A stretch of 64,000 bases of DNA from NCBI GenBank assembly GCA_043820815.1, contig JBDRDJ010000005.1, forward strand, positions 172,734-236,733, given 5' to 3'. The stretch's first letter is position 1; each line of letters begins with the position of its first letter. Shown here piece after piece: positions 1-64,000 of the stretch. The notes beneath the pieces are model-generated. The model did no database searches. It was given only the letters and a program-made list of their open reading frames with translations, and had not been told where the DNA came from. Made by a program: the position numbers and the translations under genes. This stretch comes from Candidatus Omnitrophota bacterium (GTDB lineage Bacteria; Omnitrophota; Gorgyraeia; Duberdicusellales; 4484-171).

Positions 1-279
1 TTCTGCCTCAGGCATATAGGGAGTTATTATATTTCGTATTGCCGTGTTGGGACAATTAAAACTGACAATAAATTTAGAACGCTTTCTGCTGACGCCTTTT
101 AACAGCGCCTTTAAAGATTTAGCCGCCAATTCATTATAAGAGTCATCTGCCTTTTTAAACGATATCTCCTCAAGCCTTAAGCCGGTTAAAAATAAACCTT
201 TCTCATTCCTTATAAAATGAGCTATTTTTATCGAACTGGTTCCGATATCAAGGCCGATTAAAGATTCTTTAACCATCAT
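1..279 (-). CDS. pilM: PilM-like type IV pilus assembly protein; N-terminal 93 aa only, the gene runs off the window start
   Basis: Own translation from ATG 277-279 gives MMVKESLIGLDIGTSSIKIAHF.... This is the actin-like ATPase phosphate-1 motif typical of PilM/FtsA. An AAGAGG RBS lies about 12 nt upstream. It is absent from the ORF track because there is no stop inside the window. Confidence 0.6.
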   Translation of the reverse strand, partial: MMVKESLIGLDIGTSSIKIAHFIRNEKGLFLTGLRLEEISFKKADDSYNELAAKSLKALLKGVSRKRSKFIVSFNCPNTAIRNIITPYMPEAE

Positions 280-302
280 TTTCTAAGAATTACCTCTTAA
301 AT

Positions 303-1127
303 TCATAAAGCAGGAAGTTCATCCCAATCTATCTGATCGTATGCTTCCTGACCGGCGTCGTCAACAGCTACGGTTTGTTCTATTTTTCTATTAAGGATAT
401 CGACTGCTGCGGTTACGGTAATTTTACTGCCTATTGCCTCAACAGTTGCAACTTTTACGCCAAGCGCCGTAGCGCCGCCTCCAGTCTTTGCCACCCACAG
501 CCTAAGATAATTAACATTGGCCTGGGCAGGAAACTCATTTGTTACATCGAGGCTGTCATTATTTGTATCGGTATATACAGTTGTAAAGTTAACCCCGTCC
601 GTTGATACATGCCATTCGTAAGAACTAGGCCTCTGCTGGCTTGCTCCCACAGGCACGACAAACCTGGCTTTATTAATTGTAAGCCTGTAAGGAAAAGCTA
701 TAACAATATTTTCATAAAACGGCGGCCTTGGCTTGTCTGCTGATTCCCACCATGTTGCATCATTCCCGTCAATTCCGTTATCCGGATCATGCCCTGCCTC
801 GCTTGATGAAGCGGAGGCGGTTGCGTTGTGAGCAGATAGGGCCCAGTCCCATCTCTCAACTTCCATGGTGTAGCTTCCGGTTGCGAGATTTTCCGTTGTC
901 CCAACAGTTGTCCAATCCTCTCCCCGGCCGCCGCTTGCAACAGGAGTCTTAAGATTCCATATCGCTTTCTGTAAGCCCGCCTCTGCCAGCCAGAAAGATT
1001 GAGAGCTTAGCTTATCATACCCTGAACCCTTAGTCCGGTAAAATACCATAGTTAGAAAACTAAGGGTAATTGCCACAATTGAAACCAGCACAATAAAAGT
1101 TAGAATTAAAATCACCCCTTTTTTCAT
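303..1127 (-). CDS. PilX/GspK-like minor pilin-like protein fused to an F5/8 type C (discoidin, CBM32-like) domain
   Basis: N-terminal single TM helix followed by FWLAEAGLQKA (PilX_N-like), with no G/FxxxE prepilin site. The C-terminal ~150 aa show a discoidin pattern: ASSSE..GIDGNDATWWES..YEWHVSTDG..YLRLWV. Confidence 0.6.
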   Translation of the reverse strand: MKKGVILILTFIVLVSIVAITLSFLTMVFYRTKGSGYDKLSSQSFWLAEAGLQKAIWNLKTPVASGGRGEDWTTVGTTENLATGSYTMEVERWDWALSAHNATASASSSEAGHDPDNGIDGNDATWWESADKPRPPFYENIVIAFPYRLTINKARFVVPVGASQQRPSSYEWHVSTDGVNFTTVYTDTNNDSLDVTNEFPAQANVNYLRLWVAKTGGGATALGVKVATVEAIGSKITVTAAVDILNRKIEQTVAVDDAGQEAYDQIDWDELPAL

Positions 1128-1186
1128 CGCTTCCTTCTATCTATATATTCTACATCATCTAAACGGTTTTTATAGTAAATTTTGCG

Positions 1187-1717
1187 CTATAAATTACGCG
1201 GCATAACCCGGCTCAGCGAACGTATGGTTTCATCGCCTCTCTTGATACTTATATCGATAGTTGCGATATTGCCTGCGGCTGAAAGGTTTGTTGCAGGCGG
1301 AGCAAGGCAGTCAAAAGCAACCAGGGTGCCTGCTCCGTAAGTAAAAGTCCCGTTTATCCCGCCGGTTAGAGTTGCTTTTTTTATCTGGTAGCTATCCTGA
1401 TCAAACGCAGGAGGCGGCACATAAGAATCAGCCGCGTTATATAAATAATAAATAGAATAGTTGCTTCCATCAGGGCTAAACCTTATTTCGTTGTAGCCGC
1501 TTGCCGAGCTCATCTCTCTTGCTTCCCTTAAATCCCTTACCATTTTTTCGATAAGCCAGTCACTGTCAATTGAAACCCCGGCTCTTATCTGCTGGCTGGC
1601 TGAGGCAAGAAGTATGGCGCGAAAAACAAGCATTACGGAGGCAACGAGCACAGAGAGCATAACTACAACTACCATAAGTTCAATAAGGGAGAATGCGCCT
1701 TTTTTAGTTTTTTTCAT
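1187..1717 (-). CDS. prepilin-type minor pilin/pseudopilin
   Basis: Internal ATG 1715-1717 gives MKKTKKG|AFSLIELMVVVV, a class III signal with Glu+5. The ORF-track start at 1834 adds 39 non-pilin residues overlapping the upstream gene. Confidence 0.75.
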   Translation of the reverse strand: MKKTKKGAFSLIELMVVVVMLSVLVASVMLVFRAILLASASQQIRAGVSIDSDWLIEKMVRDLREAREMSSASGYNEIRFSPDGSNYSIYYLYNAADSYVPPPAFDQDSYQIKKATLTGGINGTFTYGAGTLVAFDCLAPPATNLSAAGNIATIDISIKRGDETIRSLSRVMPRNL

Positions 1718-1724
1718 TTTCTTG

Positions 1725-2090
1725 TTAATAATCAGAAACCAAAGTTGTAAGAGTAATATTTGCCGCCCCGCCTTTAGTGTTCCAGGAAACAACAACATCA
1801 ACCCGCATAGGGTCATCTCCTTCGGCAATATCAACGGTTACGCTAAATTCGGAAAAATCAGAATCTGCGGCCGGGCCGCTGTCAGATAAGCCGGCAAAAG
1901 AAGTATTTTTGATTTCTTCAAGTTTAGCCTGGGCGATATTTAAAGCAGTGTCAATATATTCGGTTTCGCGGGAAGAGAATAAAGCGGTGTTAAAAGCTTT
2001 TATTACCGAAATAACTCCTACAGAAAAAATGACAAGGGTAATAAGAATCTCAAGAAAAGTAAGGCCGGTTTTTCTTTTGAACTCAAGCAT
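1725..2090 (-). CDS. prepilin-type minor pilin/pseudopilin (GspI-size)
   Basis: MLEFKRKTG|LTFLEILITLVIF prepilin N-terminus; 121 aa. Confidence 0.75.
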   Translation of the reverse strand: MLEFKRKTGLTFLEILITLVIFSVGVISVIKAFNTALFSSRETEYIDTALNIAQAKLEEIKNTSFAGLSDSGPAADSDFSEFSVTVDIAEGDDPMRVDVVVSWNTKGGAANITLTTLVSDY

Positions 2091-2100
2091 CCCATTATAA

Positions 2101-2135
2101 AATCAAAAATTAAATATTAAAAATTAAAATTACAA
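2101..2135. repeat. AT-rich heptad tract, copy 1 of a 3-locus family
   Basis: Five 7-nt units: aatcaaa aattaaa tattaaa aattaaa attacaa. The 17-mer aatcaaaaattaaatat is identical to 16963-16979. Confidence 0.7.
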
Positions 2136-2136
2136 T

Positions 2137-2586
2137 TTAGGGTTGGGTATCAATACCCATGTTTGAGATATAGATACAATCCGAGCCGTTTGTTTCGCTT
2201 ACGGCATCGCTTGAAATAGCTGCACTTCCGGTTGCTCCGGGGCCGACTGAATAAATAATATAATACTTGCTGTTGGTTCCTCCCATAACATAGGCATAGT
2301 CTGCCCCTGATGAACTGAAAGGGTCAGTGGGCACAAAGTTAATGATGCTTGGAACAGCTGACGCTAAAGCGGTTTGAAGGGCTGCGGCGCCGGTTGCCGG
2401 ATAAGCATTATTGTTATGGATATAATAGCTCTCAACCGCCGATTGAAGAGTCCTTAATTCGCTCTTTACCTTAGCGATATTTCCCTCATCGCGCATTCCT
2501 TTAAAGCGCGGAAGAGTTATGCCAATAAGGATACCGATTACGGCAATTACAATTAACAGTTCGATTAAAGTAAAACCTCTTTTCAT
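2137..2586 (-). CDS. major pilin/pseudopilin, GspG/PilA-like
   Basis: ATG 2584-2586 sits behind a GGAGGGG RBS. MKRG|FTLIELLIVIAVIGIL is a canonical N-methylation site. The track start at 2655 is an upstream extension. Confidence 0.8.
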   Translation of the reverse strand: MKRGFTLIELLIVIAVIGILIGITLPRFKGMRDEGNIAKVKSELRTLQSAVESYYIHNNNAYPATGAAALQTALASAVPSIINFVPTDPFSSSGADYAYVMGGTNSKYYIIYSVGPGATGSAAISSDAVSETNGSDCIYISNMGIDTQP

Positions 2587-2626
2587 CCACCCCTCCTTTT
2601 TGATAGTGCCATCTTTAAACTTTCTT

Positions 2627-3841
2627 CTATGCACGCAACAATTTGACCATATCAAACATAGGCAAAAGCAAACTTGCCATAATAAAACCTATTATACACC
2701 CCATTATGACTAAAAACAAGGGTTCAATTATAGTAGTCAGCTTTTTAACGGTGCGATCTATGTAAGTGTCATAAAAATCGGATATTTTATAAAGCATCGC
2801 AGATAACCGGCCTGTGGTTTCACCGGCAGAAACCATCTGAATCATATCGGGAGGAAAATGCTCGCTGTTTTTAAGCGACGCCGCTATGCCACGGCCGGCT
2901 TCAACCGAATCCCGCGCCTCATATACCACTGATGAGATAACTTCATTGCCGATTACCCCTCTTACAATATCTAAAGACTCAAGTATTCCCACTCCGCTTG
3001 CTAAAAGCGTCCCAAGGGTCCGGCATAACCTTGAAAGAGCAACCCTGCTAAGAAGCACACCCATAATAGGAACTTTTAGTTTAAAGGCGTCAAAATACAC
3101 CCTGCCGCGCTTTGAACTTATAAATAATTTTAAACCCGCCCATATGATGAGTATAAAAGCGAAGCCTAAATACCAGTATTGCTTAATCGCATTCCCCACC
3201 TGGTACATAATAAGCGTTACTGCCGGCAATCTTATTCCGGCTTCGATAAAAATCTTCGCAAACTGCGGAATAACAAAGGTTACAATGTAAAGAGTAACGG
3301 CAATGCCGGCTAAAAGAAGTATAAAAGGATAAAAAAGAGCGCCGTTAATCTTCTGGCGAAGCTCCTGCTGCTGTTCACAAAAATATGCATAACGCGAAAG
3401 AATTGCATCGAGTTTTCCGCTGACTTCAGCCACGCTAACCATGCTTATAAAAATCTTTGGAAATACATAGGGGTGCCTTGATAAAGCTTTAGAGAAGCTG
3501 TCTCCGGCTTCAATATTACGTTTTACCTCGCCCATTACTTCTTTAAGCCTTTTATTTGCAATCTGCTCAGAAAGCGCGCCTAAGCTGTCAACTATTGATA
3601 TACCGGCTCCGATCATATTGGAAAGCTGGATATTAAACATGACCATTTCATCTACGCTTACCTTTTTTAACCTTTCAAAAGCCGCCTCTATCGCAATTCT
3701 GGGAGGAGCCTGCTTAACCCGTGTAACCATGTAGCCGGCAGTTGTAAGGCGCTTTATAACATCCTCCTCGGATATACCGTCTAAAGCTCCCCTGGCCAAT
3801 TTACCGTATGAATCGCGCGCTTTGTAATTATAAACCGGCAT
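2627..3841 (-). CDS. pilC: type IV pilus / T2SS platform protein PilC/GspF
   Basis: 404 aa with two T2SSF repeats separated by TM segments. It lies directly downstream of the secretion ATPase. Confidence 0.85.
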   Translation of the reverse strand: MPVYNYKARDSYGKLARGALDGISEEDVIKRLTTAGYMVTRVKQAPPRIAIEAAFERLKKVSVDEMVMFNIQLSNMIGAGISIVDSLGALSEQIANKRLKEVMGEVKRNIEAGDSFSKALSRHPYVFPKIFISMVSVAEVSGKLDAILSRYAYFCEQQQELRQKINGALFYPFILLLAGIAVTLYIVTFVIPQFAKIFIEAGIRLPAVTLIMYQVGNAIKQYWYLGFAFILIIWAGLKLFISSKRGRVYFDAFKLKVPIMGVLLSRVALSRLCRTLGTLLASGVGILESLDIVRGVIGNEVISSVVYEARDSVEAGRGIAASLKNSEHFPPDMIQMVSAGETTGRLSAMLYKISDFYDTYIDRTVKKLTTIIEPLFLVIMGCIIGFIMASLLLPMFDMVKLLRA

Positions 3842-5529
3842 TACTGCTCCTTGGTTACCCGCAATATCTCCTCAAATGTAGTAATACCTTTTTTAACTTT
3901 TTGCAAGCCGTCTTCATATAAAGAAATCATCCCCGTTGATTTAGCATATTGCTCAATTTCATTTATAGATGACTTAGTAATAATCAAATCCCCTATTTTA
4001 GCGTCTATGTTAATCAATTCATAAATTCCCACTCTGCCCCTGTATCCCGTGTTAGAGCACTTAGGGCAGCCGTTTGCCTTAAAAAGCGTTATGCTCTCAT
4101 CAGCCCTTAAGCCCAATTCTTCTTTAAGCTCATTTTGCGGCTCAAAAGCCTGTTTACAATGCACGCAGAGTTTTCTCACAAGCCTCTGGGCAAGGGCGCC
4201 GATTACAGAATACGCCACAAGATAAGGTTCAATGCCCATATTTATTATCCTTAATATTGCTCCTGCCGCAGAGTTTGTATGAAGGGTTGAGAAAACAAGG
4301 TGGCCTGTGAGAGCCGCGTGAGCGGCAATTTCTGCGGTCTCAAAATCCCTGATTTCGCCGACCATGACAATGTCGGGGTCATGCCGCAAAACTGAACGCA
4401 GGCCCGCTGAAAATGTCAGCCCCACTTTGGTATCAACTTGAATCTGGCGGATTCCTCCTAACCGGTATTCAACCGGGTCCTCGATAGTTACGATACTTTT
4501 TTCAACCGTAGAAATCTTGTTCAATGAAGCATAAAGAGTGGTTGTTTTACCGCATCCGGTAGGGCCGGTCACTAAAATTATGCCGTTGGGCGAAGTTATA
4601 AGTTTTTCAAATCCTGAAAGAACCTCTTTGGCAAAACCTAAGCTGGAAAGCTCGCGGCAAGCGTTAGACATGTCCAAAAGGCGCAAAACAACGCTTTCTC
4701 CGTATATGGTCGGTATGGCTGAAGTCCTAATATCAATATTCTTACCCTCAACATTCACATTGAACCTGCCGTCCTGAGGCAAACGCCTTTCGGAAATATC
4801 AAGGTTGGATAATATTTTAACCCTTGAAATTATTGCCGCCTGGATATGCCGCGGCAAAGACGGCTCCTCGTGCATTATCCCGTCAACCCTAAACCTTACT
4901 TTCAACTCTGTTTCTTCAGGCTCAAGATGTATATCGCTGGCATCTTGGTTTACGGCCTTTGCGATCATCAAATTTACCAGCCTTATAACAGCGGGCTCTT
5001 CAACCGCCCCTTTAAGCTGTTCAATGTCAATATCCAATACGTCCTCTGCGGCCGCGTTATCTTGTTTTACGCTTTTTACAATATCCTCAAAAGAACCCTT
5101 TGCACCGTAATATTCATTTATGACTTTTTTTACCTCGGTTTCCGTAGCAACTGCCGGCTCAATAATTAGATTTGTCTTCATCCTTACTTCGTCTAAAGCA
5201 AATATATCCCAGGGATCAACCATGGCGCAGGTTAGGCGGTTGCCGATTTTAAGAACCGGCACAAGATCGTACTTGCGGGCTAACTCTTCGGGAACCACAT
5301 CAATTACCTTAGGGTCGATAACATAATTGCCAAGCTCGATTCTTAAAAGCCCGAGCTTGTTGCTTACAAAAGCGGCAAGGTCTTCCTCGGCAATAAAACC
5401 TTTTTTAACCAAAACTTTAATCAGCCGTTCGCCGGTATTTTTTTCTTCGTCGAGAGCCCCTTTGAGCTGTTCGGTTGTAATCGCCCCCTCTTGCACCAAA
5501 CTGTCTCCGAGAGATTTCTTCGCAGCCAT
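3841..5529 (-). CDS. pilB: type IV pilus / T2SS assembly ATPase PilB/GspE with an N-terminal MshEN-like domain
   Basis: Walker A GPTGCGKTT and tetracysteine CVHC...CPKC. Start moved to ATG 5527-5529, 5 nt after a GGAGGA RBS; the track start at 5559 contains that RBS. Confidence 0.9.
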   Translation of the reverse strand: MAAKKSLGDSLVQEGAITTEQLKGALDEEKNTGERLIKVLVKKGFIAEEDLAAFVSNKLGLLRIELGNYVIDPKVIDVVPEELARKYDLVPVLKIGNRLTCAMVDPWDIFALDEVRMKTNLIIEPAVATETEVKKVINEYYGAKGSFEDIVKSVKQDNAAAEDVLDIDIEQLKGAVEEPAVIRLVNLMIAKAVNQDASDIHLEPEETELKVRFRVDGIMHEEPSLPRHIQAAIISRVKILSNLDISERRLPQDGRFNVNVEGKNIDIRTSAIPTIYGESVVLRLLDMSNACRELSSLGFAKEVLSGFEKLITSPNGIILVTGPTGCGKTTTLYASLNKISTVEKSIVTIEDPVEYRLGGIRQIQVDTKVGLTFSAGLRSVLRHDPDIVMVGEIRDFETAEIAAHAALTGHLVFSTLHTNSAAGAILRIINMGIEPYLVAYSVIGALAQRLVRKLCVHCKQAFEPQNELKEELGLRADESITLFKANGCPKCSNTGYRGRVGIYELINIDAKIGDLIITKSSINEIEQYAKSTGMISLYEDGLQKVKKGITTFEEILRVTKEQ

Positions 5530-5571
5530 GGTTCCTCCTCGGCCTATTAATAAAGGCATTAAAAAACGAAA

Positions 5572-5937
5572 CTACCTGCCCAATAGCTCATTGATTTTCT
5601 CAAGCAGTATCTCCGAACGAAAAGGCTTGGGAAGATAGGCATCGGCTCCCAGTTCTTTTCCCAGCTCCAAATCTTCATCCTGAGCTTTGGCAGTCAACAT
5701 GATAATAGGCGTATTGGCAAATCTGGAATTTCTTTTTAACAACCCGCACGCTTTAAATCCGTCCATCTTAGGCATCATAACATCGAGAATAATAAGCGCG
5801 GGATTCTCTTTCTGGGCAACATCAATAGCCTGCTGGCCGTCACAGGCGGTTACTACTTCAAAGTTGTTAACCTCAAGCCTCGATTTTACGAGTTCGATTA
5901 TATCCGGATCATCATCAACAATCAAAATTTTTTTCAT
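5572..5937 (-). CDS. single-domain response regulator receiver (CheY-like)
   Basis: KILIVDDD...LDVMMPKMDG...TAK receiver signature; 121 aa. Confidence 0.85.
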   Translation of the reverse strand: MKKILIVDDDPDIIELVKSRLEVNNFEVVTACDGQQAIDVAQKENPALIILDVMMPKMDGFKACGLLKRNSRFANTPIIMLTAKAQDEDLELGKELGADAYLPKPFRSEILLEKINELLGR

Positions 5938-5939
5938 GC

Positions 5940-6281
5940 TTACTCCTTAATAAATGATTCGATGTCTTTCAAGCTAAAAGGCTTCTCGATGTAGGCATCT
6001 GCGCCAATTGACTCGGCGAGAAAATCCGCCATACCGCCATAGCCTGTCAGCATAACGGTCTTGGTTCTAATATTGTTAAGCTTAATGTATTTAATCAGCT
6101 CCAAGCCGGTTAACTCCGGCATATTATGGTCGATAAAAGCAACATCGTAATTCTTATTTTTGATAAGCTCAAGTGCCTCTTTTCCGTCAGCGGCACAGTC
6201 AACGACACAGCCCCTGCGCTCCAAGAAAGACTGCAATATCCCTATTGTTTCGGTTTCATCATCGGCAACTAAAACTCTCAT
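5940..6281 (-). CDS. single-domain response regulator receiver
   Basis: MRVLVADDE...DHNMPELTG receiver signature. ATG 6279-6281 chosen; the track start at 6308 adds 9 aa. Confidence 0.8.
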   Translation of the reverse strand: MRVLVADDETETIGILQSFLERRGCVVDCAADGKEALELIKNKNYDVAFIDHNMPELTGLELIKYIKLNNIRTKTVMLTGYGGMADFLAESIGADAYIEKPFSLKDIESFIKE

Positions 6282-6318
6282 ATCAAAAAAACTCCCGCTA
6301 AACAACAATTAAGAAAAT

Positions 6319-9300
6319 TTACAGCAAGAAATTAACCAGCCGTAAGAACAGATGAATATCAATGGGCTTAGGGATTATCGGGATAATCCTCTCTAAAGTG
6401 TAGCCGCCGAGCCGGTCGCTATCAACGGCATAGCCTGACATAACAAGTACGGGTATGTCCTTTGTTTTTGCTTTGGATTTTAACCTCCCTATAACTTCAT
6501 ATCCGTTCATCTTGGGCATTTCCATATCCAAAATAATCAAATCACACGGCTGTTCTTCTACTTTAATAAGTGCTTCTTCTCCGTTACATGCCCCATTACA
6601 GTTTTTATATCCGGCGCTCTCCAGTATTTTCTGGACGCTGGCAACAACAGAAGGCTCATCATCTACAATTACAATTCTTCTTTTTACCTTTTTATCTTTT
6701 TCGCTGATTAGAGACTCCTGGGCTTTGGCTATTAAGCTGGTTGAATCTTTCGCGTTAAAAGGAAAAATAGAATATCCGTATAAGAAATCGAGGTCCTTTT
6801 CATCGGCTACCTCAAATATCGCTTCGTTAAGAACATTATTGATCATTTTCTGGTTTATTTCAGTGCCGTACCTGCTGTTTAATGCTCCCATAATAACGAT
6901 TTCCTCTTCGCCGCGCGCAAAAACCTTATCCGGAGAGGAAACAATTTTCTTCAAAGCATCGATTATATAGTTACGTATTTCCTTAAATTCTTCAATACCG
7001 ATAATCCTTTTAACTTTTTCATAATCATTAACTCTTACGATAAACAAAAAAAGCTTATCGCTCCTTAAGCGTGCCTTTTCGATTTCCTTATCCATAACCG
7101 AACAAATTTCGCTATCCATGGAGAATTTATCTAAAACAAATATAAAAACGGTTCCCGCACCCGGCTGGCTGTCTACGGAAATTTTTCCTCCCTGGGCTTC
7201 AATAATTCCTTTTGAAATGGCTAACCCTAAGCCTGTTCCCTTTTCTTCAGGCCCGGCGTCTCTTCCGAACTGCTGGAATTTATTAAAAACTTTCGGCAAA
7301 TCTTCTTTGGAAATCCCTCTTCCCGTATCGGAAACGCTGCACTCAATTACATCACCTTTAAGCCTGACCGAAACAGTGATAGAACCTTTATCGGTAAACT
7401 TCATGGCGTTGTTTATCAAATTTACGAATACCTGGGTAGTTTTATCTTTGTCAACATAACCTAAAATGGACTCAGAAGAATAGTTTGATTCAATTCTTAA
7501 CCCTTTAGTTTCTGCCTGGGGCCTAAAAGTATCAATGGTATATTGCGCCAATTTAATTATATCTGAACATTCTTTTTGTATCTTAACCTTTCCTGCCTCT
7601 ACTCTCGACATATCAAGAAGATTATTTATTATCCTTGTTAAGCGGTCAATATTCCTGATGCAGAGCTCTAAAAATACCCCCTGCTTCTCATTTATCTGGC
7701 CTAAGATTCCTTCGTATACTTGAGCCACTGATTCACGTATAGATGTAAGAGGGGTTCTTAGCTCATGAGACACTGCAGAAATAAAATCATTCTTCATCCG
7801 CTCAACTTGTTTTTCTTGGGTAATATCTCTGAAAATTGATAAAACTCCTAAAACATTACCGTTTTCATCCATTACCGGAGAAATATCACAGTTAAGGATT
7901 AACTCTTTATCCTTGTTTTTAACTACTACTTCTTTGCTTACCGCCTTCTTTTCTTTCTCGCAAGTGCCTAAATCTTTGTCTAATTTCAGCGATATCATCT
8001 TTCTCATAAGAAGCCCTATTGAAACATCCGTATCAGGGCCGAACCCGAGCATCTGGCGTGCCTTCGGGTTTAATACGGCAATCTCTCCTCTTTCATCGGT
8101 CATAATCACTCCCTCGGCCATGCTTTCAACCATGCTGTCCATCTTTGACTTCTGAGCCAGCATGACCGATTGTAAGCGCTCGATAGCATGCGAAGCCTGG
8201 TTGACAACCGTTGTCGCCAGCTTGACTTCTTCTTCGCTGAAAGCCGATTCTCTTACGCTTGAGAAATTCATCATTCCTATGATTTTACCCCTTACGACAA
8301 AAGGTATGTTAATAGAAGTATTTATTGCATCACGCGATGAATCGCAATCGTTTGACTCAGTGCACGCCTCGAGCATGGTAAATGTAACATCGTCGTTGTA
8401 AACACTGTGGCCGGATTCTGAAAATAAAGCGTCAACGAGTATCTTCTTTGCCTGTTCAGCAAATTTTACGTATTCAGGACAAGCCGGTTTTACAGCCAGA
8501 TTGGCTGTGTGTGAGTCAAAAATAACAGAAGAACATATATCGTATTTAACTATTTTATAAAGCGCCTCCATAATTATTGTTAAAAGCTGCTGGTGATCAA
8601 GTGTATATGCCATGGCGTTTGAAACTTCATAAAGCACAGAAATCTCAGCTGTCCTTTCCTCTATTTTCTTCTCAAGCTTAGTTGACTTATTCTTCTGGGT
8701 TTCTGCCTGGGCAGACATTGCTACCAATTCGCTTTCGCGACCGAAAAGAAGCTCTATCTCTCTTATGTCACGGGCCGTTGACACAATGTCGGTTAAAACG
8801 CCTTCTGTATCTCTTAAGGCTGACGCTGTCAGAATTACGGGAATCTCAAGGCCTGATTTTAACAAAAAAGAAACATTGTGCTCTCTGATTATTTTTCCCT
8901 GACTGAGCTGCACCATCCGGCTTTCGTTAAAGAAATCACTTTTGGCAAAAACAAAATCTGCGGCCCTGCCAACAAGCTCATCCTCTCTGTAGCAGGTTAA
9001 ATTACTCATGGCCTCATTTACCATTTTAATTTTCTTATCACCAGATACAACCATAAGGGCATCGCTCATTGTCTTTAAAATATTGCATAAATAATCTTTG
9101 GATCTATTAAGCTCGCCTATTAAATTCCTGTTGTCAACAGATAAGCGCCTTAAAAGTACGGCCTTATTGGTTACTGATATTATCCTGTCGATGTCGGAGA
9201 AAGGCTTGGTTATAAAATCATAAATACCAATCTCCATAGCCTCGACCGCAGACTCCATCGTCCCGTATCCGGTTATCATTATCCCCATGGTGTCGCTGCG

Positions 9301-9522
9301 TATATCTTTTATTTTCTTAAATAATTCGAGCCCGTTAATGCCGGGCAGGGAAAGGTCGATGATAGCAAGAGAAAACTCATTCTCCCGGGCTAGAGAAAGC
9401 GCCTCATTACTGTCAACGGCGCAAAGAACTCCGTAGCCCTCGGACTTCAATACCCTTGAAAGGCTGTCTCTCATTTCCTTCTCGTCATCGACTATTAAAA
9501 TCTTTTCATTAATATCGTCCAT
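6319..9522 (-). CDS. hybrid sensor histidine kinase: REC-PAS-GAF-PAS-HisKA-HATPase-degenerate GGDEF-REC
   Basis: N-terminal receiver (ILIVDDE..DLSLPGING), H-box SHELRTPLTSI and HATPase DTGRGI..GTGLGLAI. A GGDEF-like module has GEEEI in place of GGDEF. C-terminal receiver (IVIVDDE..LDMEMPKMNG). Confidence 0.85.
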   Translation of the reverse strand: MDDINEKILIVDDEKEMRDSLSRVLKSEGYGVLCAVDSNEALSLARENEFSLAIIDLSLPGINGLELFKKIKDIRSDTMGIMITGYGTMESAVEAMEIGIYDFITKPFSDIDRIISVTNKAVLLRRLSVDNRNLIGELNRSKDYLCNILKTMSDALMVVSGDKKIKMVNEAMSNLTCYREDELVGRAADFVFAKSDFFNESRMVQLSQGKIIREHNVSFLLKSGLEIPVILTASALRDTEGVLTDIVSTARDIREIELLFGRESELVAMSAQAETQKNKSTKLEKKIEERTAEISVLYEVSNAMAYTLDHQQLLTIIMEALYKIVKYDICSSVIFDSHTANLAVKPACPEYVKFAEQAKKILVDALFSESGHSVYNDDVTFTMLEACTESNDCDSSRDAINTSINIPFVVRGKIIGMMNFSSVRESAFSEEEVKLATTVVNQASHAIERLQSVMLAQKSKMDSMVESMAEGVIMTDERGEIAVLNPKARQMLGFGPDTDVSIGLLMRKMISLKLDKDLGTCEKEKKAVSKEVVVKNKDKELILNCDISPVMDENGNVLGVLSIFRDITQEKQVERMKNDFISAVSHELRTPLTSIRESVAQVYEGILGQINEKQGVFLELCIRNIDRLTRIINNLLDMSRVEAGKVKIQKECSDIIKLAQYTIDTFRPQAETKGLRIESNYSSESILGYVDKDKTTQVFVNLINNAMKFTDKGSITVSVRLKGDVIECSVSDTGRGISKEDLPKVFNKFQQFGRDAGPEEKGTGLGLAISKGIIEAQGGKISVDSQPGAGTVFIFVLDKFSMDSEICSVMDKEIEKARLRSDKLFLFIVRVNDYEKVKRIIGIEEFKEIRNYIIDALKKIVSSPDKVFARGEEEIVIMGALNSRYGTEINQKMINNVLNEAIFEVADEKDLDFLYGYSIFPFNAKDSTSLIAKAQESLISEKDKKVKRRIVIVDDEPSVVASVQKILESAGYKNCNGACNGEEALIKVEEQPCDLIILDMEMPKMNGYEVIGRLKSKAKTKDIPVLVMSGYAVDSDRLGGYTLERIIPIIPKPIDIHLFLRLVNFLL

Positions 9523-9640
9523 AACTCACAACAGAAAATAATAATTATTGCTCTGGCCTTAACAAAAAAACACTATTATTACTGCATTTTACCAATATTA
9601 TCTTACTATATTGAAAATGAACTTCAACATAAACTTTACT

Positions 9641-9690
9641 GGGCATCCCCATATAAAATTATTTATATGTTAATAATAATAGGGATGCCC
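9641..9690. repeat. nested inverted repeat between the two kinase genes
   Basis: gggcatccc (9641-9649) pairs with gggatgccc (9682-9690). An inner 8-bp hairpin is catataaa/tttatatg (9650-9669). It lies 42 nt after the upstream kinase stop. Confidence 0.5.
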
Positions 9691-9731
9691 ATGATTGCAT
9701 CGATTAAATACAGATTTCAGAGATAAAAAAT

Positions 9732-11900
9732 TTATGTCTTTTTATTGGGCAATTCGATAAAAAAAGCCGCTCCTTTCATATATTCTGATTCAAACCAAAT
9801 TCTGCCATCGTGGTTTTCCTCTACCATTCTTTTTACAACGTATAATCCTATTCCTGTTCCGGAAATCTGAGAAGATTTAGTGGTAAAAAAAGGAGCAAAA
9901 ACCTTCTTTTTGTCTTCTTCGAGCATGCCAAGGCCGTTATCGCTTATTTTAATCTGGTAATTATCCTGATTGTAAAACACCTCTAAATGAATCAGGGGTT
10001 TAAAACCTTCTTTATCCTCCTGGGATAAGTGATATTTAACTTTATCTGAAATTGACTCGTAAGCATTGTCGACAATATTATAAAGACACTCCATGATCTG
10101 GCTCTTTATGCCGAAAAGTTTATCGGAATCGGATATTTTATGAACAAGGGGAAACTCGTTAATCTGATGTTTTACTTTGGCAAGATTTATAACGTTTTGT
10201 AATATTTCCTGCAATGAGAATTCAGAAAAAAATGCTGCTTTTTCTTCTACCCGGGCATAGTTAAGAATTCCTTGTATAACCTCGGCTGTCCGTTTAACCT
10301 CCCCTGATATAGACTCTGATAACTTCATGAGATAATCGAGTGTTTTTTTAATTTCCGGATGCTTCTCTATAAGCCCGGGGTTATCTTTATAAAAATCCTC
10401 AATTTCATACTGTTGTTCTCCCGCGGCTACGGAAAAACTATTCAGGCGGTTTCTCATCTGATGAGCCACACCGTCTGCCATGCCCCCGATTGAGGCCAGC
10501 TTCTCGGCCATAAATATTTTTTCCTGGACTTTCTTGGATTCTTCAAGAAAAATACAGTATTCTATAGCCAAAGCAGCCTGGCGCGAAAGGATATCAAATA
10601 CATTTATGTCATCCTGCGTATAAAAACTCCTATCCTTTTTTTCACCCAAAAGCAAAAACCCGAGAAGCTTATGGTCAACAAAAGAAGGAATTACCAAACG
10701 CACGGGCTCATCTAATAATAACTTAAGCAGCGGCTCGATCTCTTCATAAAGCAAGGGGCCTTTCTTTGTATGTAAAATTGTGACAAGAGGGTCGGAGGCC
10801 TTAAAACTATAATTGCGCGGTAAATTACTTTTATTGCGCATAGCCCGAAGGTTATACGAATCCGTATCGGCATTGTAAAGAAAAATTGAGACAAACTCTA
10901 TTTTAACCGCGCGCTTAACTACCATTACAATAAGCTTGAGCAAACGCTCTAAGTTGTGTTCTCTTACCATGCCTTTAGCTGCATCAAGCAGAGTCTTCTG
11001 ATAATGTTTTTGCTGGGCAAGAAGAATGTTTTCCGCTTTATGCTGTAAATATCTAAATATTAAAGGGCCGGCTGTTGCAAAAATAACTGCAACCGACACA
11101 GGTACTATCCAGAAACCAACCCCCAGAACCCGAAACCCGATCCAGAAAGGCACGCCTAAAACTAAGGTGTAAACCGTTAAGAAAATGCCCGCGCGGGTTA
11201 CCGCTACCCTTATGTCCATTAGGCGGTATTTGATAATCGCGTAAGTAAAAAGGAAAATATACAGGGGTATAAAAGGAACCCCCACAGGGTGAAGATTTAT
11301 GCCGCATATAACCGGAAGAAGAGTTGAGCCGCCTGTCAATCCTATAAGGACGGCTAAGAGAAAGTATTTAATTTGATTGCGCTTAAGCCCTGTTGCTTTT
11401 CGCATTGACGAATAAAGCTCCCAAAGGACTAAAGCAGGAGAAACCGTATTTAAGATTAATTGAAAGATATAGGTTGGCCCGGGAACTTCATAAAAGTATG
11501 AGTGCAATTTAATTGTAACGCCGGCTATAAAAAACTTTGTCCCGGTAAAAAGATCTATAAGGTTAAAAACAAAAGGGATTAAAGCAAGAATGAATATGCC
11601 CTGGATAACGGATTTGCGCTCTTTTTCCTTGCCGAGAATAGAAACAATACTGTCATAAAGCTGCGCATACAAATACACCGAACCAATATAGAGAAAATGG
11701 CTCCAGAAAACCGCACTGGCTTTATCCTCGACTACTAGAAGCTTATACCTTCCTACAGCCCAAACCATAACGCCAAGCTGAAGTATTGCCCAGCTGACGT
11801 TTCCTCTTTTCTTGGGCCCTTTGTAAAGTACAAATAATCCTATGGCTAATGCACCAAAGGCAGAAATTAAATAAGTTGCCTTATAAACAAAAAGAAACAT
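9732..11900 (-). CDS. membrane sensor histidine kinase: about 8 N-terminal TM helices, GAF, HisKA-like, HATPase
   Basis: Hydrophobic N-terminal ~290 aa, H-box DGVAHQMRNRLN, and ATPase DNGLGM...GTGIGLYVV. Confidence 0.85.
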   Translation of the reverse strand: MFLFVYKATYLISAFGALAIGLFVLYKGPKKRGNVSWAILQLGVMVWAVGRYKLLVVEDKASAVFWSHFLYIGSVYLYAQLYDSIVSILGKEKERKSVIQGIFILALIPFVFNLIDLFTGTKFFIAGVTIKLHSYFYEVPGPTYIFQLILNTVSPALVLWELYSSMRKATGLKRNQIKYFLLAVLIGLTGGSTLLPVICGINLHPVGVPFIPLYIFLFTYAIIKYRLMDIRVAVTRAGIFLTVYTLVLGVPFWIGFRVLGVGFWIVPVSVAVIFATAGPLIFRYLQHKAENILLAQQKHYQKTLLDAAKGMVREHNLERLLKLIVMVVKRAVKIEFVSIFLYNADTDSYNLRAMRNKSNLPRNYSFKASDPLVTILHTKKGPLLYEEIEPLLKLLLDEPVRLVIPSFVDHKLLGFLLLGEKKDRSFYTQDDINVFDILSRQAALAIEYCIFLEESKKVQEKIFMAEKLASIGGMADGVAHQMRNRLNSFSVAAGEQQYEIEDFYKDNPGLIEKHPEIKKTLDYLMKLSESISGEVKRTAEVIQGILNYARVEEKAAFFSEFSLQEILQNVINLAKVKHQINEFPLVHKISDSDKLFGIKSQIMECLYNIVDNAYESISDKVKYHLSQEDKEGFKPLIHLEVFYNQDNYQIKISDNGLGMLEEDKKKVFAPFFTTKSSQISGTGIGLYVVKRMVEENHDGRIWFESEYMKGAAFFIELPNKKT

Positions 11901-11920
11901 AGTTTATTGAGGTACAATTT

Positions 11921-13093
11921 TTACGAGAGGTTTTTTAAATAATGGCGCAAGCTGAACAGTTTAGCTCTTTTACGGGTAAATTCCCTGATATTTTGCTTCT
12001 TCGGATAAGAATGATAAGTTCCAATTCCTATATCCTGCTGGGATACTTTCTCAAGGACATCATATTCAATTTTCCTTATAGCCTTAATAATGAGCTCTGC
12101 GCCGATATTAAGCAGCCGGCAGTTTAATGATAAAACTGAATCTCCCGCCCTTACTTTGGCTTCTTGCTGATGCACGATATCGCCTTCATCAAGTTTTTCA
12201 TTCATAAAATGGACAGTAACACCAACCCTGTCTTTACCTTGTTTTAAAGCCCAAAATGTCGGGAACGGCCCCCTGAATTCGGGAAGGAGCGCATAATGAA
12301 GGTTAATTGCACCGTATTTAGGTATTTCAAGCATGGGATTTCTCACCCTCTGGTCAAAGTGACAGGAGATAATCAACTCTGGCTCAATATTTTTCATACG
12401 TTTAAGAACCCGCTCGCTGTTGATGGCATCGGTTTCAATCACCGGTATCACATATTGTTTTGCAATTTCTTCTATTGTATAAACCCCTGAAGCCCTCCTG
12501 AACAGATGAACCGAAAACCATCTTAAAAGACGGATAAAGAAATTATGAAGAATTACATAGAAAGAAGAATAAACAACAAACAAAAGCCCCGAATCTTTAA
12601 GGTTATTAAGAGTCTGCTTTACCATTGACCCCCTGCGTTTACTGAAGCGTTCTGACAAACATATAAGAGAAATTTTATCGCTGAACTCCTTTATTATTTT
12701 TCTAAGCGCAATATTTGAATACAGGCTGTCAAGAGTTAAGATTACAATTCTGTTTATTTTCTTAAGGCTTAAGAATGAGTCAATCCTATCAAACCAATCC
12801 TGGCTGATTTTGGTAAATTCAAAACCCGCCTCCCAGCGACAATTTTTATCTTTATCGCGGGGCGCCACATTGACCCACACCACTTTCGCTTCATTGTAAA
12901 AAGGCTTACTTGAAAACATAAAACCAAGGTTAACGGCCTGGCCTATGTTTAAGGGCCCGTCTAATTGCGCCATTAAGCCAAACGGGTTTAAATCTATAAT
13001 TTCAGCTTTTATGCTTTGATTATTTGATTTTAGGTCTAACCCGATACGGATTCTCCTGCGGGGAAATGATCGCTTATCAAAAATATGCTTCAT
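11921..13093 (-). CDS. PilZ-like domain fused to a formyltransferase-family catalytic domain
   Basis: N-terminus has RRRIR (RxxxR) and DLNPFG (D-x-N-x-x-G; canonical is D/NxSxxG). The C-terminal half has AINLHYALLPEFRGP and LDEGDIV, matching the N/H/D catalytic triad pattern of Fmt/PurN-type formyltransferases. A hydrophobic insert reads LLFVVYSSFYVILHNFFIRLLRWF. Confidence 0.65.
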   Translation of the reverse strand: MKHIFDKRSFPRRRIRIGLDLKSNNQSIKAEIIDLNPFGLMAQLDGPLNIGQAVNLGFMFSSKPFYNEAKVVWVNVAPRDKDKNCRWEAGFEFTKISQDWFDRIDSFLSLKKINRIVILTLDSLYSNIALRKIIKEFSDKISLICLSERFSKRRGSMVKQTLNNLKDSGLLFVVYSSFYVILHNFFIRLLRWFSVHLFRRASGVYTIEEIAKQYVIPVIETDAINSERVLKRMKNIEPELIISCHFDQRVRNPMLEIPKYGAINLHYALLPEFRGPFPTFWALKQGKDRVGVTVHFMNEKLDEGDIVHQQEAKVRAGDSVLSLNCRLLNIGAELIIKAIRKIEYDVLEKVSQQDIGIGTYHSYPKKQNIREFTRKRAKLFSLRHYLKNLS

Positions 13094-14292
13094 GATTTAG
13101 TTATATTTAATTTGTTATCTATCTTTTCCATGACATCGAGCAGCGATTTAATCTGAGCCTCGGTATGTAAACTCATAACCGTAAACCTTATCCTGGCTTT
13201 TTTCTTTTCAACAGCCGGCCACCTGACGCAGGGAGCAAAATATCCTTCCTGAAAAAGCAAGCCAGCGGCTTTTATCGCTTTTGCTTCATCTTTTATCAAA
13301 ACAGGTATTATCTGAGACTGGCTGGTTAAAATATCAAAGCCTCGAGATTTAAATCCTTCACGAAGCATCCTCGCGTTTTCAAGAAGAATTTTACGCGGGG
13401 AGCTGTTATTCTTTATTTCCTCTAAAGCGGCTAAAATAGCCGCTATTAAAACAGGCGACGAGGCGGTTGCAAAAACATAAGAGCGGGCCCCGATACGTAA
13501 ATATTTAATAAGCTCTTTTTTTCCGGCTATGTAGCCTCCCAGCACACCGATTGCCTTGCTGAAAGTTCCCATTTTAATATCGATATCGTTGTCTAAACCA
13601 AAATGCTCTGCGGTTCCGCTTCCGGTCTTGCCAAGAATTCCCGTTGCATGCGCATCATCAACCATAGTTAAGGCCTTATACTTTTTGGCAAACCCGGCAA
13701 TAACATCCAAGGGAGCAATATCTCCGTCCATGCTGAAAATTCCGTCGGTCACGATCAATTTCCTGGTTCTACTGTATTTTTTAAGTTTTTTCTCAAGATC
13801 CCTCATATCGCAATGGCCGTAAACCACAACTTTTGCTTTGCTCAACTTACAACCGTCTATAATACTTGCATGGTTAAATTCATCGCTAAAAATTACAGTC
13901 TTTTCTTTTGCCCGCGGCAGAAAAGCGATATTATTCAAATTCGCAACCGCAGAAATAGTCCCCACATTCGCCATATAACCGGCAGTGAAAACCATTGCAT
14001 CATCGGATTTTTTAAATTCAGCCACCTTTCTTTCAAGCTTTTCAAATATGGCAAGGTTGCCCGAAAGAAGTCGGGAACCGCTTGAACCTACGCCATACTC
14101 TTTTGCAGCCTTGATTGCCGCTTTAACGAGCAAATCCGATGAGGCTAAACCCAAATAATTATTGGAACAAAAAGAAATAACTTTTTTACCGTTAATTATC
14201 TGAACCGGCACCGGGGGGCTGGATACAGTCTTTATATCCGGATATAAACCATAATCCTCCCAGAGGCTAAGAATTTTCTTAATACTATCCAT
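13090..14292 (-). CDS. PLP-dependent alpha-oxoamine synthase family (BioF/Kbl/SPT/CqsA class); substrate unknown
   Basis: NNYLGL, NHASIIDG, DDAHATG and the GTFSKAIG PLP-lysine motif; 400 aa. Confidence 0.85.
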   Translation of the reverse strand: MDSIKKILSLWEDYGLYPDIKTVSSPPVPVQIINGKKVISFCSNNYLGLASSDLLVKAAIKAAKEYGVGSSGSRLLSGNLAIFEKLERKVAEFKKSDDAMVFTAGYMANVGTISAVANLNNIAFLPRAKEKTVIFSDEFNHASIIDGCKLSKAKVVVYGHCDMRDLEKKLKKYSRTRKLIVTDGIFSMDGDIAPLDVIAGFAKKYKALTMVDDAHATGILGKTGSGTAEHFGLDNDIDIKMGTFSKAIGVLGGYIAGKKELIKYLRIGARSYVFATASSPVLIAAILAALEEIKNNSSPRKILLENARMLREGFKSRGFDILTSQSQIIPVLIKDEAKAIKAAGLLFQEGYFAPCVRWPAVEKKKARIRFTVMSLHTEAQIKSLLDVMEKIDNKLNITKS

Positions 14293-14308
14293 GTGTTTAT
14301 ATATTAAG

Positions 14309-15400
14309 TCAATATAGCTGATTTACTGATATAAAACCCTTGCGTTTAAGGCTGTTTTTTATCGTTTGTATTTTATCTAAACTTATAACCTCCTCATGGG
14401 AGGTTAACGGCCCGATCCGAAATCCGTGCTTTAACGCGGCCTGAAATATAGATATAGCTTTTTGCGAAAAAAGGTCTTTTCCTAAAGTGTAAGGCTCAAA
14501 GCGGCCTTCAAAGGCAAGTGTAATTGCCTCAGACATACAAGGATAACATAACCCCTCATCAAGCCCGAAATAACAATTAAATTTAGGTTTTCCCGGAGGT
14601 TCCATGGCAAGGCCGTCAATGAGAAAAATATCTTCTCTCTCTATGGAAATACTGCGCGGGTATGATGCATCAAAAACTATCGCGCCTTTTTTTAAGTACT
14701 CTTCTTTGAAGCTTACCGGATGGCGGTTAGTTGCGTTAATTACAATATCCATATCTTTAAGAATATACTTGGGATCTGTTGATGTAATTACTGCTTTTTT
14801 ATTTGTTTCGGGAGAAAAACGGTCAGAAAGCGAACTTCTTTTATCGGCAGAAGATTGAAAAACATAAACCGTGCTGCAGGAAGAACCCATCTGCCTGACA
14901 ACAACATCGACTGCCGCATTTGCCCCAAAAGCAAAAACCTTAAGGTTCCTGCTGCTTACGCCTAAAACAGCCAATGATTTAAACAAAGCCTCAGGGATTA
15001 CCGCAACAGTCATGTGCAAGCCGTTTGTTACGGGCACACCTACCCTGTCCATGACTTTTTTTCCTTTTTGGCCGACAAAAGCAGCGTATGCAACAAGGCA
15101 AATAAGGCTTGCATGGGAATCTTTAGCAAATTTGGCGGCTTTAACTACCCGGTTAAGAACACGGCGGGGATTTAACAAAAGCATCTGCTCTGTAAGCAAA
15201 GAACACATCACAAAATCACCGTTAAAAACTTCACCGGTAACCTCAGACTTTATCCCTTCAATTACGGCCGCCCTAAACGGAGGCGCTAATTCCAGCAGTC
15301 TTTTGGCAACTTCGATAGGAAGCCTCTTCATGCCTGGCTCATAGCGAAAGAGAAATTTCCTGCTAACCGGATGAAATATTATAGAAACCTTACTTTGCAT
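14309..15400 (-). CDS. acyl-ACP reductase (AAR)-like / shikimate-DH-fold oxidoreductase homolog
   Basis: Collinear by eye with my recollection of cyanobacterial AAR. Examples: PCMSEAITLAFEG against ACFAEAMLLEFEG, and AALKHGF against ASVRHGF. The dinucleotide loop is degenerate: FGANAAVD. Confidence 0.5.
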   Translation of the reverse strand: MQSKVSIIFHPVSRKFLFRYEPGMKRLPIEVAKRLLELAPPFRAAVIEGIKSEVTGEVFNGDFVMCSLLTEQMLLLNPRRVLNRVVKAAKFAKDSHASLICLVAYAAFVGQKGKKVMDRVGVPVTNGLHMTVAVIPEALFKSLAVLGVSSRNLKVFAFGANAAVDVVVRQMGSSCSTVYVFQSSADKRSSLSDRFSPETNKKAVITSTDPKYILKDMDIVINATNRHPVSFKEEYLKKGAIVFDASYPRSISIEREDIFLIDGLAMEPPGKPKFNCYFGLDEGLCYPCMSEAITLAFEGRFEPYTLGKDLFSQKAISIFQAALKHGFRIGPLTSHEEVISLDKIQTIKNSLKRKGFISVNQLY

Positions 15401-15836
15401 TTTTGACAGCCGCCTTCCTAATGCTTTGCATAAAACTTCTAAACATTAACCTGGATTTGCGTTCTAAAACTGGAGATAATGCCTCCTCAAAAGCGGGAAT
15501 TCCCCAGTCAATGACAGCGGAAACCGACAATATGCTTTTTCCTTTTTTTGTCGGCGTAATTTGCCAGCAGCCTTCATACCTATTAAAATCTCCCCGTTCA
15601 AGCTTAAAAGAAATGTTTGCCTTATCAGTATCTAAGATGTCTCTCTGCTGCCACTTAATTCTGATCTTGGCTATTTCTACTTCCCAAGCGGTAACCATTG
15701 TGTTTGCCTCTTTAGTTATGACTTTCAGGCTCTTTAAGTTGGGCGCTTTACTTAAGAGCAAATCCGGCTTTTGCCATATTCTTAAAAGGCGCACAGGAGG
15801 AACATTAATTAATGATTTTAAATTGATTTGATACAT
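15390..15836 (-). CDS. SRPBCC (polyketide cyclase/dehydrase, lipid-binding) family protein
   Basis: 148 aa with a START/Bet v1-like pattern (W..W.....F.LE.GDF....G.W). First gene behind the predicted promoter. Confidence 0.6.
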   Translation of the reverse strand: MYQINLKSLINVPPVRLLRIWQKPDLLLSKAPNLKSLKVITKEANTMVTAWEVEIAKIRIKWQQRDILDTDKANISFKLERGDFNRYEGCWQITPTKKGKSILSVSAVIDWGIPAFEEALSPVLERKSRLMFRSFMQSIRKAAVKNAK

Positions 15837-15866
15837 ATCTTCATAAATTTCATATATATATATAAT

Positions 15867-15894
15867 ATTTTAGCTTATATAAAAGGGGTGTCAA
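15867..15894 (-). promoter_or_regulatory. predicted sigma70-type promoter of the SRPBCC operon
   Basis: Minus strand reads TTGACA (15889-15894), a 16-nt spacer, then TAAAAT (15867-15872). An (AT)n run follows in the short 5' UTR. Confidence 0.45.
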
Positions 15895-15916
15895 GAAGCG
15901 ATTAAGGCGGGTAGAA

Positions 15917-16945
15917 TTAACTGCGGATTAGATTTTCGGCTATTTGAACAGCGTTTAACGCGGCGCCTTTTCTAAGGTTGTCGGAAACACACCAAAGCCA
16001 AAAGGAATTATCCTCATAGGGGTCTCGGCGAAGCCTGCTTACGAAAACACAATCACACCCCTGGCTGTCTAAAGGCAGAGTAAATGAATCTGCGCAGTAG
16101 CTGACCCCTTCGGATTTTCTAAGCGCGCCGGTGAGCTCATCTATATTTGCGTTTTTGCGGGTCCTAAAATAAATTGCCTCCGAATGAGAAGTAAAAACAG
16201 GTACTCTCACACAAGTAGAACTAATTTTTATCGAAGAATCACCGAATATTTTATGTGACTCCTCAACCACCTTAATCTCCTCTGAGGTATAGCCGTTTTC
16301 GTCATATTCGCCTATTTCAGGAATCACATTGAACGCAATCTGGCGGCTGAACCCCAAAGGGGAACAACTCAGGCCGGCTTTACCAAGAGAATAAAAATCT
16401 TTGCCCTTATTTCTATCGATTAAGATTTTTACCTCTTCCCATAATCCCAAAACCGCATTTTTGCCGGCGCCTGAAACAGCCTGAAAACTTGTAAGGATAA
16501 TTTTCTCAAGGCCGAAGGCTTTATAAATACCTCCTAATGCAACAACAGCCTGAATGGTCGTGCAATTAGGATTAGCAATAAGGCCCTTGTGTTTTGATAT
16601 CTTGTCTCTGTTTACTTCCGGAACAATCAACGGCACATTATCATTTAAGCGAAAATCTTTGCCGTTATCAATAACTACTGCGCCTTTTTCAATAAATTCT
16701 TTAGCGTAAAGAAGGCTTGCTCCTTTTTCTCCTTCGGTTCCGGCAAACAGTGCTATATCAACACCGGAAAAATCGCTGCCTTCGATAGCTTCCACTTCGT
16801 AAGAAAAACCTTCCACATCAATTCTTCGCGAAGACCTTGCAAAAACTCTAAGCTTAGAAACCGGGAAACTCCGCTCTCTTAAAATTTTTAAAATCTCAAC
16901 CCCCACTACCCCGACACCGATTACGGCTACGTTATATTTCTTCAT
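15917..16945 (-). CDS. asd: aspartate-semialdehyde dehydrogenase
   Basis: N-terminal VAVIGVGVVG Rossmann loop and the active-site ANPNCTTIQ. Confidence 0.9.
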   Translation of the reverse strand: MKKYNVAVIGVGVVGVEILKILRERSFPVSKLRVFARSSRRIDVEGFSYEVEAIEGSDFSGVDIALFAGTEGEKGASLLYAKEFIEKGAVVIDNGKDFRLNDNVPLIVPEVNRDKISKHKGLIANPNCTTIQAVVALGGIYKAFGLEKIILTSFQAVSGAGKNAVLGLWEEVKILIDRNKGKDFYSLGKAGLSCSPLGFSRQIAFNVIPEIGEYDENGYTSEEIKVVEESHKIFGDSSIKISSTCVRVPVFTSHSEAIYFRTRKNANIDELTGALRKSEGVSYCADSFTLPLDSQGCDCVFVSRLRRDPYEDNSFWLWCVSDNLRKGAALNAVQIAENLIRS

Positions 16946-16962
16946 GTTTTCACTTAATTTTA

Positions 16963-17082
16963 AATCAAAAATTAAATATCAAATATCAAAATGACAATGT
17001 AAAAAACAAAATCTTAAGATTTAAATCTAAACATTTTGAATTTTTATTTGTCATTTTAATATTTACATTTTGATTTTTAATT
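16963..17082. repeat. AT-rich heptad-periodic palindromic element (full copy)
   Basis: Left arm has 7 heptads (16963-17011). The central perfect palindrome is AGATTTAAATCT (17017-17028). Right arm has 7 heptads (17034-17082) that approximate the reverse complement of the left arm. Confidence 0.75.
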
Positions 17083-17088
17083 TAACGC

Positions 17089-18168
17089 TTATAGATACTT
17101 TACAACAAGGTCGCCTGCCTCACTTGTAGAATACCCCATTTTGCCGGCAGAGAGGGCTTTAAGTTTTTCTTTCACAACTTTCTTAACTGACTCCTCAACA
17201 GACTTAGATGCCTTTACTTCGCCAATTTCGTCAAGCAGCATAGATAAAGCGCAAATAGCAGCCATTGGGTTAATCACATTCCTCCCGGTATACTTAGGAG
17301 CGCTTCCGCCAATAGGCTCAAACATTGAGACCCCTTGAGGGTTAAGATTGCCTCCGGCTGCAATGCCCATACCGCCCTGAATCATCGCTCCTAAATCAGT
17401 AATGATGTCACCGAACATATTGTCCGTTACTATTACATCAAACCACTCGGGGTTTTTAACCATCCACATACAAGTTGCATCAACATGGGCGTAATCGGTT
17501 TTAATGCCGTGGTATTCTTTTGCCAACTTGTTGAATGTTCTCTCCCATAAATCAAAAGCAAAAGTTAAAACATTGGTTTTCCCGCATAGTGTTACGGTTT
17601 TCTTTTTGTTTCTTTTTCCGGCAAACTCAAAGGCAAAACGCAAACATCTCTCTACGCCTTTATAAGAATTTATGCTTTCCTGAATAGCAACTTCATTTTC
17701 TGTATTTTTGCGCAAGAAACCTCCTGCGCCGCAATACAGGCCTTCGGTATTTTCCCTGACAACTACAAAATCAATATCTTTCTCGTCTTTATCCCTTAAG
17801 GGGCAGAATCTTTTATCGTAAAGGACAACCGGACGCAGATTTATATACTGGTCGAGCTCAAACCGCAGCCTAAGCAAAATACCCTTCTCAAGTATCCCCG
17901 GCTTAACTCTCGGGTCACCTATTGCTCCAAGATAAATTGCATCAAACGTTTTAAGCTCGCTAACGACCGAATCAGGCATAACTTCCTTTGTTTTTAGATA
18001 TCTTTCTCCTCCGATGTCATACTCATGGGTTTCTACCTTAAAGTTAAATTTAGCCGCCGCCTCATCGAGGACTTTTAGCCCTTCGCATACGACTTCCGGG
18101 CCTGTCCCGTCTCCCGGTATTACTGCTATGCGGTATTTTTTGTTTGTGTTTTCTTTTTTTGAATCCAT
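17089..18168 (-). CDS. leuB: 3-isopropylmalate dehydrogenase
   Basis: [15 protein letters not shown] is an isocitrate/IPM dehydrogenase-family motif. Adjacent to leuCD. Confidence 0.85.
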
Positions 18169-18632
18169 TTGATTAACCCTCCGGCTTTAACGATTTCCTG
18201 CATAAAAGGCGCAAACGCCTCACAGCTATATTCTTTATGAGAACTACAGTCGATAATTTTCCCCTCTGAAAGATCAACATTAAGCTCTGAACCTTGTCCA
18301 ATTTGATTTACGTTCTTACATATCAATATTGGAAGGCCGACATTTATTGAGTTGCGGTAAAATATCCTGGCGAAACTTTGCGCAATAACCAAAGATATAC
18401 CGCACCCTTTTATGGCTAAAGGAGCATGCTCCCTGCTTGAACCGCAACCGAAATTGTTTCCTGATAAGATAATATCACCGCTTACAACCCGTGATGGAAA
18501 ACTGCTGTCAATGTTTTCCATGCACTTGGATCCTAAGAATTTTTCATCCTGCGAATCTAAGTATTTTGCCGCAATGATATCGTCGGTATTTATATTATCG
18601 CCGAATTTGTGGGCTTTGCCTTTAATAATCAT
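18126..18632 (-). CDS. leuD: 3-isopropylmalate dehydratase small subunit
   Basis: GDNINTDDII and GCGSSREHA motifs. The 3' end overlaps leuB by 43 nt. Confidence 0.85.
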   Translation of the reverse strand: MIIKGKAHKFGDNINTDDIIAAKYLDSQDEKFLGSKCMENIDSSFPSRVVSGDIILSGNNFGCGSSREHAPLAIKGCGISLVIAQSFARIFYRNSINVGLPILICKNVNQIGQGSELNVDLSEGKIIDCSSHKEYSCEAFAPFMQEIVKAGGLIKWIQKKKTQTKNTA

Positions 18633-18647
18633 TTGATTTGTAATTCT

Positions 18648-18674
18648 TAACGGGTAGGGTTCCCCTGCCCCTAC
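18648..18674 (-). repeat. REP-like GTAG-hairpin element, copy 1
   Basis: Plus strand reads taac-GGGTAGGG-ttc-CCCTGCCC-CTAC, so the minus strand starts with GTAG. It begins 7 nt after the leuC stop. Confidence 0.7.
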
Positions 18675-18680
18675 AATATT

Positions 18681-19940
18681 TTAAACTTCGTCAGGATGGA
18701 CGATTCTTCCCTTAACCGCCGATGCCGCGGCAACTGCAGGAGAAGAAAGATACACAAAGCTTTCCGGATGCCCCATACGGCCGATAAAATTCCTGTTAGT
18801 GGTTGCTAAAGCAACCTCTCCTTTATCGAGCACGCCTGTGTGGCCGCCTAAACAAGGCCCGCAAGTAGGAGGGCAAATCATACAGCCGGATTCAGCAAAA
18901 ACCCTTAATAAACCTTTTTTTTCAGCTTCCTGGTATATTTTAGGTGTCGCCGGAATAACAATGGCCCTTAAGCCTTTCTTTATTTTTTTCCCCTTAAGAA
19001 TTCCCGCGGCAATTTTTAAATCAGAAATTCTTCCGTTTGTGCAGGAACCGATAACAACCTGGTTTAACTTAACGCTTTTTAAGCTGCCGGCGTCTTTAGT
19101 GTTACTTGGGAGATGCGGGCATGATACTTGAGGTTTTATTTTAGAAACATCAATCTCAATTATCCGGCTGTAATCAGCGTTAGAATCACTTTTTAATAAT
19201 TTTATCTTTTTATTTCTCTTGCCTGCACTTTTTGCGAATGCAGCTGTTTTTTCGTCCGGCTCGATTATGCCGGTTTTTCCTCCTGCTTCAATTGCCATAT
19301 TACACATAGTAAACCTCTCATCCATACTCATGCTCTTAATAACAGGCCCGGACATTTCCATAACCTTATAAAGCGCTCCGTCTACTCCTATTTTCCCTAT
19401 TGTATAAAGAATCAAATCTTTTCCGCTGACCCATTTATTCAATTTACCGTGGTAAATAAATTTAATAACTTCGGGCACACGAAGCCAACATTTGCCCTCT
19501 TTCATGGCAGCGGCGACATCAGTTGAACCTACACCAAAACTTGCCGCTCCCATTGCACCATATGTGCATGTATGAGAATCTGCTCCTATCACAAGATCAT
19601 AGGGTTTTACGATACCAGCTTCCGGGATAAAAGCGTGTTCTATGCCGCAGGCCTGGCTTTCGTAAAAATGGCGAAGACGCCATTTACGGGCAAACTCTTT
19701 GAGAAGCTTTACGTTATTAGCGGCTTTTAAATCACGCGCCGGTACAAAATGATCGCAGAAAAAACCTATTTTTCGCGGGTTAAAAACCGAATCAAAGCCT
19801 GCCGCATTAAATTCTTTAACAGCGAGGGGCGCTGTGATATCATTGCCGAAGCAAAAATCAACATCCGCATAGACAAAATCGGAAAGTTTTTTGTCATTTG
19901 AATGTTTAAGAAGAATTCTTTCTATTAAAGTTAATCCCAT
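18681..19940 (-). CDS. leuC: 3-isopropylmalate dehydratase large subunit
   Basis: Aconitase-family Fe-S ligand motifs: GADSHT, GSCTNGR, CGPCLG. Confidence 0.9.
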   Translation of the reverse strand: MGLTLIERILLKHSNDKKLSDFVYADVDFCFGNDITAPLAVKEFNAAGFDSVFNPRKIGFFCDHFVPARDLKAANNVKLLKEFARKWRLRHFYESQACGIEHAFIPEAGIVKPYDLVIGADSHTCTYGAMGAASFGVGSTDVAAAMKEGKCWLRVPEVIKFIYHGKLNKWVSGKDLILYTIGKIGVDGALYKVMEMSGPVIKSMSMDERFTMCNMAIEAGGKTGIIEPDEKTAAFAKSAGKRNKKIKLLKSDSNADYSRIIEIDVSKIKPQVSCPHLPSNTKDAGSLKSVKLNQVVIGSCTNGRISDLKIAAGILKGKKIKKGLRAIVIPATPKIYQEAEKKGLLRVFAESGCMICPPTCGPCLGGHTGVLDKGEVALATTNRNFIGRMGHPESFVYLSSPAVAAASAVKGRIVHPDEV

Positions 19941-20003
19941 GATACAAAAAAACCGGCCTTTGAATTTGCCGGCCTGCCTGTTTTAATTATCATAAATTTA
20001 CTT

Positions 20004-20032
20004 ATAATATATAAAAATGCCTGTATTGTCAA
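20004..20032 (-). promoter_or_regulatory. predicted sigma70-type promoter for leuCDB-asd
   Basis: Minus strand reads TTGACA (20027-20032), a 17-nt spacer, then TATTAT (20004-20009). A small hairpin plus T7 run (19946-19975) ends 5 nt before the leuC ATG. Confidence 0.45.
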
Positions 20033-20047
20033 TATCGATATCGGGAG

Positions 20048-20330
20048 TTATTTTAATTTTTTTTTATACTTATCAACTTCTTTAGCGGCAGCACCAACTA
20101 AAATATATTTTAGTTTTTCTTCGTTGAATTCATTGATTATCTTATCCCAGATATTATGGTTTGAAGTATTTTTTATCATTTCGGCGTATACTCTTACTAA
20201 TATTCTTTGCCGAGGAATTTCTAAATTTGATAAGAAATTGCCTTTGTCTGAATGCCCAGGCCAAACGCTCAGAAAGCGGTAATTTAATGAATGATTTTAT
20301 ATGCTGCTGCCTAAGAGTATCATCTTCCAT
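20048..20330 (-). pseudogene. decayed small gene or genes: a 58-aa ORF plus a 43-aa ORF in another frame
   Basis: Own translation. 20154-20330 gives MEDDTLRQQHIKSFIKLPLSERLAWAF...KKYFKP*. 20048-20179 gives MIKNTSNHNIWDKIINEFNEEKLKYILVGAAAKEV...*. The frames meet at an A6 run. The second ORF resembles only the first ~40 aa of a nucleotidyltransferase-type protein. Confidence 0.3.
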
Positions 20331-20376
20331 CAAGTTTAATTATATCACGAATCAAATAATTATCTAATTACTTCTA

Positions 20377-20466
20377 ACGCCGGAATCGGACGCCTCTGCG
20401 AAGCCAAAAGCGAAGCTCAGGCGTTGCGGAGTAAGTTTGGCCGGACGGACACTGCGGCGGGTAGGT
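20377..20466. other. GC-rich ~90-nt patch in an otherwise AT-rich spacer; nature unknown
   Basis: Contains the direct repeat GCGAAGC (20398-20404 and 20410-20416). No tRNA, SRP, RNase P or tmRNA signature was recognisable. Confidence 0.3.
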
Positions 20467-20771
20467 AATTTGGGCATTAATTATTTTATTATTTATTGTC
20501 TAACAATTAATATACGTGTAATGTATTTTCTGAGGCTCTACATAAAAGATAACACTTTTTGGAGGGAAATGCAATAAAAAGGCAAGATATTTGAAAGGAT
20601 TTGGGCTCTTATTCCATCTTTTATATAAAAAGGACGGTTATTTTGTATTACATATAACATAGGAAATTGTACAAAAGTAGGTGCGGGATAGACGGGGCCG
20701 GAGGGGTTATTTATCAATATTGTTAATAATTAAAAGGCCGCGAAAAACTCCAGTTGATAGGTTATGTTAAT

Positions 20772-21080
20772 TTATAAAATTTTCAACCCTTTTTTTATTT
20801 CTTTAGCAAAAGGATTGCTATTTTTAAAGTCTTTTTTAGAGATAGGGTGGGGTTCTATGCGCAGGTCAAAATTTCTACGAAGCCGCATTAAATTTGATAG
20901 TTCCTCTATGGTGTCTCTATATCCCTCCAATACCAGAGCTATATCAATATCGCTATCATCATTAAAGCGATTCCGCGCATATGAACCAAAAAGGAAGGCT
21001 TCTTTTACGTTATAATAGCGGTGGGAAATAAGGAAGTTTACGTAATCACGAGCCAGCCTTAAAGCATTTTTTTTATCCAT
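20772..21080 (-). CDS. minimal nucleotidyltransferase (MNT) domain protein
   Basis: The FGSYARNRFNDDSDIDIALV motif (GSxxxG...SDIDL); 102 aa. Confidence 0.8.
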   Translation of the reverse strand: MDKKNALRLARDYVNFLISHRYYNVKEAFLFGSYARNRFNDDSDIDIALVLEGYRDTIEELSNLMRLRRNFDLRIEPHPISKKDFKNSNPFAKEIKKGLKIL

Positions 21081-21445
21081 ATTCTGAATTCCTTTATTTT
21101 AGCAACATATTCTGCGGCGAATTGCTTCGTGCACATTGTGTAAAATTTCAATTTATAATCGTCATAGCGTGCTTTTATGTTAAAGCTGGTCAGAGTATCG
21201 AGGAAATCTTTTTGTTTTTCAGAAAGGTTGAGACTTGCTTTTTCAGCAATACGCAGTAAATCATGTATATATGGGGTATTTATATCGTGATTTTTCACGT
21301 AATAGGCTTTTAATAATTTTTCAACTACGATATGTCCAACAAACAACGCCCAGGGATAATTTTTGCCTTTAAACAAATATTCCATGGTTGCGTAATCATT
21401 ATCCGATGATTTTACCCAATATTTTAGAATTTCCTTTTTATTCAT
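21059..21445 (-). CDS. HEPN domain protein, partner of the MNT
   Basis: GHIVVEKLLKAYY and NIKARYDD, the PF05168-type HEPN pattern. Overlaps the MNT gene by 22 nt. ATG 21443-21445 preferred over the GTG at 21463. Confidence 0.7.
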   Translation of the reverse strand: MNKKEILKYWVKSSDNDYATMEYLFKGKNYPWALFVGHIVVEKLLKAYYVKNHDINTPYIHDLLRIAEKASLNLSEKQKDFLDTLTSFNIKARYDDYKLKFYTMCTKQFAAEYVAKIKEFRIWIKKML

Positions 21446-21505
21446 ATATTTTAATCTTATCACAAAATCGCCTATTTGGCAATTTCAACAGTTCTAAACT
21501 TTCTT

Positions 21506-22741
21506 TTATTTGAACCTTTTAATAACAAGGGTGGCGTTGTGACCGCCAAAGCCCAAAGAATTAGAAAGCGCAATATCAAAATCGCATTCAACGGCTTTAT
21601 TAGGCGTATAATTTAAATCACAATCCGGATCAGGGTTTTCTAAATTAATAGTGGGAGGAATTATTTTATTGTTAACGGCAAGGCAGCAAATAATGAATTC
21701 AATTGCACCGGCGGCTCCTAATGTATGGCCGATCATTGATTTTGTTGAACTTATAGCAACATTTTTAGCATGAGGCTTAAATGCCCCCTTGATTGCCAAG
21801 GTTTCTATTCTATCATTAAGCTGGGTGCTGGTTCCGTGAGCATTTATATAAACCTTTTCGCTTACATCGACTTTTGCTTCTTCTAAAGCATCTTCAATTG
21901 CTTTTTGAGCAGACTCGCCTTTTGGGTGCGGGGCAGTTATATGATAGGCATCGGAAGTTGCCCCGTAACCGCAGACTTCCCCGAGAATATCAGCGCCCCT
22001 CTTTTTAGCATGCGCCAACTCCTCAAGAACGACTATTCCTGAACCTTCAGCCATAACAAAACCATCGCGCTCGCGGTCAAAAGGCCTGCTTGCTCTTTGG
22101 GGTTCGTTGTTGCGCGTAGAAAGAGCCTTAAGCGCACAGAATCCTCCGACACCCATAGTGACGATAGAGGCTTCGGTTCCGCCGGCTATCATTACATCAG
22201 CCCGGTCATGCTTGATAGCCTTATATGATTCCCCTATGGCATGCGCTCCCGAAGCACAAGCTGTAACCGTGCAATAATTAAGCCCCTTCGCTTTGAAATA
22301 AATTGAAACTGCTCCTGCGGCTTCATTGGTTATGAGCATAGGTATAAGAAAAGGCGATATTTTCCTCGGGCCTCTTTCTAAGAAAACCTTATGTTCACGC
22401 TCAAAAATCTCAAGGCTGCCTATGCCCGAACCGACGATAACTCCTGTCCTGTAAGGGTTAGCATTGTCGAATTTTATACCGCTGCCTTCTATGGCTTCCT
22501 CTGCGGCCTTAAGAGCTAATTGAACAAAACGAGGCGTTCTGCGGATATCTTTTGGTAAGATAAAATTAGGCGGGATAAAATCAGGGACCTCACCTGCAAT
22601 CTGCGAATCAAACCCGCTTGCGTCAAACTGGGTAATCCTGCGGATTGCACTTTTCCCTTCGATTAAAGATTTCCAAAGGGCAACCTTTCCAACACCCATG
22701 GGGCTGACTGCCCCGCAGCCGGTTACAACAACACGTCTCAT
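21506..22741 (-). CDS. fabF: 3-oxoacyl-ACP synthase II
   Basis: Active-site TACASG and HGTSTQ, with a C-terminal NSLGFGGHNATL. Confidence 0.9.
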   Translation of the reverse strand: MRRVVVTGCGAVSPMGVGKVALWKSLIEGKSAIRRITQFDASGFDSQIAGEVPDFIPPNFILPKDIRRTPRFVQLALKAAEEAIEGSGIKFDNANPYRTGVIVGSGIGSLEIFEREHKVFLERGPRKISPFLIPMLITNEAAGAVSIYFKAKGLNYCTVTACASGAHAIGESYKAIKHDRADVMIAGGTEASIVTMGVGGFCALKALSTRNNEPQRASRPFDRERDGFVMAEGSGIVVLEELAHAKKRGADILGEVCGYGATSDAYHITAPHPKGESAQKAIEDALEEAKVDVSEKVYINAHGTSTQLNDRIETLAIKGAFKPHAKNVAISSTKSMIGHTLGAAGAIEFIICCLAVNNKIIPPTINLENPDPDCDLNYTPNKAVECDFDIALSNSLGFGGHNATLVIKRFK

Positions 22742-22753
22742 ATTATAAAAGAA

Positions 22754-22999
22754 CTATTCGGCTTTCTTTTTTATTTTTTCGTCAATGTATCTTACGGCTT
22801 CGCCGACGGTCGTAATCTTTTCGGCATCCTCATCGGGGATTTCTATGCCAAACTCTTCCTCAAGTGCCATAACCACCTCAACTGTATCCAATGAGTCTGC
22901 GCCCAAATCATCTATAAAGGAACTCTCTGCCTTAATCTCCTCTTTTTTAACTCCGAGCTGTTCAGCGATAATGTCTTTTACTTTCTCATCAACTCCCAT
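22754..22999 (-). CDS. acpP: acyl carrier protein
   Basis: [11 protein letters not shown] phosphopantetheine site. ATG 22997-22999 lies behind a GGAGG RBS. Confidence 0.9.
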
Positions 23000-23051
23000 T
23001 AGTACCTCCTTTTTATGGTGCAGCAATACACATAGAAATTTGACTGACTAA

Positions 23052-23786
23052 TTAAACAAGACCTCCGTCTACAACCAAAACCTGACCCGAAATATAATCC
23101 GAACTTTTTGAAGCCAGAAACATAACGGCATTTGCTACATCAGAAGTTGTGCCGAATCTTCTTAAAGGTATGCGCGCCAGCATGGCTTCTTTTACCTTAT
23201 CGTCTAACTTGTCAGTCATAGCTGTCTGAATATAACCCGGACAAACCGCATTAACATTGATGTTTCTCGAACCTAACTCCTTTGCCAGAGACTTAGTTAA
23301 ACCTATGAGGCCTGCCTTTGAAGCCGAGTAATTAACCTGGCCAGGGTTGCCGATAATGCCTATAACCGATGAAATGTTTATTATTTTACCACAGCGCTGT
23401 TTTAGCATAGGCTTCAAAACAGACTTGCAGCAATTATAAGCGCCTTTCAAATTCACCTCTAAAACTTTATCCCAATCATTTTCAGAGAGCCTAAGAAGCA
23501 GGTTGTCGCGCGTTATTCCCGCATTGTTTACTAATATATCAACTCTTCCAAAGTTGTCAATAACTTTATTAATTTTTTCCTCAACATTTTTGAATTTTGT
23601 AATATCCAAATGGAATGCCAAGGCACGTGAATACTCTTTTATCCGGGCCAAAGCTTCCTCGAGCATGCCCTTATCGACGTCAAAAAGGACAACATTTGCC
23701 TTATTCTTAGCAAAGCCTAAGGCTATTTCCCGGCCGATGCCCTGTGCCGCACCGGTTACAATAACTACCTTATCGTTAAAGCGCAT
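23052..23786 (-). CDS. fabG: 3-oxoacyl-ACP reductase
   Basis: TGAAQGIG, NNAG and YSASK SDR motifs. ATG 23784-23786 lies behind AGAGGTGG; an alternative GTG start is at 23807. Confidence 0.85.
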   Translation of the reverse strand: MRFNDKVVIVTGAAQGIGREIALGFAKNKANVVLFDVDKGMLEEALARIKEYSRALAFHLDITKFKNVEEKINKVIDNFGRVDILVNNAGITRDNLLLRLSENDWDKVLEVNLKGAYNCCKSVLKPMLKQRCGKIINISSVIGIIGNPGQVNYSASKAGLIGLTKSLAKELGSRNINVNAVCPGYIQTAMTDKLDDKVKEAMLARIPLRRFGTTSDVANAVMFLASKSSDYISGQVLVVDGGLV

Positions 23787-23807
23787 AGCCACCTCTTGGA
23801 TTTTCAC

Positions 23808-24725
23808 TTATATCGAAATATCTTGGTCAAGCAAAGCATTAAGGTCTTCCTTCTTCTCTATATTTACAACCTTCAACACGGGATTAATCTTGCGCATCAA
23901 CCCCTTTAGCACGCGCGAAGGGCCGAGTTCAAAAAAAACATTAACGCCTTTTGATGCCATGTATTCAACGCTGTCATTCCAGAGCACAGAAGAAACCAAT
24001 TGCCTCAAAAGATTATCTTTAATCTCGTTCTTATCCGTATGGGCACATGCAGTGACATTGCTAACAATAGGGATTTGAGCGTCTTTAAAATTGATTTTAT
24101 CCAAAACCCGGCTTAAATGCTCTTTCGCCGCCTCCATAAACGGTGAATGAAACCCCCCGCTTACCGCCAAATCAACCACCTTAGCCCCTCTTGCTTCAAG
24201 AGTGCTTCTTATGCTGTCTTTCTTATCCGCCTTTAATGAAATAACTGTCTGAGAAGGCGAGTTAATATTTGCGATATAAAAACCGTGTGCCTTAGCCTGT
24301 TCCTGCAACTCTTTACGGGTTAAACCCATAACAGCCATCATCGTAGAGGGCGATAAGAGCGCCGCCTTCTGCATTGCCAGAGCTCTTTCCTTAACCAGAT
24401 AAACCACATCTTCAAGAGACACGGCTCCCGCCGCATATAAACAGCTGTACTCTCCGAGGCTAAGCCCGGCACAATAAGAGGTGACAATGGTGTGAGTTTT
24501 AAAAACTGAAAAGGCTGCTAAACTGCAGGCTAAAACAGCAAGCTGCTGTATTGACGTATCCTTAAGGCAGTCCTCGGGGCAGCTAAAGCACTTATCTGCC
24601 AAATCACAGCCAAGAATATTGTTAATTCTAAGAAAGATACCTTTTGCTTCAGGGAAGCTGTCAAAAAGGCTTTTGCCCATACCCACACATTGAGAACCCT
24701 GACCGGGAAAAATTATTGCATTCAT
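23808..24725 (-). CDS. fabD: malonyl-CoA-ACP transacylase
   Basis: FPGQGSQ and GLSLGEY motifs. The ATG at 24723-24725 forms an ATGA overlap with the fabH stop. Confidence 0.9.
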   Translation of the reverse strand: MNAIIFPGQGSQCVGMGKSLFDSFPEAKGIFLRINNILGCDLADKCFSCPEDCLKDTSIQQLAVLACSLAAFSVFKTHTIVTSYCAGLSLGEYSCLYAAGAVSLEDVVYLVKERALAMQKAALLSPSTMMAVMGLTRKELQEQAKAHGFYIANINSPSQTVISLKADKKDSIRSTLEARGAKVVDLAVSGGFHSPFMEAAKEHLSRVLDKINFKDAQIPIVSNVTACAHTDKNEIKDNLLRQLVSSVLWNDSVEYMASKGVNVFFELGPSRVLKGLMRKINPVLKVVNIEKKEDLNALLDQDISI

Positions 24726-25702
24726 ATCCACTTTATGACGCAGCTGCCCCAAACAAGGCCGCCGCCAAAAGCATCAAGAACAACTATATCGTCTCTTTTT
24801 ATTTTTCCTTCTTCCCATGCTTCGCAGAGCGCAACTGCACTTGAAGCTGAAGACATATTGCCGTAGCGGGCGATATTACTGTATATCTTATTTTGAGGAA
24901 TGTGCAGCCTTTTTGAAACAGCACTTATTATTCTTTGATTAGCCTGATGAGGGACTAAAAGATTAACATCAGCCGTAGTCAAGCCGGCATTAGCTAAAGC
25001 TTTTTTGGCCGCTTCAACCATCAGCCTTACGGCTATGCGGAAAAGCTCATTGCCTCTCATCTGGATAAAATGCATCCTCTGCTTAACCGTATCGAGAGAA
25101 GAAGGATTTCTTGAACCGCCTGCCGGCAGGATAAGAACATCCGACTGCGAACCGTCACCGCCTAAATAAGCGCTAAGAACCCCTTCTTTGCTGGAAGCAG
25201 TAAGAATTACCACTCCTGCTCCGTCTCCGAATAAAACACATGTTGACCTGTCATTCCAGTCAGTAATAGTGGATAAAACTTCACTGCCGGCTATTAACAC
25301 ATTTTTAAATAAGCCTCCTTTGATAAATTGCCATGCACCGGTTAAAGCATAAACAAAACCCGCACAGGCAGCGGAAATATCAAAACAGGCAGCCCGTCTT
25401 GCTTTCAATTTATCCTGTAAATAACAGGCCGTTGAAGGAAACTGGGTGTCAGGAGTGATTGTTGCGACAATAATAAGGTCTATATCAGCAGGCTTTAATC
25501 CCGCCCTTTTAAGGGCAATTTTTGATGCCTGATACGCGAGCTCAGAGGCCGGCGTGCCTTTTTGCACAATCCTTCTCTCTTTTATTCCCGTTCGGGCAGT
25601 TATCCATTCGTCAGTTGTATCGACCATCTCTGCGAGATCGTCATTAGTTAATACAAAAGGCGGGACGTATTTACCCAACCCTACTATTTTGGCAGACTTC
25701 AT
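24722..25702 (-). CDS. fabH: 3-oxoacyl-ACP synthase III
   Basis: DISAACAGF active-site Cys, HQAN and GNMSSAS. Confidence 0.9.
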   Translation of the reverse strand: MKSAKIVGLGKYVPPFVLTNDDLAEMVDTTDEWITARTGIKERRIVQKGTPASELAYQASKIALKRAGLKPADIDLIIVATITPDTQFPSTACYLQDKLKARRAACFDISAACAGFVYALTGAWQFIKGGLFKNVLIAGSEVLSTITDWNDRSTCVLFGDGAGVVILTASSKEGVLSAYLGGDGSQSDVLILPAGGSRNPSSLDTVKQRMHFIQMRGNELFRIAVRLMVEAAKKALANAGLTTADVNLLVPHQANQRIISAVSKRLHIPQNKIYSNIARYGNMSSASSAVALCEAWEEGKIKRDDIVVLDAFGGGLVWGSCVIKWI

Positions 25703-26687
25703 TGATTTTCTTTTTAATTTCGCTGTTAATATCTCTTTTCAATTCTTTAACTGCTGCTTTAATCGCGTTCTTAACGGCTGTAGAGTTTGAGCGTCCATGG
25801 CCTATAATCACAATACCGTCAACCCCAAGAAGAGGGGCTCCGCCGTATTCAGCATAATCGATCCTGCGTTTAAACGAGAGTAAGCTCTGCTTCATCAGCA
25901 GCATCCCGATTTTTCCGAAAAAATTGCTTCTAATCTCATCTATAAGAAAACTTCCTAAGACTTCAGCGGCACCTTCGGCAATCTTTAATGAAATATTACC
26001 GATAAATCCGTCGCAAACTATACAATCGCACTTGCCCGAGAATGCATCTTTAGCTTCTAAATTGCCGATGAAATTAAGAGAGCTTTCAGAAAAAAGTTTA
26101 TGCACATTCCTAACGAACTCTGAACCTTTAGATTCTTCCTCTCCGATATTAAGAAGGCCTATCGTAGGATTGGATTTATTCAAAACCAATTGACAATACA
26201 CAGAGGCCATTACTCCGTATTGCAAAAGATGAACCGGCTTTGGCTCTGTATTGGCTCCCGCATCACAGAGTATCGATACACCCTTCTTCGTAGGAAGCAT
26301 CAGTGAAATTCCCGGCCTTTCAACTCCCTCAATAAGCCTTAAGGTTAATGCTGAAGAACAAACAACGGCGCCGGTATTCCCGCATGATACAAAAGCGTCT
26401 ATTTGTCTCTCTTTCAATAACTTAAGCCCTACGACAATGGAAGATTTCTTTTTTCTTCTTACCGCAATAGCCGGAGGTTCACACATCTCAATTTTCTCGG
26501 GTGCATCAACAATTGTGAAATCCAAAAAGGATGATTTTAATTTCCCAAGAACCTCTTCAACTTCATGCTTAGGCCCCACTAAAACAATATTCTCCTTCAA
26601 TTCATTGCGTGCCATTATGGCACCCTTAAGAATGGCCTCAGGAGCAAAATCACCTCCCGATACATCTAATCCAATTCTATATTTCAT
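25671..26687 (-). CDS. plsX: phosphate acyltransferase
   Basis: GLDVSGGD at the N-terminus; conserved position between rpmF and fabH. Confidence 0.9.
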   Translation of the reverse strand: MKYRIGLDVSGGDFAPEAILKGAIMARNELKENIVLVGPKHEVEEVLGKLKSSFLDFTIVDAPEKIEMCEPPAIAVRRKKKSSIVVGLKLLKERQIDAFVSCGNTGAVVCSSALTLRLIEGVERPGISLMLPTKKGVSILCDAGANTEPKPVHLLQYGVMASVYCQLVLNKSNPTIGLLNIGEEESKGSEFVRNVHKLFSESSLNFIGNLEAKDAFSGKCDCIVCDGFIGNISLKIAEGAAEVLGSFLIDEIRSNFFGKIGMLLMKQSLLSFKRRIDYAEYGGAPLLGVDGIVIIGHGRSNSTAVKNAIKAAVKELKRDINSEIKKKINEVCQNSRVG

Positions 26688-26714
26688 AATTTTATTAATT
26701 TATGGGACTTAGAA

Positions 26715-26746
26715 TTTCGATATTGTTTCGAATTTCGGATTTCGTG
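26715..26746. repeat. degenerate tandem heptamers with a TTTCG core
   Basis: TTTCG occurs at 26715, 26726, 26733 and 26740. The last three are spaced exactly 7 nt apart. The tract sits in the rpmF-plsX spacer. Confidence 0.55.
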
Positions 26747-26782
26747 CTTAGGATTTACCTCAAACAGACATTAGTATAATGT

Positions 26783-26986
26783 TTAGCGTTTTTTCTTACT
26801 TTTATCTTTCTTTTTTATAGTAATAATTTCCTTCTTCCTGTAATAACCGCAAAACGGGCACACTGTGTGAGCCGGTTTCAAACGCTTGCATTCTGTGCAT
26901 GAAACAAGCAATGGAACCGAAATCTTCTGGTGCGTTCTGCGTTTTCTTGTTCGTGAATGGGATTGTTTCCTTTTTGGATGAGCCAT
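26783..26986 (-). CDS. rpmF: 50S ribosomal protein L32
   Basis: MAHPKRKQSHSRTRKRR... with a CxxC...CxxC zinc ribbon. Confidence 0.9.
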   Translation of the reverse strand: MAHPKRKQSHSRTRKRRTHQKISVPLLVSCTECKRLKPAHTVCPFCGYYRKKEIITIKKKDKSKKKR

Positions 26987-26989
26987 AAT

Positions 26990-27418
26990 TCACCTCTTTT
27001 TTTTAGTTTTTATATCGCAGCTGCATTTTTGATGGTTTAAATTCACACCGCAGCCTGAACAAATACCTAAGCACTCGGGATTACAAACCGCTTTCATGGG
27101 ATATTCTAAAAGAACTTCTTGGCGGAGGTCATCATCAATCTCTAAATAATCTTCGCTTCCCTTGCCGCTGTAAGTCAAAGTTATATCTTGTTTAACTTCC
27201 TGGCAAACCTCATCCAAGCATCGTGCACATTTTATCTTACGGTTGAAAGTTATATTGGCATTTACAATTATAACGTCTTCACTGCGCAAAAATGCCCCCT
27301 CGATGTGCGTACAATCAACAAACTTAACCGCATCGCTGTCTATATCCCAGCGTGATATAGGAAAGCTTTCCTTTAAGGCCAAACCTTCTCTATTTATGTC
27401 GCTTACTTTTATTTTCAT
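26990..27418 (-). CDS. yceD: DUF177/YceD family protein
   Basis: C-terminal Cys cluster CNPECLGICSGCGVNLN; conserved position upstream of rpmF. Confidence 0.8.
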   Translation of the reverse strand: MKIKVSDINREGLALKESFPISRWDIDSDAVKFVDCTHIEGAFLRSEDVIIVNANITFNRKIKCARCLDEVCQEVKQDITLTYSGKGSEDYLEIDDDLRQEVLLEYPMKAVCNPECLGICSGCGVNLNHQKCSCDIKTKKKR

Positions 27419-27890
27419 TTATTTTCTCTTTTAATGGTTTTATTACTGATTCCGGCAGGAATTTTCTTAAATCCGCCCCTAAGAATGCGGCTTCTTTTAT
27501 AAGCCGCGACGAAATATAAGAATACTCGGGATGAGGCATAAGAAAAATCGTTTCAACCTTTGGATTTAAACTGCGGTTTGTTAAAGCCATTTGAAATTCA
27601 TATTCAAAGTCTGAAATCATCCTTAAACCACGAACGATTACAGAAGCTTTCTTTTTAAGGGCGAAATCAACTATCAGGCCTTCAAAGCCCTCTACAACAA
27701 GGTTTTGCATGCCCAAAGTTACACGCTTTACCATTTGCAGCCTTTCCCTAAAAGAGAATAAAGTTTTTTTATGCGGGGATTTAACCACTGAGACTACAAT
27801 CTCATCAGAAATTAAAGCAGCTCGTTTTATGATATCTATATGCCCGTTTGTTACAGGGTCAAATGTCCCCGGATAAATGACTCTTCTCAT
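27390..27890 (-). CDS. coaD: phosphopantetheine adenylyltransferase
   Basis: YPGTFDPVTNGHIDI motif. Confidence 0.9.
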   Translation of the reverse strand: MRRVIYPGTFDPVTNGHIDIIKRAALISDEIVVSVVKSPHKKTLFSFRERLQMVKRVTLGMQNLVVEGFEGLIVDFALKKKASVIVRGLRMISDFEYEFQMALTNRSLNPKVETIFLMPHPEYSYISSRLIKEAAFLGADLRKFLPESVIKPLKEKINENKSKRHK

Positions 27891-28444
27891 TGTAACCTAT
27901 TGATTTTCTGAATTAATAAAAGGGATGTTTGACCATAACGCCTGCGGCATATTTCAGAGAAGTTTTTATCTATGGCGCACAAATCTTCCTTAAAATAGCA
28001 AAAACCAACAATATAGCCCAAAGGTGTCAATATATCATACTCCATAATGCATTGCAAGGATTTCTTTAACATACCTTTATAGTAGGGCGGATCCAGGAAA
28101 ATAATATCAAATCTTCTCTTGCTCCCATTGATTTTCTTGAGAAAACTATAAGCATCTAAACAACAAACACTTGCAAGCTGGCCTAAAGAATACCTGTCTA
28201 AATTATCTTTTATAGCCAAAACACTTGGCCTTTTTATGTCTACAAAAGTGCACTTTCTAGCCTGATTGGATAAAGCCTCAATACCCAGGGCTCCTGAACC
28301 GGCAAACAAGTCTAATACTGCCTTGCCTTCGAACTCGCCTCTTAGAATATCAAAACAAGCCTTGCGGACAATATTCGAAACCGGCCTTATTCCCGGGGGT
28401 GAAATTATTGGCCTATTCTTCAATAAACCCGTGATTATTTTCAT
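27887..28444 (-). CDS. rsmD: 16S rRNA (guanine966-N2)-methyltransferase RsmD family
   Basis: LDLFAGSGALGIEALS and the FLDPPY motif. Confidence 0.8.
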   Translation of the reverse strand: MKIITGLLKNRPIISPPGIRPVSNIVRKACFDILRGEFEGKAVLDLFAGSGALGIEALSNQARKCTFVDIKRPSVLAIKDNLDRYSLGQLASVCCLDAYSFLKKINGSKRRFDIIFLDPPYYKGMLKKSLQCIMEYDILTPLGYIVGFCYFKEDLCAIDKNFSEICRRRYGQTSLLLIQKINRLQ

Positions 28445-30528
28445 TTCGAATATAGGATGTCTATTTCTTTACGCATATGTCCAAAATGAGAATTAATGTG
28501 GTACCGTATGCAGCGGTTGGACTGCTTCTCTAAAAAAGGGTCTTCTTTTATTACTTGAAAAGCATAAACCCGCGCTTTATAAAGCATTTCTATATCTGTT
28601 AAAGGATTTGCAATTTTTAGAAAAGGAAACCCATGCTGCAAAAAACCAAAAAAATCCCCGGGGCCTCTAATCTTAAGGTCTTCCTCGCTGATAGCAAATC
28701 CATCGCTGACATTACGTAATACTTCTATTCTTTTAAGCGCCATGTCGGGAATATTTAAAGGGCTTATAAGGATAAAATAGGGCTTAAACCGTGACCTTTG
28801 TATTCTTCCTCTAAGCTGATGAAGCTGTGCCAGCCCGAACCTTTCGGGATTCTCTACGATCATAACCGTCGCATTCTCAATATTAATACCTACCTCGATA
28901 ACTGTTGTGCAAACCATTATTTGAATACGTTTATCACAAAAATCCCGTATAGACTTCTGTTTTTCCTGAACACTCAACCTTCCGTGAAACATCCCCACTG
29001 TGTAGGATGAAAACTCTTTTGAAAGTTCCCTGTGCATAACCTTAAGTGATTTCAAATCCTGTGCTTTTGATTCATCTATAACAGGATAAACAATATACGC
29101 CTGTCTTTCTTCCTTAAGTTTTTCTCTGAGAAATGCATATACCTCCTGCCTCTTATCCTCTTTTACAATACTGGTTTCAGGGGGAATTCTGCCGGCAGGC
29201 AGCTCGTTAATGGTAGAAAGGTCAAGGTCTCCGTAAATAGACAGGGCTAAACTCCTGGGTATCGGGGTTGCGCTCATTATTAAGCAGTGCGGGTTAACCT
29301 GGCCCTTATTTGGTAAAAGTATTCTCTGGGCGACACCAAACCTGTGCTCCTCGTCAATAACAACCAGCCCAAGCCTGCTAAATTTTATCTGTTCCTGTAT
29401 TAAAGCATGGGTTCCCACTATTATATCGATTTCGCCTTTCTCTAAAGCGGCGTATATGCTCTTTAACTCCTTATTCGGCAAAGAAGAAGTTATCGCTTCA
29501 ATTTTAAAGCCCAATCCTTTAAAAATTCTCTCCAAGGTTGCTTTATGCTGCCATGCTAAAATTTCTGTTGGCACCATTAATGCTGCCTGCCATTTACAGC
29601 TGGCGCAAACACCGATTGGGAATGAACAGACTACTGTCTTGCCGCAGCCTACATCTCCCTGTAGAAGCCTGCGCATAGGATAAGGCTTTGATATGTCATC
29701 CAGTATCTTTGAAACCGCTTCATCTTGAGAAGCGGTTAAAGTAAAATCTAAATTATTGCGTAATGCCCCGGTAATCTCTTGAGTGATTTTAAAACAAGGG
29801 CCTTTTTGGGAACGGTGTTTAGCTTTTCTTAAATATACTAAAATCTGAGAGAAAAATAATTCCTCAAAAACAAACCGCTCCCTTGCTGCGCTCAACTTAT
29901 CGTAATTGCCCGGAGAATGTATCTCTTGCAAGCTTTCCACGATATTAGGCATTTTGACGCGGCTCCTGATACGGTAAGGCAGCGGATCCCGGGCTTCTTT
30001 AGAAAAATCATTCAAGGCTGTTGTTATAACCTTCCTCATAAACCTCTGAGTAAAAGGGGGGCTTAAGCGGTACAGGCCGACTATTTTACCGAGCTCTAAA
30101 GAAAACTTGCTATTTGCTGTCTCGAATTTAGGGGCAACGATTTGATATTTTCTTCCTTTTTGCGTAACCTTTCCCCAAACAAACAATTCTTTGCCCTCGC
30201 TAAGGGTATCGGCAAGATATTCCTGGTTAAACCAAACACAGCTTATAATTCCGCTTGAGTCTTTAAGAAAAACCTCAAGGACGCTGCGGACTCTGCTTTT
30301 ACGGACAAAATAGGGAATTTTCTTAAGGCGGAGGGTAACTATTTTGCCGCGCACAGCGCAAATCTGATTTGCCGAAACATCCTTTATTTTTCTGAAATCC
30401 CTCCTGTCTTCATAACGAAAGGGGAAATAATACAAAAGGTCATAAACATTATTAACCCCTAAAGAGTTGAATTTAGCGGCTTTTTTCGGGCCAACTCCTT
30501 TTAAATATCTGACTGGGGTATCCTTCAT
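28441..30528 (-). CDS. recG: ATP-dependent DNA helicase RecG
   Basis: YLKGVGPKKA wedge N-terminus, GDVGCGKT, DEEHRFG and QLHQLRGR. ATG 30526-30528 chosen, 10 nt after the upstream stop. Confidence 0.9.
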   Translation of the reverse strand: MKDTPVRYLKGVGPKKAAKFNSLGVNNVYDLLYYFPFRYEDRRDFRKIKDVSANQICAVRGKIVTLRLKKIPYFVRKSRVRSVLEVFLKDSSGIISCVWFNQEYLADTLSEGKELFVWGKVTQKGRKYQIVAPKFETANSKFSLELGKIVGLYRLSPPFTQRFMRKVITTALNDFSKEARDPLPYRIRSRVKMPNIVESLQEIHSPGNYDKLSAARERFVFEELFFSQILVYLRKAKHRSQKGPCFKITQEITGALRNNLDFTLTASQDEAVSKILDDISKPYPMRRLLQGDVGCGKTVVCSFPIGVCASCKWQAALMVPTEILAWQHKATLERIFKGLGFKIEAITSSLPNKELKSIYAALEKGEIDIIVGTHALIQEQIKFSRLGLVVIDEEHRFGVAQRILLPNKGQVNPHCLIMSATPIPRSLALSIYGDLDLSTINELPAGRIPPETSIVKEDKRQEVYAFLREKLKEERQAYIVYPVIDESKAQDLKSLKVMHRELSKEFSSYTVGMFHGRLSVQEKQKSIRDFCDKRIQIMVCTTVIEVGINIENATVMIVENPERFGLAQLHQLRGRIQRSRFKPYFILISPLNIPDMALKRIEVLRNVSDGFAISEEDLKIRGPGDFFGFLQHGFPFLKIANPLTDIEMLYKARVYAFQVIKEDPFLEKQSNRCIRYHINSHFGHMRKEIDILYSK

Positions 30529-30538
30529 GATTATTAAA

Positions 30539-31417
30539 TTAATTAATTGTTTCGATATAGTCTTCAATGATTCGACGATGATCAAAGGCAATTATCTCAG
30601 GCAGTGCATCCAGAGAAAATACCCTGGCCTCGCTTGCATCTGAGCCCGAACGTAACACTCCTTGGCCCTTGCCTTTAAAAACCACCGATACAGTATGAAA
30701 CCGCGGGTCCCTTTGAGGATCCGAATAAACCTTAACCTGCTCTATTCTGACGAAATTAAGATTGGTTTCTTCTTTTATTTCTCTAACCACTGCCTTCTCA
30801 ACGCTTTCATTATAATCCACAAATCCGCCCGGAAGAGCCCATCCTAAGGGAGGGTTGCTTCTTTTAATCATTATAATACCGCCTTTATGTTCAACAATCC
30901 CGTCAACAGTAAGATACGGGCCAAGGCGCATCTCTTTATCCATATAAGCCAAATATCGGTTTATCTGTTTATTAAAAATCTTAAAAGATTGCACGTTACC
31001 TAATGCAAATATTATTCTCTTAAGAGATTTATTCTTAACCCCCGTGCTGTAACGGAAAACTTCCTGAGCCATAATTTTTGATACATCTTTAACTTTAAGC
31101 CCGCAGCCTTTTAAATTAATAAAACCTAAAGCAATAGAATTAAAAGACTTTTTTTGAGCATAAGTTAACAGGTTATATGCTGCATTTCGGACAAGAGATT
31201 CGGTCACCAACCCTCTTTTTTTTAAAATAGCTCCCAATACAAAACTACTTTTCTTATTTAGAGAAGAATATACAACAATCTTACCGGCCTTTAATTTAAT
31301 TTCTTTAAATACGCTTTTGGCATCCACAGTATCAATAAAAGCTACCGCCTTAAGGCTGGCTTTAACGGCTGCCATATTTGCTTTAACAACTGAGATTTCA
31401 ATACCATTTAATTTCAC
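30539..31417 (-). CDS. NUDIX hydrolase with an N-terminal divergent macro-like domain
   Basis: The C-terminus has the NUDIX box GGFVDYNESVEKAVVREIKEETNL. The N-terminal ~150 aa resemble the C-terminal half of macro domains (SIALGFI..G.G...V..I) but lack the NAAN/GGG loops. Confidence 0.6.
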   Translation of the reverse strand: MKLNGIEISVVKANMAAVKASLKAVAFIDTVDAKSVFKEIKLKAGKIVVYSSLNKKSSFVLGAILKKRGLVTESLVRNAAYNLLTYAQKKSFNSIALGFINLKGCGLKVKDVSKIMAQEVFRYSTGVKNKSLKRIIFALGNVQSFKIFNKQINRYLAYMDKEMRLGPYLTVDGIVEHKGGIIMIKRSNPPLGWALPGGFVDYNESVEKAVVREIKEETNLNFVRIEQVKVYSDPQRDPRFHTVSVVFKGKGQGVLRSGSDASEARVFSLDALPEIIAFDHRRIIEDYIETIN

Positions 31418-31418
31418 A

Positions 31419-32867
31419 TCAACCTCTTTTCTTGCTGTTGGTAATTATCTTTTTTGCCAGATTGTAAGCATCGGCCCTGCTCTTGATTTTTCCTAATGCC
31501 TGTTCCTCTTTGACTGATTTAAGAATTTTACCTATCAATACCGAAGGCCTGAGAGAAAACTTACGCATAATGTCATAGCCGTCAACCAATTTAGCAATCG
31601 GCAGCTTCGCTTTATCTTTAAAATAACTGTCGGTAAGCTTAAATAAAATCCTCTCATGGATAATTCTTTTCTTTTGGCCAATTTCCGGCCCCCGCGTTGC
31701 CCTCCAGTCACCGATTGATAAAAGAATCACCGCTACGCCCTCATCTTGAGTATCTCTAAAAAACCTGTAAACTGCCCGTTTAGATGGGGTATGCCTGTCT
31801 GCAAGGTAGCCCGGACGCAAATGCCAGAATATATATTTCTTAAGGGTATCCGTTTCTTTAAATGACAATTTAAGCCTGCTGCCTAACTGCTCGGCTAAAT
31901 CCCTTCCGATTTTTTCGTGAGTATGGAATATCGTTTTCTTTCCTTTTTTCTTCTTTGCCAGAGGCTTGCCTATATCATGAAGAAGCGATGCCAGTTTTAC
32001 AATGTAGTTACGGCTTCTGCCGGGGATAATCTCCTGATTAAGATATTTAAAAATACCGGGATTATTCATAAGCTTACGCGTATACATAACCTCGTACTTT
32101 TTAAGCGCCTCAAGAGAGTGGTTCCAAACATCTAAATGATGGTATCTGCCCTGATAAACCCCCCTTGCGCTGCGAATGCAGGGAAAAATTTCGTCTAAAA
32201 CCTTAGTATCACTCATCAGCCTTAGGGCGGAATACGAATTGACAGCGCTGAATATTTTATAAAGCTCCTCATTGATACGCTCGCCGGCAACGCTTTTAAT
32301 CAAAGTTTTGTTTAAAGAAATCAACCGCAAAGTCTCTCTCTCGATTGTAAATTTATAACGGCTCATCAAGCTGAATGCCCGGATAATTCTTAAAGGGTCT
32401 TCTTTTAACGCCTTTTGGGATATTGTCCGTATAATTTTTCTTTTTAAATCCGATAATGCATTACAGTTATCGATAAGCTTGGCTTTAGGGTATAAATTAA
32501 CAGAGACGGCAAGCGCATTAACGCTGTAGTCTCTGCCTAAAAGATCACCCGAGATATCTTTCCCTCTAAAAGCGGTAAAATCATATTGAAAGCATTGTTT
32601 TTTTTCTTTAACCACTACCCGGTAGCTTTTATTTTCTTCATCAAGGACAACGTAACTGCCGCCTGTTACCTTAGCAAATTTACGCGCGATTAAAGAGGCA
32701 CCCTTAGAAACTGCAAAATCGAAATCAAAAATATTCTTCTTAGGGGCAATTATAAAATCACGAAGAGCGCCGCCGACTAAATAAACCTCAATATTATTCT
32801 TTTTAGCCAAAGAGGCTAATTTAGAAAAATAGGGAATTTTCTTGATTTTATTAGTTAAGAAACGCAT
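31419..32867 (-). CDS. cca: CCA-adding enzyme / poly(A) polymerase family with an HD domain
   Basis: YLVGGALRDFI nucleotidyltransferase head and the LLHDIGKP HD motif. Confidence 0.75.
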   Translation of the reverse strand: MRFLTNKIKKIPYFSKLASLAKKNNIEVYLVGGALRDFIIAPKKNIFDFDFAVSKGASLIARKFAKVTGGSYVVLDEENKSYRVVVKEKKQCFQYDFTAFRGKDISGDLLGRDYSVNALAVSVNLYPKAKLIDNCNALSDLKRKIIRTISQKALKEDPLRIIRAFSLMSRYKFTIERETLRLISLNKTLIKSVAGERINEELYKIFSAVNSYSALRLMSDTKVLDEIFPCIRSARGVYQGRYHHLDVWNHSLEALKKYEVMYTRKLMNNPGIFKYLNQEIIPGRSRNYIVKLASLLHDIGKPLAKKKKGKKTIFHTHEKIGRDLAEQLGSRLKLSFKETDTLKKYIFWHLRPGYLADRHTPSKRAVYRFFRDTQDEGVAVILLSIGDWRATRGPEIGQKKRIIHERILFKLTDSYFKDKAKLPIAKLVDGYDIMRKFSLRPSVLIGKILKSVKEEQALGKIKSRADAYNLAKKIITNSKKRG

Positions 32868-32896
32868 GGATTAAGGATGGGGTTATCCGTCTATGC

Positions 32897-33298
32897 TTAT
32901 TTCGCCATGTTATCAAACACTTCATCTTCTACGAACATGGGGGATTTTGTACGGACTGCTAAAGCAATACTGTCGGAAGGCCTGGCATCAATGATTTTAA
33001 GGCCGCCTATGCCCAGGCGCAAGTAAAGTTTGGCATGAAAGGTGCTGTCAAGCAGTTTATCGATAACAATGAGTTCAAGGCGCACTCCAACCTCAGAGAA
33101 TACCGAGCATAGTAAATCATGAGTCATCGGGCGGGGGGGAGAAAAATCACTTATATGCATCTTAATCGCGGCTGCTTCGCTGATTCCTATAACAATCGGC
33201 AGTATGCGTTCTCCTTTGGCCTCCTTAAGAACGATTAACTGTTCACCCTTTTGTTCATCAATTATAATTCTGGAAAGCTCTACTTCTACCACTCTCAA
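32897..33298 (-). CDS. bifunctional nuclease (BFN/DUF151) family protein
   Basis: RPMTHDLL and DARPSDSIALAVR motifs. The start is apparently TTG/GTG; the exact start is uncertain. Confidence 0.75.
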   Translation of the reverse strand: MRVVEVELSRIIIDEQKGEQLIVLKEAKGERILPIVIGISEAAAIKMHISDFSPPRPMTHDLLCSVFSEVGVRLELIVIDKLLDSTFHAKLYLRLGIGGLKIIDARPSDSIALAVRTKSPMFVEDEVFDNMAK

Positions 33299-33310
33299 GA
33301 CTCCATGCCT

Positions 33311-33345
33311 ATTTCGTATTTCGTATTGCGTTATGCGTATTGCGT
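33311..33345. repeat. five tandem heptamers
   Basis: atttcgt atttcgt attgcgt tatgcgt attgcgt (minus strand: ACGCAAT ACGCATA ACGCAAT ACGAAAT ACGAAAT). Lies directly upstream of the BFN gene. Confidence 0.8.
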
Positions 33346-33417
33346 TTTTTGTTTTTATTCATAGTATTCCGAAACCTATGACCATGGATTATTTTTGACC
33401 TCTATAATTTTTATTAT

Positions 33418-33445
33418 TAACGGTACAGGCGGGCCTGTACCCTAC
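33418..33445 (-). repeat. REP-like GTAG-hairpin element, copy 2
   Basis: Plus strand reads taac-GGTACAGG-cggg-CCTGTACC-CTAC. Confidence 0.75.
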
Positions 33446-33486
33446 AGCGCCGATTTCTTTCTGGTTCCTGTAAACTGGTTTCTTTT

Positions 33487-33521
33487 CTGGCCTCTGACTT
33501 CTGTCCTCTGATACCTGTTGC
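33487..33521. repeat. five degenerate tandem heptamers anchored on CTG
   Basis: ctggcct ctgactt ctgtcct ctgatac ctgttgc. CTG occurs at 33487, 33494, 33501, 33508 and 33515. The tract abuts the nrdR stop. Confidence 0.75.
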
Positions 33522-33983
33522 CTATTTCATTCGTCTTCCGAGAACATCACGGAGTTCGCGCATGAACTGGTTAATATCTTTGAATTGGCGGTATACCGAG
33601 GCAAACCGCACATACGCTACGTCATCGAGATCGGCCAACTTTTTAATTACCAGCTCTCCGATTAACCGCGATTCAACCTCTTGATCAAATTTCTTCTGTA
33701 TTTCCTCTGAAACCTCAAGGACTATCTTTTCAAGCTTCTGCATGCTTATGGGGCGCTTTTCACAGGCCCTGGATAAACCATTTAATATTTTTTGCCGGTT
33801 AAAAGGCTCACGGCGCCCGTCTTTCTTTGTTACCATTAAAGATGTTCTTTCAATGTGCTCATAAGTGGTAAAACGCTTACCGCAGTTAAGGCACTCTCTC
33901 CTTCGCCTTATTTCTTTTGCCTCTGAAATCTCGCGCGAATCTACGACTTTATCTTCGTTATCATTGCAATAGGGACAGCGCAT
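33522..33983 (-). CDS. nrdR: transcriptional repressor NrdR
   Basis: MRCPYCNDNEDKVVDSR...CLNCGKRFTT zinc ribbon plus an ATP-cone. The track start at 34022 is a TTG lying inside the REP hairpin and is rejected. Confidence 0.9.
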   Translation of the reverse strand: MRCPYCNDNEDKVVDSREISEAKEIRRRRECLNCGKRFTTYEHIERTSLMVTKKDGRREPFNRQKILNGLSRACEKRPISMQKLEKIVLEVSEEIQKKFDQEVESRLIGELVIKKLADLDDVAYVRFASVYRQFKDINQFMRELRDVLGRRMK

Positions 33984-34006
33984 GTTTGCCCTCTTTTCGT
34001 GTTTAG

Positions 34007-34035
34007 TAACGGGCGGCCGCAAGGGCCGCCCCTAC
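34007..34035 (-). repeat. REP-like GTAG-hairpin element, copy 3
   Basis: Plus strand reads taac-GGGCGGCC-gcaag-GGCCGCCC-CTAC. Confidence 0.75.
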
Positions 34036-34045
34036 GTTTTTAACA

Positions 34046-34534
34046 TTACCCATGTCTGCCGGTAGGCAAGTTGGGTCTCAAATATTGCCGCAGTTTCACC
34101 TTTGCCTCTTTCAAGAATCCAACGGCCATCTTATCAGGATAGCTGTCGCCAAAGACTACCTCTTTGATCCCTGCGTTAATTATCATTTTAGAACATATAC
34201 TGCAGGGGGTATTTGTAATATAGATGGCGCTTCCTCTTGTTGATACTCCGTGGCGGGCAGCCTGGAGAAGAACATTCTGCTCTGCATGAAGGCCGCGGCA
34301 TATTTCGTGGCGCTGGCCGGAAGGCACCTTAAGGTCTTGCCGCAAACACCCTGCATCTTCACAATGAGCAATGCCCGAAGGCGCACCGTTATAACCCGTT
34401 GCCAGAATTTGTTTATCTTTTACAAGAACAGCGCCCACTTTTCTCCTTAAACAAGTTGAACGGCCGCTGACTAAACGGGCAACATCCATAAAGTATTCAT
34501 CCCAAACGGGACGATTTATTCGCTTTTTTTTCAC
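34046..34534 (-). CDS. deoxycytidylate (dCMP) deaminase
   Basis: [10 protein letters not shown] and [14 protein letters not shown] zinc-binding motifs. Confidence 0.85.
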
Positions 34535-34545
34535 GGTAATTTTTA

Positions 34546-35805
34546 TTAACCTATTGAATTTACCAAATCCTGATATAACGGGAATTCTTCTGTTAGCGAG
34601 ATCGCATCTTTTCGTATTTTATTGAGGGTTTCTGAATCGTTTTTGTTTGTTAAAGCTGTGTCAATAAAGCCGGAAATTAGCTCCATCTGCTTTCCGCCCA
34701 TGCCTCTTGTTGTAACCGCGGGAGTCCCGATACGTATACCGCTTGCAACAGCAGGCGGCGCCTTGTCAAAAGGAATTAAATTCTTATTAACGGTGATATT
34801 TACGCCTTCAAGAACCAAAGATGCCTCTTTCCCGCTGATTTCTTTCGAGCGTAAATCAACTAAGAAAAGATGGTTGTCTGTCCCCCCGCTTACAATACGG
34901 TATCCCTTAGCCTGCATACTCTGGGAAAAAAAGCCCGCATTGCTAACAACCTGCTTTTGGTAAACAACAAACTCATCACGCGAAGCCAAACCAAAAGCAA
35001 CTGCTTTAGCGGCGATTATATGCATAAGAGGCCCGCCCTGAATTCCGGGAAATACGGCGGTATTTATTTTCTTGGCAAATTCCTTTTTACAAAGGATAAA
35101 ACCGGCACGGGGGCCTCTTAGAGTTTTATGCGTAGTTGAAGTAACAAATTCAGCCACAGGGCAGGGATTAGGGTGTATTTTTGCCGCAACCAACCCCGCA
35201 AAATGCGCCATATCAACTAAAAGATATGCTCCTACCTTATCGGCTATCTTTCTAAAGCGTTCAAAATCTATAATCCTTGGGTAAGCGCTTGCTCCGGCAA
35301 TTATCATTTTTGGCTTATTCTCTAACGCTAAATGTTCAATCTCATCATAATCTAAGCATTCAGTATCTTTATTAACCCCATAAGCAACAACTTTATAAAA
35401 TTTACCGCTGAAATTAAGCGGGTGGCCGTGAGAAAGATGGCCTCCGCATGCAAGGTCCATGGCAAGAATCGTATCACCGGCATTAAGAACAGCCATCATA
35501 ACCGCCATATTAGCCTGAGTCCCCGAATGAGGCTGAACATTGGCATATTCGGCATTGAAAAGCGCCTTCGCTCTTTGGCACGCGATATCTTCGGCAACAT
35601 CTACAAACTGACACCCTCCATACCAACGTGCACGGGGATAACCTTCGGCGTATTTATTTGTAAGTACTGAACCCTGAGCTTCTAAAACAGCCATGGGAGC
35701 AAAATTCTCGCTTGCAATAAGTTCAATGTGCTCTCTCTGACGGCACAGTTCCTTCATAATACTATCATAGACCTCTCTATCGACCTTTTTTATTTCATTA
35801 AACAT
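34546..35805 (-). CDS. glyA: serine hydroxymethyltransferase
   Basis: [15 protein letters not shown]-lysine motif. Confidence 0.95.
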
Positions 35806-36247
35806 TCTCTCTCTCCTCTATTTCTTTGATCTTTTTTATTCTCTGGGCATGCCTGCCGCCTTCGAAGCCGGCCTTAAGCCATGCCGAAACAATACGTTTG
35901 AGATTATCAACTTTAACGCCTTTTGAGGCAAGAACAAGAACATTACTGTTATTGTGCTTGCGGGACAACCTTGCCGCAGCCAAATTATACGCCAAAGCCG
36001 CACGCACCCCTCTGACTTTATTGGCGGCAATACAGCTTCCTATGCCTGTATAGCAAAGCACTATTGCGCGGTCCGCTTTCTTATCAGCCACTGACTTTGA
36101 AGCAGGATAAATATAATCGGGGTAATCGCAAGAATCATGGGAATATGTCCCGTAATCAACAACACTATGGCCTTTTTCTTTAAGGTAACCGGCAATAGCA
36201 TTCTTTAATCTATAGCCGCGATGGTCACTTGCTAAAGCAATCTTCAT
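35798..36247 (-). CDS. rpiB: ribose-5-phosphate isomerase B
   Basis: [11 protein letters not shown] and [13 protein letters not shown] motifs. Confidence 0.85.
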
Positions 36248-36303
36248 CTTTAATCCTTTACCTGCCCCGGTTTCACTGCCTCAGTATTTAGGGTAATGTC
36301 TAA

Positions 36304-37368
36304 CTACAGCCATTCAATAAGCTCGGTAATTGCGTTCCTTATTATCCCGTATGTGCGTTCATAATCACTATAGCCCTTACCTATGGGGTCGGGAATATCT
36401 TCTGATTGTTCGTTAAAAAGAAATTTGCTTAAGTCAAAGACCCTGCCTTCGGCCGTAGGAACAAGGGTTAATATATGCCTCAATTGTCCGTGCTCCATGG
36501 TGAAAATCAAATCCGCAGAAAGTATATCAAATTCAGTCAACTGTTTTGAAACAAAACCGTCTGTATCAATGCCTTCGTTATTCCTTAAAATATCCGAAGC
36601 AGAAGTTGATATCGTTCTTCCGCCTAAAGCATAAACACCCCTGGAAATTACCTCGTAGCGCTGGCTTAACTGCGGGCTTATCTCATACAAATATTTCCTC
36701 AGGATGGCTTCTGCCATAGGGGAACGGCAGCTGTTGCCGGTACAGACAAAAATAATTCTCTTTCTTACAAACAGATCAATAAGATTCCTTTCGGTGATTT
36801 CTCCTTCACGCAGTACCTTAAAAGGATTATACGTTAAGTCAACAACCGTTGAAGACTTGGCTGACCCGAAGGGGCCGCTGTCAACAATAACGTCGATATT
36901 ATCTTTAAAAACGCTTTCGATCTCAGATGCCGACACAATTTCTTTCTCTCCGCTTATGTTGGCTGAAGGTAAATATACGGCCTCCTGCAAATTCCTTAAT
37001 ATTAGATTTGTAACCGGATGGGAAGGGACTCTTACGCCTACCTTATTATCATCCGGCGTATAATAAATAATCGTAAGCGGCCCCGGCCAAAACATCTCAA
37101 TAAGCTTAAAACCGAAAGGAGGCAGAGTTTTAAAATACTTATCGAAAACGAGCTCAACATCGCTTAAGGCGTGCGTAAACGGCTTGTCAGCGGGACGGTT
37201 TTTTATCCTGCTAAGCCTGTCCCTGACAAGCCCCTTATCGGCAATCCCGGCAAGGCCGTAAACCGTTTCCGTAGGAAGTGCGGCAATTTTTCCTTGCTGC
37301 AGCAACAGGGCAACTTCTCTTATTGTGCCATTATCAATATTGGAAGGGTTAATAAAAAACTTTTTCAT
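36304..37368 (-). CDS. tsaC: threonylcarbamoyl-AMP synthase (YrdC/Sua5 domain) fused to a low-molecular-weight phosphotyrosine phosphatase
   Basis: N-terminal PTETVYGLAG (YrdC). The C-terminal VCTGNSCRSPMAE is the CX5R(S/T) P-loop. Confidence 0.8.
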   Translation of the reverse strand: MKKFFINPSNIDNGTIREVALLLQQGKIAALPTETVYGLAGIADKGLVRDRLSRIKNRPADKPFTHALSDVELVFDKYFKTLPPFGFKLIEMFWPGPLTIIYYTPDDNKVGVRVPSHPVTNLILRNLQEAVYLPSANISGEKEIVSASEIESVFKDNIDVIVDSGPFGSAKSSTVVDLTYNPFKVLREGEITERNLIDLFVRKRIIFVCTGNSCRSPMAEAILRKYLYEISPQLSQRYEVISRGVYALGGRTISTSASDILRNNEGIDTDGFVSKQLTEFDILSADLIFTMEHGQLRHILTLVPTAEGRVFDLSKFLFNEQSEDIPDPIGKGYSDYERTYGIIRNAITELIEWL

Positions 37369-37817
37369 TTAAATTTATTTTTAAGCTTGGTAACCTGTTT
37401 AAGGTAACGGGGATCCTTAACGGCCATTATTTCAAGTGACATAATGATTGCATTTATAAAAGCGCTTTTACCCAAACCGGTTGAGGCAACCCCTAACCCC
37501 CGGGGAGTACTTACAATAGCAAAAAGAGCATCAAGCCCGTTGAGAATCCCTCCTTTCAGGGCAACTCCTATTACGGGTATATTAACATAAGAAGCAACAA
37601 AACCAGGTAAAGCCGCGGCCATGCCGGCACAGGCAATTACCACCGAACAATCTTTATCTAATTTTAAGCAAAATTCTCTAAGCTTTTCGGGATTTCTGTG
37701 GGCAGATATAACAAGAACGGTATAAGGTATTTTCATCTCATCAAGGATGTCAAAACCGGGCTTGAGCTCTTTGAGATCGCTTTTACTGCCTGCTAAAACA
37801 GAAATTCTTTGAGCCAT
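37365..37817 (-). CDS. purE: AIR carboxylase / N5-CAIR mutase PurE family
   Basis: GSKSD...SAHR...AGMAAALPG motifs. Confidence 0.85.
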   Translation of the reverse strand: MAQRISVLAGSKSDLKELKPGFDILDEMKIPYTVLVISAHRNPEKLREFCLKLDKDCSVVIACAGMAAALPGFVASYVNIPVIGVALKGGILNGLDALFAIVSTPRGLGVASTGLGKSAFINAIIMSLEIMAVKDPRYLKQVTKLKNKFK

Positions 37818-37834
37818 AGAAAACCTCCGTTTTC

Positions 37835-37862
37835 ATTTTACCTTTTATAGTTTAATTTTCAA
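37835..37862 (-). promoter_or_regulatory. possible promoter for purE and downstream genes
   Basis: Minus strand reads TTGAAA (37857-37862), a 16-nt spacer, then TAAAAT (37835-37840), followed by a GGAGG RBS. Confidence 0.3.
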
Positions 37863-37883
37863 TAACATAAAACCTTATTCCTC

Positions 37884-38741
37884 TTATCGAGGTATTTGTT
37901 TATTTTGAAAAAAACGCAATTCATCCGCCGAGCCTTTTATACCCTCACCCATATCCGAAGCCGCTTGAACTAAGGCTTTAATAAAAGCATTTGCGAGATT
38001 CTTATTGAACCAACGGCTCTCTTCCTTTTTAAGAATTTCAATGTAATCTTTTAATTCCTGATCAGTAGCGCTGCGGTAAGTGTATAGCGTAGAAATCAAT
38101 ATTTGTGACTCAAGCATTGGTTTAAGCCTGTCTTCCATGGTTTCGGCGATTTCATCTAAACCTTTCTGGGTCATGCGTTGGTACTCTTGCACAAGGGGGT
38201 TAACCGCCTTTGTTATTGACTGAAAAATGCTTACCTGAATCTTAAGCGAAGTATCAACTTGGTCAGTTATTTCATTTATTTTCTGAGCAAGCCCGGAACG
38301 CTCCTGGGTTACAGGGTTAAAAGGGAACCTCAGGGTGAAATCTCTGATTTCCTGCTCTTTTGCCGGATCTGATGCTTCAACTTCGAGGCGTGCCATTTTA
38401 ATAGATAGCGGGCTTTTAAGTAAACTTATTAAAGTTTCCATTTTCTTACGGTCAAACTCTGCCTTGAAGCTCTCGAGAACCCTGCTGTAAAATGCCGCTT
38501 CATTAAAAGCTTCTTTGACTATTTTGCCAAAGAGCTCATGAGCCTCTGGGTTCACTGCCTGCTTGTAGCTGGCAAGCTCTGATTCCATAGAATCAGAAAT
38601 TAAACCGATTTGCTCTTTAACTCCTGATAAATCAAGGGCCTGCTCGATAAGAGCGGCATCACTATCGGCTAAATCAGCGGAAAAAACCGGCAGCGAAAGC
38701 GTTAAAACCGTAAAAACCGTAATTAACAATGACTTCTTCAT
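37884..38741 (-). CDS. secreted hypothetical protein, DUF2059-like repeats
   Basis: Signal peptide LSLPVFSA|D. Two segments resemble DUF2059 (LISLLKSPL; YRSATDQELKDYIEILK). Confidence 0.4.
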   Translation of the reverse strand: MKKSLLITVFTVLTLSLPVFSADLADSDAALIEQALDLSGVKEQIGLISDSMESELASYKQAVNPEAHELFGKIVKEAFNEAAFYSRVLESFKAEFDRKKMETLISLLKSPLSIKMARLEVEASDPAKEQEIRDFTLRFPFNPVTQERSGLAQKINEITDQVDTSLKIQVSIFQSITKAVNPLVQEYQRMTQKGLDEIAETMEDRLKPMLESQILISTLYTYRSATDQELKDYIEILKKEESRWFNKNLANAFIKALVQAASDMGEGIKGSADELRFFQNKQIPR

Positions 38742-40066
38742 GCGCCTGCCTGCTTTGGAACAATCTCCAATGCTTTATTACCGATATCACGACGGTAATA
38801 CATATTTTCAAATCTTATCTTGCTAATTGCGCCATACGCCTTATCTTGCGCTTCTTTTACAGTATTACCCAGAGCACTAACATTTAGGACTCTTCCTCCG
38901 TCAGTAAAAAACTTAGCCTTTTTAGAATTATCATTAAAAACAGCCTTTGTCCCGGCATGAAAAACATAAACACCGTCATAACCGCTCAAATCATCTAATC
39001 CCTTAATTTCCTTTCCCTTTTCGTAACTGCCTGGATAGCCTCCTGAAGCTAAAACTACCGATATACAAAACCTATTGTCCCATTGAAGCCTGACGCCATC
39101 GAGTCTTCCTTCGGTAGTTTTGAGCATCAGGTCAAATAAATCGCTTTTTAGCTTGGGCAAAACAGCCTGAGTCTCAGGGTCACCGAACCGGACATTGAAC
39201 TCCAGAACATAAGGAACATTATCTTTTATCATGAGGCCCAGATAAAGCATGCCGGTATAAATCTTAGAATCTTTCTTTAAACCCCGTATAAGCGGAATTG
39301 ATACTTTATTTCTTATAATATTATCTAATTCGCTAGTTACAAGCGGAGACGGACAGTATGCCCCCATCCCGCCTGTATTGGGGCCTCGGTCGCCGTCATG
39401 TGCGCGCTTATGGTCAGTGGATGCAAACAGGGGAAGAATATTAGCACCATCCGTAAGGAGCAGCACAGATACTTCCTGGCCGCATAAACATTCCTCTACA
39501 ATTACCCTGCTTCCTGCCTGGCCGAATTTCTTTACTACCATCATTTCATCAATAGCCGCATGAGCTTCGTTTATTGTCCGGGCAACGATCACTCCTTTTC
39601 CCTGAGCAAGGCCGTCTGCCTTAACCACAACGGGAATACCGAATTTTTCGACTGCCCGCTTAGCATCATCAATGTTATTGCATACTTCATATTTAGCGGT
39701 TGGGATGCCAAACCGGCTCATCAACTCTTTGGCAAATATTTTACTCCCCTCGAGCATGGCTGAATCTTTTCCCGGGCCAAAAATCTTTAAGCCGTGCTTT
39801 TTAAAAATATCAACTATCCCGTCAACAAGCGGAGCCTCCGGCCCGACAACGGTAAGGCCAATACCTGTTTTTTTTGCAAAATCAAGCAAACTTCGAATAT
39901 CATCGGCGGCTATATCAATGTTTTCCGCAATTAAAGAAGTTCCTCCGTTTCCGGGTGCGCAATAAATTCTTTCAACTAACGGTGACTTAGATAGCGCATA
40001 AACAATGCAATGTTCCCTGCCTCCTGAACCTACAACCAATACCCTGTTTTTTTCTTTAGCGTTCAT
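38738..40066 (-). CDS. purD: phosphoribosylamine-glycine ligase
   Basis: VLVVGSGGREH, an ATP-grasp core, and GPNTGGMG. Confidence 0.9.
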   Translation of the reverse strand: MNAKEKNRVLVVGSGGREHCIVYALSKSPLVERIYCAPGNGGTSLIAENIDIAADDIRSLLDFAKKTGIGLTVVGPEAPLVDGIVDIFKKHGLKIFGPGKDSAMLEGSKIFAKELMSRFGIPTAKYEVCNNIDDAKRAVEKFGIPVVVKADGLAQGKGVIVARTINEAHAAIDEMMVVKKFGQAGSRVIVEECLCGQEVSVLLLTDGANILPLFASTDHKRAHDGDRGPNTGGMGAYCPSPLVTSELDNIIRNKVSIPLIRGLKKDSKIYTGMLYLGLMIKDNVPYVLEFNVRFGDPETQAVLPKLKSDLFDLMLKTTEGRLDGVRLQWDNRFCISVVLASGGYPGSYEKGKEIKGLDDLSGYDGVYVFHAGTKAVFNDNSKKAKFFTDGGRVLNVSALGNTVKEAQDKAYGAISKIRFENMYYRRDIGNKALEIVPKQAGA

Positions 40067-40078
40067 TGAATTTCAGCC

Positions 40079-40828
40079 TCACTTATAAAACCTTATCCCG
40101 CTAAGCAGCTTCTCGGCTCTTTCATCGATAAGATGGCCTTTCTCACTGGAATATATCAAAATAAGATGTAATACAACATCATTACGCTCAAAAGGAAAAA
40201 TTGCGTAAACACGCCCCTTTAAAGGCGGGCCCTTGGCCTGGAAAATCCAGGAAAAAACTTCGAAGTCATCGCTTTCTTCATTTATTTTATCGATATTTTC
40301 TGAATCTATTCCGAATATTTCTATTTTAGTTCTTTCCATCTGCCCTGAAAAAGACATGGAAAACTCCTCTTTTTCCCTGAGGCTGCCGGGCAAAACATTT
40401 ATTCTGAGAAGCTCTTTGCCGTCCTCGGTTACATAAGAATCTGTTCCTTTTATCCTTTTGAAATCAGATTCAATTTCAAGCCGCACGCCATGCTCGTTAC
40501 TGGTAAAAAGGGAGTAACCTTCAGCGGCCGCAGAAATTTCTTGAGTGCCACCGGAAAAAGATTGCCGGCTAAAACCTAAACCGGCTGATTGGGAAGAAAA
40601 GATTTTTGAGCCTATGCTGTGTAATTCATCTTTTTTAATCGTGATCTCCCCGGTTCCGCGGCGGTAGGCGATCTTTACCCAGACAGCATCTTCGGTTTCC
40701 CTTACGATCTGGCCGTTAATAATATTTCCGTTTTTTAATACTATTTTTTCCGCGCTCACACTTTGAGTAAGAAACAAAAAATAAAACGAAAAAACAACCA
40801 ATGAAAATATTCTAAAGAAATCTTTCAT
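40079..40828 (-). CDS. secreted hypothetical protein
   Basis: Signal peptide ...TQSVSA|EK. No recognisable domain. Inserted between purD and purM. Confidence 0.5.
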   Translation of the reverse strand: MKDFFRIFSLVVFSFYFLFLTQSVSAEKIVLKNGNIINGQIVRETEDAVWVKIAYRRGTGEITIKKDELHSIGSKIFSSQSAGLGFSRQSFSGGTQEISAAAEGYSLFTSNEHGVRLEIESDFKRIKGTDSYVTEDGKELLRINVLPGSLREKEEFSMSFSGQMERTKIEIFGIDSENIDKINEESDDFEVFSWIFQAKGPPLKGRVYAIFPFERNDVVLHLILIYSSEKGHLIDERAEKLLSGIRFYK

Positions 40829-40942
40829 CGTACTTCCCCAATGTACGTTCGGTCATTGTCAGAATTGTCTATTTTCATAAAACTTTTGGCAGTATTAACT
40901 TTTATCCAGGCCGGGCCAAGTTCAATCAAACAAAACATCAAC

Positions 40943-41935
40943 TTATGATATGGTCATTTTATCTTTTTGTTTTGCTATTTCTCCGATAATTGATGAACCG
41001 CAATGCTTTGACAAAATTCTAACTGCTTTTGAGGCAAAAGAAGCCTCAACAACAACCATCATGCCAATACCCATATTAAAAACAGTATACATTTGACGCT
41101 CTTCTATATTTCCCTTTTTCTGAATGATACCAAATATTTCAGGCGCTTCCCAAGTTTTCTTATATATAACCATACCGAATCCTTTGGGTAATATTTTTAC
41201 CGCTTTATCGTAAAATGAACCTCCCGTAATATGGGCGATTCCTTTTACTAAAATACGCCCTGATTGCCGAGCATTGCGCAAAAGAGAAAGAACAGGCTTA
41301 ACGTATATACGAGTTGGTTCAAGTAATTGCCGGGCGTGGTCTCTTATCTCAGATGGCCGCAATGCCCGGCGGACAAGAGAGAATCCGTTAGAATGAAGCC
41401 CGCTGGAAGCCAAACCAATTACGATATCGCCCTGTTTTATTGAACTGCCGTTAATAAGCTTGCTTTTTTCGGCAATTCCCACACAAAACCCTGCCAGGTC
41501 GTATTCATTTGTTTTATACATCCCCGGCATCTCTGCGGTTTCACCGCCCAGCAAAAGACAATCGGATTTTTCTAAGCCATGGCGGATACCTTTGACAACA
41601 TCGTTTAAAATATTAACGTGGATTTTACCGCAAGCGATATAATCAAGAAAAAAAAGAGGCCTTGCCCCTAAACAAATAATATCATTAACGTTCATGGCTA
41701 CCAGGTCAACGCCTACGGTATGATGTATATTAAGCTGTTGGGCTATTTTTAGTTTGGTGCCGACTCCGTCGGTTGAGGAAACCAAAACAGGATTTCTACA
41801 TCCCTTTATATGGGGGTTCAAATTAAACAGTGAACCGAACGCCTTAGGGGCGCCTGCCTGAGAAGGCCTTATCATACGTAAAAACTTATCCGCTCTTTTA
41901 ATATCAACCCCTGACTCTTTATATGTGATGCCCAT
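40943..41935 (-). CDS. purM: phosphoribosylformylglycinamidine cyclo-ligase
   Basis: TYKESGVDI, DGVGTK and GGETAEMPG motifs. Confidence 0.9.
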   Translation of the reverse strand: MGITYKESGVDIKRADKFLRMIRPSQAGAPKAFGSLFNLNPHIKGCRNPVLVSSTDGVGTKLKIAQQLNIHHTVGVDLVAMNVNDIICLGARPLFFLDYIACGKIHVNILNDVVKGIRHGLEKSDCLLLGGETAEMPGMYKTNEYDLAGFCVGIAEKSKLINGSSIKQGDIVIGLASSGLHSNGFSLVRRALRPSEIRDHARQLLEPTRIYVKPVLSLLRNARQSGRILVKGIAHITGGSFYDKAVKILPKGFGMVIYKKTWEAPEIFGIIQKKGNIEERQMYTVFNMGIGMMVVVEASFASKAVRILSKHCGSSIIGEIAKQKDKMTIS

Positions 41936-41945
41936 AATCTAATTC

Positions 41946-42737
41946 CTATGCTTTAAAATAAGTTACGATATTGGTAAAAATAACACGGCCCCAGGGCAAA
42001 TCCTGCTGATGTTTAAAAAAAGGCATATGGTGTTCATATATGCATCTTTCCGGATGGGGCATTAACCCTAAAATCTTACCGGTTATATCTGTAATTCCGG
42101 CAATATTATTCAGAGACCCGTTGGGATTATACGGATATATAGTTTCTTTTGATTGCGGATCAATATAGCGCAATGCCACATGGCCGCGTTTCTCTATTGT
42201 ATCCAAAATATGCGCTTCTGCATAGAACTTTCCTTCACCGTGGGCAACAGGGAGCATAATTGTTTCCGGCAACCCCTTTAACCATATATTCTCGGGTTGC
42301 GGAATGCGGGTATCTGACATCTGACATCTGACATCTGTCTTAAGATACACCCATCTATCTTCAAATCTCCCTGAATCATTAGCAGTTAGCGTAACTTTCT
42401 GTTTAAAATCCATACCAGGTAAAATCCCTGTTTTAACCAGAACCTGGAAACCATTGCATATACCTAAAATAAGGCCGCCTTTATCTGTAAAGCGCATTAG
42501 GCTTTCTTTAAGCCAGTAAACAAATTCCAATGAAAGAATCTTACCGGCGCCTAAGTCATCTCCGTAACTGAAACCTCCCGGTACGCATATAATCTGATAA
42601 TCGGTTAATTTACGGTTGTCCTTAATAAAATTTATGTGTAGAAGATCTGCTTTGGCGCCTGCAAGCTCAAAGGCAAACTTTGTTTCATAGTCGCAGTTAA
42701 TACCAGCCGTTCTTACTATTAACACTTTTGGCTTCAT
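41946..42737 (-). CDS. purQ: FGAM synthase glutamine amidotransferase subunit
   Basis: GGFSYGD, the GICNGFQ nucleophile, and HPER. Confidence 0.85.
   Translation of the reverse strand: MKPKVLIVRTAGINCDYETKFAFELAGAKADLLHINFIKDNRKLTDYQIICVPGGFSYGDDLGAGKILSLEFVYWLKESLMRFTDKGGLILGICNGFQVLVKTGILPGMDFKQKVTLTANDSGRFEDRWVYLKTDVRCQMSDTRIPQPENIWLKGLPETIMLPVAHGEGKFYAEAHILDTIEKRGHVALRYIDPQSKETIYPYNPNGSLNNIAGITDITGKILGLMPHPERCIYEHHMPFFKHQQDLPWGRVIFTNIVTYFKA
42312..42339. repeat. tandem heptamer (ATCTGAC x3 plus ATCTGTC) inside the purQ reading frame
   Basis: atctgac atctgac atctgac atctgtc. The minus strand reads GATGTCA x3 and encodes DVRCQMSD. Confidence 0.85.
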
Positions 42738-42755
42738 TTTTTTATTAATTTTGTT

Positions 42756-45647
42756 TTAGAAACGGAAATCTTTAAAAGTTTTAAGCCACGCTTTTCTAAG
42801 CGAGTCTACGCCGAGACGAATGATTTCTTTACCCTTTGCATCATGAATAATTAATTCCGGTTTCTCGCTGACACAACCTATAAGACCGAAAGGCAAATCT
42901 TCCATGCACTTTTCAAACTCATCTTTCTTTTGCTTTTCAACCTCCACAATAAACCTGGTAGGCGATTCCGAAAAAAGCATTTCATAACTATGCAAAGGCC
43001 CAATGCAGGGCAATTCCCCTAAAAACACACTGGCACCTTTTTGAGATCCAATACACATTTCAGAAAGGCACACAGAAAGCCCTCCTTCTGAAAGGTCATG
43101 GCATGAAATGACAATATCATTTGACAATGCGGCGCTTAAACGGATAAATATATCCCTTGCGGTCTTTCTATTTATCTTAGGAACAAAGCCATCCTTTATG
43201 TTTAAGCTTCTGAAATATTCCGATTGCCCCATGTGAGACCCGGTAATGCCCGCTAAATAAATAAGGTTTCCGGAATTTTTAAAACTTGCTGTTTTAACTT
43301 TCCTGTAATCATCGATGATTGACATTGCTGATATGAGCAGTGTCCCAGGAATTGATATATGGTTATCGCCGACATCATATTCGTTGTAAAGGCTGTCTTT
43401 TCCTGAAATAAAAGGGACTTTATAATACACTGAGAAATCGTAACAGCCCTGCGTTGCCCTGACAAGGCCGCCTAAAACTTCCGGGTTCACAGGGGAACCC
43501 CAGCTAAAATTATCAAGAATAAAAGTTTTTTCCAAAGACGCCCCCACACAAACCACATTGCGCAAAGCTTCGTCTATTGCCAGTGCCGCCATCCAATACG
43601 GGTCAAGATCACTATAAAAAGGGTTTATGCCTACGCCGACAGCAACACATTTATCGCTGTCTAATTTCGGCCTGATACAGGAAGCATCATTTACCGCAAC
43701 CGTATTAATTCCGGAAACCGATTTGATGACTGAGCCTCCCTGAACCTCATGGTCGTATTCTCTAATAATCCAATCCTTACAAGCTATATTCGGCTTTGAA
43801 ATGATATCGATAAGGTCTTTATTGAAACTTTTTTTATCTCTGAGTTCTGTGTTTTTTTCCTCTCTCTTAACCCAGAAAGCATCTTTTTTCAACTGAGGCA
43901 GGCTGAATATAAAATCCATATCTATTTCACAAACTTTCTGGTCAGAATAAAAAAGCGCTAACCGGCGAGTATCTGTTACTTTGCCGATTACGGCAAACTC
44001 CACATCTTCCTCATTAAATATGCGCTTAAGTTCTTTAAGGTTTTCCTCTTTAGCGAAAAGAATCATTCTCTCCTGAGACTCCGATATCCATATTTCCGTA
44101 TAGCTTAAACCTCTGTATTTTAAAGGTACTTTATCAAGATGTACCTCAACACCATAATCCTGTGCCAGCTCGGTTACAGCGCTGCAAATCCCTCCTGCGC
44201 CGCAATCGGTTATTGCATCGAACAAATCTTTTTCCTGTGCCCGTAAAATAGAATCGGAAAGTTTCTTTTCTTCAATTGGGTTGCCGATTTGAACCGCACT
44301 GGTTAAACCTACTGTTTGCTCGTCGAGATTACGGGACGAAAAAGTAGCTCCGTGGATACCGTCCCTTCCTGTCTTTGCGCCGCATAAAATAACCAAATCT
44401 CCCGCAGAGGCTTTCTTAAAAGATTTTTCTTTGGGCAGAATCCCTAAAGTTCCGCAATATACTAAAGGATTCCCCAAAAACCGCTCATCAAACATAACCG
44501 CTCCCGCTACCGTAGGAATACCCATGCGGTTTCCATAATCCCTTACGCCTTTTATAACACCTTTTATTATCCGCTTTGGATGCAATAACCCTTCAGGAAC
44601 ATTATCATAAGACATATGCCAATCAGAAAAGCAGAAAACATCTATTGAAGCAAACGGCTTTGCGCTGCAGCCGGTTCCCAAAATATCTCTTATAACACCC
44701 CCTATTCCGGTTGAAGCACCGCCATAAGGCTCAAGGCTTGAGGGATGATTATGAGTCTCAACCTTAAAGCATACATTGTGAGTTTCGTCAAATACGACTA
44801 TCCCCGAATTATCTCCAAACACAGAAACGCAACTTGCGGAATTTATTTCTGAAGTAGCCCGCATTATCGTTGTTTTAAGAAGATTATCGAAAACTTTCTT
44901 GCTTATAATACTGCCGTTTTCGTCACACTCCTGGTATTCGATAATTCCCCGGAATGTTTTATGCGCACAATGTTCAGACCACAAAGTTGCGATAGTTTCA
45001 ATTTCGCAATCCGTGGGATTTCGGCCGGCCCTGTTGAAATACTCACGGATAATCTCCATTTCTTCAAGCGAAAGAGATAAACAACCGTTCTCAGAAATTT
45101 CCTGAAGCCTATTCTTATCGGCATCTAATATACCTGTGGTTATTAAGTCGAATTTATAATCACAGCCGGAAAATTCATCAAGGGTATCTGCATTCTTTAG
45201 GCGAAAATAATCTATGATATGTTCGATAAGCGGGTTGTATAAAATACGCCGGGCTACATCCTCTATCTCTTTCTCGTCCAAACCTTCGAATTCATAGAAT
45301 CTTGCAGTTCGCGCGGCCTTGATTGGCAAAGAGAGGTCGCCCGCAGCTTTCTCGAGAGATATGCTTACACTATCACACACTCCCGGATTATGAGTAATAA
45401 GTATTTGACGGCTGGTTGGCGGGTTTTCGAATATTCCCTTTGTAATTGATAGATTTTGAATTACCGGATCTACCAAAAGATTCTCTGCTAACCTAAGGAT
45501 TTGTTCATAAGTAAATTCTGCTTCAACAAGATAAACATCCTTTGTGTAAACAGAAACTTTCTTTGTTATGCCTAAATCTTTTATTTCAGATTTAAGCCTT
45601 CGGGATGCCTTGCGCCTTTTAGGAAAAACGTCAATTCGCCAAATCAT
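42756..45647 (-). CDS. purL: FGAM synthase PurL with two N-terminal PurS-like modules (PurS-PurS-PurL fusion)
   Basis: The PurL core has WSEHCAHKTF and ETHNHPS. The N-terminal ~165 aa contain two segments with the PurS pattern (..LLVDPVIQN..; ..ILYNPLIEH..). Confidence 0.85.
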   Translation of the reverse strand: MIWRIDVFPKRRKASRRLKSEIKDLGITKKVSVYTKDVYLVEAEFTYEQILRLAENLLVDPVIQNLSITKGIFENPPTSRQILITHNPGVCDSVSISLEKAAGDLSLPIKAARTARFYEFEGLDEKEIEDVARRILYNPLIEHIIDYFRLKNADTLDEFSGCDYKFDLITTGILDADKNRLQEISENGCLSLSLEEMEIIREYFNRAGRNPTDCEIETIATLWSEHCAHKTFRGIIEYQECDENGSIISKKVFDNLLKTTIMRATSEINSASCVSVFGDNSGIVVFDETHNVCFKVETHNHPSSLEPYGGASTGIGGVIRDILGTGCSAKPFASIDVFCFSDWHMSYDNVPEGLLHPKRIIKGVIKGVRDYGNRMGIPTVAGAVMFDERFLGNPLVYCGTLGILPKEKSFKKASAGDLVILCGAKTGRDGIHGATFSSRNLDEQTVGLTSAVQIGNPIEEKKLSDSILRAQEKDLFDAITDCGAGGICSAVTELAQDYGVEVHLDKVPLKYRGLSYTEIWISESQERMILFAKEENLKELKRIFNEEDVEFAVIGKVTDTRRLALFYSDQKVCEIDMDFIFSLPQLKKDAFWVKREEKNTELRDKKSFNKDLIDIISKPNIACKDWIIREYDHEVQGGSVIKSVSGINTVAVNDASCIRPKLDSDKCVAVGVGINPFYSDLDPYWMAALAIDEALRNVVCVGASLEKTFILDNFSWGSPVNPEVLGGLVRATQGCYDFSVYYKVPFISGKDSLYNEYDVGDNHISIPGTLLISAMSIIDDYRKVKTASFKNSGNLIYLAGITGSHMGQSEYFRSLNIKDGFVPKINRKTARDIFIRLSAALSNDIVISCHDLSEGGLSVCLSEMCIGSQKGASVFLGELPCIGPLHSYEMLFSESPTRFIVEVEKQKKDEFEKCMEDLPFGLIGCVSEKPELIIHDAKGKEIIRLGVDSLRKAWLKTFKDFRF

Positions 45648-45670
45648 CGGGTATTTTAAAGAAGGTGGGA

Positions 45671-46963
45671 TCAGGATAACCCAAATCGGTTATAAATCTT
45701 GTCAATATTAGCAAGATACGCGTATGGATCAAAAATATCGTCTATTTCATTATTCTGCAAAAGCTTCTTTATCTTATGATCGCAGCGGGCTTGCTCCTGG
45801 AATGTCGATCCTTCATTGATAACCCTTAAAGCAATTCTTTGCACTATATCATAAGCCTCGATACGGGAAATACCTTTTTCCATTAATTTAATAAGCATTT
45901 TTTGCGAGTAAATAATACCTCGGTTTAATTCAATATTTTTACGCATACTTTGCGGGTCAACGCGTAAATTCTTCACCACTTCCTTAAACTTTCTAAGACA
46001 GTAAACTAAAATGGCAGTTGTATCGGGAAGAATTACCCTTTCGACTGAAGAATGCGAAATATCTCTCTCATGCCATAGATTTATATTTTCATAAGCAGCT
46101 ACCATATTTGAACGTATAATCCGTGCCAGCCCGCAAATCCGCTCGCAGACAATCGGATTTTGCTTATGAGGCATAGCACTCGAACCTTTTTGCCCCTTAT
46201 AGAACGGCTCCTTGGCCTCGTTGACCTCATTTCTGTGCAGATGACGGATTTCAGTAGCAAAACGCTCAAGAGTCGAGCCGATTAAAGAAAGTATAGCCGC
46301 GTAATAAGCTATCCTCTCTCTTGATACGATCTGAGTTGAAACAGGAGAATTGGCTATACCGATTTTCTTACATATATATTCTTCGACTTCCGGTTCAAAA
46401 TACGCAAAAGTTCCCACAGCCCCCGAAATCTTCCCGCATGCCGCATATGGGATACAATCCTTAAGGAGCTCTCTTTCTTTTTTTAGGTCGTTATACAGAT
46501 AAAGAAACTTAAGGCCAAAGCTGTAAATTTCGGCGTGAACTCCGTGCGTGCGTGCCATGCATAAAGTATCTTTATATTTGACGGCTTTTTCCTTAACCTT
46601 TCTTATTACTTCATCTAAATCCTTTAAGATCATCAAAGTGGAATCCTTTATCTGCCAGGCTAATGTTGTATCTAAAAGATCCGATGAAGTTATGCCTTTA
46701 TGAAGGTACTGCGAATATGCACCAAGCTGGGGAGAAATGTGTTTGAGGAAAGCGATAATATCGTGGTGCGTTTTGTCTTCGATCTTCTTTATTTTCTTGA
46801 CGGATATTATTACTTTATCAAAAGCCTTAGCTGCCCCTTTAGGGATAATCTTTTTCTTCGCAAGAGCTTCGCACAATAAAGCTTCGATTCTTAGAAACCT
46901 TCTAAACTTTTCTTCATCACTCCATATTCCTGCAATATCTTTAGGGTTATAGCGATTAATCAT
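45671..46963 (-). CDS. purB: adenylosuccinate lyase
   Basis: GSSAMPHKQNP signature. Confidence 0.9.
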   Translation of the reverse strand: MINRYNPKDIAGIWSDEEKFRRFLRIEALLCEALAKKKIIPKGAAKAFDKVIISVKKIKKIEDKTHHDIIAFLKHISPQLGAYSQYLHKGITSSDLLDTTLAWQIKDSTLMILKDLDEVIRKVKEKAVKYKDTLCMARTHGVHAEIYSFGLKFLYLYNDLKKERELLKDCIPYAACGKISGAVGTFAYFEPEVEEYICKKIGIANSPVSTQIVSRERIAYYAAILSLIGSTLERFATEIRHLHRNEVNEAKEPFYKGQKGSSAMPHKQNPIVCERICGLARIIRSNMVAAYENINLWHERDISHSSVERVILPDTTAILVYCLRKFKEVVKNLRVDPQSMRKNIELNRGIIYSQKMLIKLMEKGISRIEAYDIVQRIALRVINEGSTFQEQARCDHKIKKLLQNNEIDDIFDPYAYLANIDKIYNRFGLS

Positions 46964-46995
46964 TTTAAATATTGGGGCTTTTGAACCGAAAATTC

Positions 46996-47024
46996 ATAAT
47001 ATCAAAACATACAAAAGGAGTCAA
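46996..47024 (-). promoter_or_regulatory. predicted promoter of the purine block
   Basis: Minus strand reads TTGACT (47019-47024), a 17-nt spacer, then TATTAT (46996-47001). Confidence 0.4.
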
Positions 47025-47101
47025 TTAAAACCTTGTATAACGTTTTCCCGTTTCTTATGTTTAAGGGTAACTACTTGAATCAGCCGCGAAAGAAAAAATA
47101 A

Positions 47102-47713
47102 CTAAGTTTGTTTATTTATGAACCGGTTACATATTGCCTTAATGTCCCGTGCAGCATAGGGAGTTAAAACCATAAAAAACCCGCCTTTTAATCCGGATTT
47201 CTGCTCTTCGAAAATAGATTCAATAAGAAAACAATAATCTAATTTTTCGTGCGCAGCCAAAATTATTCTTAAAATATCAGCTAGGCCTCCGCTGATTAAA
47301 ATCGGGATCGTGGGTATAATCATTTTTCCCAGCATTATGCTCAAGGCATTAGCGTAAGAGGCCACAATGACATTGCCCGTCTCTTTAATCAGTGAAAGGC
47401 TCATCTCCGTGATAATCCCGGGTTTAGTATCAATATCCTTATCCATTCTATAAGAGAGATTTATTAATTTTGATGCGTTCTCGCCGTCAAAAAGTAAAAC
47501 AACTTCTCCCTCAATTCCGGTAAGGAGCTTTGAAAGAGTTGCAATAACTAACTTTTCAAGCTTAAGGTGCGAAGGGGCTTCAAGAGAAGTTATTATGTTA
47601 ACCGTGGGGAATTTGAGCGATATCTTCTTACCCAGTATCTCAGAAAGAGCATTGCTGCCGTGGCCGGCGGCAACGCTTCCTACTTCACGTAAAATATCAA
47701 ATTCATCCTGCAT
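47102..47713 (-). CDS. CheC/CheX-like protein
   Basis: Two CheC-type repeats. The first, EVGSVAAGHGSNALSEILGK, has Ser where the active-site Asn is expected. The second, ETGNVIVASYANALSIMLGK, is intact. No other che genes are in the window. Confidence 0.55.
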   Translation of the reverse strand: MQDEFDILREVGSVAAGHGSNALSEILGKKISLKFPTVNIITSLEAPSHLKLEKLVIATLSKLLTGIEGEVVLLFDGENASKLINLSYRMDKDIDTKPGIITEMSLSLIKETGNVIVASYANALSIMLGKMIIPTIPILISGGLADILRIILAAHEKLDYCFLIESIFEEQKSGLKGGFFMVLTPYAARDIKAICNRFINKQT

Positions 47714-47793
47714 AAAACCTCCTCGTATATTATTTTTTTATAGATCTTGATTATTTTCCATATTGCCCATTACTAATAGTATATTAAAAATGC

Positions 47794-49308
47794 TCATTTT
47801 ATCTTACGCGCACCCGGCAATACAGCTTCGGTAACCTTTGGGAGCTCCCCGAAAAAATCTTTGTAAATATCATTGTACTCATCCTTAGGGCCTATCAAAG
47901 AAAACACAAGAGGCATAGCCTCTTTTGCTTTAGCGCTCATCATCCTTGAAATATTACGTATATCCCATTGAGCATGAGCATCTTCGCGAAGACGGGATAT
48001 ATGGTAAAGTTCTCTGGCGTTAATCCGTACTAATACGCGCCTGCGGTGGGCATTTGTCAAAATATAAGCCGCGGCAAGCGGGTTAATTTTTTTAAGTTCA
48101 TTATAAAAACGGCTTGTTTCGTCTATGATTTCCTTAAAACACGTATCCATGCCTATTTCTTTTATTGATTCGGGAACAGTTATACCCAGCTGAGGGTTAT
48201 AAGGCTGCTGTGTAATGGTGGCCATGCGGTGCCTTTTAAACTGTCCGAAACATGCTGCTGAAAGGATTAGGTTAAAGGTTAAATTTACATATTCAAATTC
48301 TCTGAGCATCGTATCATAAAACTGCATATTTTTAAAAGCAGTTTCAAAAACTTTTCTTTTCTCATCTTGGCTTAAATTGCCGGCAATAGATTTAAACTGT
48401 TCGTAAGAAAGCTCGGATGAAGTATGAAGCAGGGAAGATGCAATAATGTTATCTGCATCCCGGGTATATTCGACCAGTTTAACAGTATTATCCTGATCAT
48501 CGGCCGGGATGAGGCAGCCGTTACTTAATATTCTGCGTGATAATTCATTTAACTCAGGGTATGTCTTTAGGTCCCGGTCATTAGCCTGATGAAAAATAAT
48601 AACAGAAGGGGCAATGCTTGAAATTCGTTCATAGACTAATTTACCCAGGGCTTTTACTTCCGAGCAGGCAGAAGACGCAAACCGCCTGATCATCAATTCA
48701 AGGTTTCTCGCATTAACCGTAATGCCCACCTGCGAATGAGCAGATAATGATGTCACATAACGCGCATCTTCCTTTGCCCAGCCTTCGAGAAGGCTTCTGC
48801 CTTTCGGGCTGTTTAGAATATCTCTGTGCTTATTAAATAAATATTTTTTTAGCTCTTCAAATAATAACGAGTATGCTTTATTTTGTTTTAAAATAATATC
48901 AATAAATTTTCCTTCCCACTGTGTACCTTTAATCTCACCGGGAATAACAAATTCTTTATCAAGGGTTATATAGCGCTGTGATTTCTCGGTATATGAACAA
49001 AGCCTGAACCTCTCAACTTCTTCCATGGCTAACCGCGATATGCCGATAAAATCGAGATTAAAAACTGCGTGTTCGGCAACGGAATGGTGGCCCATTCTAA
49101 ATATTATGGTCGAATTCGATTTACGTGCCTGCTCAACTTCACCTCTCGCATCCTTTCTAATCTCATTTATTGGACGGGCATCCCTGCTTATGCGCGCGTA
49201 AGCCGCCGAAAGAACTTCGGGCGTCAAATCGTCTCGTTTGCCTGTTTTCTCTTCTATCTCTTTTAATATATCGGCGTCAATATTATAGCCGGCTACAAAT
49301 ACTTCCAT
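47794..49308 (-). CDS. thyX: tandem-domain ThyX-like FAD-dependent thymidylate synthase
   Basis: Domain 1 has RFRLCSYTEKSQRY (ThyX motif with H->F). Domain 2 has RHRMATITQQP. ATG 49306-49308 lies behind a GGGAGA RBS. Confidence 0.7.
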   Translation of the reverse strand: MEVFVAGYNIDADILKEIEEKTGKRDDLTPEVLSAAYARISRDARPINEIRKDARGEVEQARKSNSTIIFRMGHHSVAEHAVFNLDFIGISRLAMEEVERFRLCSYTEKSQRYITLDKEFVIPGEIKGTQWEGKFIDIILKQNKAYSLLFEELKKYLFNKHRDILNSPKGRSLLEGWAKEDARYVTSLSAHSQVGITVNARNLELMIRRFASSACSEVKALGKLVYERISSIAPSVIIFHQANDRDLKTYPELNELSRRILSNGCLIPADDQDNTVKLVEYTRDADNIIASSLLHTSSELSYEQFKSIAGNLSQDEKRKVFETAFKNMQFYDTMLREFEYVNLTFNLILSAACFGQFKRHRMATITQQPYNPQLGITVPESIKEIGMDTCFKEIIDETSRFYNELKKINPLAAAYILTNAHRRRVLVRINARELYHISRLREDAHAQWDIRNISRMMSAKAKEAMPLVFSLIGPKDEYNDIYKDFFGELPKVTEAVLPGARKIK

Positions 49309-49377
49309 AATTTCTCCCGTCAATAATCAATCTACAATGATCTCCCCCTTGTAGAATAAACACGTAGAATCCTCCGT

Positions 49378-49998
49378 TTACGGCAATAAAGTATTTAGAA
49401 TATTGTCATATGAGGGTGCTGAATCTATATTTTTACGTAATTCTCTTATCTTCTTTAAATTATCTCCATCAATTCCATCAATCAACTCTGCTAAAATTTC
49501 CCGGGCAACGTTAATCCGGCCGGCTTCTGCAGGATCGGTTGCCGCTAATTTTAGATAATTATTAAAAACAGGTATTGCTTTGTCATCCTGGCCCATTATG
49601 CAATGAGAATAAGCAAGCCAGTAATAGGCCGGAATACAATCAGGGTTTATCCCGATTGCTTTGTTTAATAATTTATTGCCGGTATCGGTCCCAAGATGGA
49701 TGATTCCAAGATTATACCAAGACCAGTAAAGGGCAGGATCTAATTCAAGCGCTTTATTAAAATAAAAAGCCGCTTTTTCCCTTAAGTCATAACTGCGCAG
49801 ATATGCATAACCCATTGCTTGGTAAACTTCGGCATCGCTTTTATTGCTATTTTTTCTTAATTCTGAAAAGAAAGATTGGCCGATTTCGTCATTATCAACC
49901 TTTGCGGATGAGCCTTGAGCAAAGGCAGAAAAATAAACTAAATTGAACGGTAAAACAGATAAAATTAATTTCTTAGATAAACACATAAACCTGTTCAT
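49378..49998 (-). CDS. secreted TPR-repeat protein
   Basis: Signal peptide ...SAFA|QG and TPR-like A..Y..AL..DP repeats. Confidence 0.6.
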   Translation of the reverse strand: MNRFMCLSKKLILSVLPFNLVYFSAFAQGSSAKVDNDEIGQSFFSELRKNSNKSDAEVYQAMGYAYLRSYDLREKAAFYFNKALELDPALYWSWYNLGIIHLGTDTGNKLLNKAIGINPDCIPAYYWLAYSHCIMGQDDKAIPVFNNYLKLAATDPAEAGRINVAREILAELIDGIDGDNLKKIRELRKNIDSAPSYDNILNTLLP

Positions 49999-50060
49999 AT
50001 AATTTATTACTATAAAATATTATAACAGAAACTTTAGAATAAGTAAGCACTTTTAGTAAA

Positions 50061-50089
50061 CCCCGTTAGAAATGTAATTTCTAACGGGG
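50061..50089. other. perfect 13-bp inverted repeat
   Basis: ccccgttagaaat-gta-atttctaacgggg. Lies between the rubrerythrin terminator and the TPR gene promoter region. Confidence 0.6.
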
Positions 50090-50090
50090 T

Positions 50091-50129
50091 AAAATGAGAA
50101 AAGCGCAAACCATTTATTTTGCGCTTTTC
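50091..50129 (-). terminator. intrinsic terminator after rubrerythrin
   Basis: Minus strand reads GAAAAGCGCAAA-ataaatgg-TTTGCGCTTTTC followed by tcatttt. Confidence 0.55.
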
Positions 50130-50154
50130 AACAAAGATAATAACTCAGAAAATA

Positions 50155-50733
50155 TCAATAATTATCAGCAAGAATCTCATAATATGCCTGCGGATGTTTA
50201 CAAGCCGGGCATTCCGAAGGAGCTTCGCTGTCTTCGACAACATAACCGCAATTAATGCAGTGCCACTTAACAAGCCCCTCTTTCTTAAAAACCTGGGCAT
50301 TCTCCAGGTTTTTGATTAATGCTCTATAGCGGGATTCATGAAATTTCTCTACTTTGGCAATCTGTTCAAATGACCTGGCTGCTTCCGGAAAACCTTCATC
50401 TTTGGCTGACCTTGAAAAACCAGCATAGATTGAAGTCCACTCCATTCTCTCGCCTTCAGCAGCTTCTTTAAGGTTACTGACTGTATCCTGGATCTTGCCC
50501 GCAGGATATACTGCGGTTATTTCAATATCTCCTCCTTCTAAGTGCTTAAAAAACACCTTTGCGTGTTCTTTTTCATTTTCAGCGGTTTCAAGAAAAATAT
50601 TAGATATTTGCACTAAGCCTTCTTTCTTGGCAACGCTTGCAAAATAAGTATACCTGTTTCTTGCCTGCGATTCACCGGCAAATGCTTTAAGCAAATTCTG
50701 CTCTGTTTTTGAACCCTTGATTGACTTTCCCAT
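50155..50733 (-). CDS. rbr: rubrerythrin
   Basis: Ferritin-like E..H diiron motifs plus a C-terminal rubredoxin CINCG...CPACKHP. Confidence 0.85.
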   Translation of the reverse strand: MGKSIKGSKTEQNLLKAFAGESQARNRYTYFASVAKKEGLVQISNIFLETAENEKEHAKVFFKHLEGGDIEITAVYPAGKIQDTVSNLKEAAEGERMEWTSIYAGFSRSAKDEGFPEAARSFEQIAKVEKFHESRYRALIKNLENAQVFKKEGLVKWHCINCGYVVEDSEAPSECPACKHPQAYYEILADNY

Positions 50734-50786
50734 TATGCACCTCCTTTTCGTTACCCTTTGACGAAACCTGCCTTAGTTTAATGCTG

Positions 50787-51158
50787 CTACTTTCCAATAT
50801 CGCCTATTTTCTTTTTAACTTCACCTGCTGCGGCATCAATTGCTTCTTTTGTCCTTGCGATAAGAGCCTCTTTTGCTTTCTCAAGCAAATCTTTGGCTTC
50901 TTTAGAATCCTTATCAAGGTTAGTTAGAATATACTGTGCAATATCTAATGTATGCTGGAACTTCTGCGATTCATAAAAAGCTTTCGCTTGACTGATAAGG
51001 TATTTTACCTTCTGGTCAACGGCCTCATAAGCCTTTGCTATATTAATTGCCTCATCAGACGTCTGCGCTTTTTTACCTTGATTGCCGCAGCCGGTTATCC
51101 CTATGCAGGCGAAAACAAAAAAGGCTGCCATAAAAAATACTAATAACTTCATATTCAC
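50787..51158 (-). CDS. lipoprotein, unknown function
   Basis: Lipobox GITG|C; helical, Lys/Ala/Glu-rich mature part. Confidence 0.5.
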   Translation of the reverse strand: MNMKLLVFFMAAFFVFACIGITGCGNQGKKAQTSDEAINIAKAYEAVDQKVKYLISQAKAFYESQKFQHTLDIAQYILTNLDKDSKEAKDLLEKAKEALIARTKEAIDAAAGEVKKKIGDIGK

Positions 51159-51194
51159 ACCCCCTTAAAATTAAACTTGCATTTTTCCCGGCTT

Positions 51195-51262
51195 AGATTT
51201 AAATCTCTTAATTTTGATTTTTACATTGTCATTTTGATTCTTAATATTTGATTTTTAATTTA
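51195..51262. repeat. AT-rich heptad element, half copy (core plus one arm)
   Basis: AGATTTAAATCT (51195-51206) followed by 7 heptads. Shares ttttacattgtcattttgat with the reverse complement of 16985-17004, and tttgatttttaattta with 17069-17084. Confidence 0.75.
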
Positions 51263-51292
51263 TTTACCTTACCGTTATTCAATCTCACCAAT

Positions 51293-52246
51293 TCAGGCAT
51301 CCACCCCCGCCTCCTCTATGCGTATACCCGGAGCATGGGTATACATTGAAACATTTACCCCGAACGGTAAAGTTACATTGACATCCCGCTTACGGCCATG
51401 GCGCCAATGGCCGGAGGGAAAACCGTAAAGTATGGGTATATCTACATCATAGAGGATATCGTTTAATATATCGCGGATGCTGTATTTTTTCCCGGAATAA
51501 TCAAAGCAATCAATCATACGCCCGAAGATTATACCCCTGATTTTGTTAAATTTACCGGCAAGCTTAAGGTGCATAAGATGGCTGTCGATAACTGTTAAAT
51601 CTTCGGCGATATCTTCAAGAAAAAGAATTTTATTATCAGTATCAATTTCGTAGGGCGTTCCGAAAGAATCTAAAATAAGCGAAAGATTACCGCCTACAAG
51701 AACCCCGCTTGCCTTACCCGGTTTAAGCGCCTTAAGGTGCGGGAAAGACAAACGGCCCGGCTCATGTTTTCCTGAAAGAGACTGTACCAAGTACTTTAAG
51801 GTAAGCGCGTTCATCCCTTTATAAATCTCGCCGGATACAACCGGCCCGTGAAAAACAACCATGCCGGCTGTTTTAAATAAATACGACAAGAGAATTGTAA
51901 TATCACTGTAACCGACAAAAATCTTAGGATTGCTTCGGATAACTTTCGCGTCAAGATAGGGTATAGTCCGCATTGAGCCGTATCCGGCCTGAGCACAAAG
52001 TATTGCCTTAACCTGGTTGTCGGCAAACATCCGGTTTATCTGATGGGCTCTCTGGCGGTCATAGCCTGCCATAGACCAGTATTTGCTGAATATCGAACGG
52101 TCATACTTAACCTTATAACCGAGGGAATTCAGCCTATCCACGCCGCGTTTGAATGTATTTACATCGAATGTCCAGGCAGGAGCAACAATGCCTATTGTGT
52201 CACCTTTCTTGAGCGGATTGGGCTTTATTATGTTATTCTCTGTCAT
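51293..52246 (-). CDS. ldcA: LD-carboxypeptidase (peptidase S66)
   Basis: GDTIGIVAPA and GYSDIT motifs. ATG 52244-52246 chosen because the track start at 52354 overlaps pfkA. Confidence 0.7.
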   Translation of the reverse strand: MTENNIIKPNPLKKGDTIGIVAPAWTFDVNTFKRGVDRLNSLGYKVKYDRSIFSKYWSMAGYDRQRAHQINRMFADNQVKAILCAQAGYGSMRTIPYLDAKVIRSNPKIFVGYSDITILLSYLFKTAGMVVFHGPVVSGEIYKGMNALTLKYLVQSLSGKHEPGRLSFPHLKALKPGKASGVLVGGNLSLILDSFGTPYEIDTDNKILFLEDIAEDLTVIDSHLMHLKLAGKFNKIRGIIFGRMIDCFDYSGKKYSIRDILNDILYDVDIPILYGFPSGHWRHGRKRDVNVTLPFGVNVSMYTHAPGIRIEEAGVDA

Positions 52247-52259
52247 TATTATGAATTTT

Positions 52260-53354
52260 TTAAAAATCTCCGAAGCTCGTCCCCACCGAACGCGCTGATG
52301 CAATAAGATTGTGGTCAACCGGCACAGTTCTTGAACCTTTAGAAACGATTTCAAGAGGCACGCTGACTAAATCGCTTCCCTTTATCCCCGCCATATGCCC
52401 GAAATTCTTGTTATTTACCATCTGGGCCGCGTAGGTTCCAAGGCGCGTGCCCAATATCCGGTCAAATGGAGTAGGGCTTCCTCCCCGCTGCAAATGGCCT
52501 ATGACAACAGTTCTTGTTTCAATACCGGTTGTCTTCTCAATCGCCGCCCCCAGCACAAAACCAACCCCTCCAAGACGGATTGGCTCTGAACCGTCAGCAA
52601 CCATTCTTTGCACAACTACATTGCCGCCTTTTGGCTTTGCCCCTTCGGAAATTACGATTATGCTGAAACGTTTTCCCTTTTTGTTACGCTCTTTTACCCG
52701 CGCACAAACTGAGTTAATCATATAAGGGATTTCCGGTATCAATATTACGTCGCCGCCTCCGGCAACGCCTGCATAAAGGGCTATCCATCCGGCTTTGCGC
52801 CCCATTACTTCAATAATCATTGCTCTGTGATGGCTTTCGGCGGTGCTGTGAATTCTATCTACTGCCTCGGTTGCGATTCCAACCGCTGAATTGAAACCAA
52901 AGGTAATGTCTGTGCCGTAAATATCGTTATCGATAGTCTTAGGCACTCCCACAACAGGTACCCCTTGCTGAAAAAGCTTATAGGCAATGCCTAGGGTACC
53001 GTCACCGCCTATACAGACAAGGCAGTCGACAGATAACTTCTTTAAGTTATGAACAGCTTTCCTTGAAAGATCTTTAAATTCGTATTTATTCCGTTTCTTT
53101 ACCGGGTATTTATAGGGGTTGGCCTTGTTAGAAGTTCCCAGGATTGTCCCTCCCAAAGTTAGAATACTGGAAACATCAGCATAGCTTAAATTTCTATAAC
53201 GGTTTTCAACTAACCCTTCAAAACCGTCTTCAATGCCGATCACATCGGTTCCGTAATCAAGCATGGATTTCTTGACAACCGCCCTTATTACCGCGTTTAA
53301 CCCCGGACAGTCGCCGCCGCCGGTAAGGATTGCTATTTTCTTTTTATTTTTCAT
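52260..53354 (-). CDS. pfkA: ATP-dependent 6-phosphofructokinase
   Basis: GGDCPGLNA, IGGDGT and PKTIDND motifs. Confidence 0.85.
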   Translation of the reverse strand: MKNKKKIAILTGGGDCPGLNAVIRAVVKKSMLDYGTDVIGIEDGFEGLVENRYRNLSYADVSSILTLGGTILGTSNKANPYKYPVKKRNKYEFKDLSRKAVHNLKKLSVDCLVCIGGDGTLGIAYKLFQQGVPVVGVPKTIDNDIYGTDITFGFNSAVGIATEAVDRIHSTAESHHRAMIIEVMGRKAGWIALYAGVAGGGDVILIPEIPYMINSVCARVKERNKKGKRFSIIVISEGAKPKGGNVVVQRMVADGSEPIRLGGVGFVLGAAIEKTTGIETRTVVIGHLQRGGSPTPFDRILGTRLGTYAAQMVNNKNFGHMAGIKGSDLVSVPLEIVSKGSRTVPVDHNLIASARSVGTSFGDF

Positions 53355-53365
53355 GAGCCCCCTTT

Positions 53366-53749
53366 TTAGTTTTGTTTGTTTTTCTTAAGAGCTTTCTGTA
53401 TTGCTGTATGGAGCTGTTTATGGTCAATCGGCTTGCTTATCAAGCCGTCAGCCTTACCCTTAATTTTTGAATTTATTTTTGAATCATCATCGCTATAAAT
53501 TGAAAAAAGAATTACCGGCGATTCAGGATTGATTCTTTTCAAAGAGTTAAGCACATCTGCACCATTCATGCCGGGCAGGCAGTAATCGGTGATGACTAAA
53601 TCGTAGTTGATTGCTTTTACCTTATCAAGCCCTTCTTCTCCGCTTGTTACAGTATCAACCGAGTATTGGCCGGTACTTTCCAGATTGAGCTTAAGAAGCT
53701 TACAGATATTAATTTCATCATCGATAATTAAAATCTTATGTTTATCCAT
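53366..53749 (-). CDS. single-domain response regulator receiver
   Basis: ILIIDDE...TDYCLPGMNG receiver motifs. Abuts the kinase gene. Confidence 0.8.
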   Translation of the reverse strand: MDKHKILIIDDEINICKLLKLNLESTGQYSVDTVTSGEEGLDKVKAINYDLVITDYCLPGMNGADVLNSLKRINPESPVILFSIYSDDDSKINSKIKGKADGLISKPIDHKQLHTAIQKALKKNKQN

Positions 53750-55882
53750 TTATCTCCTATTTTCTAAAGGAAGTATAATTATAACTTTTGCGCATTGGCC
53801 TTCCTTGCTCTCGATATCAATAATCCCCTTATGCCTTTCCACGATAATTCTAACTATACCCAAACCCAACCCAACCCCCTGCCCGGGAGGCTTAGTTGTG
53901 AAAAAAGGATCAAATACTTTATTTATATTATCTTCGGGAATACCTGATCCGGTATCTTTAATTTCGCAGACAAACACCTCTTGCCCAAGAGAGAATAAAT
54001 CTGTAGCTCTCTGGCCCGTATTGGGATCTTCCTTGGATAACTCTTTAATACAGGTGGTTATGGTAATGGTTCCGCCTTTGGGCATAGCCTGTACTGAATT
54101 TAAGAATATATTTATAAACACTTGCTCCATCTGGTTACTGTCTATATCCAATGTATTGTCATCACAGTAATTTTTAATAACTTCGATATTGTCAAACAGC
54201 TCCTGCTTACATAACAGCGACAGCGCCGAATCAATAACATCGCTTATATTTGCTCTTTCCAAAATAAGCAAAGGCCTTCGTGAATAATTAAGAAGATTCT
54301 TAATTATTTCATCTGCGCGGCCTATTGCATCCTTCATCATTGTTAATACTTCCGAATATTTGCCTTGTTCCTGCGCCAGCTCTCTCTCAAGAAAACTCAC
54401 CCCCTGAATTATAATGTGCAGAGGATTTTTTACTTCATGGGCCACTCCGCTGGCAAGCCTGCCTAAAGTGGCCATCTTTTCTGTCTGGATGAGCTGCCTT
54501 TGGGTTTCTTTTAAATCTTCGTAGGCCTTTTGCAGATTTTCCTCGGCCTTTCGGCGCCGGGTTATATCATGGGCTGAGCCTAGAACCAAAAGCTTCCCTT
54601 TAATTTTAACCGGATACGTCTTTATCTCAAGCAGGATGTTTTTACCGTCTTTTCTTTTTAAATTAAAAACTTCAGGCCCCGTAGGTTTACCAAGGGCATT
54701 ATCGGCGACTGCTTTGATTGCTTTTTTAATCTGCCCCGGGGCAAGCAGCCCCAGTTTAAAAAAGCTTTTACCGATAAGTTCCTCACGCCGGTAACCCGTC
54801 AACTCCTCGGCCATTCTGTTTCCGTCGATAAAAATGCCTTTTAAATCACTCAAATAACAAGCGTCGGGAGAACATTCAAATAAAATCTTAAGCCGCTCTT
54901 CGGAATCTTTTAAAGCCTGTTCTGCCTGCCTGCGGTAAGTAATATCCTCGCCGGAGGAAAGGATTCCGATAACGTTGCCTGAACTGTCCCTGATCACCGT
55001 ATTATGCCAGCCAACCATAAGCTTTCTTTTATCAGCGGTTAAAATATAATTCTCAAAATAATCAACTTCTCTAATTTTTCCGCGTATTAATTTATCCAAT
55101 ACTTCCTTAACCTGTTTTCTTATGTCTTGCGGCAAAAAGTTATCAAACCAGTTCTTGCCGATAATTTCGCTGCGCTCTAAGCCTAAAAGCTCAAAACCTT
55201 TCCTGTTTATGAGTTCAACCTCTCCATGGCGGTTAAGCACGATTATGATAATACCCGCTATGTCAATATAAGTATTGAATTTATCCCTTTCTTTTTCTAA
55301 GGTGAGCTCCATTCTCTTACGATGGGTAATATCCACAAAACTGATGATAAAAAACTCAACGCCCCCTAAAGTTAACCTTTCCGCTGAGCCGAGCAGGCTT
55401 ATTTCGTGATGGCCGCTCCTTAAGTATGACAACTCGGAATTTTTAATAATACCGTCTAACCCCAGCGGTTCCCGGGAGCCGTGACTTTTTACAAATGATA
55501 ATTCCCCGGCACTTTTACCGATAATTTCATCTCTATTCAAGCCGAGTATTTTCATGGCATAAGAATTAGCCTCAACTACCTTACCCGTGCGGGCGTCTAT
55601 TAACAAAACGCCTGCCAGAACATTATCAATAACGCTTCTAAGGCGTTCCTCGCTTTTAACCGCGGCATCTGCCTGTTTTTCTCTCCTTTTTGTAATACTG
55701 TATAAAAAAACAACTATGATGCAGACAAAAAAAGTAAATAAAAAACCTAATAAATGCGATTTTGCGCTGTCAAATAAGAAAATAGTCAGCAATGTCCCGT
55801 ACAAAATAATACTCAAAAGAATTAATTTAAAGAAATTAACCTTTGTTTCGGTAATGCTCTTTATAAATTTATTAATACGCAT
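53750..55882 (-). CDS. membrane PAS-domain sensor histidine kinase
   Basis: Two N-terminal TM segments, at least 3 PAS repeats, H-box GVAHEVKNPL, and ATPase DTGSGI..GQGVGLGLGIV. Confidence 0.85.
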   Translation of the reverse strand: MRINKFIKSITETKVNFFKLILLSIILYGTLLTIFLFDSAKSHLLGFLFTFFVCIIVVFLYSITKRREKQADAAVKSEERLRSVIDNVLAGVLLIDARTGKVVEANSYAMKILGLNRDEIIGKSAGELSFVKSHGSREPLGLDGIIKNSELSYLRSGHHEISLLGSAERLTLGGVEFFIISFVDITHRKRMELTLEKERDKFNTYIDIAGIIIIVLNRHGEVELINRKGFELLGLERSEIIGKNWFDNFLPQDIRKQVKEVLDKLIRGKIREVDYFENYILTADKRKLMVGWHNTVIRDSSGNVIGILSSGEDITYRRQAEQALKDSEERLKILFECSPDACYLSDLKGIFIDGNRMAEELTGYRREELIGKSFFKLGLLAPGQIKKAIKAVADNALGKPTGPEVFNLKRKDGKNILLEIKTYPVKIKGKLLVLGSAHDITRRRKAEENLQKAYEDLKETQRQLIQTEKMATLGRLASGVAHEVKNPLHIIIQGVSFLERELAQEQGKYSEVLTMMKDAIGRADEIIKNLLNYSRRPLLILERANISDVIDSALSLLCKQELFDNIEVIKNYCDDNTLDIDSNQMEQVFINIFLNSVQAMPKGGTITITTCIKELSKEDPNTGQRATDLFSLGQEVFVCEIKDTGSGIPEDNINKVFDPFFTTKPPGQGVGLGLGIVRIIVERHKGIIDIESKEGQCAKVIIILPLENRR

Positions 55883-55894
55883 ATAAATAAAAAA

Positions 55895-56872
55895 TTATTG
55901 AGGAAATATTTTTGAAAAATATCCTGCATAAAAGGATATTATTCCGTAAGCCACAGAACAAGCAGCCGCTAAGAAAAATACAACGGGGAGTATCTTTAGC
56001 AAAATCCCCATAGCAAGATCAGTTTTGCTCTCGGAATAATTAACGATTTTATCAAGCATCTTTCCGATACTTCCGCTCTCAACTCCCGTAGCAACCATGC
56101 CAATTATCTCGGGCTCAAAAACGCCGGCTGAGGCAAAAGCATCATTCAACGTGCCGCCTCTTTCTATAACCGAAACACCTCGGGCAAGCGACCTCTTTAA
56201 AATAAGATTACCTACCACTGCTGATGATATTTTCCAGTTTTCTACCATGGGAGCCCCTGAGTCATAAAGGCATTTTTGAGCCTGTATAAAGCCAGTTAAT
56301 TCGATACGCTTTATAAGGTTGCCAAAAAAAGGAACATCTAAAACAAAGCTGTCATAAAACCGTCTAATCCCCGGTGATTTGATTAATTTTGCTATAACAA
56401 CAAAGATAAATAAAATTAAGTATAACGGGATGGCCGCTTTAAGCACGCCATACAAATAATCGATTCTGCCTTTTTCAATTAACCTTGGCAGAGGTATCAA
56501 AAATATCGCGATTTGGCTGATAAACGCCGGGTAAGCAAGAGCGATAAAAATGTTATTTATTATTTTTTGTCTTTTCTCAAAATAACCAACAATACGATTA
56601 AGCCCCTCCGCAAGCTTTCCCGATTTCTCGCTATAAGACACGACACTAACCTGCCAAGGAGTGAATAAATCGGGAAAAAAGCTTAATGTCTTGCCTAAAG
56701 TTTCCCCCTTGCTCAAATGTTGCTTAATTTTAACTAAAATGACTCTAAAAAAGTTGTGCTTTGTGTGTTTTATAAGAATATTAACAGAACTTAAAATATC
56801 CATGCCTGACTCAATCATAGCCGCAAGCTGGCTATAAAAATACATTAACCGCCTTGTTTTAAAAATATTCAT
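55895..56872 (-). CDS. orphan T2SS/T4P platform (GspF/PilC-family) protein
   Basis: Two T2SSF-type repeats (LAAMIESGMDILSSV...; LYDSGAPMVENW...GVESG) with TM segments. 325 aa. No adjacent ATPase or pilin. Confidence 0.65.
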   Translation of the reverse strand: MNIFKTRRLMYFYSQLAAMIESGMDILSSVNILIKHTKHNFFRVILVKIKQHLSKGETLGKTLSFFPDLFTPWQVSVVSYSEKSGKLAEGLNRIVGYFEKRQKIINNIFIALAYPAFISQIAIFLIPLPRLIEKGRIDYLYGVLKAAIPLYLILFIFVVIAKLIKSPGIRRFYDSFVLDVPFFGNLIKRIELTGFIQAQKCLYDSGAPMVENWKISSAVVGNLILKRSLARGVSVIERGGTLNDAFASAGVFEPEIIGMVATGVESGSIGKMLDKIVNYSESKTDLAMGILLKILPVVFFLAAACSVAYGIISFYAGYFSKIFPQ

Positions 56873-56913
56873 TTCCTTAGCCGCTCGTTTTGCCGTTTAG
56901 TTACGGTATCTAA

Positions 56914-57876
56914 TCACTGATATTGAGAGAGGCGTTTTATGCGCTTAAGCATATTCGGATGTGTGCTTAAAATCTCAAGAAACTTATCGCTTGTTTTTAA
57001 ATTCAACTTTGCCTGGCGCAGGGCCAAAAGCTCTGACGCATCAATAGTCCCGCTTCTGTCAATATCAACCTGGCTTAATTCTTTAAACTCAGCCATTGCC
57101 CTTGAGGGGTCATTTACAAAAAACGCCTTCAACCCTTCGGCATCTTTAATCTCTGATTTAGGAACCCGTGCCGAAGCATACACCAGTTTATACAAAGCGC
57201 TGGCAAACGCCTGCGGCCTGTTGCCTAAAGCGATTGAACCGCTATCGGCAAAATACTCCCTGATACGGGAAGCGTAAAGCACGAGTAAATTGGTAATGAA
57301 GTAAAATAGAAACGCCGCTAAACCAATTAATATGGTATAGCCGCCTCCTTCGCTTCTTCTCCTTCCTGAGCCAAAAAAAACAAAATGAAAAGCCACGCGC
57401 CACAGAAGCATGGGAATTACAGAAAGAAGCGTTATGGTTAAAACATCCCGGTTTTTAAGGTGGCTTATCTCATGGCCTAAAACAGCACGCATTTCATTCT
57501 CATCCAAAAGTTTAAGCAAACTCTCGGTCACACAAACCCTGCCGTCAGCCAAACTTCGGCCAAAAGCAAAAGCATTGGGAATATTTATTTGTGCAATGCC
57601 GATTTTAGGAGTTGGTATTTGCGCACCCCTGGCTAAAGCCTCAACCATATTGTGCAAATTAAAATATTCTTTTTTATCAACATACCTGACACGCATTGAC
57701 CATTCAACGATTTTCGGGCCGATCATGTACTGAATAAACATAATAAAGAAAGCCAAGAAAATATAAAAATAGAAACCGGTTATCCCGATAGCAGTCCCGA
57801 TAACCGTGACAGCCATATAAATAATTCCGAAAAGCACCCCCAGCAATATGTATAATCTCATATGCAGGCTTATCAT
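56914..57876 (-). CDS. htpX: M48 zinc metalloprotease HtpX homolog carrying an EF-hand-like loop
   Basis: HEISHLKNRD zinc motif, 4 TM segments, and a C-terminal THPNMLKRI. DIDRSGTIDASE lies at 57031-57066. ATG 57874-57876 sits behind a GGAGG RBS. Confidence 0.75.
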   Translation of the reverse strand: MISLHMRLYILLGVLFGIIYMAVTVIGTAIGITGFYFYIFLAFFIMFIQYMIGPKIVEWSMRVRYVDKKEYFNLHNMVEALARGAQIPTPKIGIAQINIPNAFAFGRSLADGRVCVTESLLKLLDENEMRAVLGHEISHLKNRDVLTITLLSVIPMLLWRVAFHFVFFGSGRRRSEGGGYTILIGLAAFLFYFITNLLVLYASRIREYFADSGSIALGNRPQAFASALYKLVYASARVPKSEIKDAEGLKAFFVNDPSRAMAEFKELSQVDIDRSGTIDASELLALRQAKLNLKTSDKFLEILSTHPNMLKRIKRLSQYQ

Positions 57877-57919
57877 ACTATTTCCTCCTCTTGTAATTTT
57901 AACAATAGTAATCTGCGTA

Positions 57920-60709
57920 TTAAAAATCAATACCAGCAGGGCCAACCACGACTAACGCATGCTTATCAAGAGTAAAATACTCTCCGGCAACCGCCTGGAC
58001 ATCCTGCCTTGTCACTGAACGCACACCTTCAATATAGCGTGAATATTCATCATAGCCTAAACCGTACAACTCATATAAAGCCAGCAATTCGGCCTGGGAT
58101 GAAAAAGTTTGAAGGTCAACTGCAAAGGAACCGGCAAGGTAATCAGCCGCTTCCTTTAATTCTATATCTGTAATTCCGCCTTCAGCTACTTTTTTTAACT
58201 CTCTCTCTATACCGGCAATCGCCGCCTTGGTTTTATCAGGAGCGCTTCCGATATAAACAGCGTAAAATCCCGGGTATCTTAATCCTTCAACCTTAACCCC
58301 TGATACAGCATACGCCAATGACTCCTTGTCACGAAGATTAGTAAAAAATCTTCCGGAAAATCCCGATAGGACTTGGTTTAAAACATCGAAAGCATAACGG
58401 TTAGAATCCTGAACCGTTATGCCGGGAAATCCATAAAGAATATTTACCTGTTGAGTAGAGCGCACAATATGATTAAATCTCGCCTCAACGGGAAAATCAG
58501 GCTCAGTGCCCGCTAACATTGTATCATCTTTTTCAAGGCTTAAATTACCCAAATAATCTGAAATGCAGCTTACAACTTCATCCTCGTTAACATCTCCGGC
58601 AACGGCAATAACCAAATTAGAGGGATTCATAAACTTTTCAGAAAATTCAACCAGTTCTTTGCGGCCAATGCGGCCGATTGAGCCTTCTGTTCCCAAAATA
58701 TTAAATCCGTAAGAATGGCCGCCGTAAAGAAGGGCTGAAAACCCATCCATGGCGACCTTGACCGGGCTGTCTTTCTGACGGTTTAAAGCATCAAGCGTTA
58801 AATTTCTCACAACTTCAATCTGATCTTGGGGAAAATCAGCATTAACAAGAATATCGGATAATATTTCGAAGAATTCTTTGCTGTAAGCACTTAAGCATCG
58901 CCCCTTTATTCCAAATGTGTTTCTTCCCGAAAAAGGATAAATTATCGCAGCTATGCGTTCTATATCCATAGCCAGCTCAGCCTGGTTTCTGCCTGCTGTC
59001 CCGCGGGCGAGCATTTGACTTGTAAAATTGCTTATACCGTTTAGCTCTCTTGACTCAACCAAAAGGCCTCCCAGATAAGCCGCGGTAACCGCAAAAGTTT
59101 CTACACTTTTATCGCGGCGCACAAGAAGAGTCATCCCGTTTCTATAAACAACTTTTGTTACATTGTTTTTAGAATCATAATTACGGGATATAATAGCCGG
59201 GTTTTCTTTAGCTAAAACAGGTTTATCTTTAAGATTAAAACTAGATTTTTTTTCGATGGCAGGCTGAATCGAACCCGTTTCTAAAGTTTTAGCGTTGGAC
59301 CGGGCGCTTTCGAAACTTTTATTATTTATATCAGCTATTTCATCCTCAGAGATTAGCCCCTGCTCATCCTCCGGGTAAAGCACCGTAACGTTAAGGTTTC
59401 CGGGATGAAGGTATTGACGGGCAACGTTAATGATGTCCTCTTTGGTAACCTGCCGGATACGTTTAAGATAAAGATCTTCGGCTTCGGCGCCGCTTGAAAT
59501 CACTTCGAAAAAACCAAGTTCTCTGGCAATGTTTGCATAATCCTCTTTTTCGTAGATAAAATCCGCCTCCAATAAAAGTTTAGCTTTGTTGAGCTCTCCT
59601 TCACCGACAGGCTCATAACAGAGACGGTAAACTTGAGCCAAGATTTCGCCTAAAGCGGCCTTTAAATTATCCGGTTTTAATTCTGCGTCCACGAATCCAA
59701 CTCCGGCATGCTCGGGGGTATAGGGTTCGCACTCTATATCGGTAACAATCTTTTTCTCCTCCCTGAGTATCTGGACAAGCCGGGAGGCCCTGCCGCTTCC
59801 TAAAACAGTAAATAAAATATCTATTGCCGGTGTATCTAAATGCTCGAAAGGAGTGACAGGAAACCCGAGTATTAGATATGTATTATCAAAAGGAGCCCGA
59901 ATTATCTTAACCTGTAGAGTTTTTTGCCGGGGCTCGGGGAGAATCTCTTTCTTAGGGTTAATTTTTCTTTTTATGGGCCCGAAAGCTCTTTGAACTATAT
60001 CCTTTGTTTTCTCCGTATCAATATTTCCCGCAATTACAACTGTCATATTTTGAGGCACGTACCATTTACGGTAGAAGCCTATAACTTGCTCCCGAGAAAT
60101 ATTCTTTATTGTTTCTTCGTAGCCGATTATGGGATGCCTGTAAGGGTGCTGTGAATAGGCGGTTTTGAAGAATTCTTTATACAGAAGGCTTTTAGGGTTA
60201 TCGTTGGAGCGCCGGAATTCTTCCATTATCACTTCGAGCTCGCCGGACAAAAGATTGCTGTCTATGGCGGCCTCGCTCATCATGCTCGCAAGTATTTTTA
60301 CACCAGTTTCTATGCTGTCTTTTGGCATTGTAATATGGTAAACAGTAGTGTCAAGGCTTGTGTAGGCATTAAACTTCCCTCCCGCAGATTCCACAATCCC
60401 GGTAATTTCCCCGGGGGCATATGTAGAGGTTCCCTGGAAAAGCATATGTTCCTGTATGTGCGCAAGGCCGCGGGTTTTTTCATTTTCGTCTTTACTTCCC
60501 ACATGAACCCAAACATTAAGCGCAACTACCGGTGCCGAATCAACAGGCTTAAGGATTACGGTAATTCCGTTATCTAAAGTATATTTTTCAAAAGAATTGA
60601 ATTGGGATTTAGGTTCCATAATTAAAACTCCTTGTTGCTGGTTAACGCCGCAACCGGCAAATAAAACAATGCCGGTAACGACAGCAAAAATAAATGATTT
60701 AATATTCAT
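57920..60709 (-). CDS. fused double M16 (pitrilysin-family) zinc peptidase, lipoprotein
   Basis: Lipobox LFAG|C and the HIQEH inverted zinc motif in the first half. The second half is M16-like without that motif. Confidence 0.8.
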   Translation of the reverse strand: MNIKSFIFAVVTGIVLFAGCGVNQQQGVLIMEPKSQFNSFEKYTLDNGITVILKPVDSAPVVALNVWVHVGSKDENEKTRGLAHIQEHMLFQGTSTYAPGEITGIVESAGGKFNAYTSLDTTVYHITMPKDSIETGVKILASMMSEAAIDSNLLSGELEVIMEEFRRSNDNPKSLLYKEFFKTAYSQHPYRHPIIGYEETIKNISREQVIGFYRKWYVPQNMTVVIAGNIDTEKTKDIVQRAFGPIKRKINPKKEILPEPRQKTLQVKIIRAPFDNTYLILGFPVTPFEHLDTPAIDILFTVLGSGRASRLVQILREEKKIVTDIECEPYTPEHAGVGFVDAELKPDNLKAALGEILAQVYRLCYEPVGEGELNKAKLLLEADFIYEKEDYANIARELGFFEVISSGAEAEDLYLKRIRQVTKEDIINVARQYLHPGNLNVTVLYPEDEQGLISEDEIADINNKSFESARSNAKTLETGSIQPAIEKKSSFNLKDKPVLAKENPAIISRNYDSKNNVTKVVYRNGMTLLVRRDKSVETFAVTAAYLGGLLVESRELNGISNFTSQMLARGTAGRNQAELAMDIERIAAIIYPFSGRNTFGIKGRCLSAYSKEFFEILSDILVNADFPQDQIEVVRNLTLDALNRQKDSPVKVAMDGFSALLYGGHSYGFNILGTEGSIGRIGRKELVEFSEKFMNPSNLVIAVAGDVNEDEVVSCISDYLGNLSLEKDDTMLAGTEPDFPVEARFNHIVRSTQQVNILYGFPGITVQDSNRYAFDVLNQVLSGFSGRFFTNLRDKESLAYAVSGVKVEGLRYPGFYAVYIGSAPDKTKAAIAGIERELKKVAEGGITDIELKEAADYLAGSFAVDLQTFSSQAELLALYELYGLGYDEYSRYIEGVRSVTRQDVQAVAGEYFTLDKHALVVVGPAGIDF

Positions 60710-60771
60710 TTGTACGTGGTTCGTATTCCGCGATTAGTCTGGTGTCTTGGCCTTGAGTTTGGGGTCTTGCA

Positions 60772-61314
60772 TTAACGGAATTCACTCATGTCACCAAGAG
60801 AAACCCTGTTATCAACCGGGGGTTTCTGATTTTCAGGGTATCCAACGCTTATCAAAATATCAATCTTTTTATTCTTCGGGATATTAAGCAACTTTTTTAC
60901 TTCTTTTTCGTTAAACCAGCCTATCCAGCAAGTGCCTAACCCGGCTTCTTCAGCGGTAAGCACAAAATGCTCAATACAAATACCTAAATCAATAAGGCTA
61001 AAACGGACACCCCTTAAATATCCTGCCAATTTTGCGGCATACTTTGACCTCTCCCTGACAACAGCAACGATTACAGGCGCTGCTGCGGCAAAAGAACTAT
61101 TTGAATAAATTCCTGTAAAAACCTTAGAGGATAATCTTTCTTTCATATCCGGGGAATCAACAACAATAAAATGCCAGGGCTGGGAATTGCAAGCTGAAGG
61201 GGCAAGGCGGGCAGCTTCCAGGCAGCGGCTTATAACTTCGCGAGATACGGGTTTGTTGATATATCTGCGGCAGCTTCTTCTGGTTTGCACAAGTTTTAAG
61301 AAATCCATAGGCAT
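60772..61314 (-). CDS. nitroreductase family protein
   Basis: RRSCRRY...PSACNSQPW motifs. Confidence 0.8.
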   Translation of the reverse strand: MPMDFLKLVQTRRSCRRYINKPVSREVISRCLEAARLAPSACNSQPWHFIVVDSPDMKERLSSKVFTGIYSNSSFAAAAPVIVAVVRERSKYAAKLAGYLRGVRFSLIDLGICIEHFVLTAEEAGLGTCWIGWFNEKEVKKLLNIPKNKKIDILISVGYPENQKPPVDNRVSLGDMSEFR

Positions 61315-61387
61315 GCATTATATCAAATATCATTCTTTAATAATATATAAATTAAATGAGGGGTTATAATAGCTGAAGAAGTTTAAT

Positions 61388-61415
61388 TATCGGGGCGGGC
61401 ATGCCCGCCCCCTAC
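61388..61415 (-). repeat. REP-like GTAG-hairpin element, copy 4
   Basis: Plus strand reads tatc-GGGGCGGG-catg-CCCGCCCC-CTAC. Confidence 0.75.
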
Positions 61416-61441
61416 AGGATTATTTTACGTTTTTGGTTTTA

Positions 61442-62512
61442 TTAAACTTCGATTAGTTCATAGTCGAGAGATCCTAATCCTAATTCAGCTGCGTAATCTA
61501 ACTGCCTTATCCCTTCCCTTTGAGGATGGGCTTCTTCAAAAACATCCCTGCCTGCCGCCTTAAGAACTGCATCATAAGATGCCTTATCAATACTTACGGG
61601 GTCATTGGAAGCAAATATCCCAATATCAGGGGCAATCCCGGGATCATCTTTTGCAAGACAATCGCATTCTTTAGTGATTTTTATAACAAAATTTACAAAA
61701 GCTGCTTTTCCCTTTTTCCTGTCAAGCACTGCCTTTGCATATTCGATCATCTTATCAGACATAGTTGCCGCACCCTGACCCCAGTCTATTTCAACGGCGC
61801 CAAAAGGACATGCAGCAATACAACTGGCACAACCAACGCAAAGGCCTGCGTCTATAACCGCAGCCTTTTCAGGTATATAAATGGCCCTTGGCTGGCACAC
61901 TGAAACACAGGCCCCGCACGCAATACATTTATCCTTTAAAATTACCGGAGAAACATCGCAATGCTGGGCGAGCTTGCCCTGGCGTGCTGCACAGCCCATG
62001 CCGACATTTTTTAAAGCGCCCCCGAAAGATGTCATTATATGGCCCTTGAAATGGCTAAGAACTATTAAAGCATCGGCATTGATAAAAACTGAGGATATTT
62101 TTGCCGTTTTGATTAATTTTTGATTAATTTTGATATCAGTAACCATACCCGGCTGGCTGTCTTCGGGAATAATTAAATTTGCACCTGTGCTTTCCGGCAG
62201 GAATCCGTGCTCTCTGGCAAGCGCAAGGTGATCTTTAGAATTTGTCCGCCTTCCTTTATATAAAGTATTCGTGTCGGAAAGAAACGGCTTTGCGCCTTTT
62301 AGGCTCAGGGCATCGGTTACGGCCCTTACAAAGGCGGGTTTAATGTAACCGGTATTGCCAACTTCACCAAAATGCATTTTAACCGCCGCCTTATCATCTT
62401 TTTTAAGGCAGTCGAATACACTGCTTGGTTCTATCAACCGCTTTAAGCCCGAAAGCATTTCTTGAGCATTTTTACCGTCTTTAATTTCCGAAAAGTACAC
62501 TTTGCTTTTCAT
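61442..62512 (-). CDS. DUF362 domain protein with a 2x[4Fe-4S] ferredoxin module
   Basis: CIACGACVSVCQP and CVGCASCIAACPF clusters. The N-terminal DUF362-like region includes KMHFGE. Confidence 0.7.
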   Translation of the reverse strand: MKSKVYFSEIKDGKNAQEMLSGLKRLIEPSSVFDCLKKDDKAAVKMHFGEVGNTGYIKPAFVRAVTDALSLKGAKPFLSDTNTLYKGRRTNSKDHLALAREHGFLPESTGANLIIPEDSQPGMVTDIKINQKLIKTAKISSVFINADALIVLSHFKGHIMTSFGGALKNVGMGCAARQGKLAQHCDVSPVILKDKCIACGACVSVCQPRAIYIPEKAAVIDAGLCVGCASCIAACPFGAVEIDWGQGAATMSDKMIEYAKAVLDRKKGKAAFVNFVIKITKECDCLAKDDPGIAPDIGIFASNDPVSIDKASYDAVLKAAGRDVFEEAHPQREGIRQLDYAAELGLGSLDYELIEV

Positions 62513-62937
62513 AATACTCCCTGGGCTTTATGGTCATTTAATATTTTCCATGGCCATTTTACACATTCCTTTATGCCGGGGAAAAGTACATAATCAGCTT
62601 TGCCGCATAAGACAAAAGTGAAAACTTGAAAGCTGCTGAATAAACCCCTTGCGGCTTTTAAAGTTTTCCCTGAAACAGAAACGTCATCGGCTAAAAGAAT
62701 CCGGCTGCAATCCGCAGGAAAATTTACCCGGCCCGACAAAACCGGGTATTCGGTTTTAGGGCAATTTTGCTCATCTCTATAATTAAATTTAACAATGGAC
62801 ATATCGCATTTTAATTTCCGGGCCAGTAGGGCCGAAACAACAGTACCCCCTTCTGCGATGCCGACAACATAGTTAAAATCCGGCAGTTCAAATGAATCAA
62901 TAGCATTAATAATTGTTTGAAAAGATATTTCTTTCAC
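62509..62937 (-). CDS. small phosphoribosyltransferase-fold protein
   Basis: ILLADDVSVSGKTL is a PRPP-binding type I PRTase motif; 142 aa. Overlaps the downstream gene by 4 nt and abuts the upstream gene. Confidence 0.6.
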   Translation of the reverse strand: MKEISFQTIINAIDSFELPDFNYVVGIAEGGTVVSALLARKLKCDMSIVKFNYRDEQNCPKTEYPVLSGRVNFPADCSRILLADDVSVSGKTLKAARGLFSSFQVFTFVLCGKADYVLFPGIKECVKWPWKILNDHKAQGVL

Positions 62938-63465
62938 TTAAAACTTTCCTCTTAGCTTAGATAAATAGCCATTAAGTAAAGATAAAACAACAATCCCCGT
63001 AAAAGAAACCCTTAATTTAACTGTAATGAATTCAGCTGCCTTGGCGAAGAATTGAGATTTAACCGGTAAATTAAAAAATATCGCTAAAATAAAAACAACA
63101 ATCAAATAACTGATAGGCGCCGCCCAACTGCGAATTTTCTTATTAAGTAAAAAAGATAAAATAAAGGTAAACATGACGAGCTGGAGAGTTATAACGCTTA
63201 CATTCTCAAGAACCGGATGTCCTGTTATAATCCAATTAATCAATGGCGAAAAAATACTTGTAATCAGCGCTGTATTGCGGTTAAACATAATCAAAGCGAT
63301 TACGGGAGCGTAAAACATAGGCACAAGGTAAGCACCGAGAGGAATATCTGAATACCAGGGCATAATATGCACCGCGAAAGGAAATATAACCGAGATGGCG
63401 ATACACAGGGTTGCTTCTTTAAGACGTATGGCTGCCGCAGATTTATCGGCATTGATTATATTCAT
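62938..63465 (-). CDS. small polytopic membrane protein, ECF-transporter S-component-like
   Basis: 175 aa with 5-6 predicted TM helices. The pattern resembles ECF substrate-capture subunits; specificity is unknown. Confidence 0.4.
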   Translation of the reverse strand: MNIINADKSAAAIRLKEATLCIAISVIFPFAVHIMPWYSDIPLGAYLVPMFYAPVIALIMFNRNTALITSIFSPLINWIITGHPVLENVSVITLQLVMFTFILSFLLNKKIRSWAAPISYLIVVFILAIFFNLPVKSQFFAKAAEFITVKLRVSFTGIVVLSLLNGYLSKLRGKF

Positions 63466-63576
63466 GGCTTTCCCCTTTTTAATATTCCTGCTAATGCAAA
63501 AATTAGACGCCTAATACATTCTTTATAAAATTAACCTCCCTTCAAAAGGCCGCAGAGGTATTGTGCCAAAAAGAAT

Positions 63577-63617
63577 AAAAAAACGGGGTGGCAAAGCTTT
63601 GGAAACTTATCCACCCC
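63577..63617 (-). terminator. intrinsic terminator inside the leader of the membrane/PRTase/DUF362 operon
   Basis: Minus strand reads GGGGTGG-19 nt-CCACCCC followed by G and T7. Confidence 0.6.
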
Positions 63618-63636
63618 ATTCTTGTTAACGGACAGT

Positions 63637-63720
63637 TTAACGTCTTGCCCGGGACATTTTACTGCAGCCCTCTGTGCAATGACGAACCGGCTGCAGCATG
63701 TATTTAATTGATACTGACAT
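63637..63720 (-). CDS. 27-aa micro-ORF; could be a leader peptide, a small protein, or incidental
   Basis: Own translation gives MSVSIKYMLQPVRHCTEGCSKMSRARR*. A GGAGG RBS (63727-63731) lies 6 nt before the ATG. The terminator starts 20 nt after the stop. Below the ORF-track size cutoff. Confidence 0.35.
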   Translation of the reverse strand: MSVSIKYMLQPVRHCTEGCSKMSRARR

Positions 63721-63745
63721 ACTACACCTCCATTTGTTTAATTAA

Positions 63746-63774
63746 AGGATACCATAATAGTATCATTCTGTCAA
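63746..63774 (-). promoter_or_regulatory. predicted promoter of the leader/micro-ORF unit
   Basis: Minus strand reads TTGACA (63769-63774), a 17-nt spacer, then TGg-TATCCT (extended -10, 63746-63754). Confidence 0.4.
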
Positions 63775-63789
63775 GATTAATTTAATGCT

Positions 63790-64000
63790 CTACTGGCCTT
63801 GCGTTTTATTTCCGTATGTTTCTTCTTCAAAGTGAATTGCCTGATAAGTTTCCACTCTTAGCTGTTTATAATTTGTTTTCCAGAAATCACCGGGCGCGCC
63901 GTGCTTCTGGCACAAATGCGTCAAGAACTGTTCTTTGTCAGGCAGCTGCTCCCAAACCTGAGGAAGATAAGTAGATGAACCATAAGAAGTATACAAAATT
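63790..64000 (-). CDS. C-terminal ~70 aa of an unidentified protein; the frame is open to the window edge
   Basis: The frame stays open through 63997-63999. ...LTHLCQKHGAPGDFWKTNYKQLRVETYQAIHFEEE...; family not recognised. Confidence 0.4.
   Translation of the reverse strand, partial: ILYTSYGSSTYLPQVWEQLPDKEQFLTHLCQKHGAPGDFWKTNYKQLRVETYQAIHFEEETYGNKTQGQ

Follow-up and report, generated by a model that had tools for sequence, protein, structure and literature searches.

A predicted Omnitrophota operon with an abutting 7TM kinase may make and sense a hydrophobic small molecule

Why would a bacterium encode an alpha-oxoamine synthase (AOS) beside a polytopic sensor kinase, in the company of an SRPBCC protein, a reductase homolog (RED), and a PilZ::formyltransferase fusion (PilZ::FMT)? 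The question is raised by the window, a 64-kb stretch of DNA from a Candidatus Omnitrophota MAG. The answer that we modestly favor is that the operon works as a single unit with the abutting kinase, making and sensing a hydrophobic small molecule, with the chemistry and the ligand as we infer them from sequence. If true, this would be an undescribed system that produces and senses its own lipid-like signal; the pairing itself is seen repeatedly, both in Omnitrophota and in the ultra-small Patescibacteria. The features concerned are as follows.

15894..15867, minus strand: sigma-70-type promoter TTGACA-16-TAAAAT, about 30 nt 5' of the SRPBCC start codon
15390-15836, minus strand: SRPBCC, ORF of 148 aa
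14309-15400, minus strand: RED, ORF of 363 aa
13090-14292, minus strand: AOS, ORF of 400 aa
11921-13093, minus strand: PilZ::FMT, ORF for a fusion protein
12776..13078, minus strand: PilZ domain of the fusion (aa 6-106; Pfam PilZ, E 6e-9)
11924..12751, minus strand: N10-formyl-THF-type formyltransferase domain of the fusion (aa 115-390; Pfam Formyl_trans_N, E 1e-23)
9732-11900, minus strand: HisKA_7TM-GAF kinase, 722 aa
6319..9522, minus strand: hybrid kinase (Pfam REC-PAS-GAF-PAS-HisKA-HATPase, a degenerate GGDEF-like stretch, REC)
5940-6308 and 5572-5937, minus strand: two single-domain response regulators, from translations and receiver similarity (context)
3841-5559, minus strand: pilB, from GspE-type ATPase motifs read in the translation, no HMM
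2627-3841, minus strand: pilC, a PilC-like polytopic protein read in the translation, no HMM
2137-2655, 1725-2090, and 1187-1834, minus strand: pilins, from prepilin N termini (e.g., GFTLIELLIV) read directly

How are these genes organized? The SRPBCC/RED, RED/AOS, and AOS/PilZ::FMT junctions measure -11, +16, and -4 nt, and the kinase starts 20 nt past the formyltransferase stop. The promoter matches at 11/12 positions and is the top site of the 7.8-kb region scanned (9400-17200). That region holds 21 promoter-like sites in total against 18.5 expected from shuffling, and because the total is close to the shuffled expectation, only the quality and position of the TTGACA-16-TAAAAT site count as evidence. 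The best reading is that the four genes form an operon predicted to be co-transcribed with the 7TM kinase, downstream of a single strong promoter. An earlier note, made from the sequence alone, had described the promoter, the overlapping or abutting genes, and a polytopic kinase with a GAF domain 20 nt downstream, and this description holds.

The kinase has a 7TM region at aa 10-230, with more hydrophobic segments to about aa 276 by hydropathy, and Pfam matches to HisKA_7TM, GAF (aa 318-447), and HATPase_c (aa 600-720). It is the presumed receptor. The hybrid kinase, 209 nt farther downstream, is a candidate part by context and is the probable phosphorelay partner of the 7TM kinase; a weak promoter-like site (9565..9538) and a weak terminator-like site (9701..9684) lie between the two. 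Both receivers, pilBC, and the pilins follow in the order first described, and the type IV pilus genes (1187..5559) are, again by context, a possible output.

Does the AOS keep this company elsewhere? The AOS-anchored set comprises six other homolog contexts (51-65% identity; Omnitrophota and Patescibacteria). The AOS adjoins a HisKA_7TM protein in 6/6, and in 5/6 this protein is a kinase, read from the AOS strand and either abutting the AOS or placed one or two genes 3' of it. A functional tie between AOS and the polytopic kinase is supported, and the AOS belongs to a clade linked with HisKA_7TM kinases. Gene orders in related loci include the following.

L018: RED-AOS-258aa-HK-RR
L028: SRPBCC-RED-AOS-260aa-HK-RR..GAF-HD
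L029: SRPBCC-RED-RED2-AOS-257aa-ICMT-HK-RR-GAF-HD
L030 (Parcubacteria): AMP-binding-AOS-247aa-HK
L034: AMP-binding-7TM-AOS-HK
L031: 7TM-thioesterase-AOS, where the 7TM gene, two upstream of AOS, encodes a HisKA_7TM protein that has no kinase part
L010: PilZ-FMT, then an HK 52% identical to the window kinase
L011/L012: AOS-FMT-HK
L032: minimal form, in which the HisKA_7TM gene overlaps a PilZ-SRPBCC-RED fusion
L001: AfsA (PF03756, E 3.4e-12) and a HAD phosphatase in the synthase slot

A second pairing is anchored on RED, a family with 311 representatives at E<=1e-30. SRPBCC lies directly upstream of RED in every RED-anchored locus of Omnitrophota type, and the two are fused in P0170, P0172, and P0177. 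A HisKA_7TM kinase is found downstream of RED in 9/11 RED-anchored loci with enough downstream sequence; none was found near SRPBCC-RED in L013 and L016. In L001, L003, L008, L010, L011, L015, L018, L020, L022, L028, L029, L030, and L034, a homologous kinase lies downstream of one of these genes (RED, AOS, or the formyltransferase). What lies between SRPBCC-RED and the kinase varies: AOS with the formyltransferase, AOS with an ADC-like protein, AfsA with HAD, a RED paralog with or without a B12-radical-SAM enzyme, or CoaB/CoaC. SRPBCC-RED is a conserved, separable pair that is also found without AOS, AOS-X-kinase units occur without SRPBCC-RED in Patescibacteria, and the formyltransferase is seldom found in its slot, in which the ADC-like protein usually sits. 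The initial view of the four genes as one module therefore needs revising; of their co-occurrence with the kinase, what recurs is AOS or SRPBCC-RED with HisKA_7TM, and the full four-gene set is not fixed. Parts related to c-di-GMP recur as well, with PilZ on the window formyltransferase and on SRPBCC-RED (fusions P0168, P0171, and P0175) and HK-RR followed by a GAF-HD protein in L018, L028, and L029.

What could such a unit make? The product would be a hydrophobic, probably N-formylated molecule of the amino-ketone type. In the scheme that we infer, from substrates, products, and order of steps to RED activity and the pathway product as kinase ligand, the SRPBCC/RED pair would capture an acyl thioester (acyl-ACP or acyl-CoA), and RED, with Cys288 as acyl acceptor, would either give a fatty aldehyde to the SRPBCC pocket or hold the acyl group and pass it on. 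AOS would join an amino acid and an acyl thioester into an alpha-amino-ketone (or 2-amino-3-keto acid). The formyltransferase domain would N-formylate its primary amine using N10-formyl-THF, stabilizing an amino-ketone otherwise prone to self-condensation, and the fused PilZ domain would put this step under c-di-GMP control. The product would then partition into the membrane and be sensed through the 7TM region of the kinase, which would signal through the hybrid kinase and receivers to the type IV pilus genes. The molecule might be released, as in quorum sensing, or might act on the producing cell. That L001 has AfsA in this slot, from another classical family of autoinducer synthases, strengthens the signaling reading.

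Do the individual proteins suit these roles? The AOS (Pfam Aminotran_1_2, E 3e-58) has H141, D212, H215, and K246, the catalytic motifs that the earlier note had called intact, with the PLP lysine, Lys246, encoded at nt 13555-13557. The SRPBCC protein, likewise correctly assigned to a lipid-binding fold, matches Pfam Polyketide_cyc (E 4e-12; SRPBCC/START fold), with the Thermus START protein TTHA0849 as its closest solved structure (E 2.6e-9), and is presumed to carry a hydrophobic substrate or product. What about RED, first called an acyl-ACP reductase homolog? The AAR/PigE-type fold is there, as is Cys288 (nt 14537-14539), which aligns with AAR C294 and PigE C296 (PMC8341465). RED is nearer, however, to the thioester-reductase domain of PigE/TamH than to the AAR of cyanobacteria, both in NCBIfam matches (PigE N-terminal domain, E 1.6e-30; AAR TIGR04058, E 7.5e-7, far under cut-off) and in its profile against the PDB (PigE 4ppm, 1.7e-29; AAR 6jzq, 6e-15). 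The thioester-reductase domains of PigE and TamH turn thioesters into aldehydes (PMC8341465, PMC9594044). The Gly-rich NAD(P)-binding loop reads FGANAAV (nt 14909-14929), a degenerate form with no canonical GxGxxG, so RED of the window type may reduce nothing. Neither AOS nor AfsA requires an aldehyde in its chemistry, which leaves RED without an evident role beside them and counts against the proposed scheme.

The PilZ-formyltransferase fusion, also read from the sequence earlier, is borne out by the Pfam matches listed above. Its PilZ domain, the presumed c-di-GMP input, carries R8xxxR12 and D34-L-N-P-F-G39, with the motif retained in homologs P0015 (DLSQGG) and P0014 (NITPFG) and a beta-barrel at aa 13-93 of the predicted model. 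The catalytic triad N264/H266/D302 of the formyltransferase is intact when aligned with the ArnA NLH...D motif and is invariant across 9 homologs. Its AlphaFold model (pLDDT 84.9) is structurally closest to Fmt and to the N-domain of ArnA (rmsd to ArnA, 2.4-3.1 A), and aa 157-196 form a hydrophobic insert of three helices (hydrophobic segment, 169-187). Because P0017, the nearest stand-alone relative with readable context, has Arn-like amino-sugar surroundings, the substrate might be a sugar, which would count against the lipid-signal reading.

Might the operon instead build a structural membrane lipid? An SPT-like AOS, a reductase, and N-formylation replacing N-acylation could yield an aminolipid or sphingoid-like lipid, with the kinase monitoring or regulating envelope lipids; this is possible, if rather unlikely. 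The top solved relatives of the AOS are ThAOS 7poa (1e-85), the Sphingobacterium serine palmitoyltransferase (SPT) 3a2b (1.5e-80, near the best match), and KBL, with CqsA at merely 3e-25. In L029 the gene order runs on into genes for MGDG synthase, a lipid A acyltransferase-like protein, and GT2, the housekeeping-looking coaB/coaC adjoin SRPBCC-RED in five loci (L008, L016, L017, L022, and L001), and loci from Patescibacteria also encode a hydrolase and an AMP-binding, acyl-activating enzyme. The hydrophobic insert of the formyltransferase and its Arn-like relative point the same way. Against this, the AOS is far under cut-off for all SPT models (367 vs 640), an ACP, ceramide-synthase, or CerR-type gene is missing, and the AOS-homolog loci examined hold no sphingolipid partner genes, in keeping with their reported absence nearby. 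The AfsA cassette and the PilZ/HD-type c-di-GMP parts favor signaling, and the tight abutting kinase-receiver arrangement is kept without other lipid genes in L003 and L032.

Need anything be secreted at all? SRPBCC-RED could sample the acyl-ACP/acyl-CoA pool and present an acyl-derived ligand directly to the 7TM kinase, in which case the system would report intracellular fatty-acid/CoA status, with AOS and the formyltransferase as lineage-specific modifiers. The minimal conserved unit, in which SRPBCC-RED and a HisKA_7TM kinase stand without any synthase (L003, L021, and L032), speaks for this, as do the coaB/coaC neighbors and the degenerate NAD(P) loop with its kept Cys, which would suit acyl binding rather than turnover. 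The Patescibacteria units that do without SRPBCC-RED speak against it, AfsA and AOS are families known for released signals, and we regard this possibility as distinctly unlikely.

Very improbable is gene order inherited without functional coupling, with synteny conserved only because the lineage rearranges slowly. One phylum supplies most loci, and these genomes are rich in HisKA_7TM genes (four within 13 kb of L030), raising the background chance of adjacency. However, AOS-7TM adjacency holds in two phyla whose other neighbors differ, SRPBCC-RED and PilZ-SRPBCC-RED fusions exist, and the pairings persist though flanking genes differ in every locus, surviving toxin-antitoxin and defense gene insertions (L007, L018, and L019). 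Divergence of the kinase sensor domain gives no co-evolution signal with RED (r = -0.08) or AOS (r = 0.03), a point against the make-and-sense unit.

Scarcely credible is ordinary biotin synthesis among unrelated neighbors: NCBI names the AOS BioF, 8-amino-7-oxononanoate synthase, and its TIGR00858 bioF score formally passes (427.1 bits; cut-off, 426.45), but that score sits on the threshold, characterized BioF structures (163-209 bits) rank below ThAOS, SPT, and KBL (223-292 bits), a crude motif scan across the 64 kb, covering ORFs of 120 aa or more, finds no BioB (YNHN), BioD P-loop, or class-III aminotransferase motif, matching the absence of bioA/bioD/bioB already remarked on, the six homolog contexts hold no biotin genes, named homologs within the best 120 matches are all Omnitrophota, Patescibacteria, or unclassified "bacterium," and the AOS stop codon overlaps the formyltransferase start codon. 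The AOS is below cut-off for the KBL, SPT, and CqsA models. To our knowledge, Patescibacteria are generally without biotin and fatty-acid synthesis.

How does the proposed make-and-sense unit compare with known systems? CqsA/CqsS pairs a 6-TM kinase with an AOS, its active ligands include amino-ketone derivatives, and CAI-1 is completed by an NADPH-dependent dehydrogenase (PMC3376566). The earlier note's likening of the locus to CqsA/CqsS and LqsA/LqsS stands as far as an AOS next to a polytopic kinase goes, but the AOS falls outside the CqsA/LqsA family (NF005526, 196 bits vs a cut-off of 428) and the kinase architecture is not CqsS-like. The note knew of no described pathway with this gene combination, and we likewise came upon no account of the combination, of the Omnitrophota architecture, or of its RED, SRPBCC, formyltransferase, and PilZ parts; the AOS-kinase synteny in CPR/Patescibacteria was noted bioinformatically in 2020 (PMC7567580).

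In translations of the window, every gene of this region lies on the minus strand, and the elements that concern us follow one another closely:

15894..15867, minus strand: promoter TTGACA-16-TAAAAT, matching at 11 of 12 positions, about 30 nt 5' of the SRPBCC gene
15390-15836, minus strand: SRPBCC protein, 148 aa
14309-15400, minus strand: RED, an AAR/PigE-N-type thioester-reductase-fold protein, overlapping the SRPBCC gene by 11 nt
13090-14292, minus strand: AOS, an alpha-oxoamine synthase, 16 nt past RED
11921-13093, minus strand: PilZ::formyltransferase fusion, overlapping AOS by 4 nt
9732-11900, minus strand: HisKA_7TM kinase, 722 aa, starting 20 nt beyond the formyltransferase gene

The earlier note had read this stretch as a promoter ahead of four overlapping or abutting genes, with a kinase 20 nt downstream and then a hybrid kinase, two receivers, and pilBC/pilins. 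That layout holds throughout. The promoter is the top such site within the 7.8 kb scanned, the spacings are -11, +16, and -4 nt, and a 209-nt gap 3' of the kinase is followed by a 1067-aa hybrid kinase, two single-domain receivers, pilB, pilC, and pilins. Since the total number of promoter-like sites is about that expected from shuffling, the evidence for this one is limited to its quality and position. Upstream of the module lie asd and leuB/D/C. Rfam at gathering thresholds gave no riboswitch or leader RNA in the window, and no tRNAs were found there.

To which family does the PLP enzyme belong? Its sequence places AOS in the alpha-oxoamine synthase superfamily of fold-type I PLP enzymes. 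The catalytic residues H141, D212, and H215 and the PLP lysine K246 (TFSKA) are all present, in agreement with the earlier report of intact catalytic motifs, and Aminotran_1_2 matches with an E value of 3e-58. Finer placement uses relative HMM and PDB scores against BioF, KBL, SPT, and CqsA. The KBL, SPT, ALAS, and CqsA/LqsA models all fall below cut-off, the NCBIfam SPT models giving 366.9 against 640, 321.8 against 500, and 258.6 against 670. Among solved structures, AOS is nearest the promiscuous Thermus ThAOS (1e-85), then Sphingobacterium SPT and KBLs, with characterized BioFs scoring lower. Homologues are numerous at 50 to 66% identity; among the best 120 hits, every one whose source is named belongs to Omnitrophota, to Patescibacteria, or to an unclassified "bacterium," and nearly all carry the label BioF.

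The next gene product, by sequence and structural model, has the predicted fold and the catalytic triad of an N10-formyl-THF formyltransferase (Formyl_trans_N). PF00551 matches at 1e-23, and the triad N264/H266/D302 aligns to ArnA and is invariant among the homologues compared. Superposed on the ArnA N-domain, the AlphaFold model (pLDDT 84.9) fits to 2.4-3.1 Å, and Foldseek matches it to ArnA and Fmt at 1e-17 to 1e-18. Proteins of this clade typically have a hydrophobic insert of three helices, here at aa 157-196. The PilZ part carries R8xxxR12, while its second motif, DLNPFG, has Asn in place of Ser/Ala; the homologous protein P0015 has the canonical (D/N)x(S/A)xxG. A housekeeping Fmt or PurN role was considered and rejected, given that both models fall below cut-off (Fmt model TIGR00460, 97.1 bits against 201.5, with no Formyl_trans_C domain), that the protein is fused to PilZ, and that its gene overlaps AOS.

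The likeness to ArnA and the sugar N-formyltransferases comprises the fold, the Asn-His-Asp triad, and an SLLPxxRG-type motif, and may extend to the pathway logic, in which a PLP enzyme would yield a primary amine that the product of the next, overlapping gene formylates. The nearest stand-alone relative with readable context, P0017, sits in an Arn-like DegT-FMT-GT2 order (FMT, formyltransferase), which gives this logic in general form: amine from a PLP enzyme, formylation by the next gene. Unlike the ArnA-type and sugar systems, the window has no sugar-nucleotide genes, and its upstream PLP enzyme is AOS rather than a DegT aminotransferase. Unlike ArnA, the formyltransferase bears an N-terminal PilZ domain and has neither Formyl_trans_C nor a dehydrogenase domain.

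The two proteins at the head of the operon are harder to place. SRPBCC matches Pfam Polyketide_cyc (E 4e-12) and finds its closest solved structure in a Thermus START protein. RED matches no Pfam family at cut-off, and its database twin (100% identity) is a hypothetical protein from a Candidatus Omnitrophota MAG. A profile of eight RED homologues matches PigE (4ppm) at 1.7e-29 and AAR at 6e-15. It aligns Cys288 with the acyl-accepting cysteine, the active-site residue discussed as PigE C296 and AAR C294 (PMC8341465), and 11 of 12 sequences of the RED clade retain Cys288. The Gly-rich NAD(P)H-binding loop of the window-type clade is noncanonical, reading FGAN-AAV with a one-residue deletion; GA(T/S)GSIGS is kept in a paralogous clade, RED2, and in aminotransferase fusions. 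This degenerate loop makes "reductase" a fold label here and the activity putative. The proposal that RED is an AAR-family homologue stands for the fold and Cys288 and fails on the loop and on the AAR model TIGR04058 (28.8 bits against a cut-off of 449.7).

RED has its fold and active-site cysteine in common with PigE, TamH, and AAR, and its distant relatives are fused to class-III aminotransferases, as are PigE and TamH (PMC9594044). Unlike all three, RED stands alone beside SRPBCC, with no aminotransferase or aldehyde-deformylating oxygenase (ADO) as partner; unlike PigE and AAR, it has the degenerate loop and scores far under both family cut-offs. A cyanobacterial-type alkane pathway (AAR plus ADO) was also considered and set aside: the AAR model is far below cut-off, and no ADO-like gene was noticed among the neighbors. 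Homologues of RED are uncommon (12 by word-indexed search; 311 representatives at E<=1e-30 by exhaustive profile search), and close homologues come almost exclusively from Omnitrophota.

The kinase, to judge from its domain scores, belongs to the HisKA_7TM sensor kinases. PF16927 matches aa 10-230 with 47.4 bits (cut-off 28.6), and further hydrophobic segments, a GAF domain, and HATPase_c (71.5 bits) are present. Paralogues with HisKA_7TM are frequent in these genomes. The literature found on this domain consists of censuses or reviews of histidine kinases in archaea and eukaryotes, and no described ligand was found in it. HisKA_7TM proteins that stand alone, about 230-330 aa long and lacking a kinase core, adjoin AOS in the Patescibacteria-type loci L030 (1-1805, three in tandem), L031 (5053-6039), and L034 (6290-6997). 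This kinase-less module may have its own role in ligand binding, export, or as a decoy.

How far is the arrangement kept in relatives? The sample comprises about 20 independent loci; a metagenome scan with a single AOS query and highly specific peptide patterns returned L031 as its sole locus. In every RED-anchored Omnitrophota-type locus, SRPBCC lies immediately 5' of RED. The known fusions (SRPBCC-RED, PilZ-SRPBCC-RED, and HTH-PilZ-SRPBCC-RED) indicate joint action of SRPBCC and RED and a recurring c-di-GMP input. A HisKA_7TM kinase follows 3' of RED in 9 of 11 loci with enough sequence, and the genes that fill the slot between them vary.

Genes between RED and the HisKA_7TM kinase in homologue loci
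L003: RED2 only
L015, L020, and, across inserted toxin-antitoxin genes, L019: RED2 and B12-radical-SAM
L008, L022: CoaB/CoaC, with or without a transglutaminase-core protein
L001/L002: CoaB, HAD, and AfsA
L018 (the AOS-anchored L028 and L029 alike): AOS and a protein of about 250 aa

In L021 a RED2-like gene is followed directly by the kinase, and the minimal case is L032, where a PilZ-SRPBCC-RED fusion overlaps the HisKA_7TM gene. No 7TM kinase was found nearby in L016 and L013.

Seen from AOS, a HisKA_7TM protein is adjacent in all six homologue contexts examined. Three are Omnitrophota-type (L018, L028, and L029, of which L018 and L029 are so named by their sources), and in these a GAF-HD protein comes after the kinase and a receiver. 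The Patescibacteria-type L030 and L034 run alpha/beta hydrolase, AMP-binding protein, AOS, kinase, and L031 runs 7TM-only protein, thioesterase, AOS. The usual occupant between AOS and kinase is the conserved protein of about 250 aa, called ADC-like for a weak acetoacetate-decarboxylase-family signal (Pfam ADC, E 5e-4, in two of four members); against PDB sequences it gave nothing significant (best E 0.011). The formyltransferase fills this slot in the window, in L010 (whose kinase is 52% identical to the window's), and in L011/L012. SRPBCC-RED and AOS-X are two sub-modules, each persistently associated with HisKA_7TM kinases, and the window joins both with the kinase in one operon. As for synteny of all four genes in relatives, AOS and SRPBCC-RED each tend to keep a HisKA_7TM neighbor, but the slot contents vary and the formyltransferase occurs in few loci.

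What might such a unit do? Its best reading, toward which the sequences tip the balance slightly, is a unit that both produces and senses a signal. AfsA and the AOS family are unrelated enzyme families, each known for lipid-derived bacterial signals; that they share one slot, together with the PilZ and HD parts, is what favors this reading. Going by the enzyme families, AOS would join an acyl thioester and an amino acid into an amino-ketone, N-formylation of this product would be gated by c-di-GMP, and SRPBCC and RED would provide the acyl or aldehyde part or act as its carrier. The role of RED is the weakest link; an aldehyde is required by neither AOS nor AfsA, and the RED cofactor loop is degenerate.

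AfsA with a phosphatase denotes signal biosynthesis of the gamma-butyrolactone or butenolide type, for which the known receptors belong to the TetR family and are cytoplasmic rather than membrane kinases. The likeness to such systems lies in the AfsA-domain protein and HAD phosphatase between RED and the 7TM kinase in L001/L002; AfsA itself is absent from the window.

A further parallel, which the earlier note drew, is with alpha-hydroxyketone quorum sensing, in the CqsA/CqsS system of Vibrio and the LqsA/LqsS system of Legionella. Their signals are amino- or hydroxy-ketones made from acyl-CoA and an amino donor, finished by a separate NADPH-dependent dehydrogenase, and sensed by a transmembrane domain; CqsS and LqsS place a six-TM sensor directly before HisKA/HATPase, with a REC domain also in CqsS (PMC3376566). 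In both cases the gene for an AOS-family PLP enzyme neighbors that for a polytopic membrane histidine kinase, here one gene away in the same operon. This part of the parallel stands; family membership does not. Unlike CqsA and LqsA, the window AOS reaches only 196.3 bits on the alpha-hydroxyketone-type autoinducer synthase model NF005526 (cut-off 428) and just 3e-25 against CqsA structures. The kinase has HisKA_7TM and GAF with no REC, unlike the 6 TM segments and REC of CqsS, and SRPBCC, RED, formyltransferase, and PilZ have no counterpart in Cqs/Lqs. By sequence, then, the module appears to work like Cqs/Lqs but is not a member of that family. Nor is the AOS-kinase pairing in CPR new: Bernard et al. 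2020 (PMC7567580) counted 362 CPR proteins homologous to CqsA and reported synteny with CqsS-like kinases for 51. These are probably of the same AOS clade as the window's, which is 52-53% identical to Patescibacteria proteins beside HisKA_7TM kinases. That study is a census by CqsA/CqsS homology without experiments, and its passages on CqsA, LqsA, or CqsS make no mention of Omnitrophota, of SRPBCC-RED, of partners that are ADC-like or formyltransferases, of links to PilZ or HD, or of a variant with AfsA.

The main rival, unlikely but the strongest of the alternatives, is a structural aminolipid pathway paired with an envelope-sensing kinase. Bacterial sphingolipid synthesis starts with Spt, a reductase, and an N-acyltransferase, and the window would follow the same course of AOS-family condensation, then reduction and N-substitution of the amine. 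AOS is indeed similar to bacterial serine palmitoyltransferase, but falls short of the SPT models; the reductase comes from another fold family, the N-substituent would be formyl, and, unlike sphingolipid loci, the window has no ACP or ceramide-synthase genes. Sensing of an internal acyl pool comes next and seems improbable. Quite improbable is that the gene order is conserved by coincidental synteny, with function uncoupled. A comparison of kinase sensors with the enzymes gave no sign of co-evolution: identity in the sensor domain (first 300 aa) followed neither that of RED (r = -0.08 over 45 pairs) nor that of AOS (r = 0.03 over 21 pairs), and two Patescibacteria loci have AOS 74% identical and sensors 18% identical; the most similar sensors (40-46%) are those of the three Omnitrophota AOS+ADC loci. 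That AOS is an ordinary biotin synthesis enzyme is barely credible: bioA/bioB/bioD motifs are absent from the 64-kb window, as the earlier note had said of the genes nearby, and biotin genes are absent from six AOS-homologue loci as well. Its score on the bioF model TIGR00858 (427.1 bits against 426.45) lies on the threshold.

The produce-and-sense reading can be extended, tentatively, to a lipid-autoinducer family, not recognized before, built on one plan and common to Omnitrophota and Patescibacteria. It would have (i) an SRPBCC/RED core that provides or carries the acyl part, (ii) swappable head-group cassettes (AOS+formyltransferase, AOS+ADC-like decarboxylase, AfsA+phosphatase, or reductase paralogue+B12-radical-SAM) giving lineage-specific signals, (iii) a HisKA_7TM-GAF receptor, and (iv) c-di-GMP both gating production through PilZ fusions and serving output through GAF-HD proteins. 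In the window, an N-formyl amino-ketone lipid would control type IV pili, possibly in a host-attached bacterium. Both groups are abundant, hardly any of their members have been cultivated, and many probably live attached to other cells. If true, such a lipid would be a signal chemotype not yet described and a possible addition to bacterial signal chemistries, the HisKA_7TM sensor domain would gain its first functional handle, and a systematic "BioF" misannotation would be corrected across two phyla. The compact five-gene unit can be synthesized and expressed in Escherichia coli, making product, 7TM sensing, and c-di-GMP gating directly testable. Literature searches on Omnitrophota with quorum sensing, AfsA, or CqsA found nothing that mentions Omnitrophota, and those on oxoamine synthase, formyltransferase, and kinase together found nothing relevant, in keeping with the earlier remark that no described pathway has this gene combination. 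The features for which no description was found are the Omnitrophota architecture, the SRPBCC-RED core and its fusions, the slot alternatives (formyltransferase, ADC-like, AfsA, and radical-SAM), and the c-di-GMP links.

Several other features of the window deserve brief description. In the hybrid kinase (6319-9522), a stretch resembling GGDEF falls short of the Pfam cut-off (E 1.4e-4), and its signature is degenerate, reading ARGEEEI in translation against RxGG(D/E)EF; cyclase activity is therefore improbable. The pilin cluster ends with a gene (303-1127) for a 274-aa protein with a hydrophobic N-terminal segment and, by eye, a C-terminal domain like a discoidin/carbohydrate-binding module, and thus a possible adhesin of the pilus tip. 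At 19950-21463, about 800 bp of low-GC (0.35), apparently noncoding DNA precedes a small gene pair (20772-21080 and 21059-21463) whose sequences resemble a nucleotidyltransferase/HEPN toxin-antitoxin system; no significant repeats were found in this region.

Among the homologue loci, SRPBCC-RED adjoins separate CoaB-like (DFP) and CoaC-like (Flavoprotein) genes in five from Omnitrophota (L001 4344-4982; L008 2106-3493; L016 2225-3416; L017 11089-11718; L022 11095-13066). They look like a split phosphopantothenoylcysteine synthetase and decarboxylase and may point to a connection in function with phosphopantetheine thioesters or be a remnant of old synteny; genes of this kind are absent from the window. 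Transglutaminase-core proteins recur near the module, at about 245 aa in Omnitrophota (L008 3501-4232; L022 11639-12388) and at 1491 aa in the Patescibacteria-type L034 (10549-15024). Mobile or defense genes sit inside the module with its ends undisplaced (L007 3367-3908; L018 9535-9915; L019 12134-16659), the inserts being a Gp49/HTH toxin-antitoxin pair, a PD-(D/E)XK nuclease, an AAA_14/DUF4143 ATPase, a Fic protein, and an AbiEi/AbiEii pair. In L028, a 120-aa open reading frame with no Pfam match lies between SRPBCC and RED (5039-5398), and a partial copy (81% protein identity) follows RED just ahead of AOS (6496-6705). Finally, SRPBCC-RED in L013, from one Omnitrophota genome, is followed by an exosortase (EpsH), an EpsI-like DUF3485 protein, a sugar transferase, a TPR protein, and a PrsK-like kinase with receiver (11355-19536), a PEP-CTERM/exopolysaccharide locus standing where the 7TM kinase would be.
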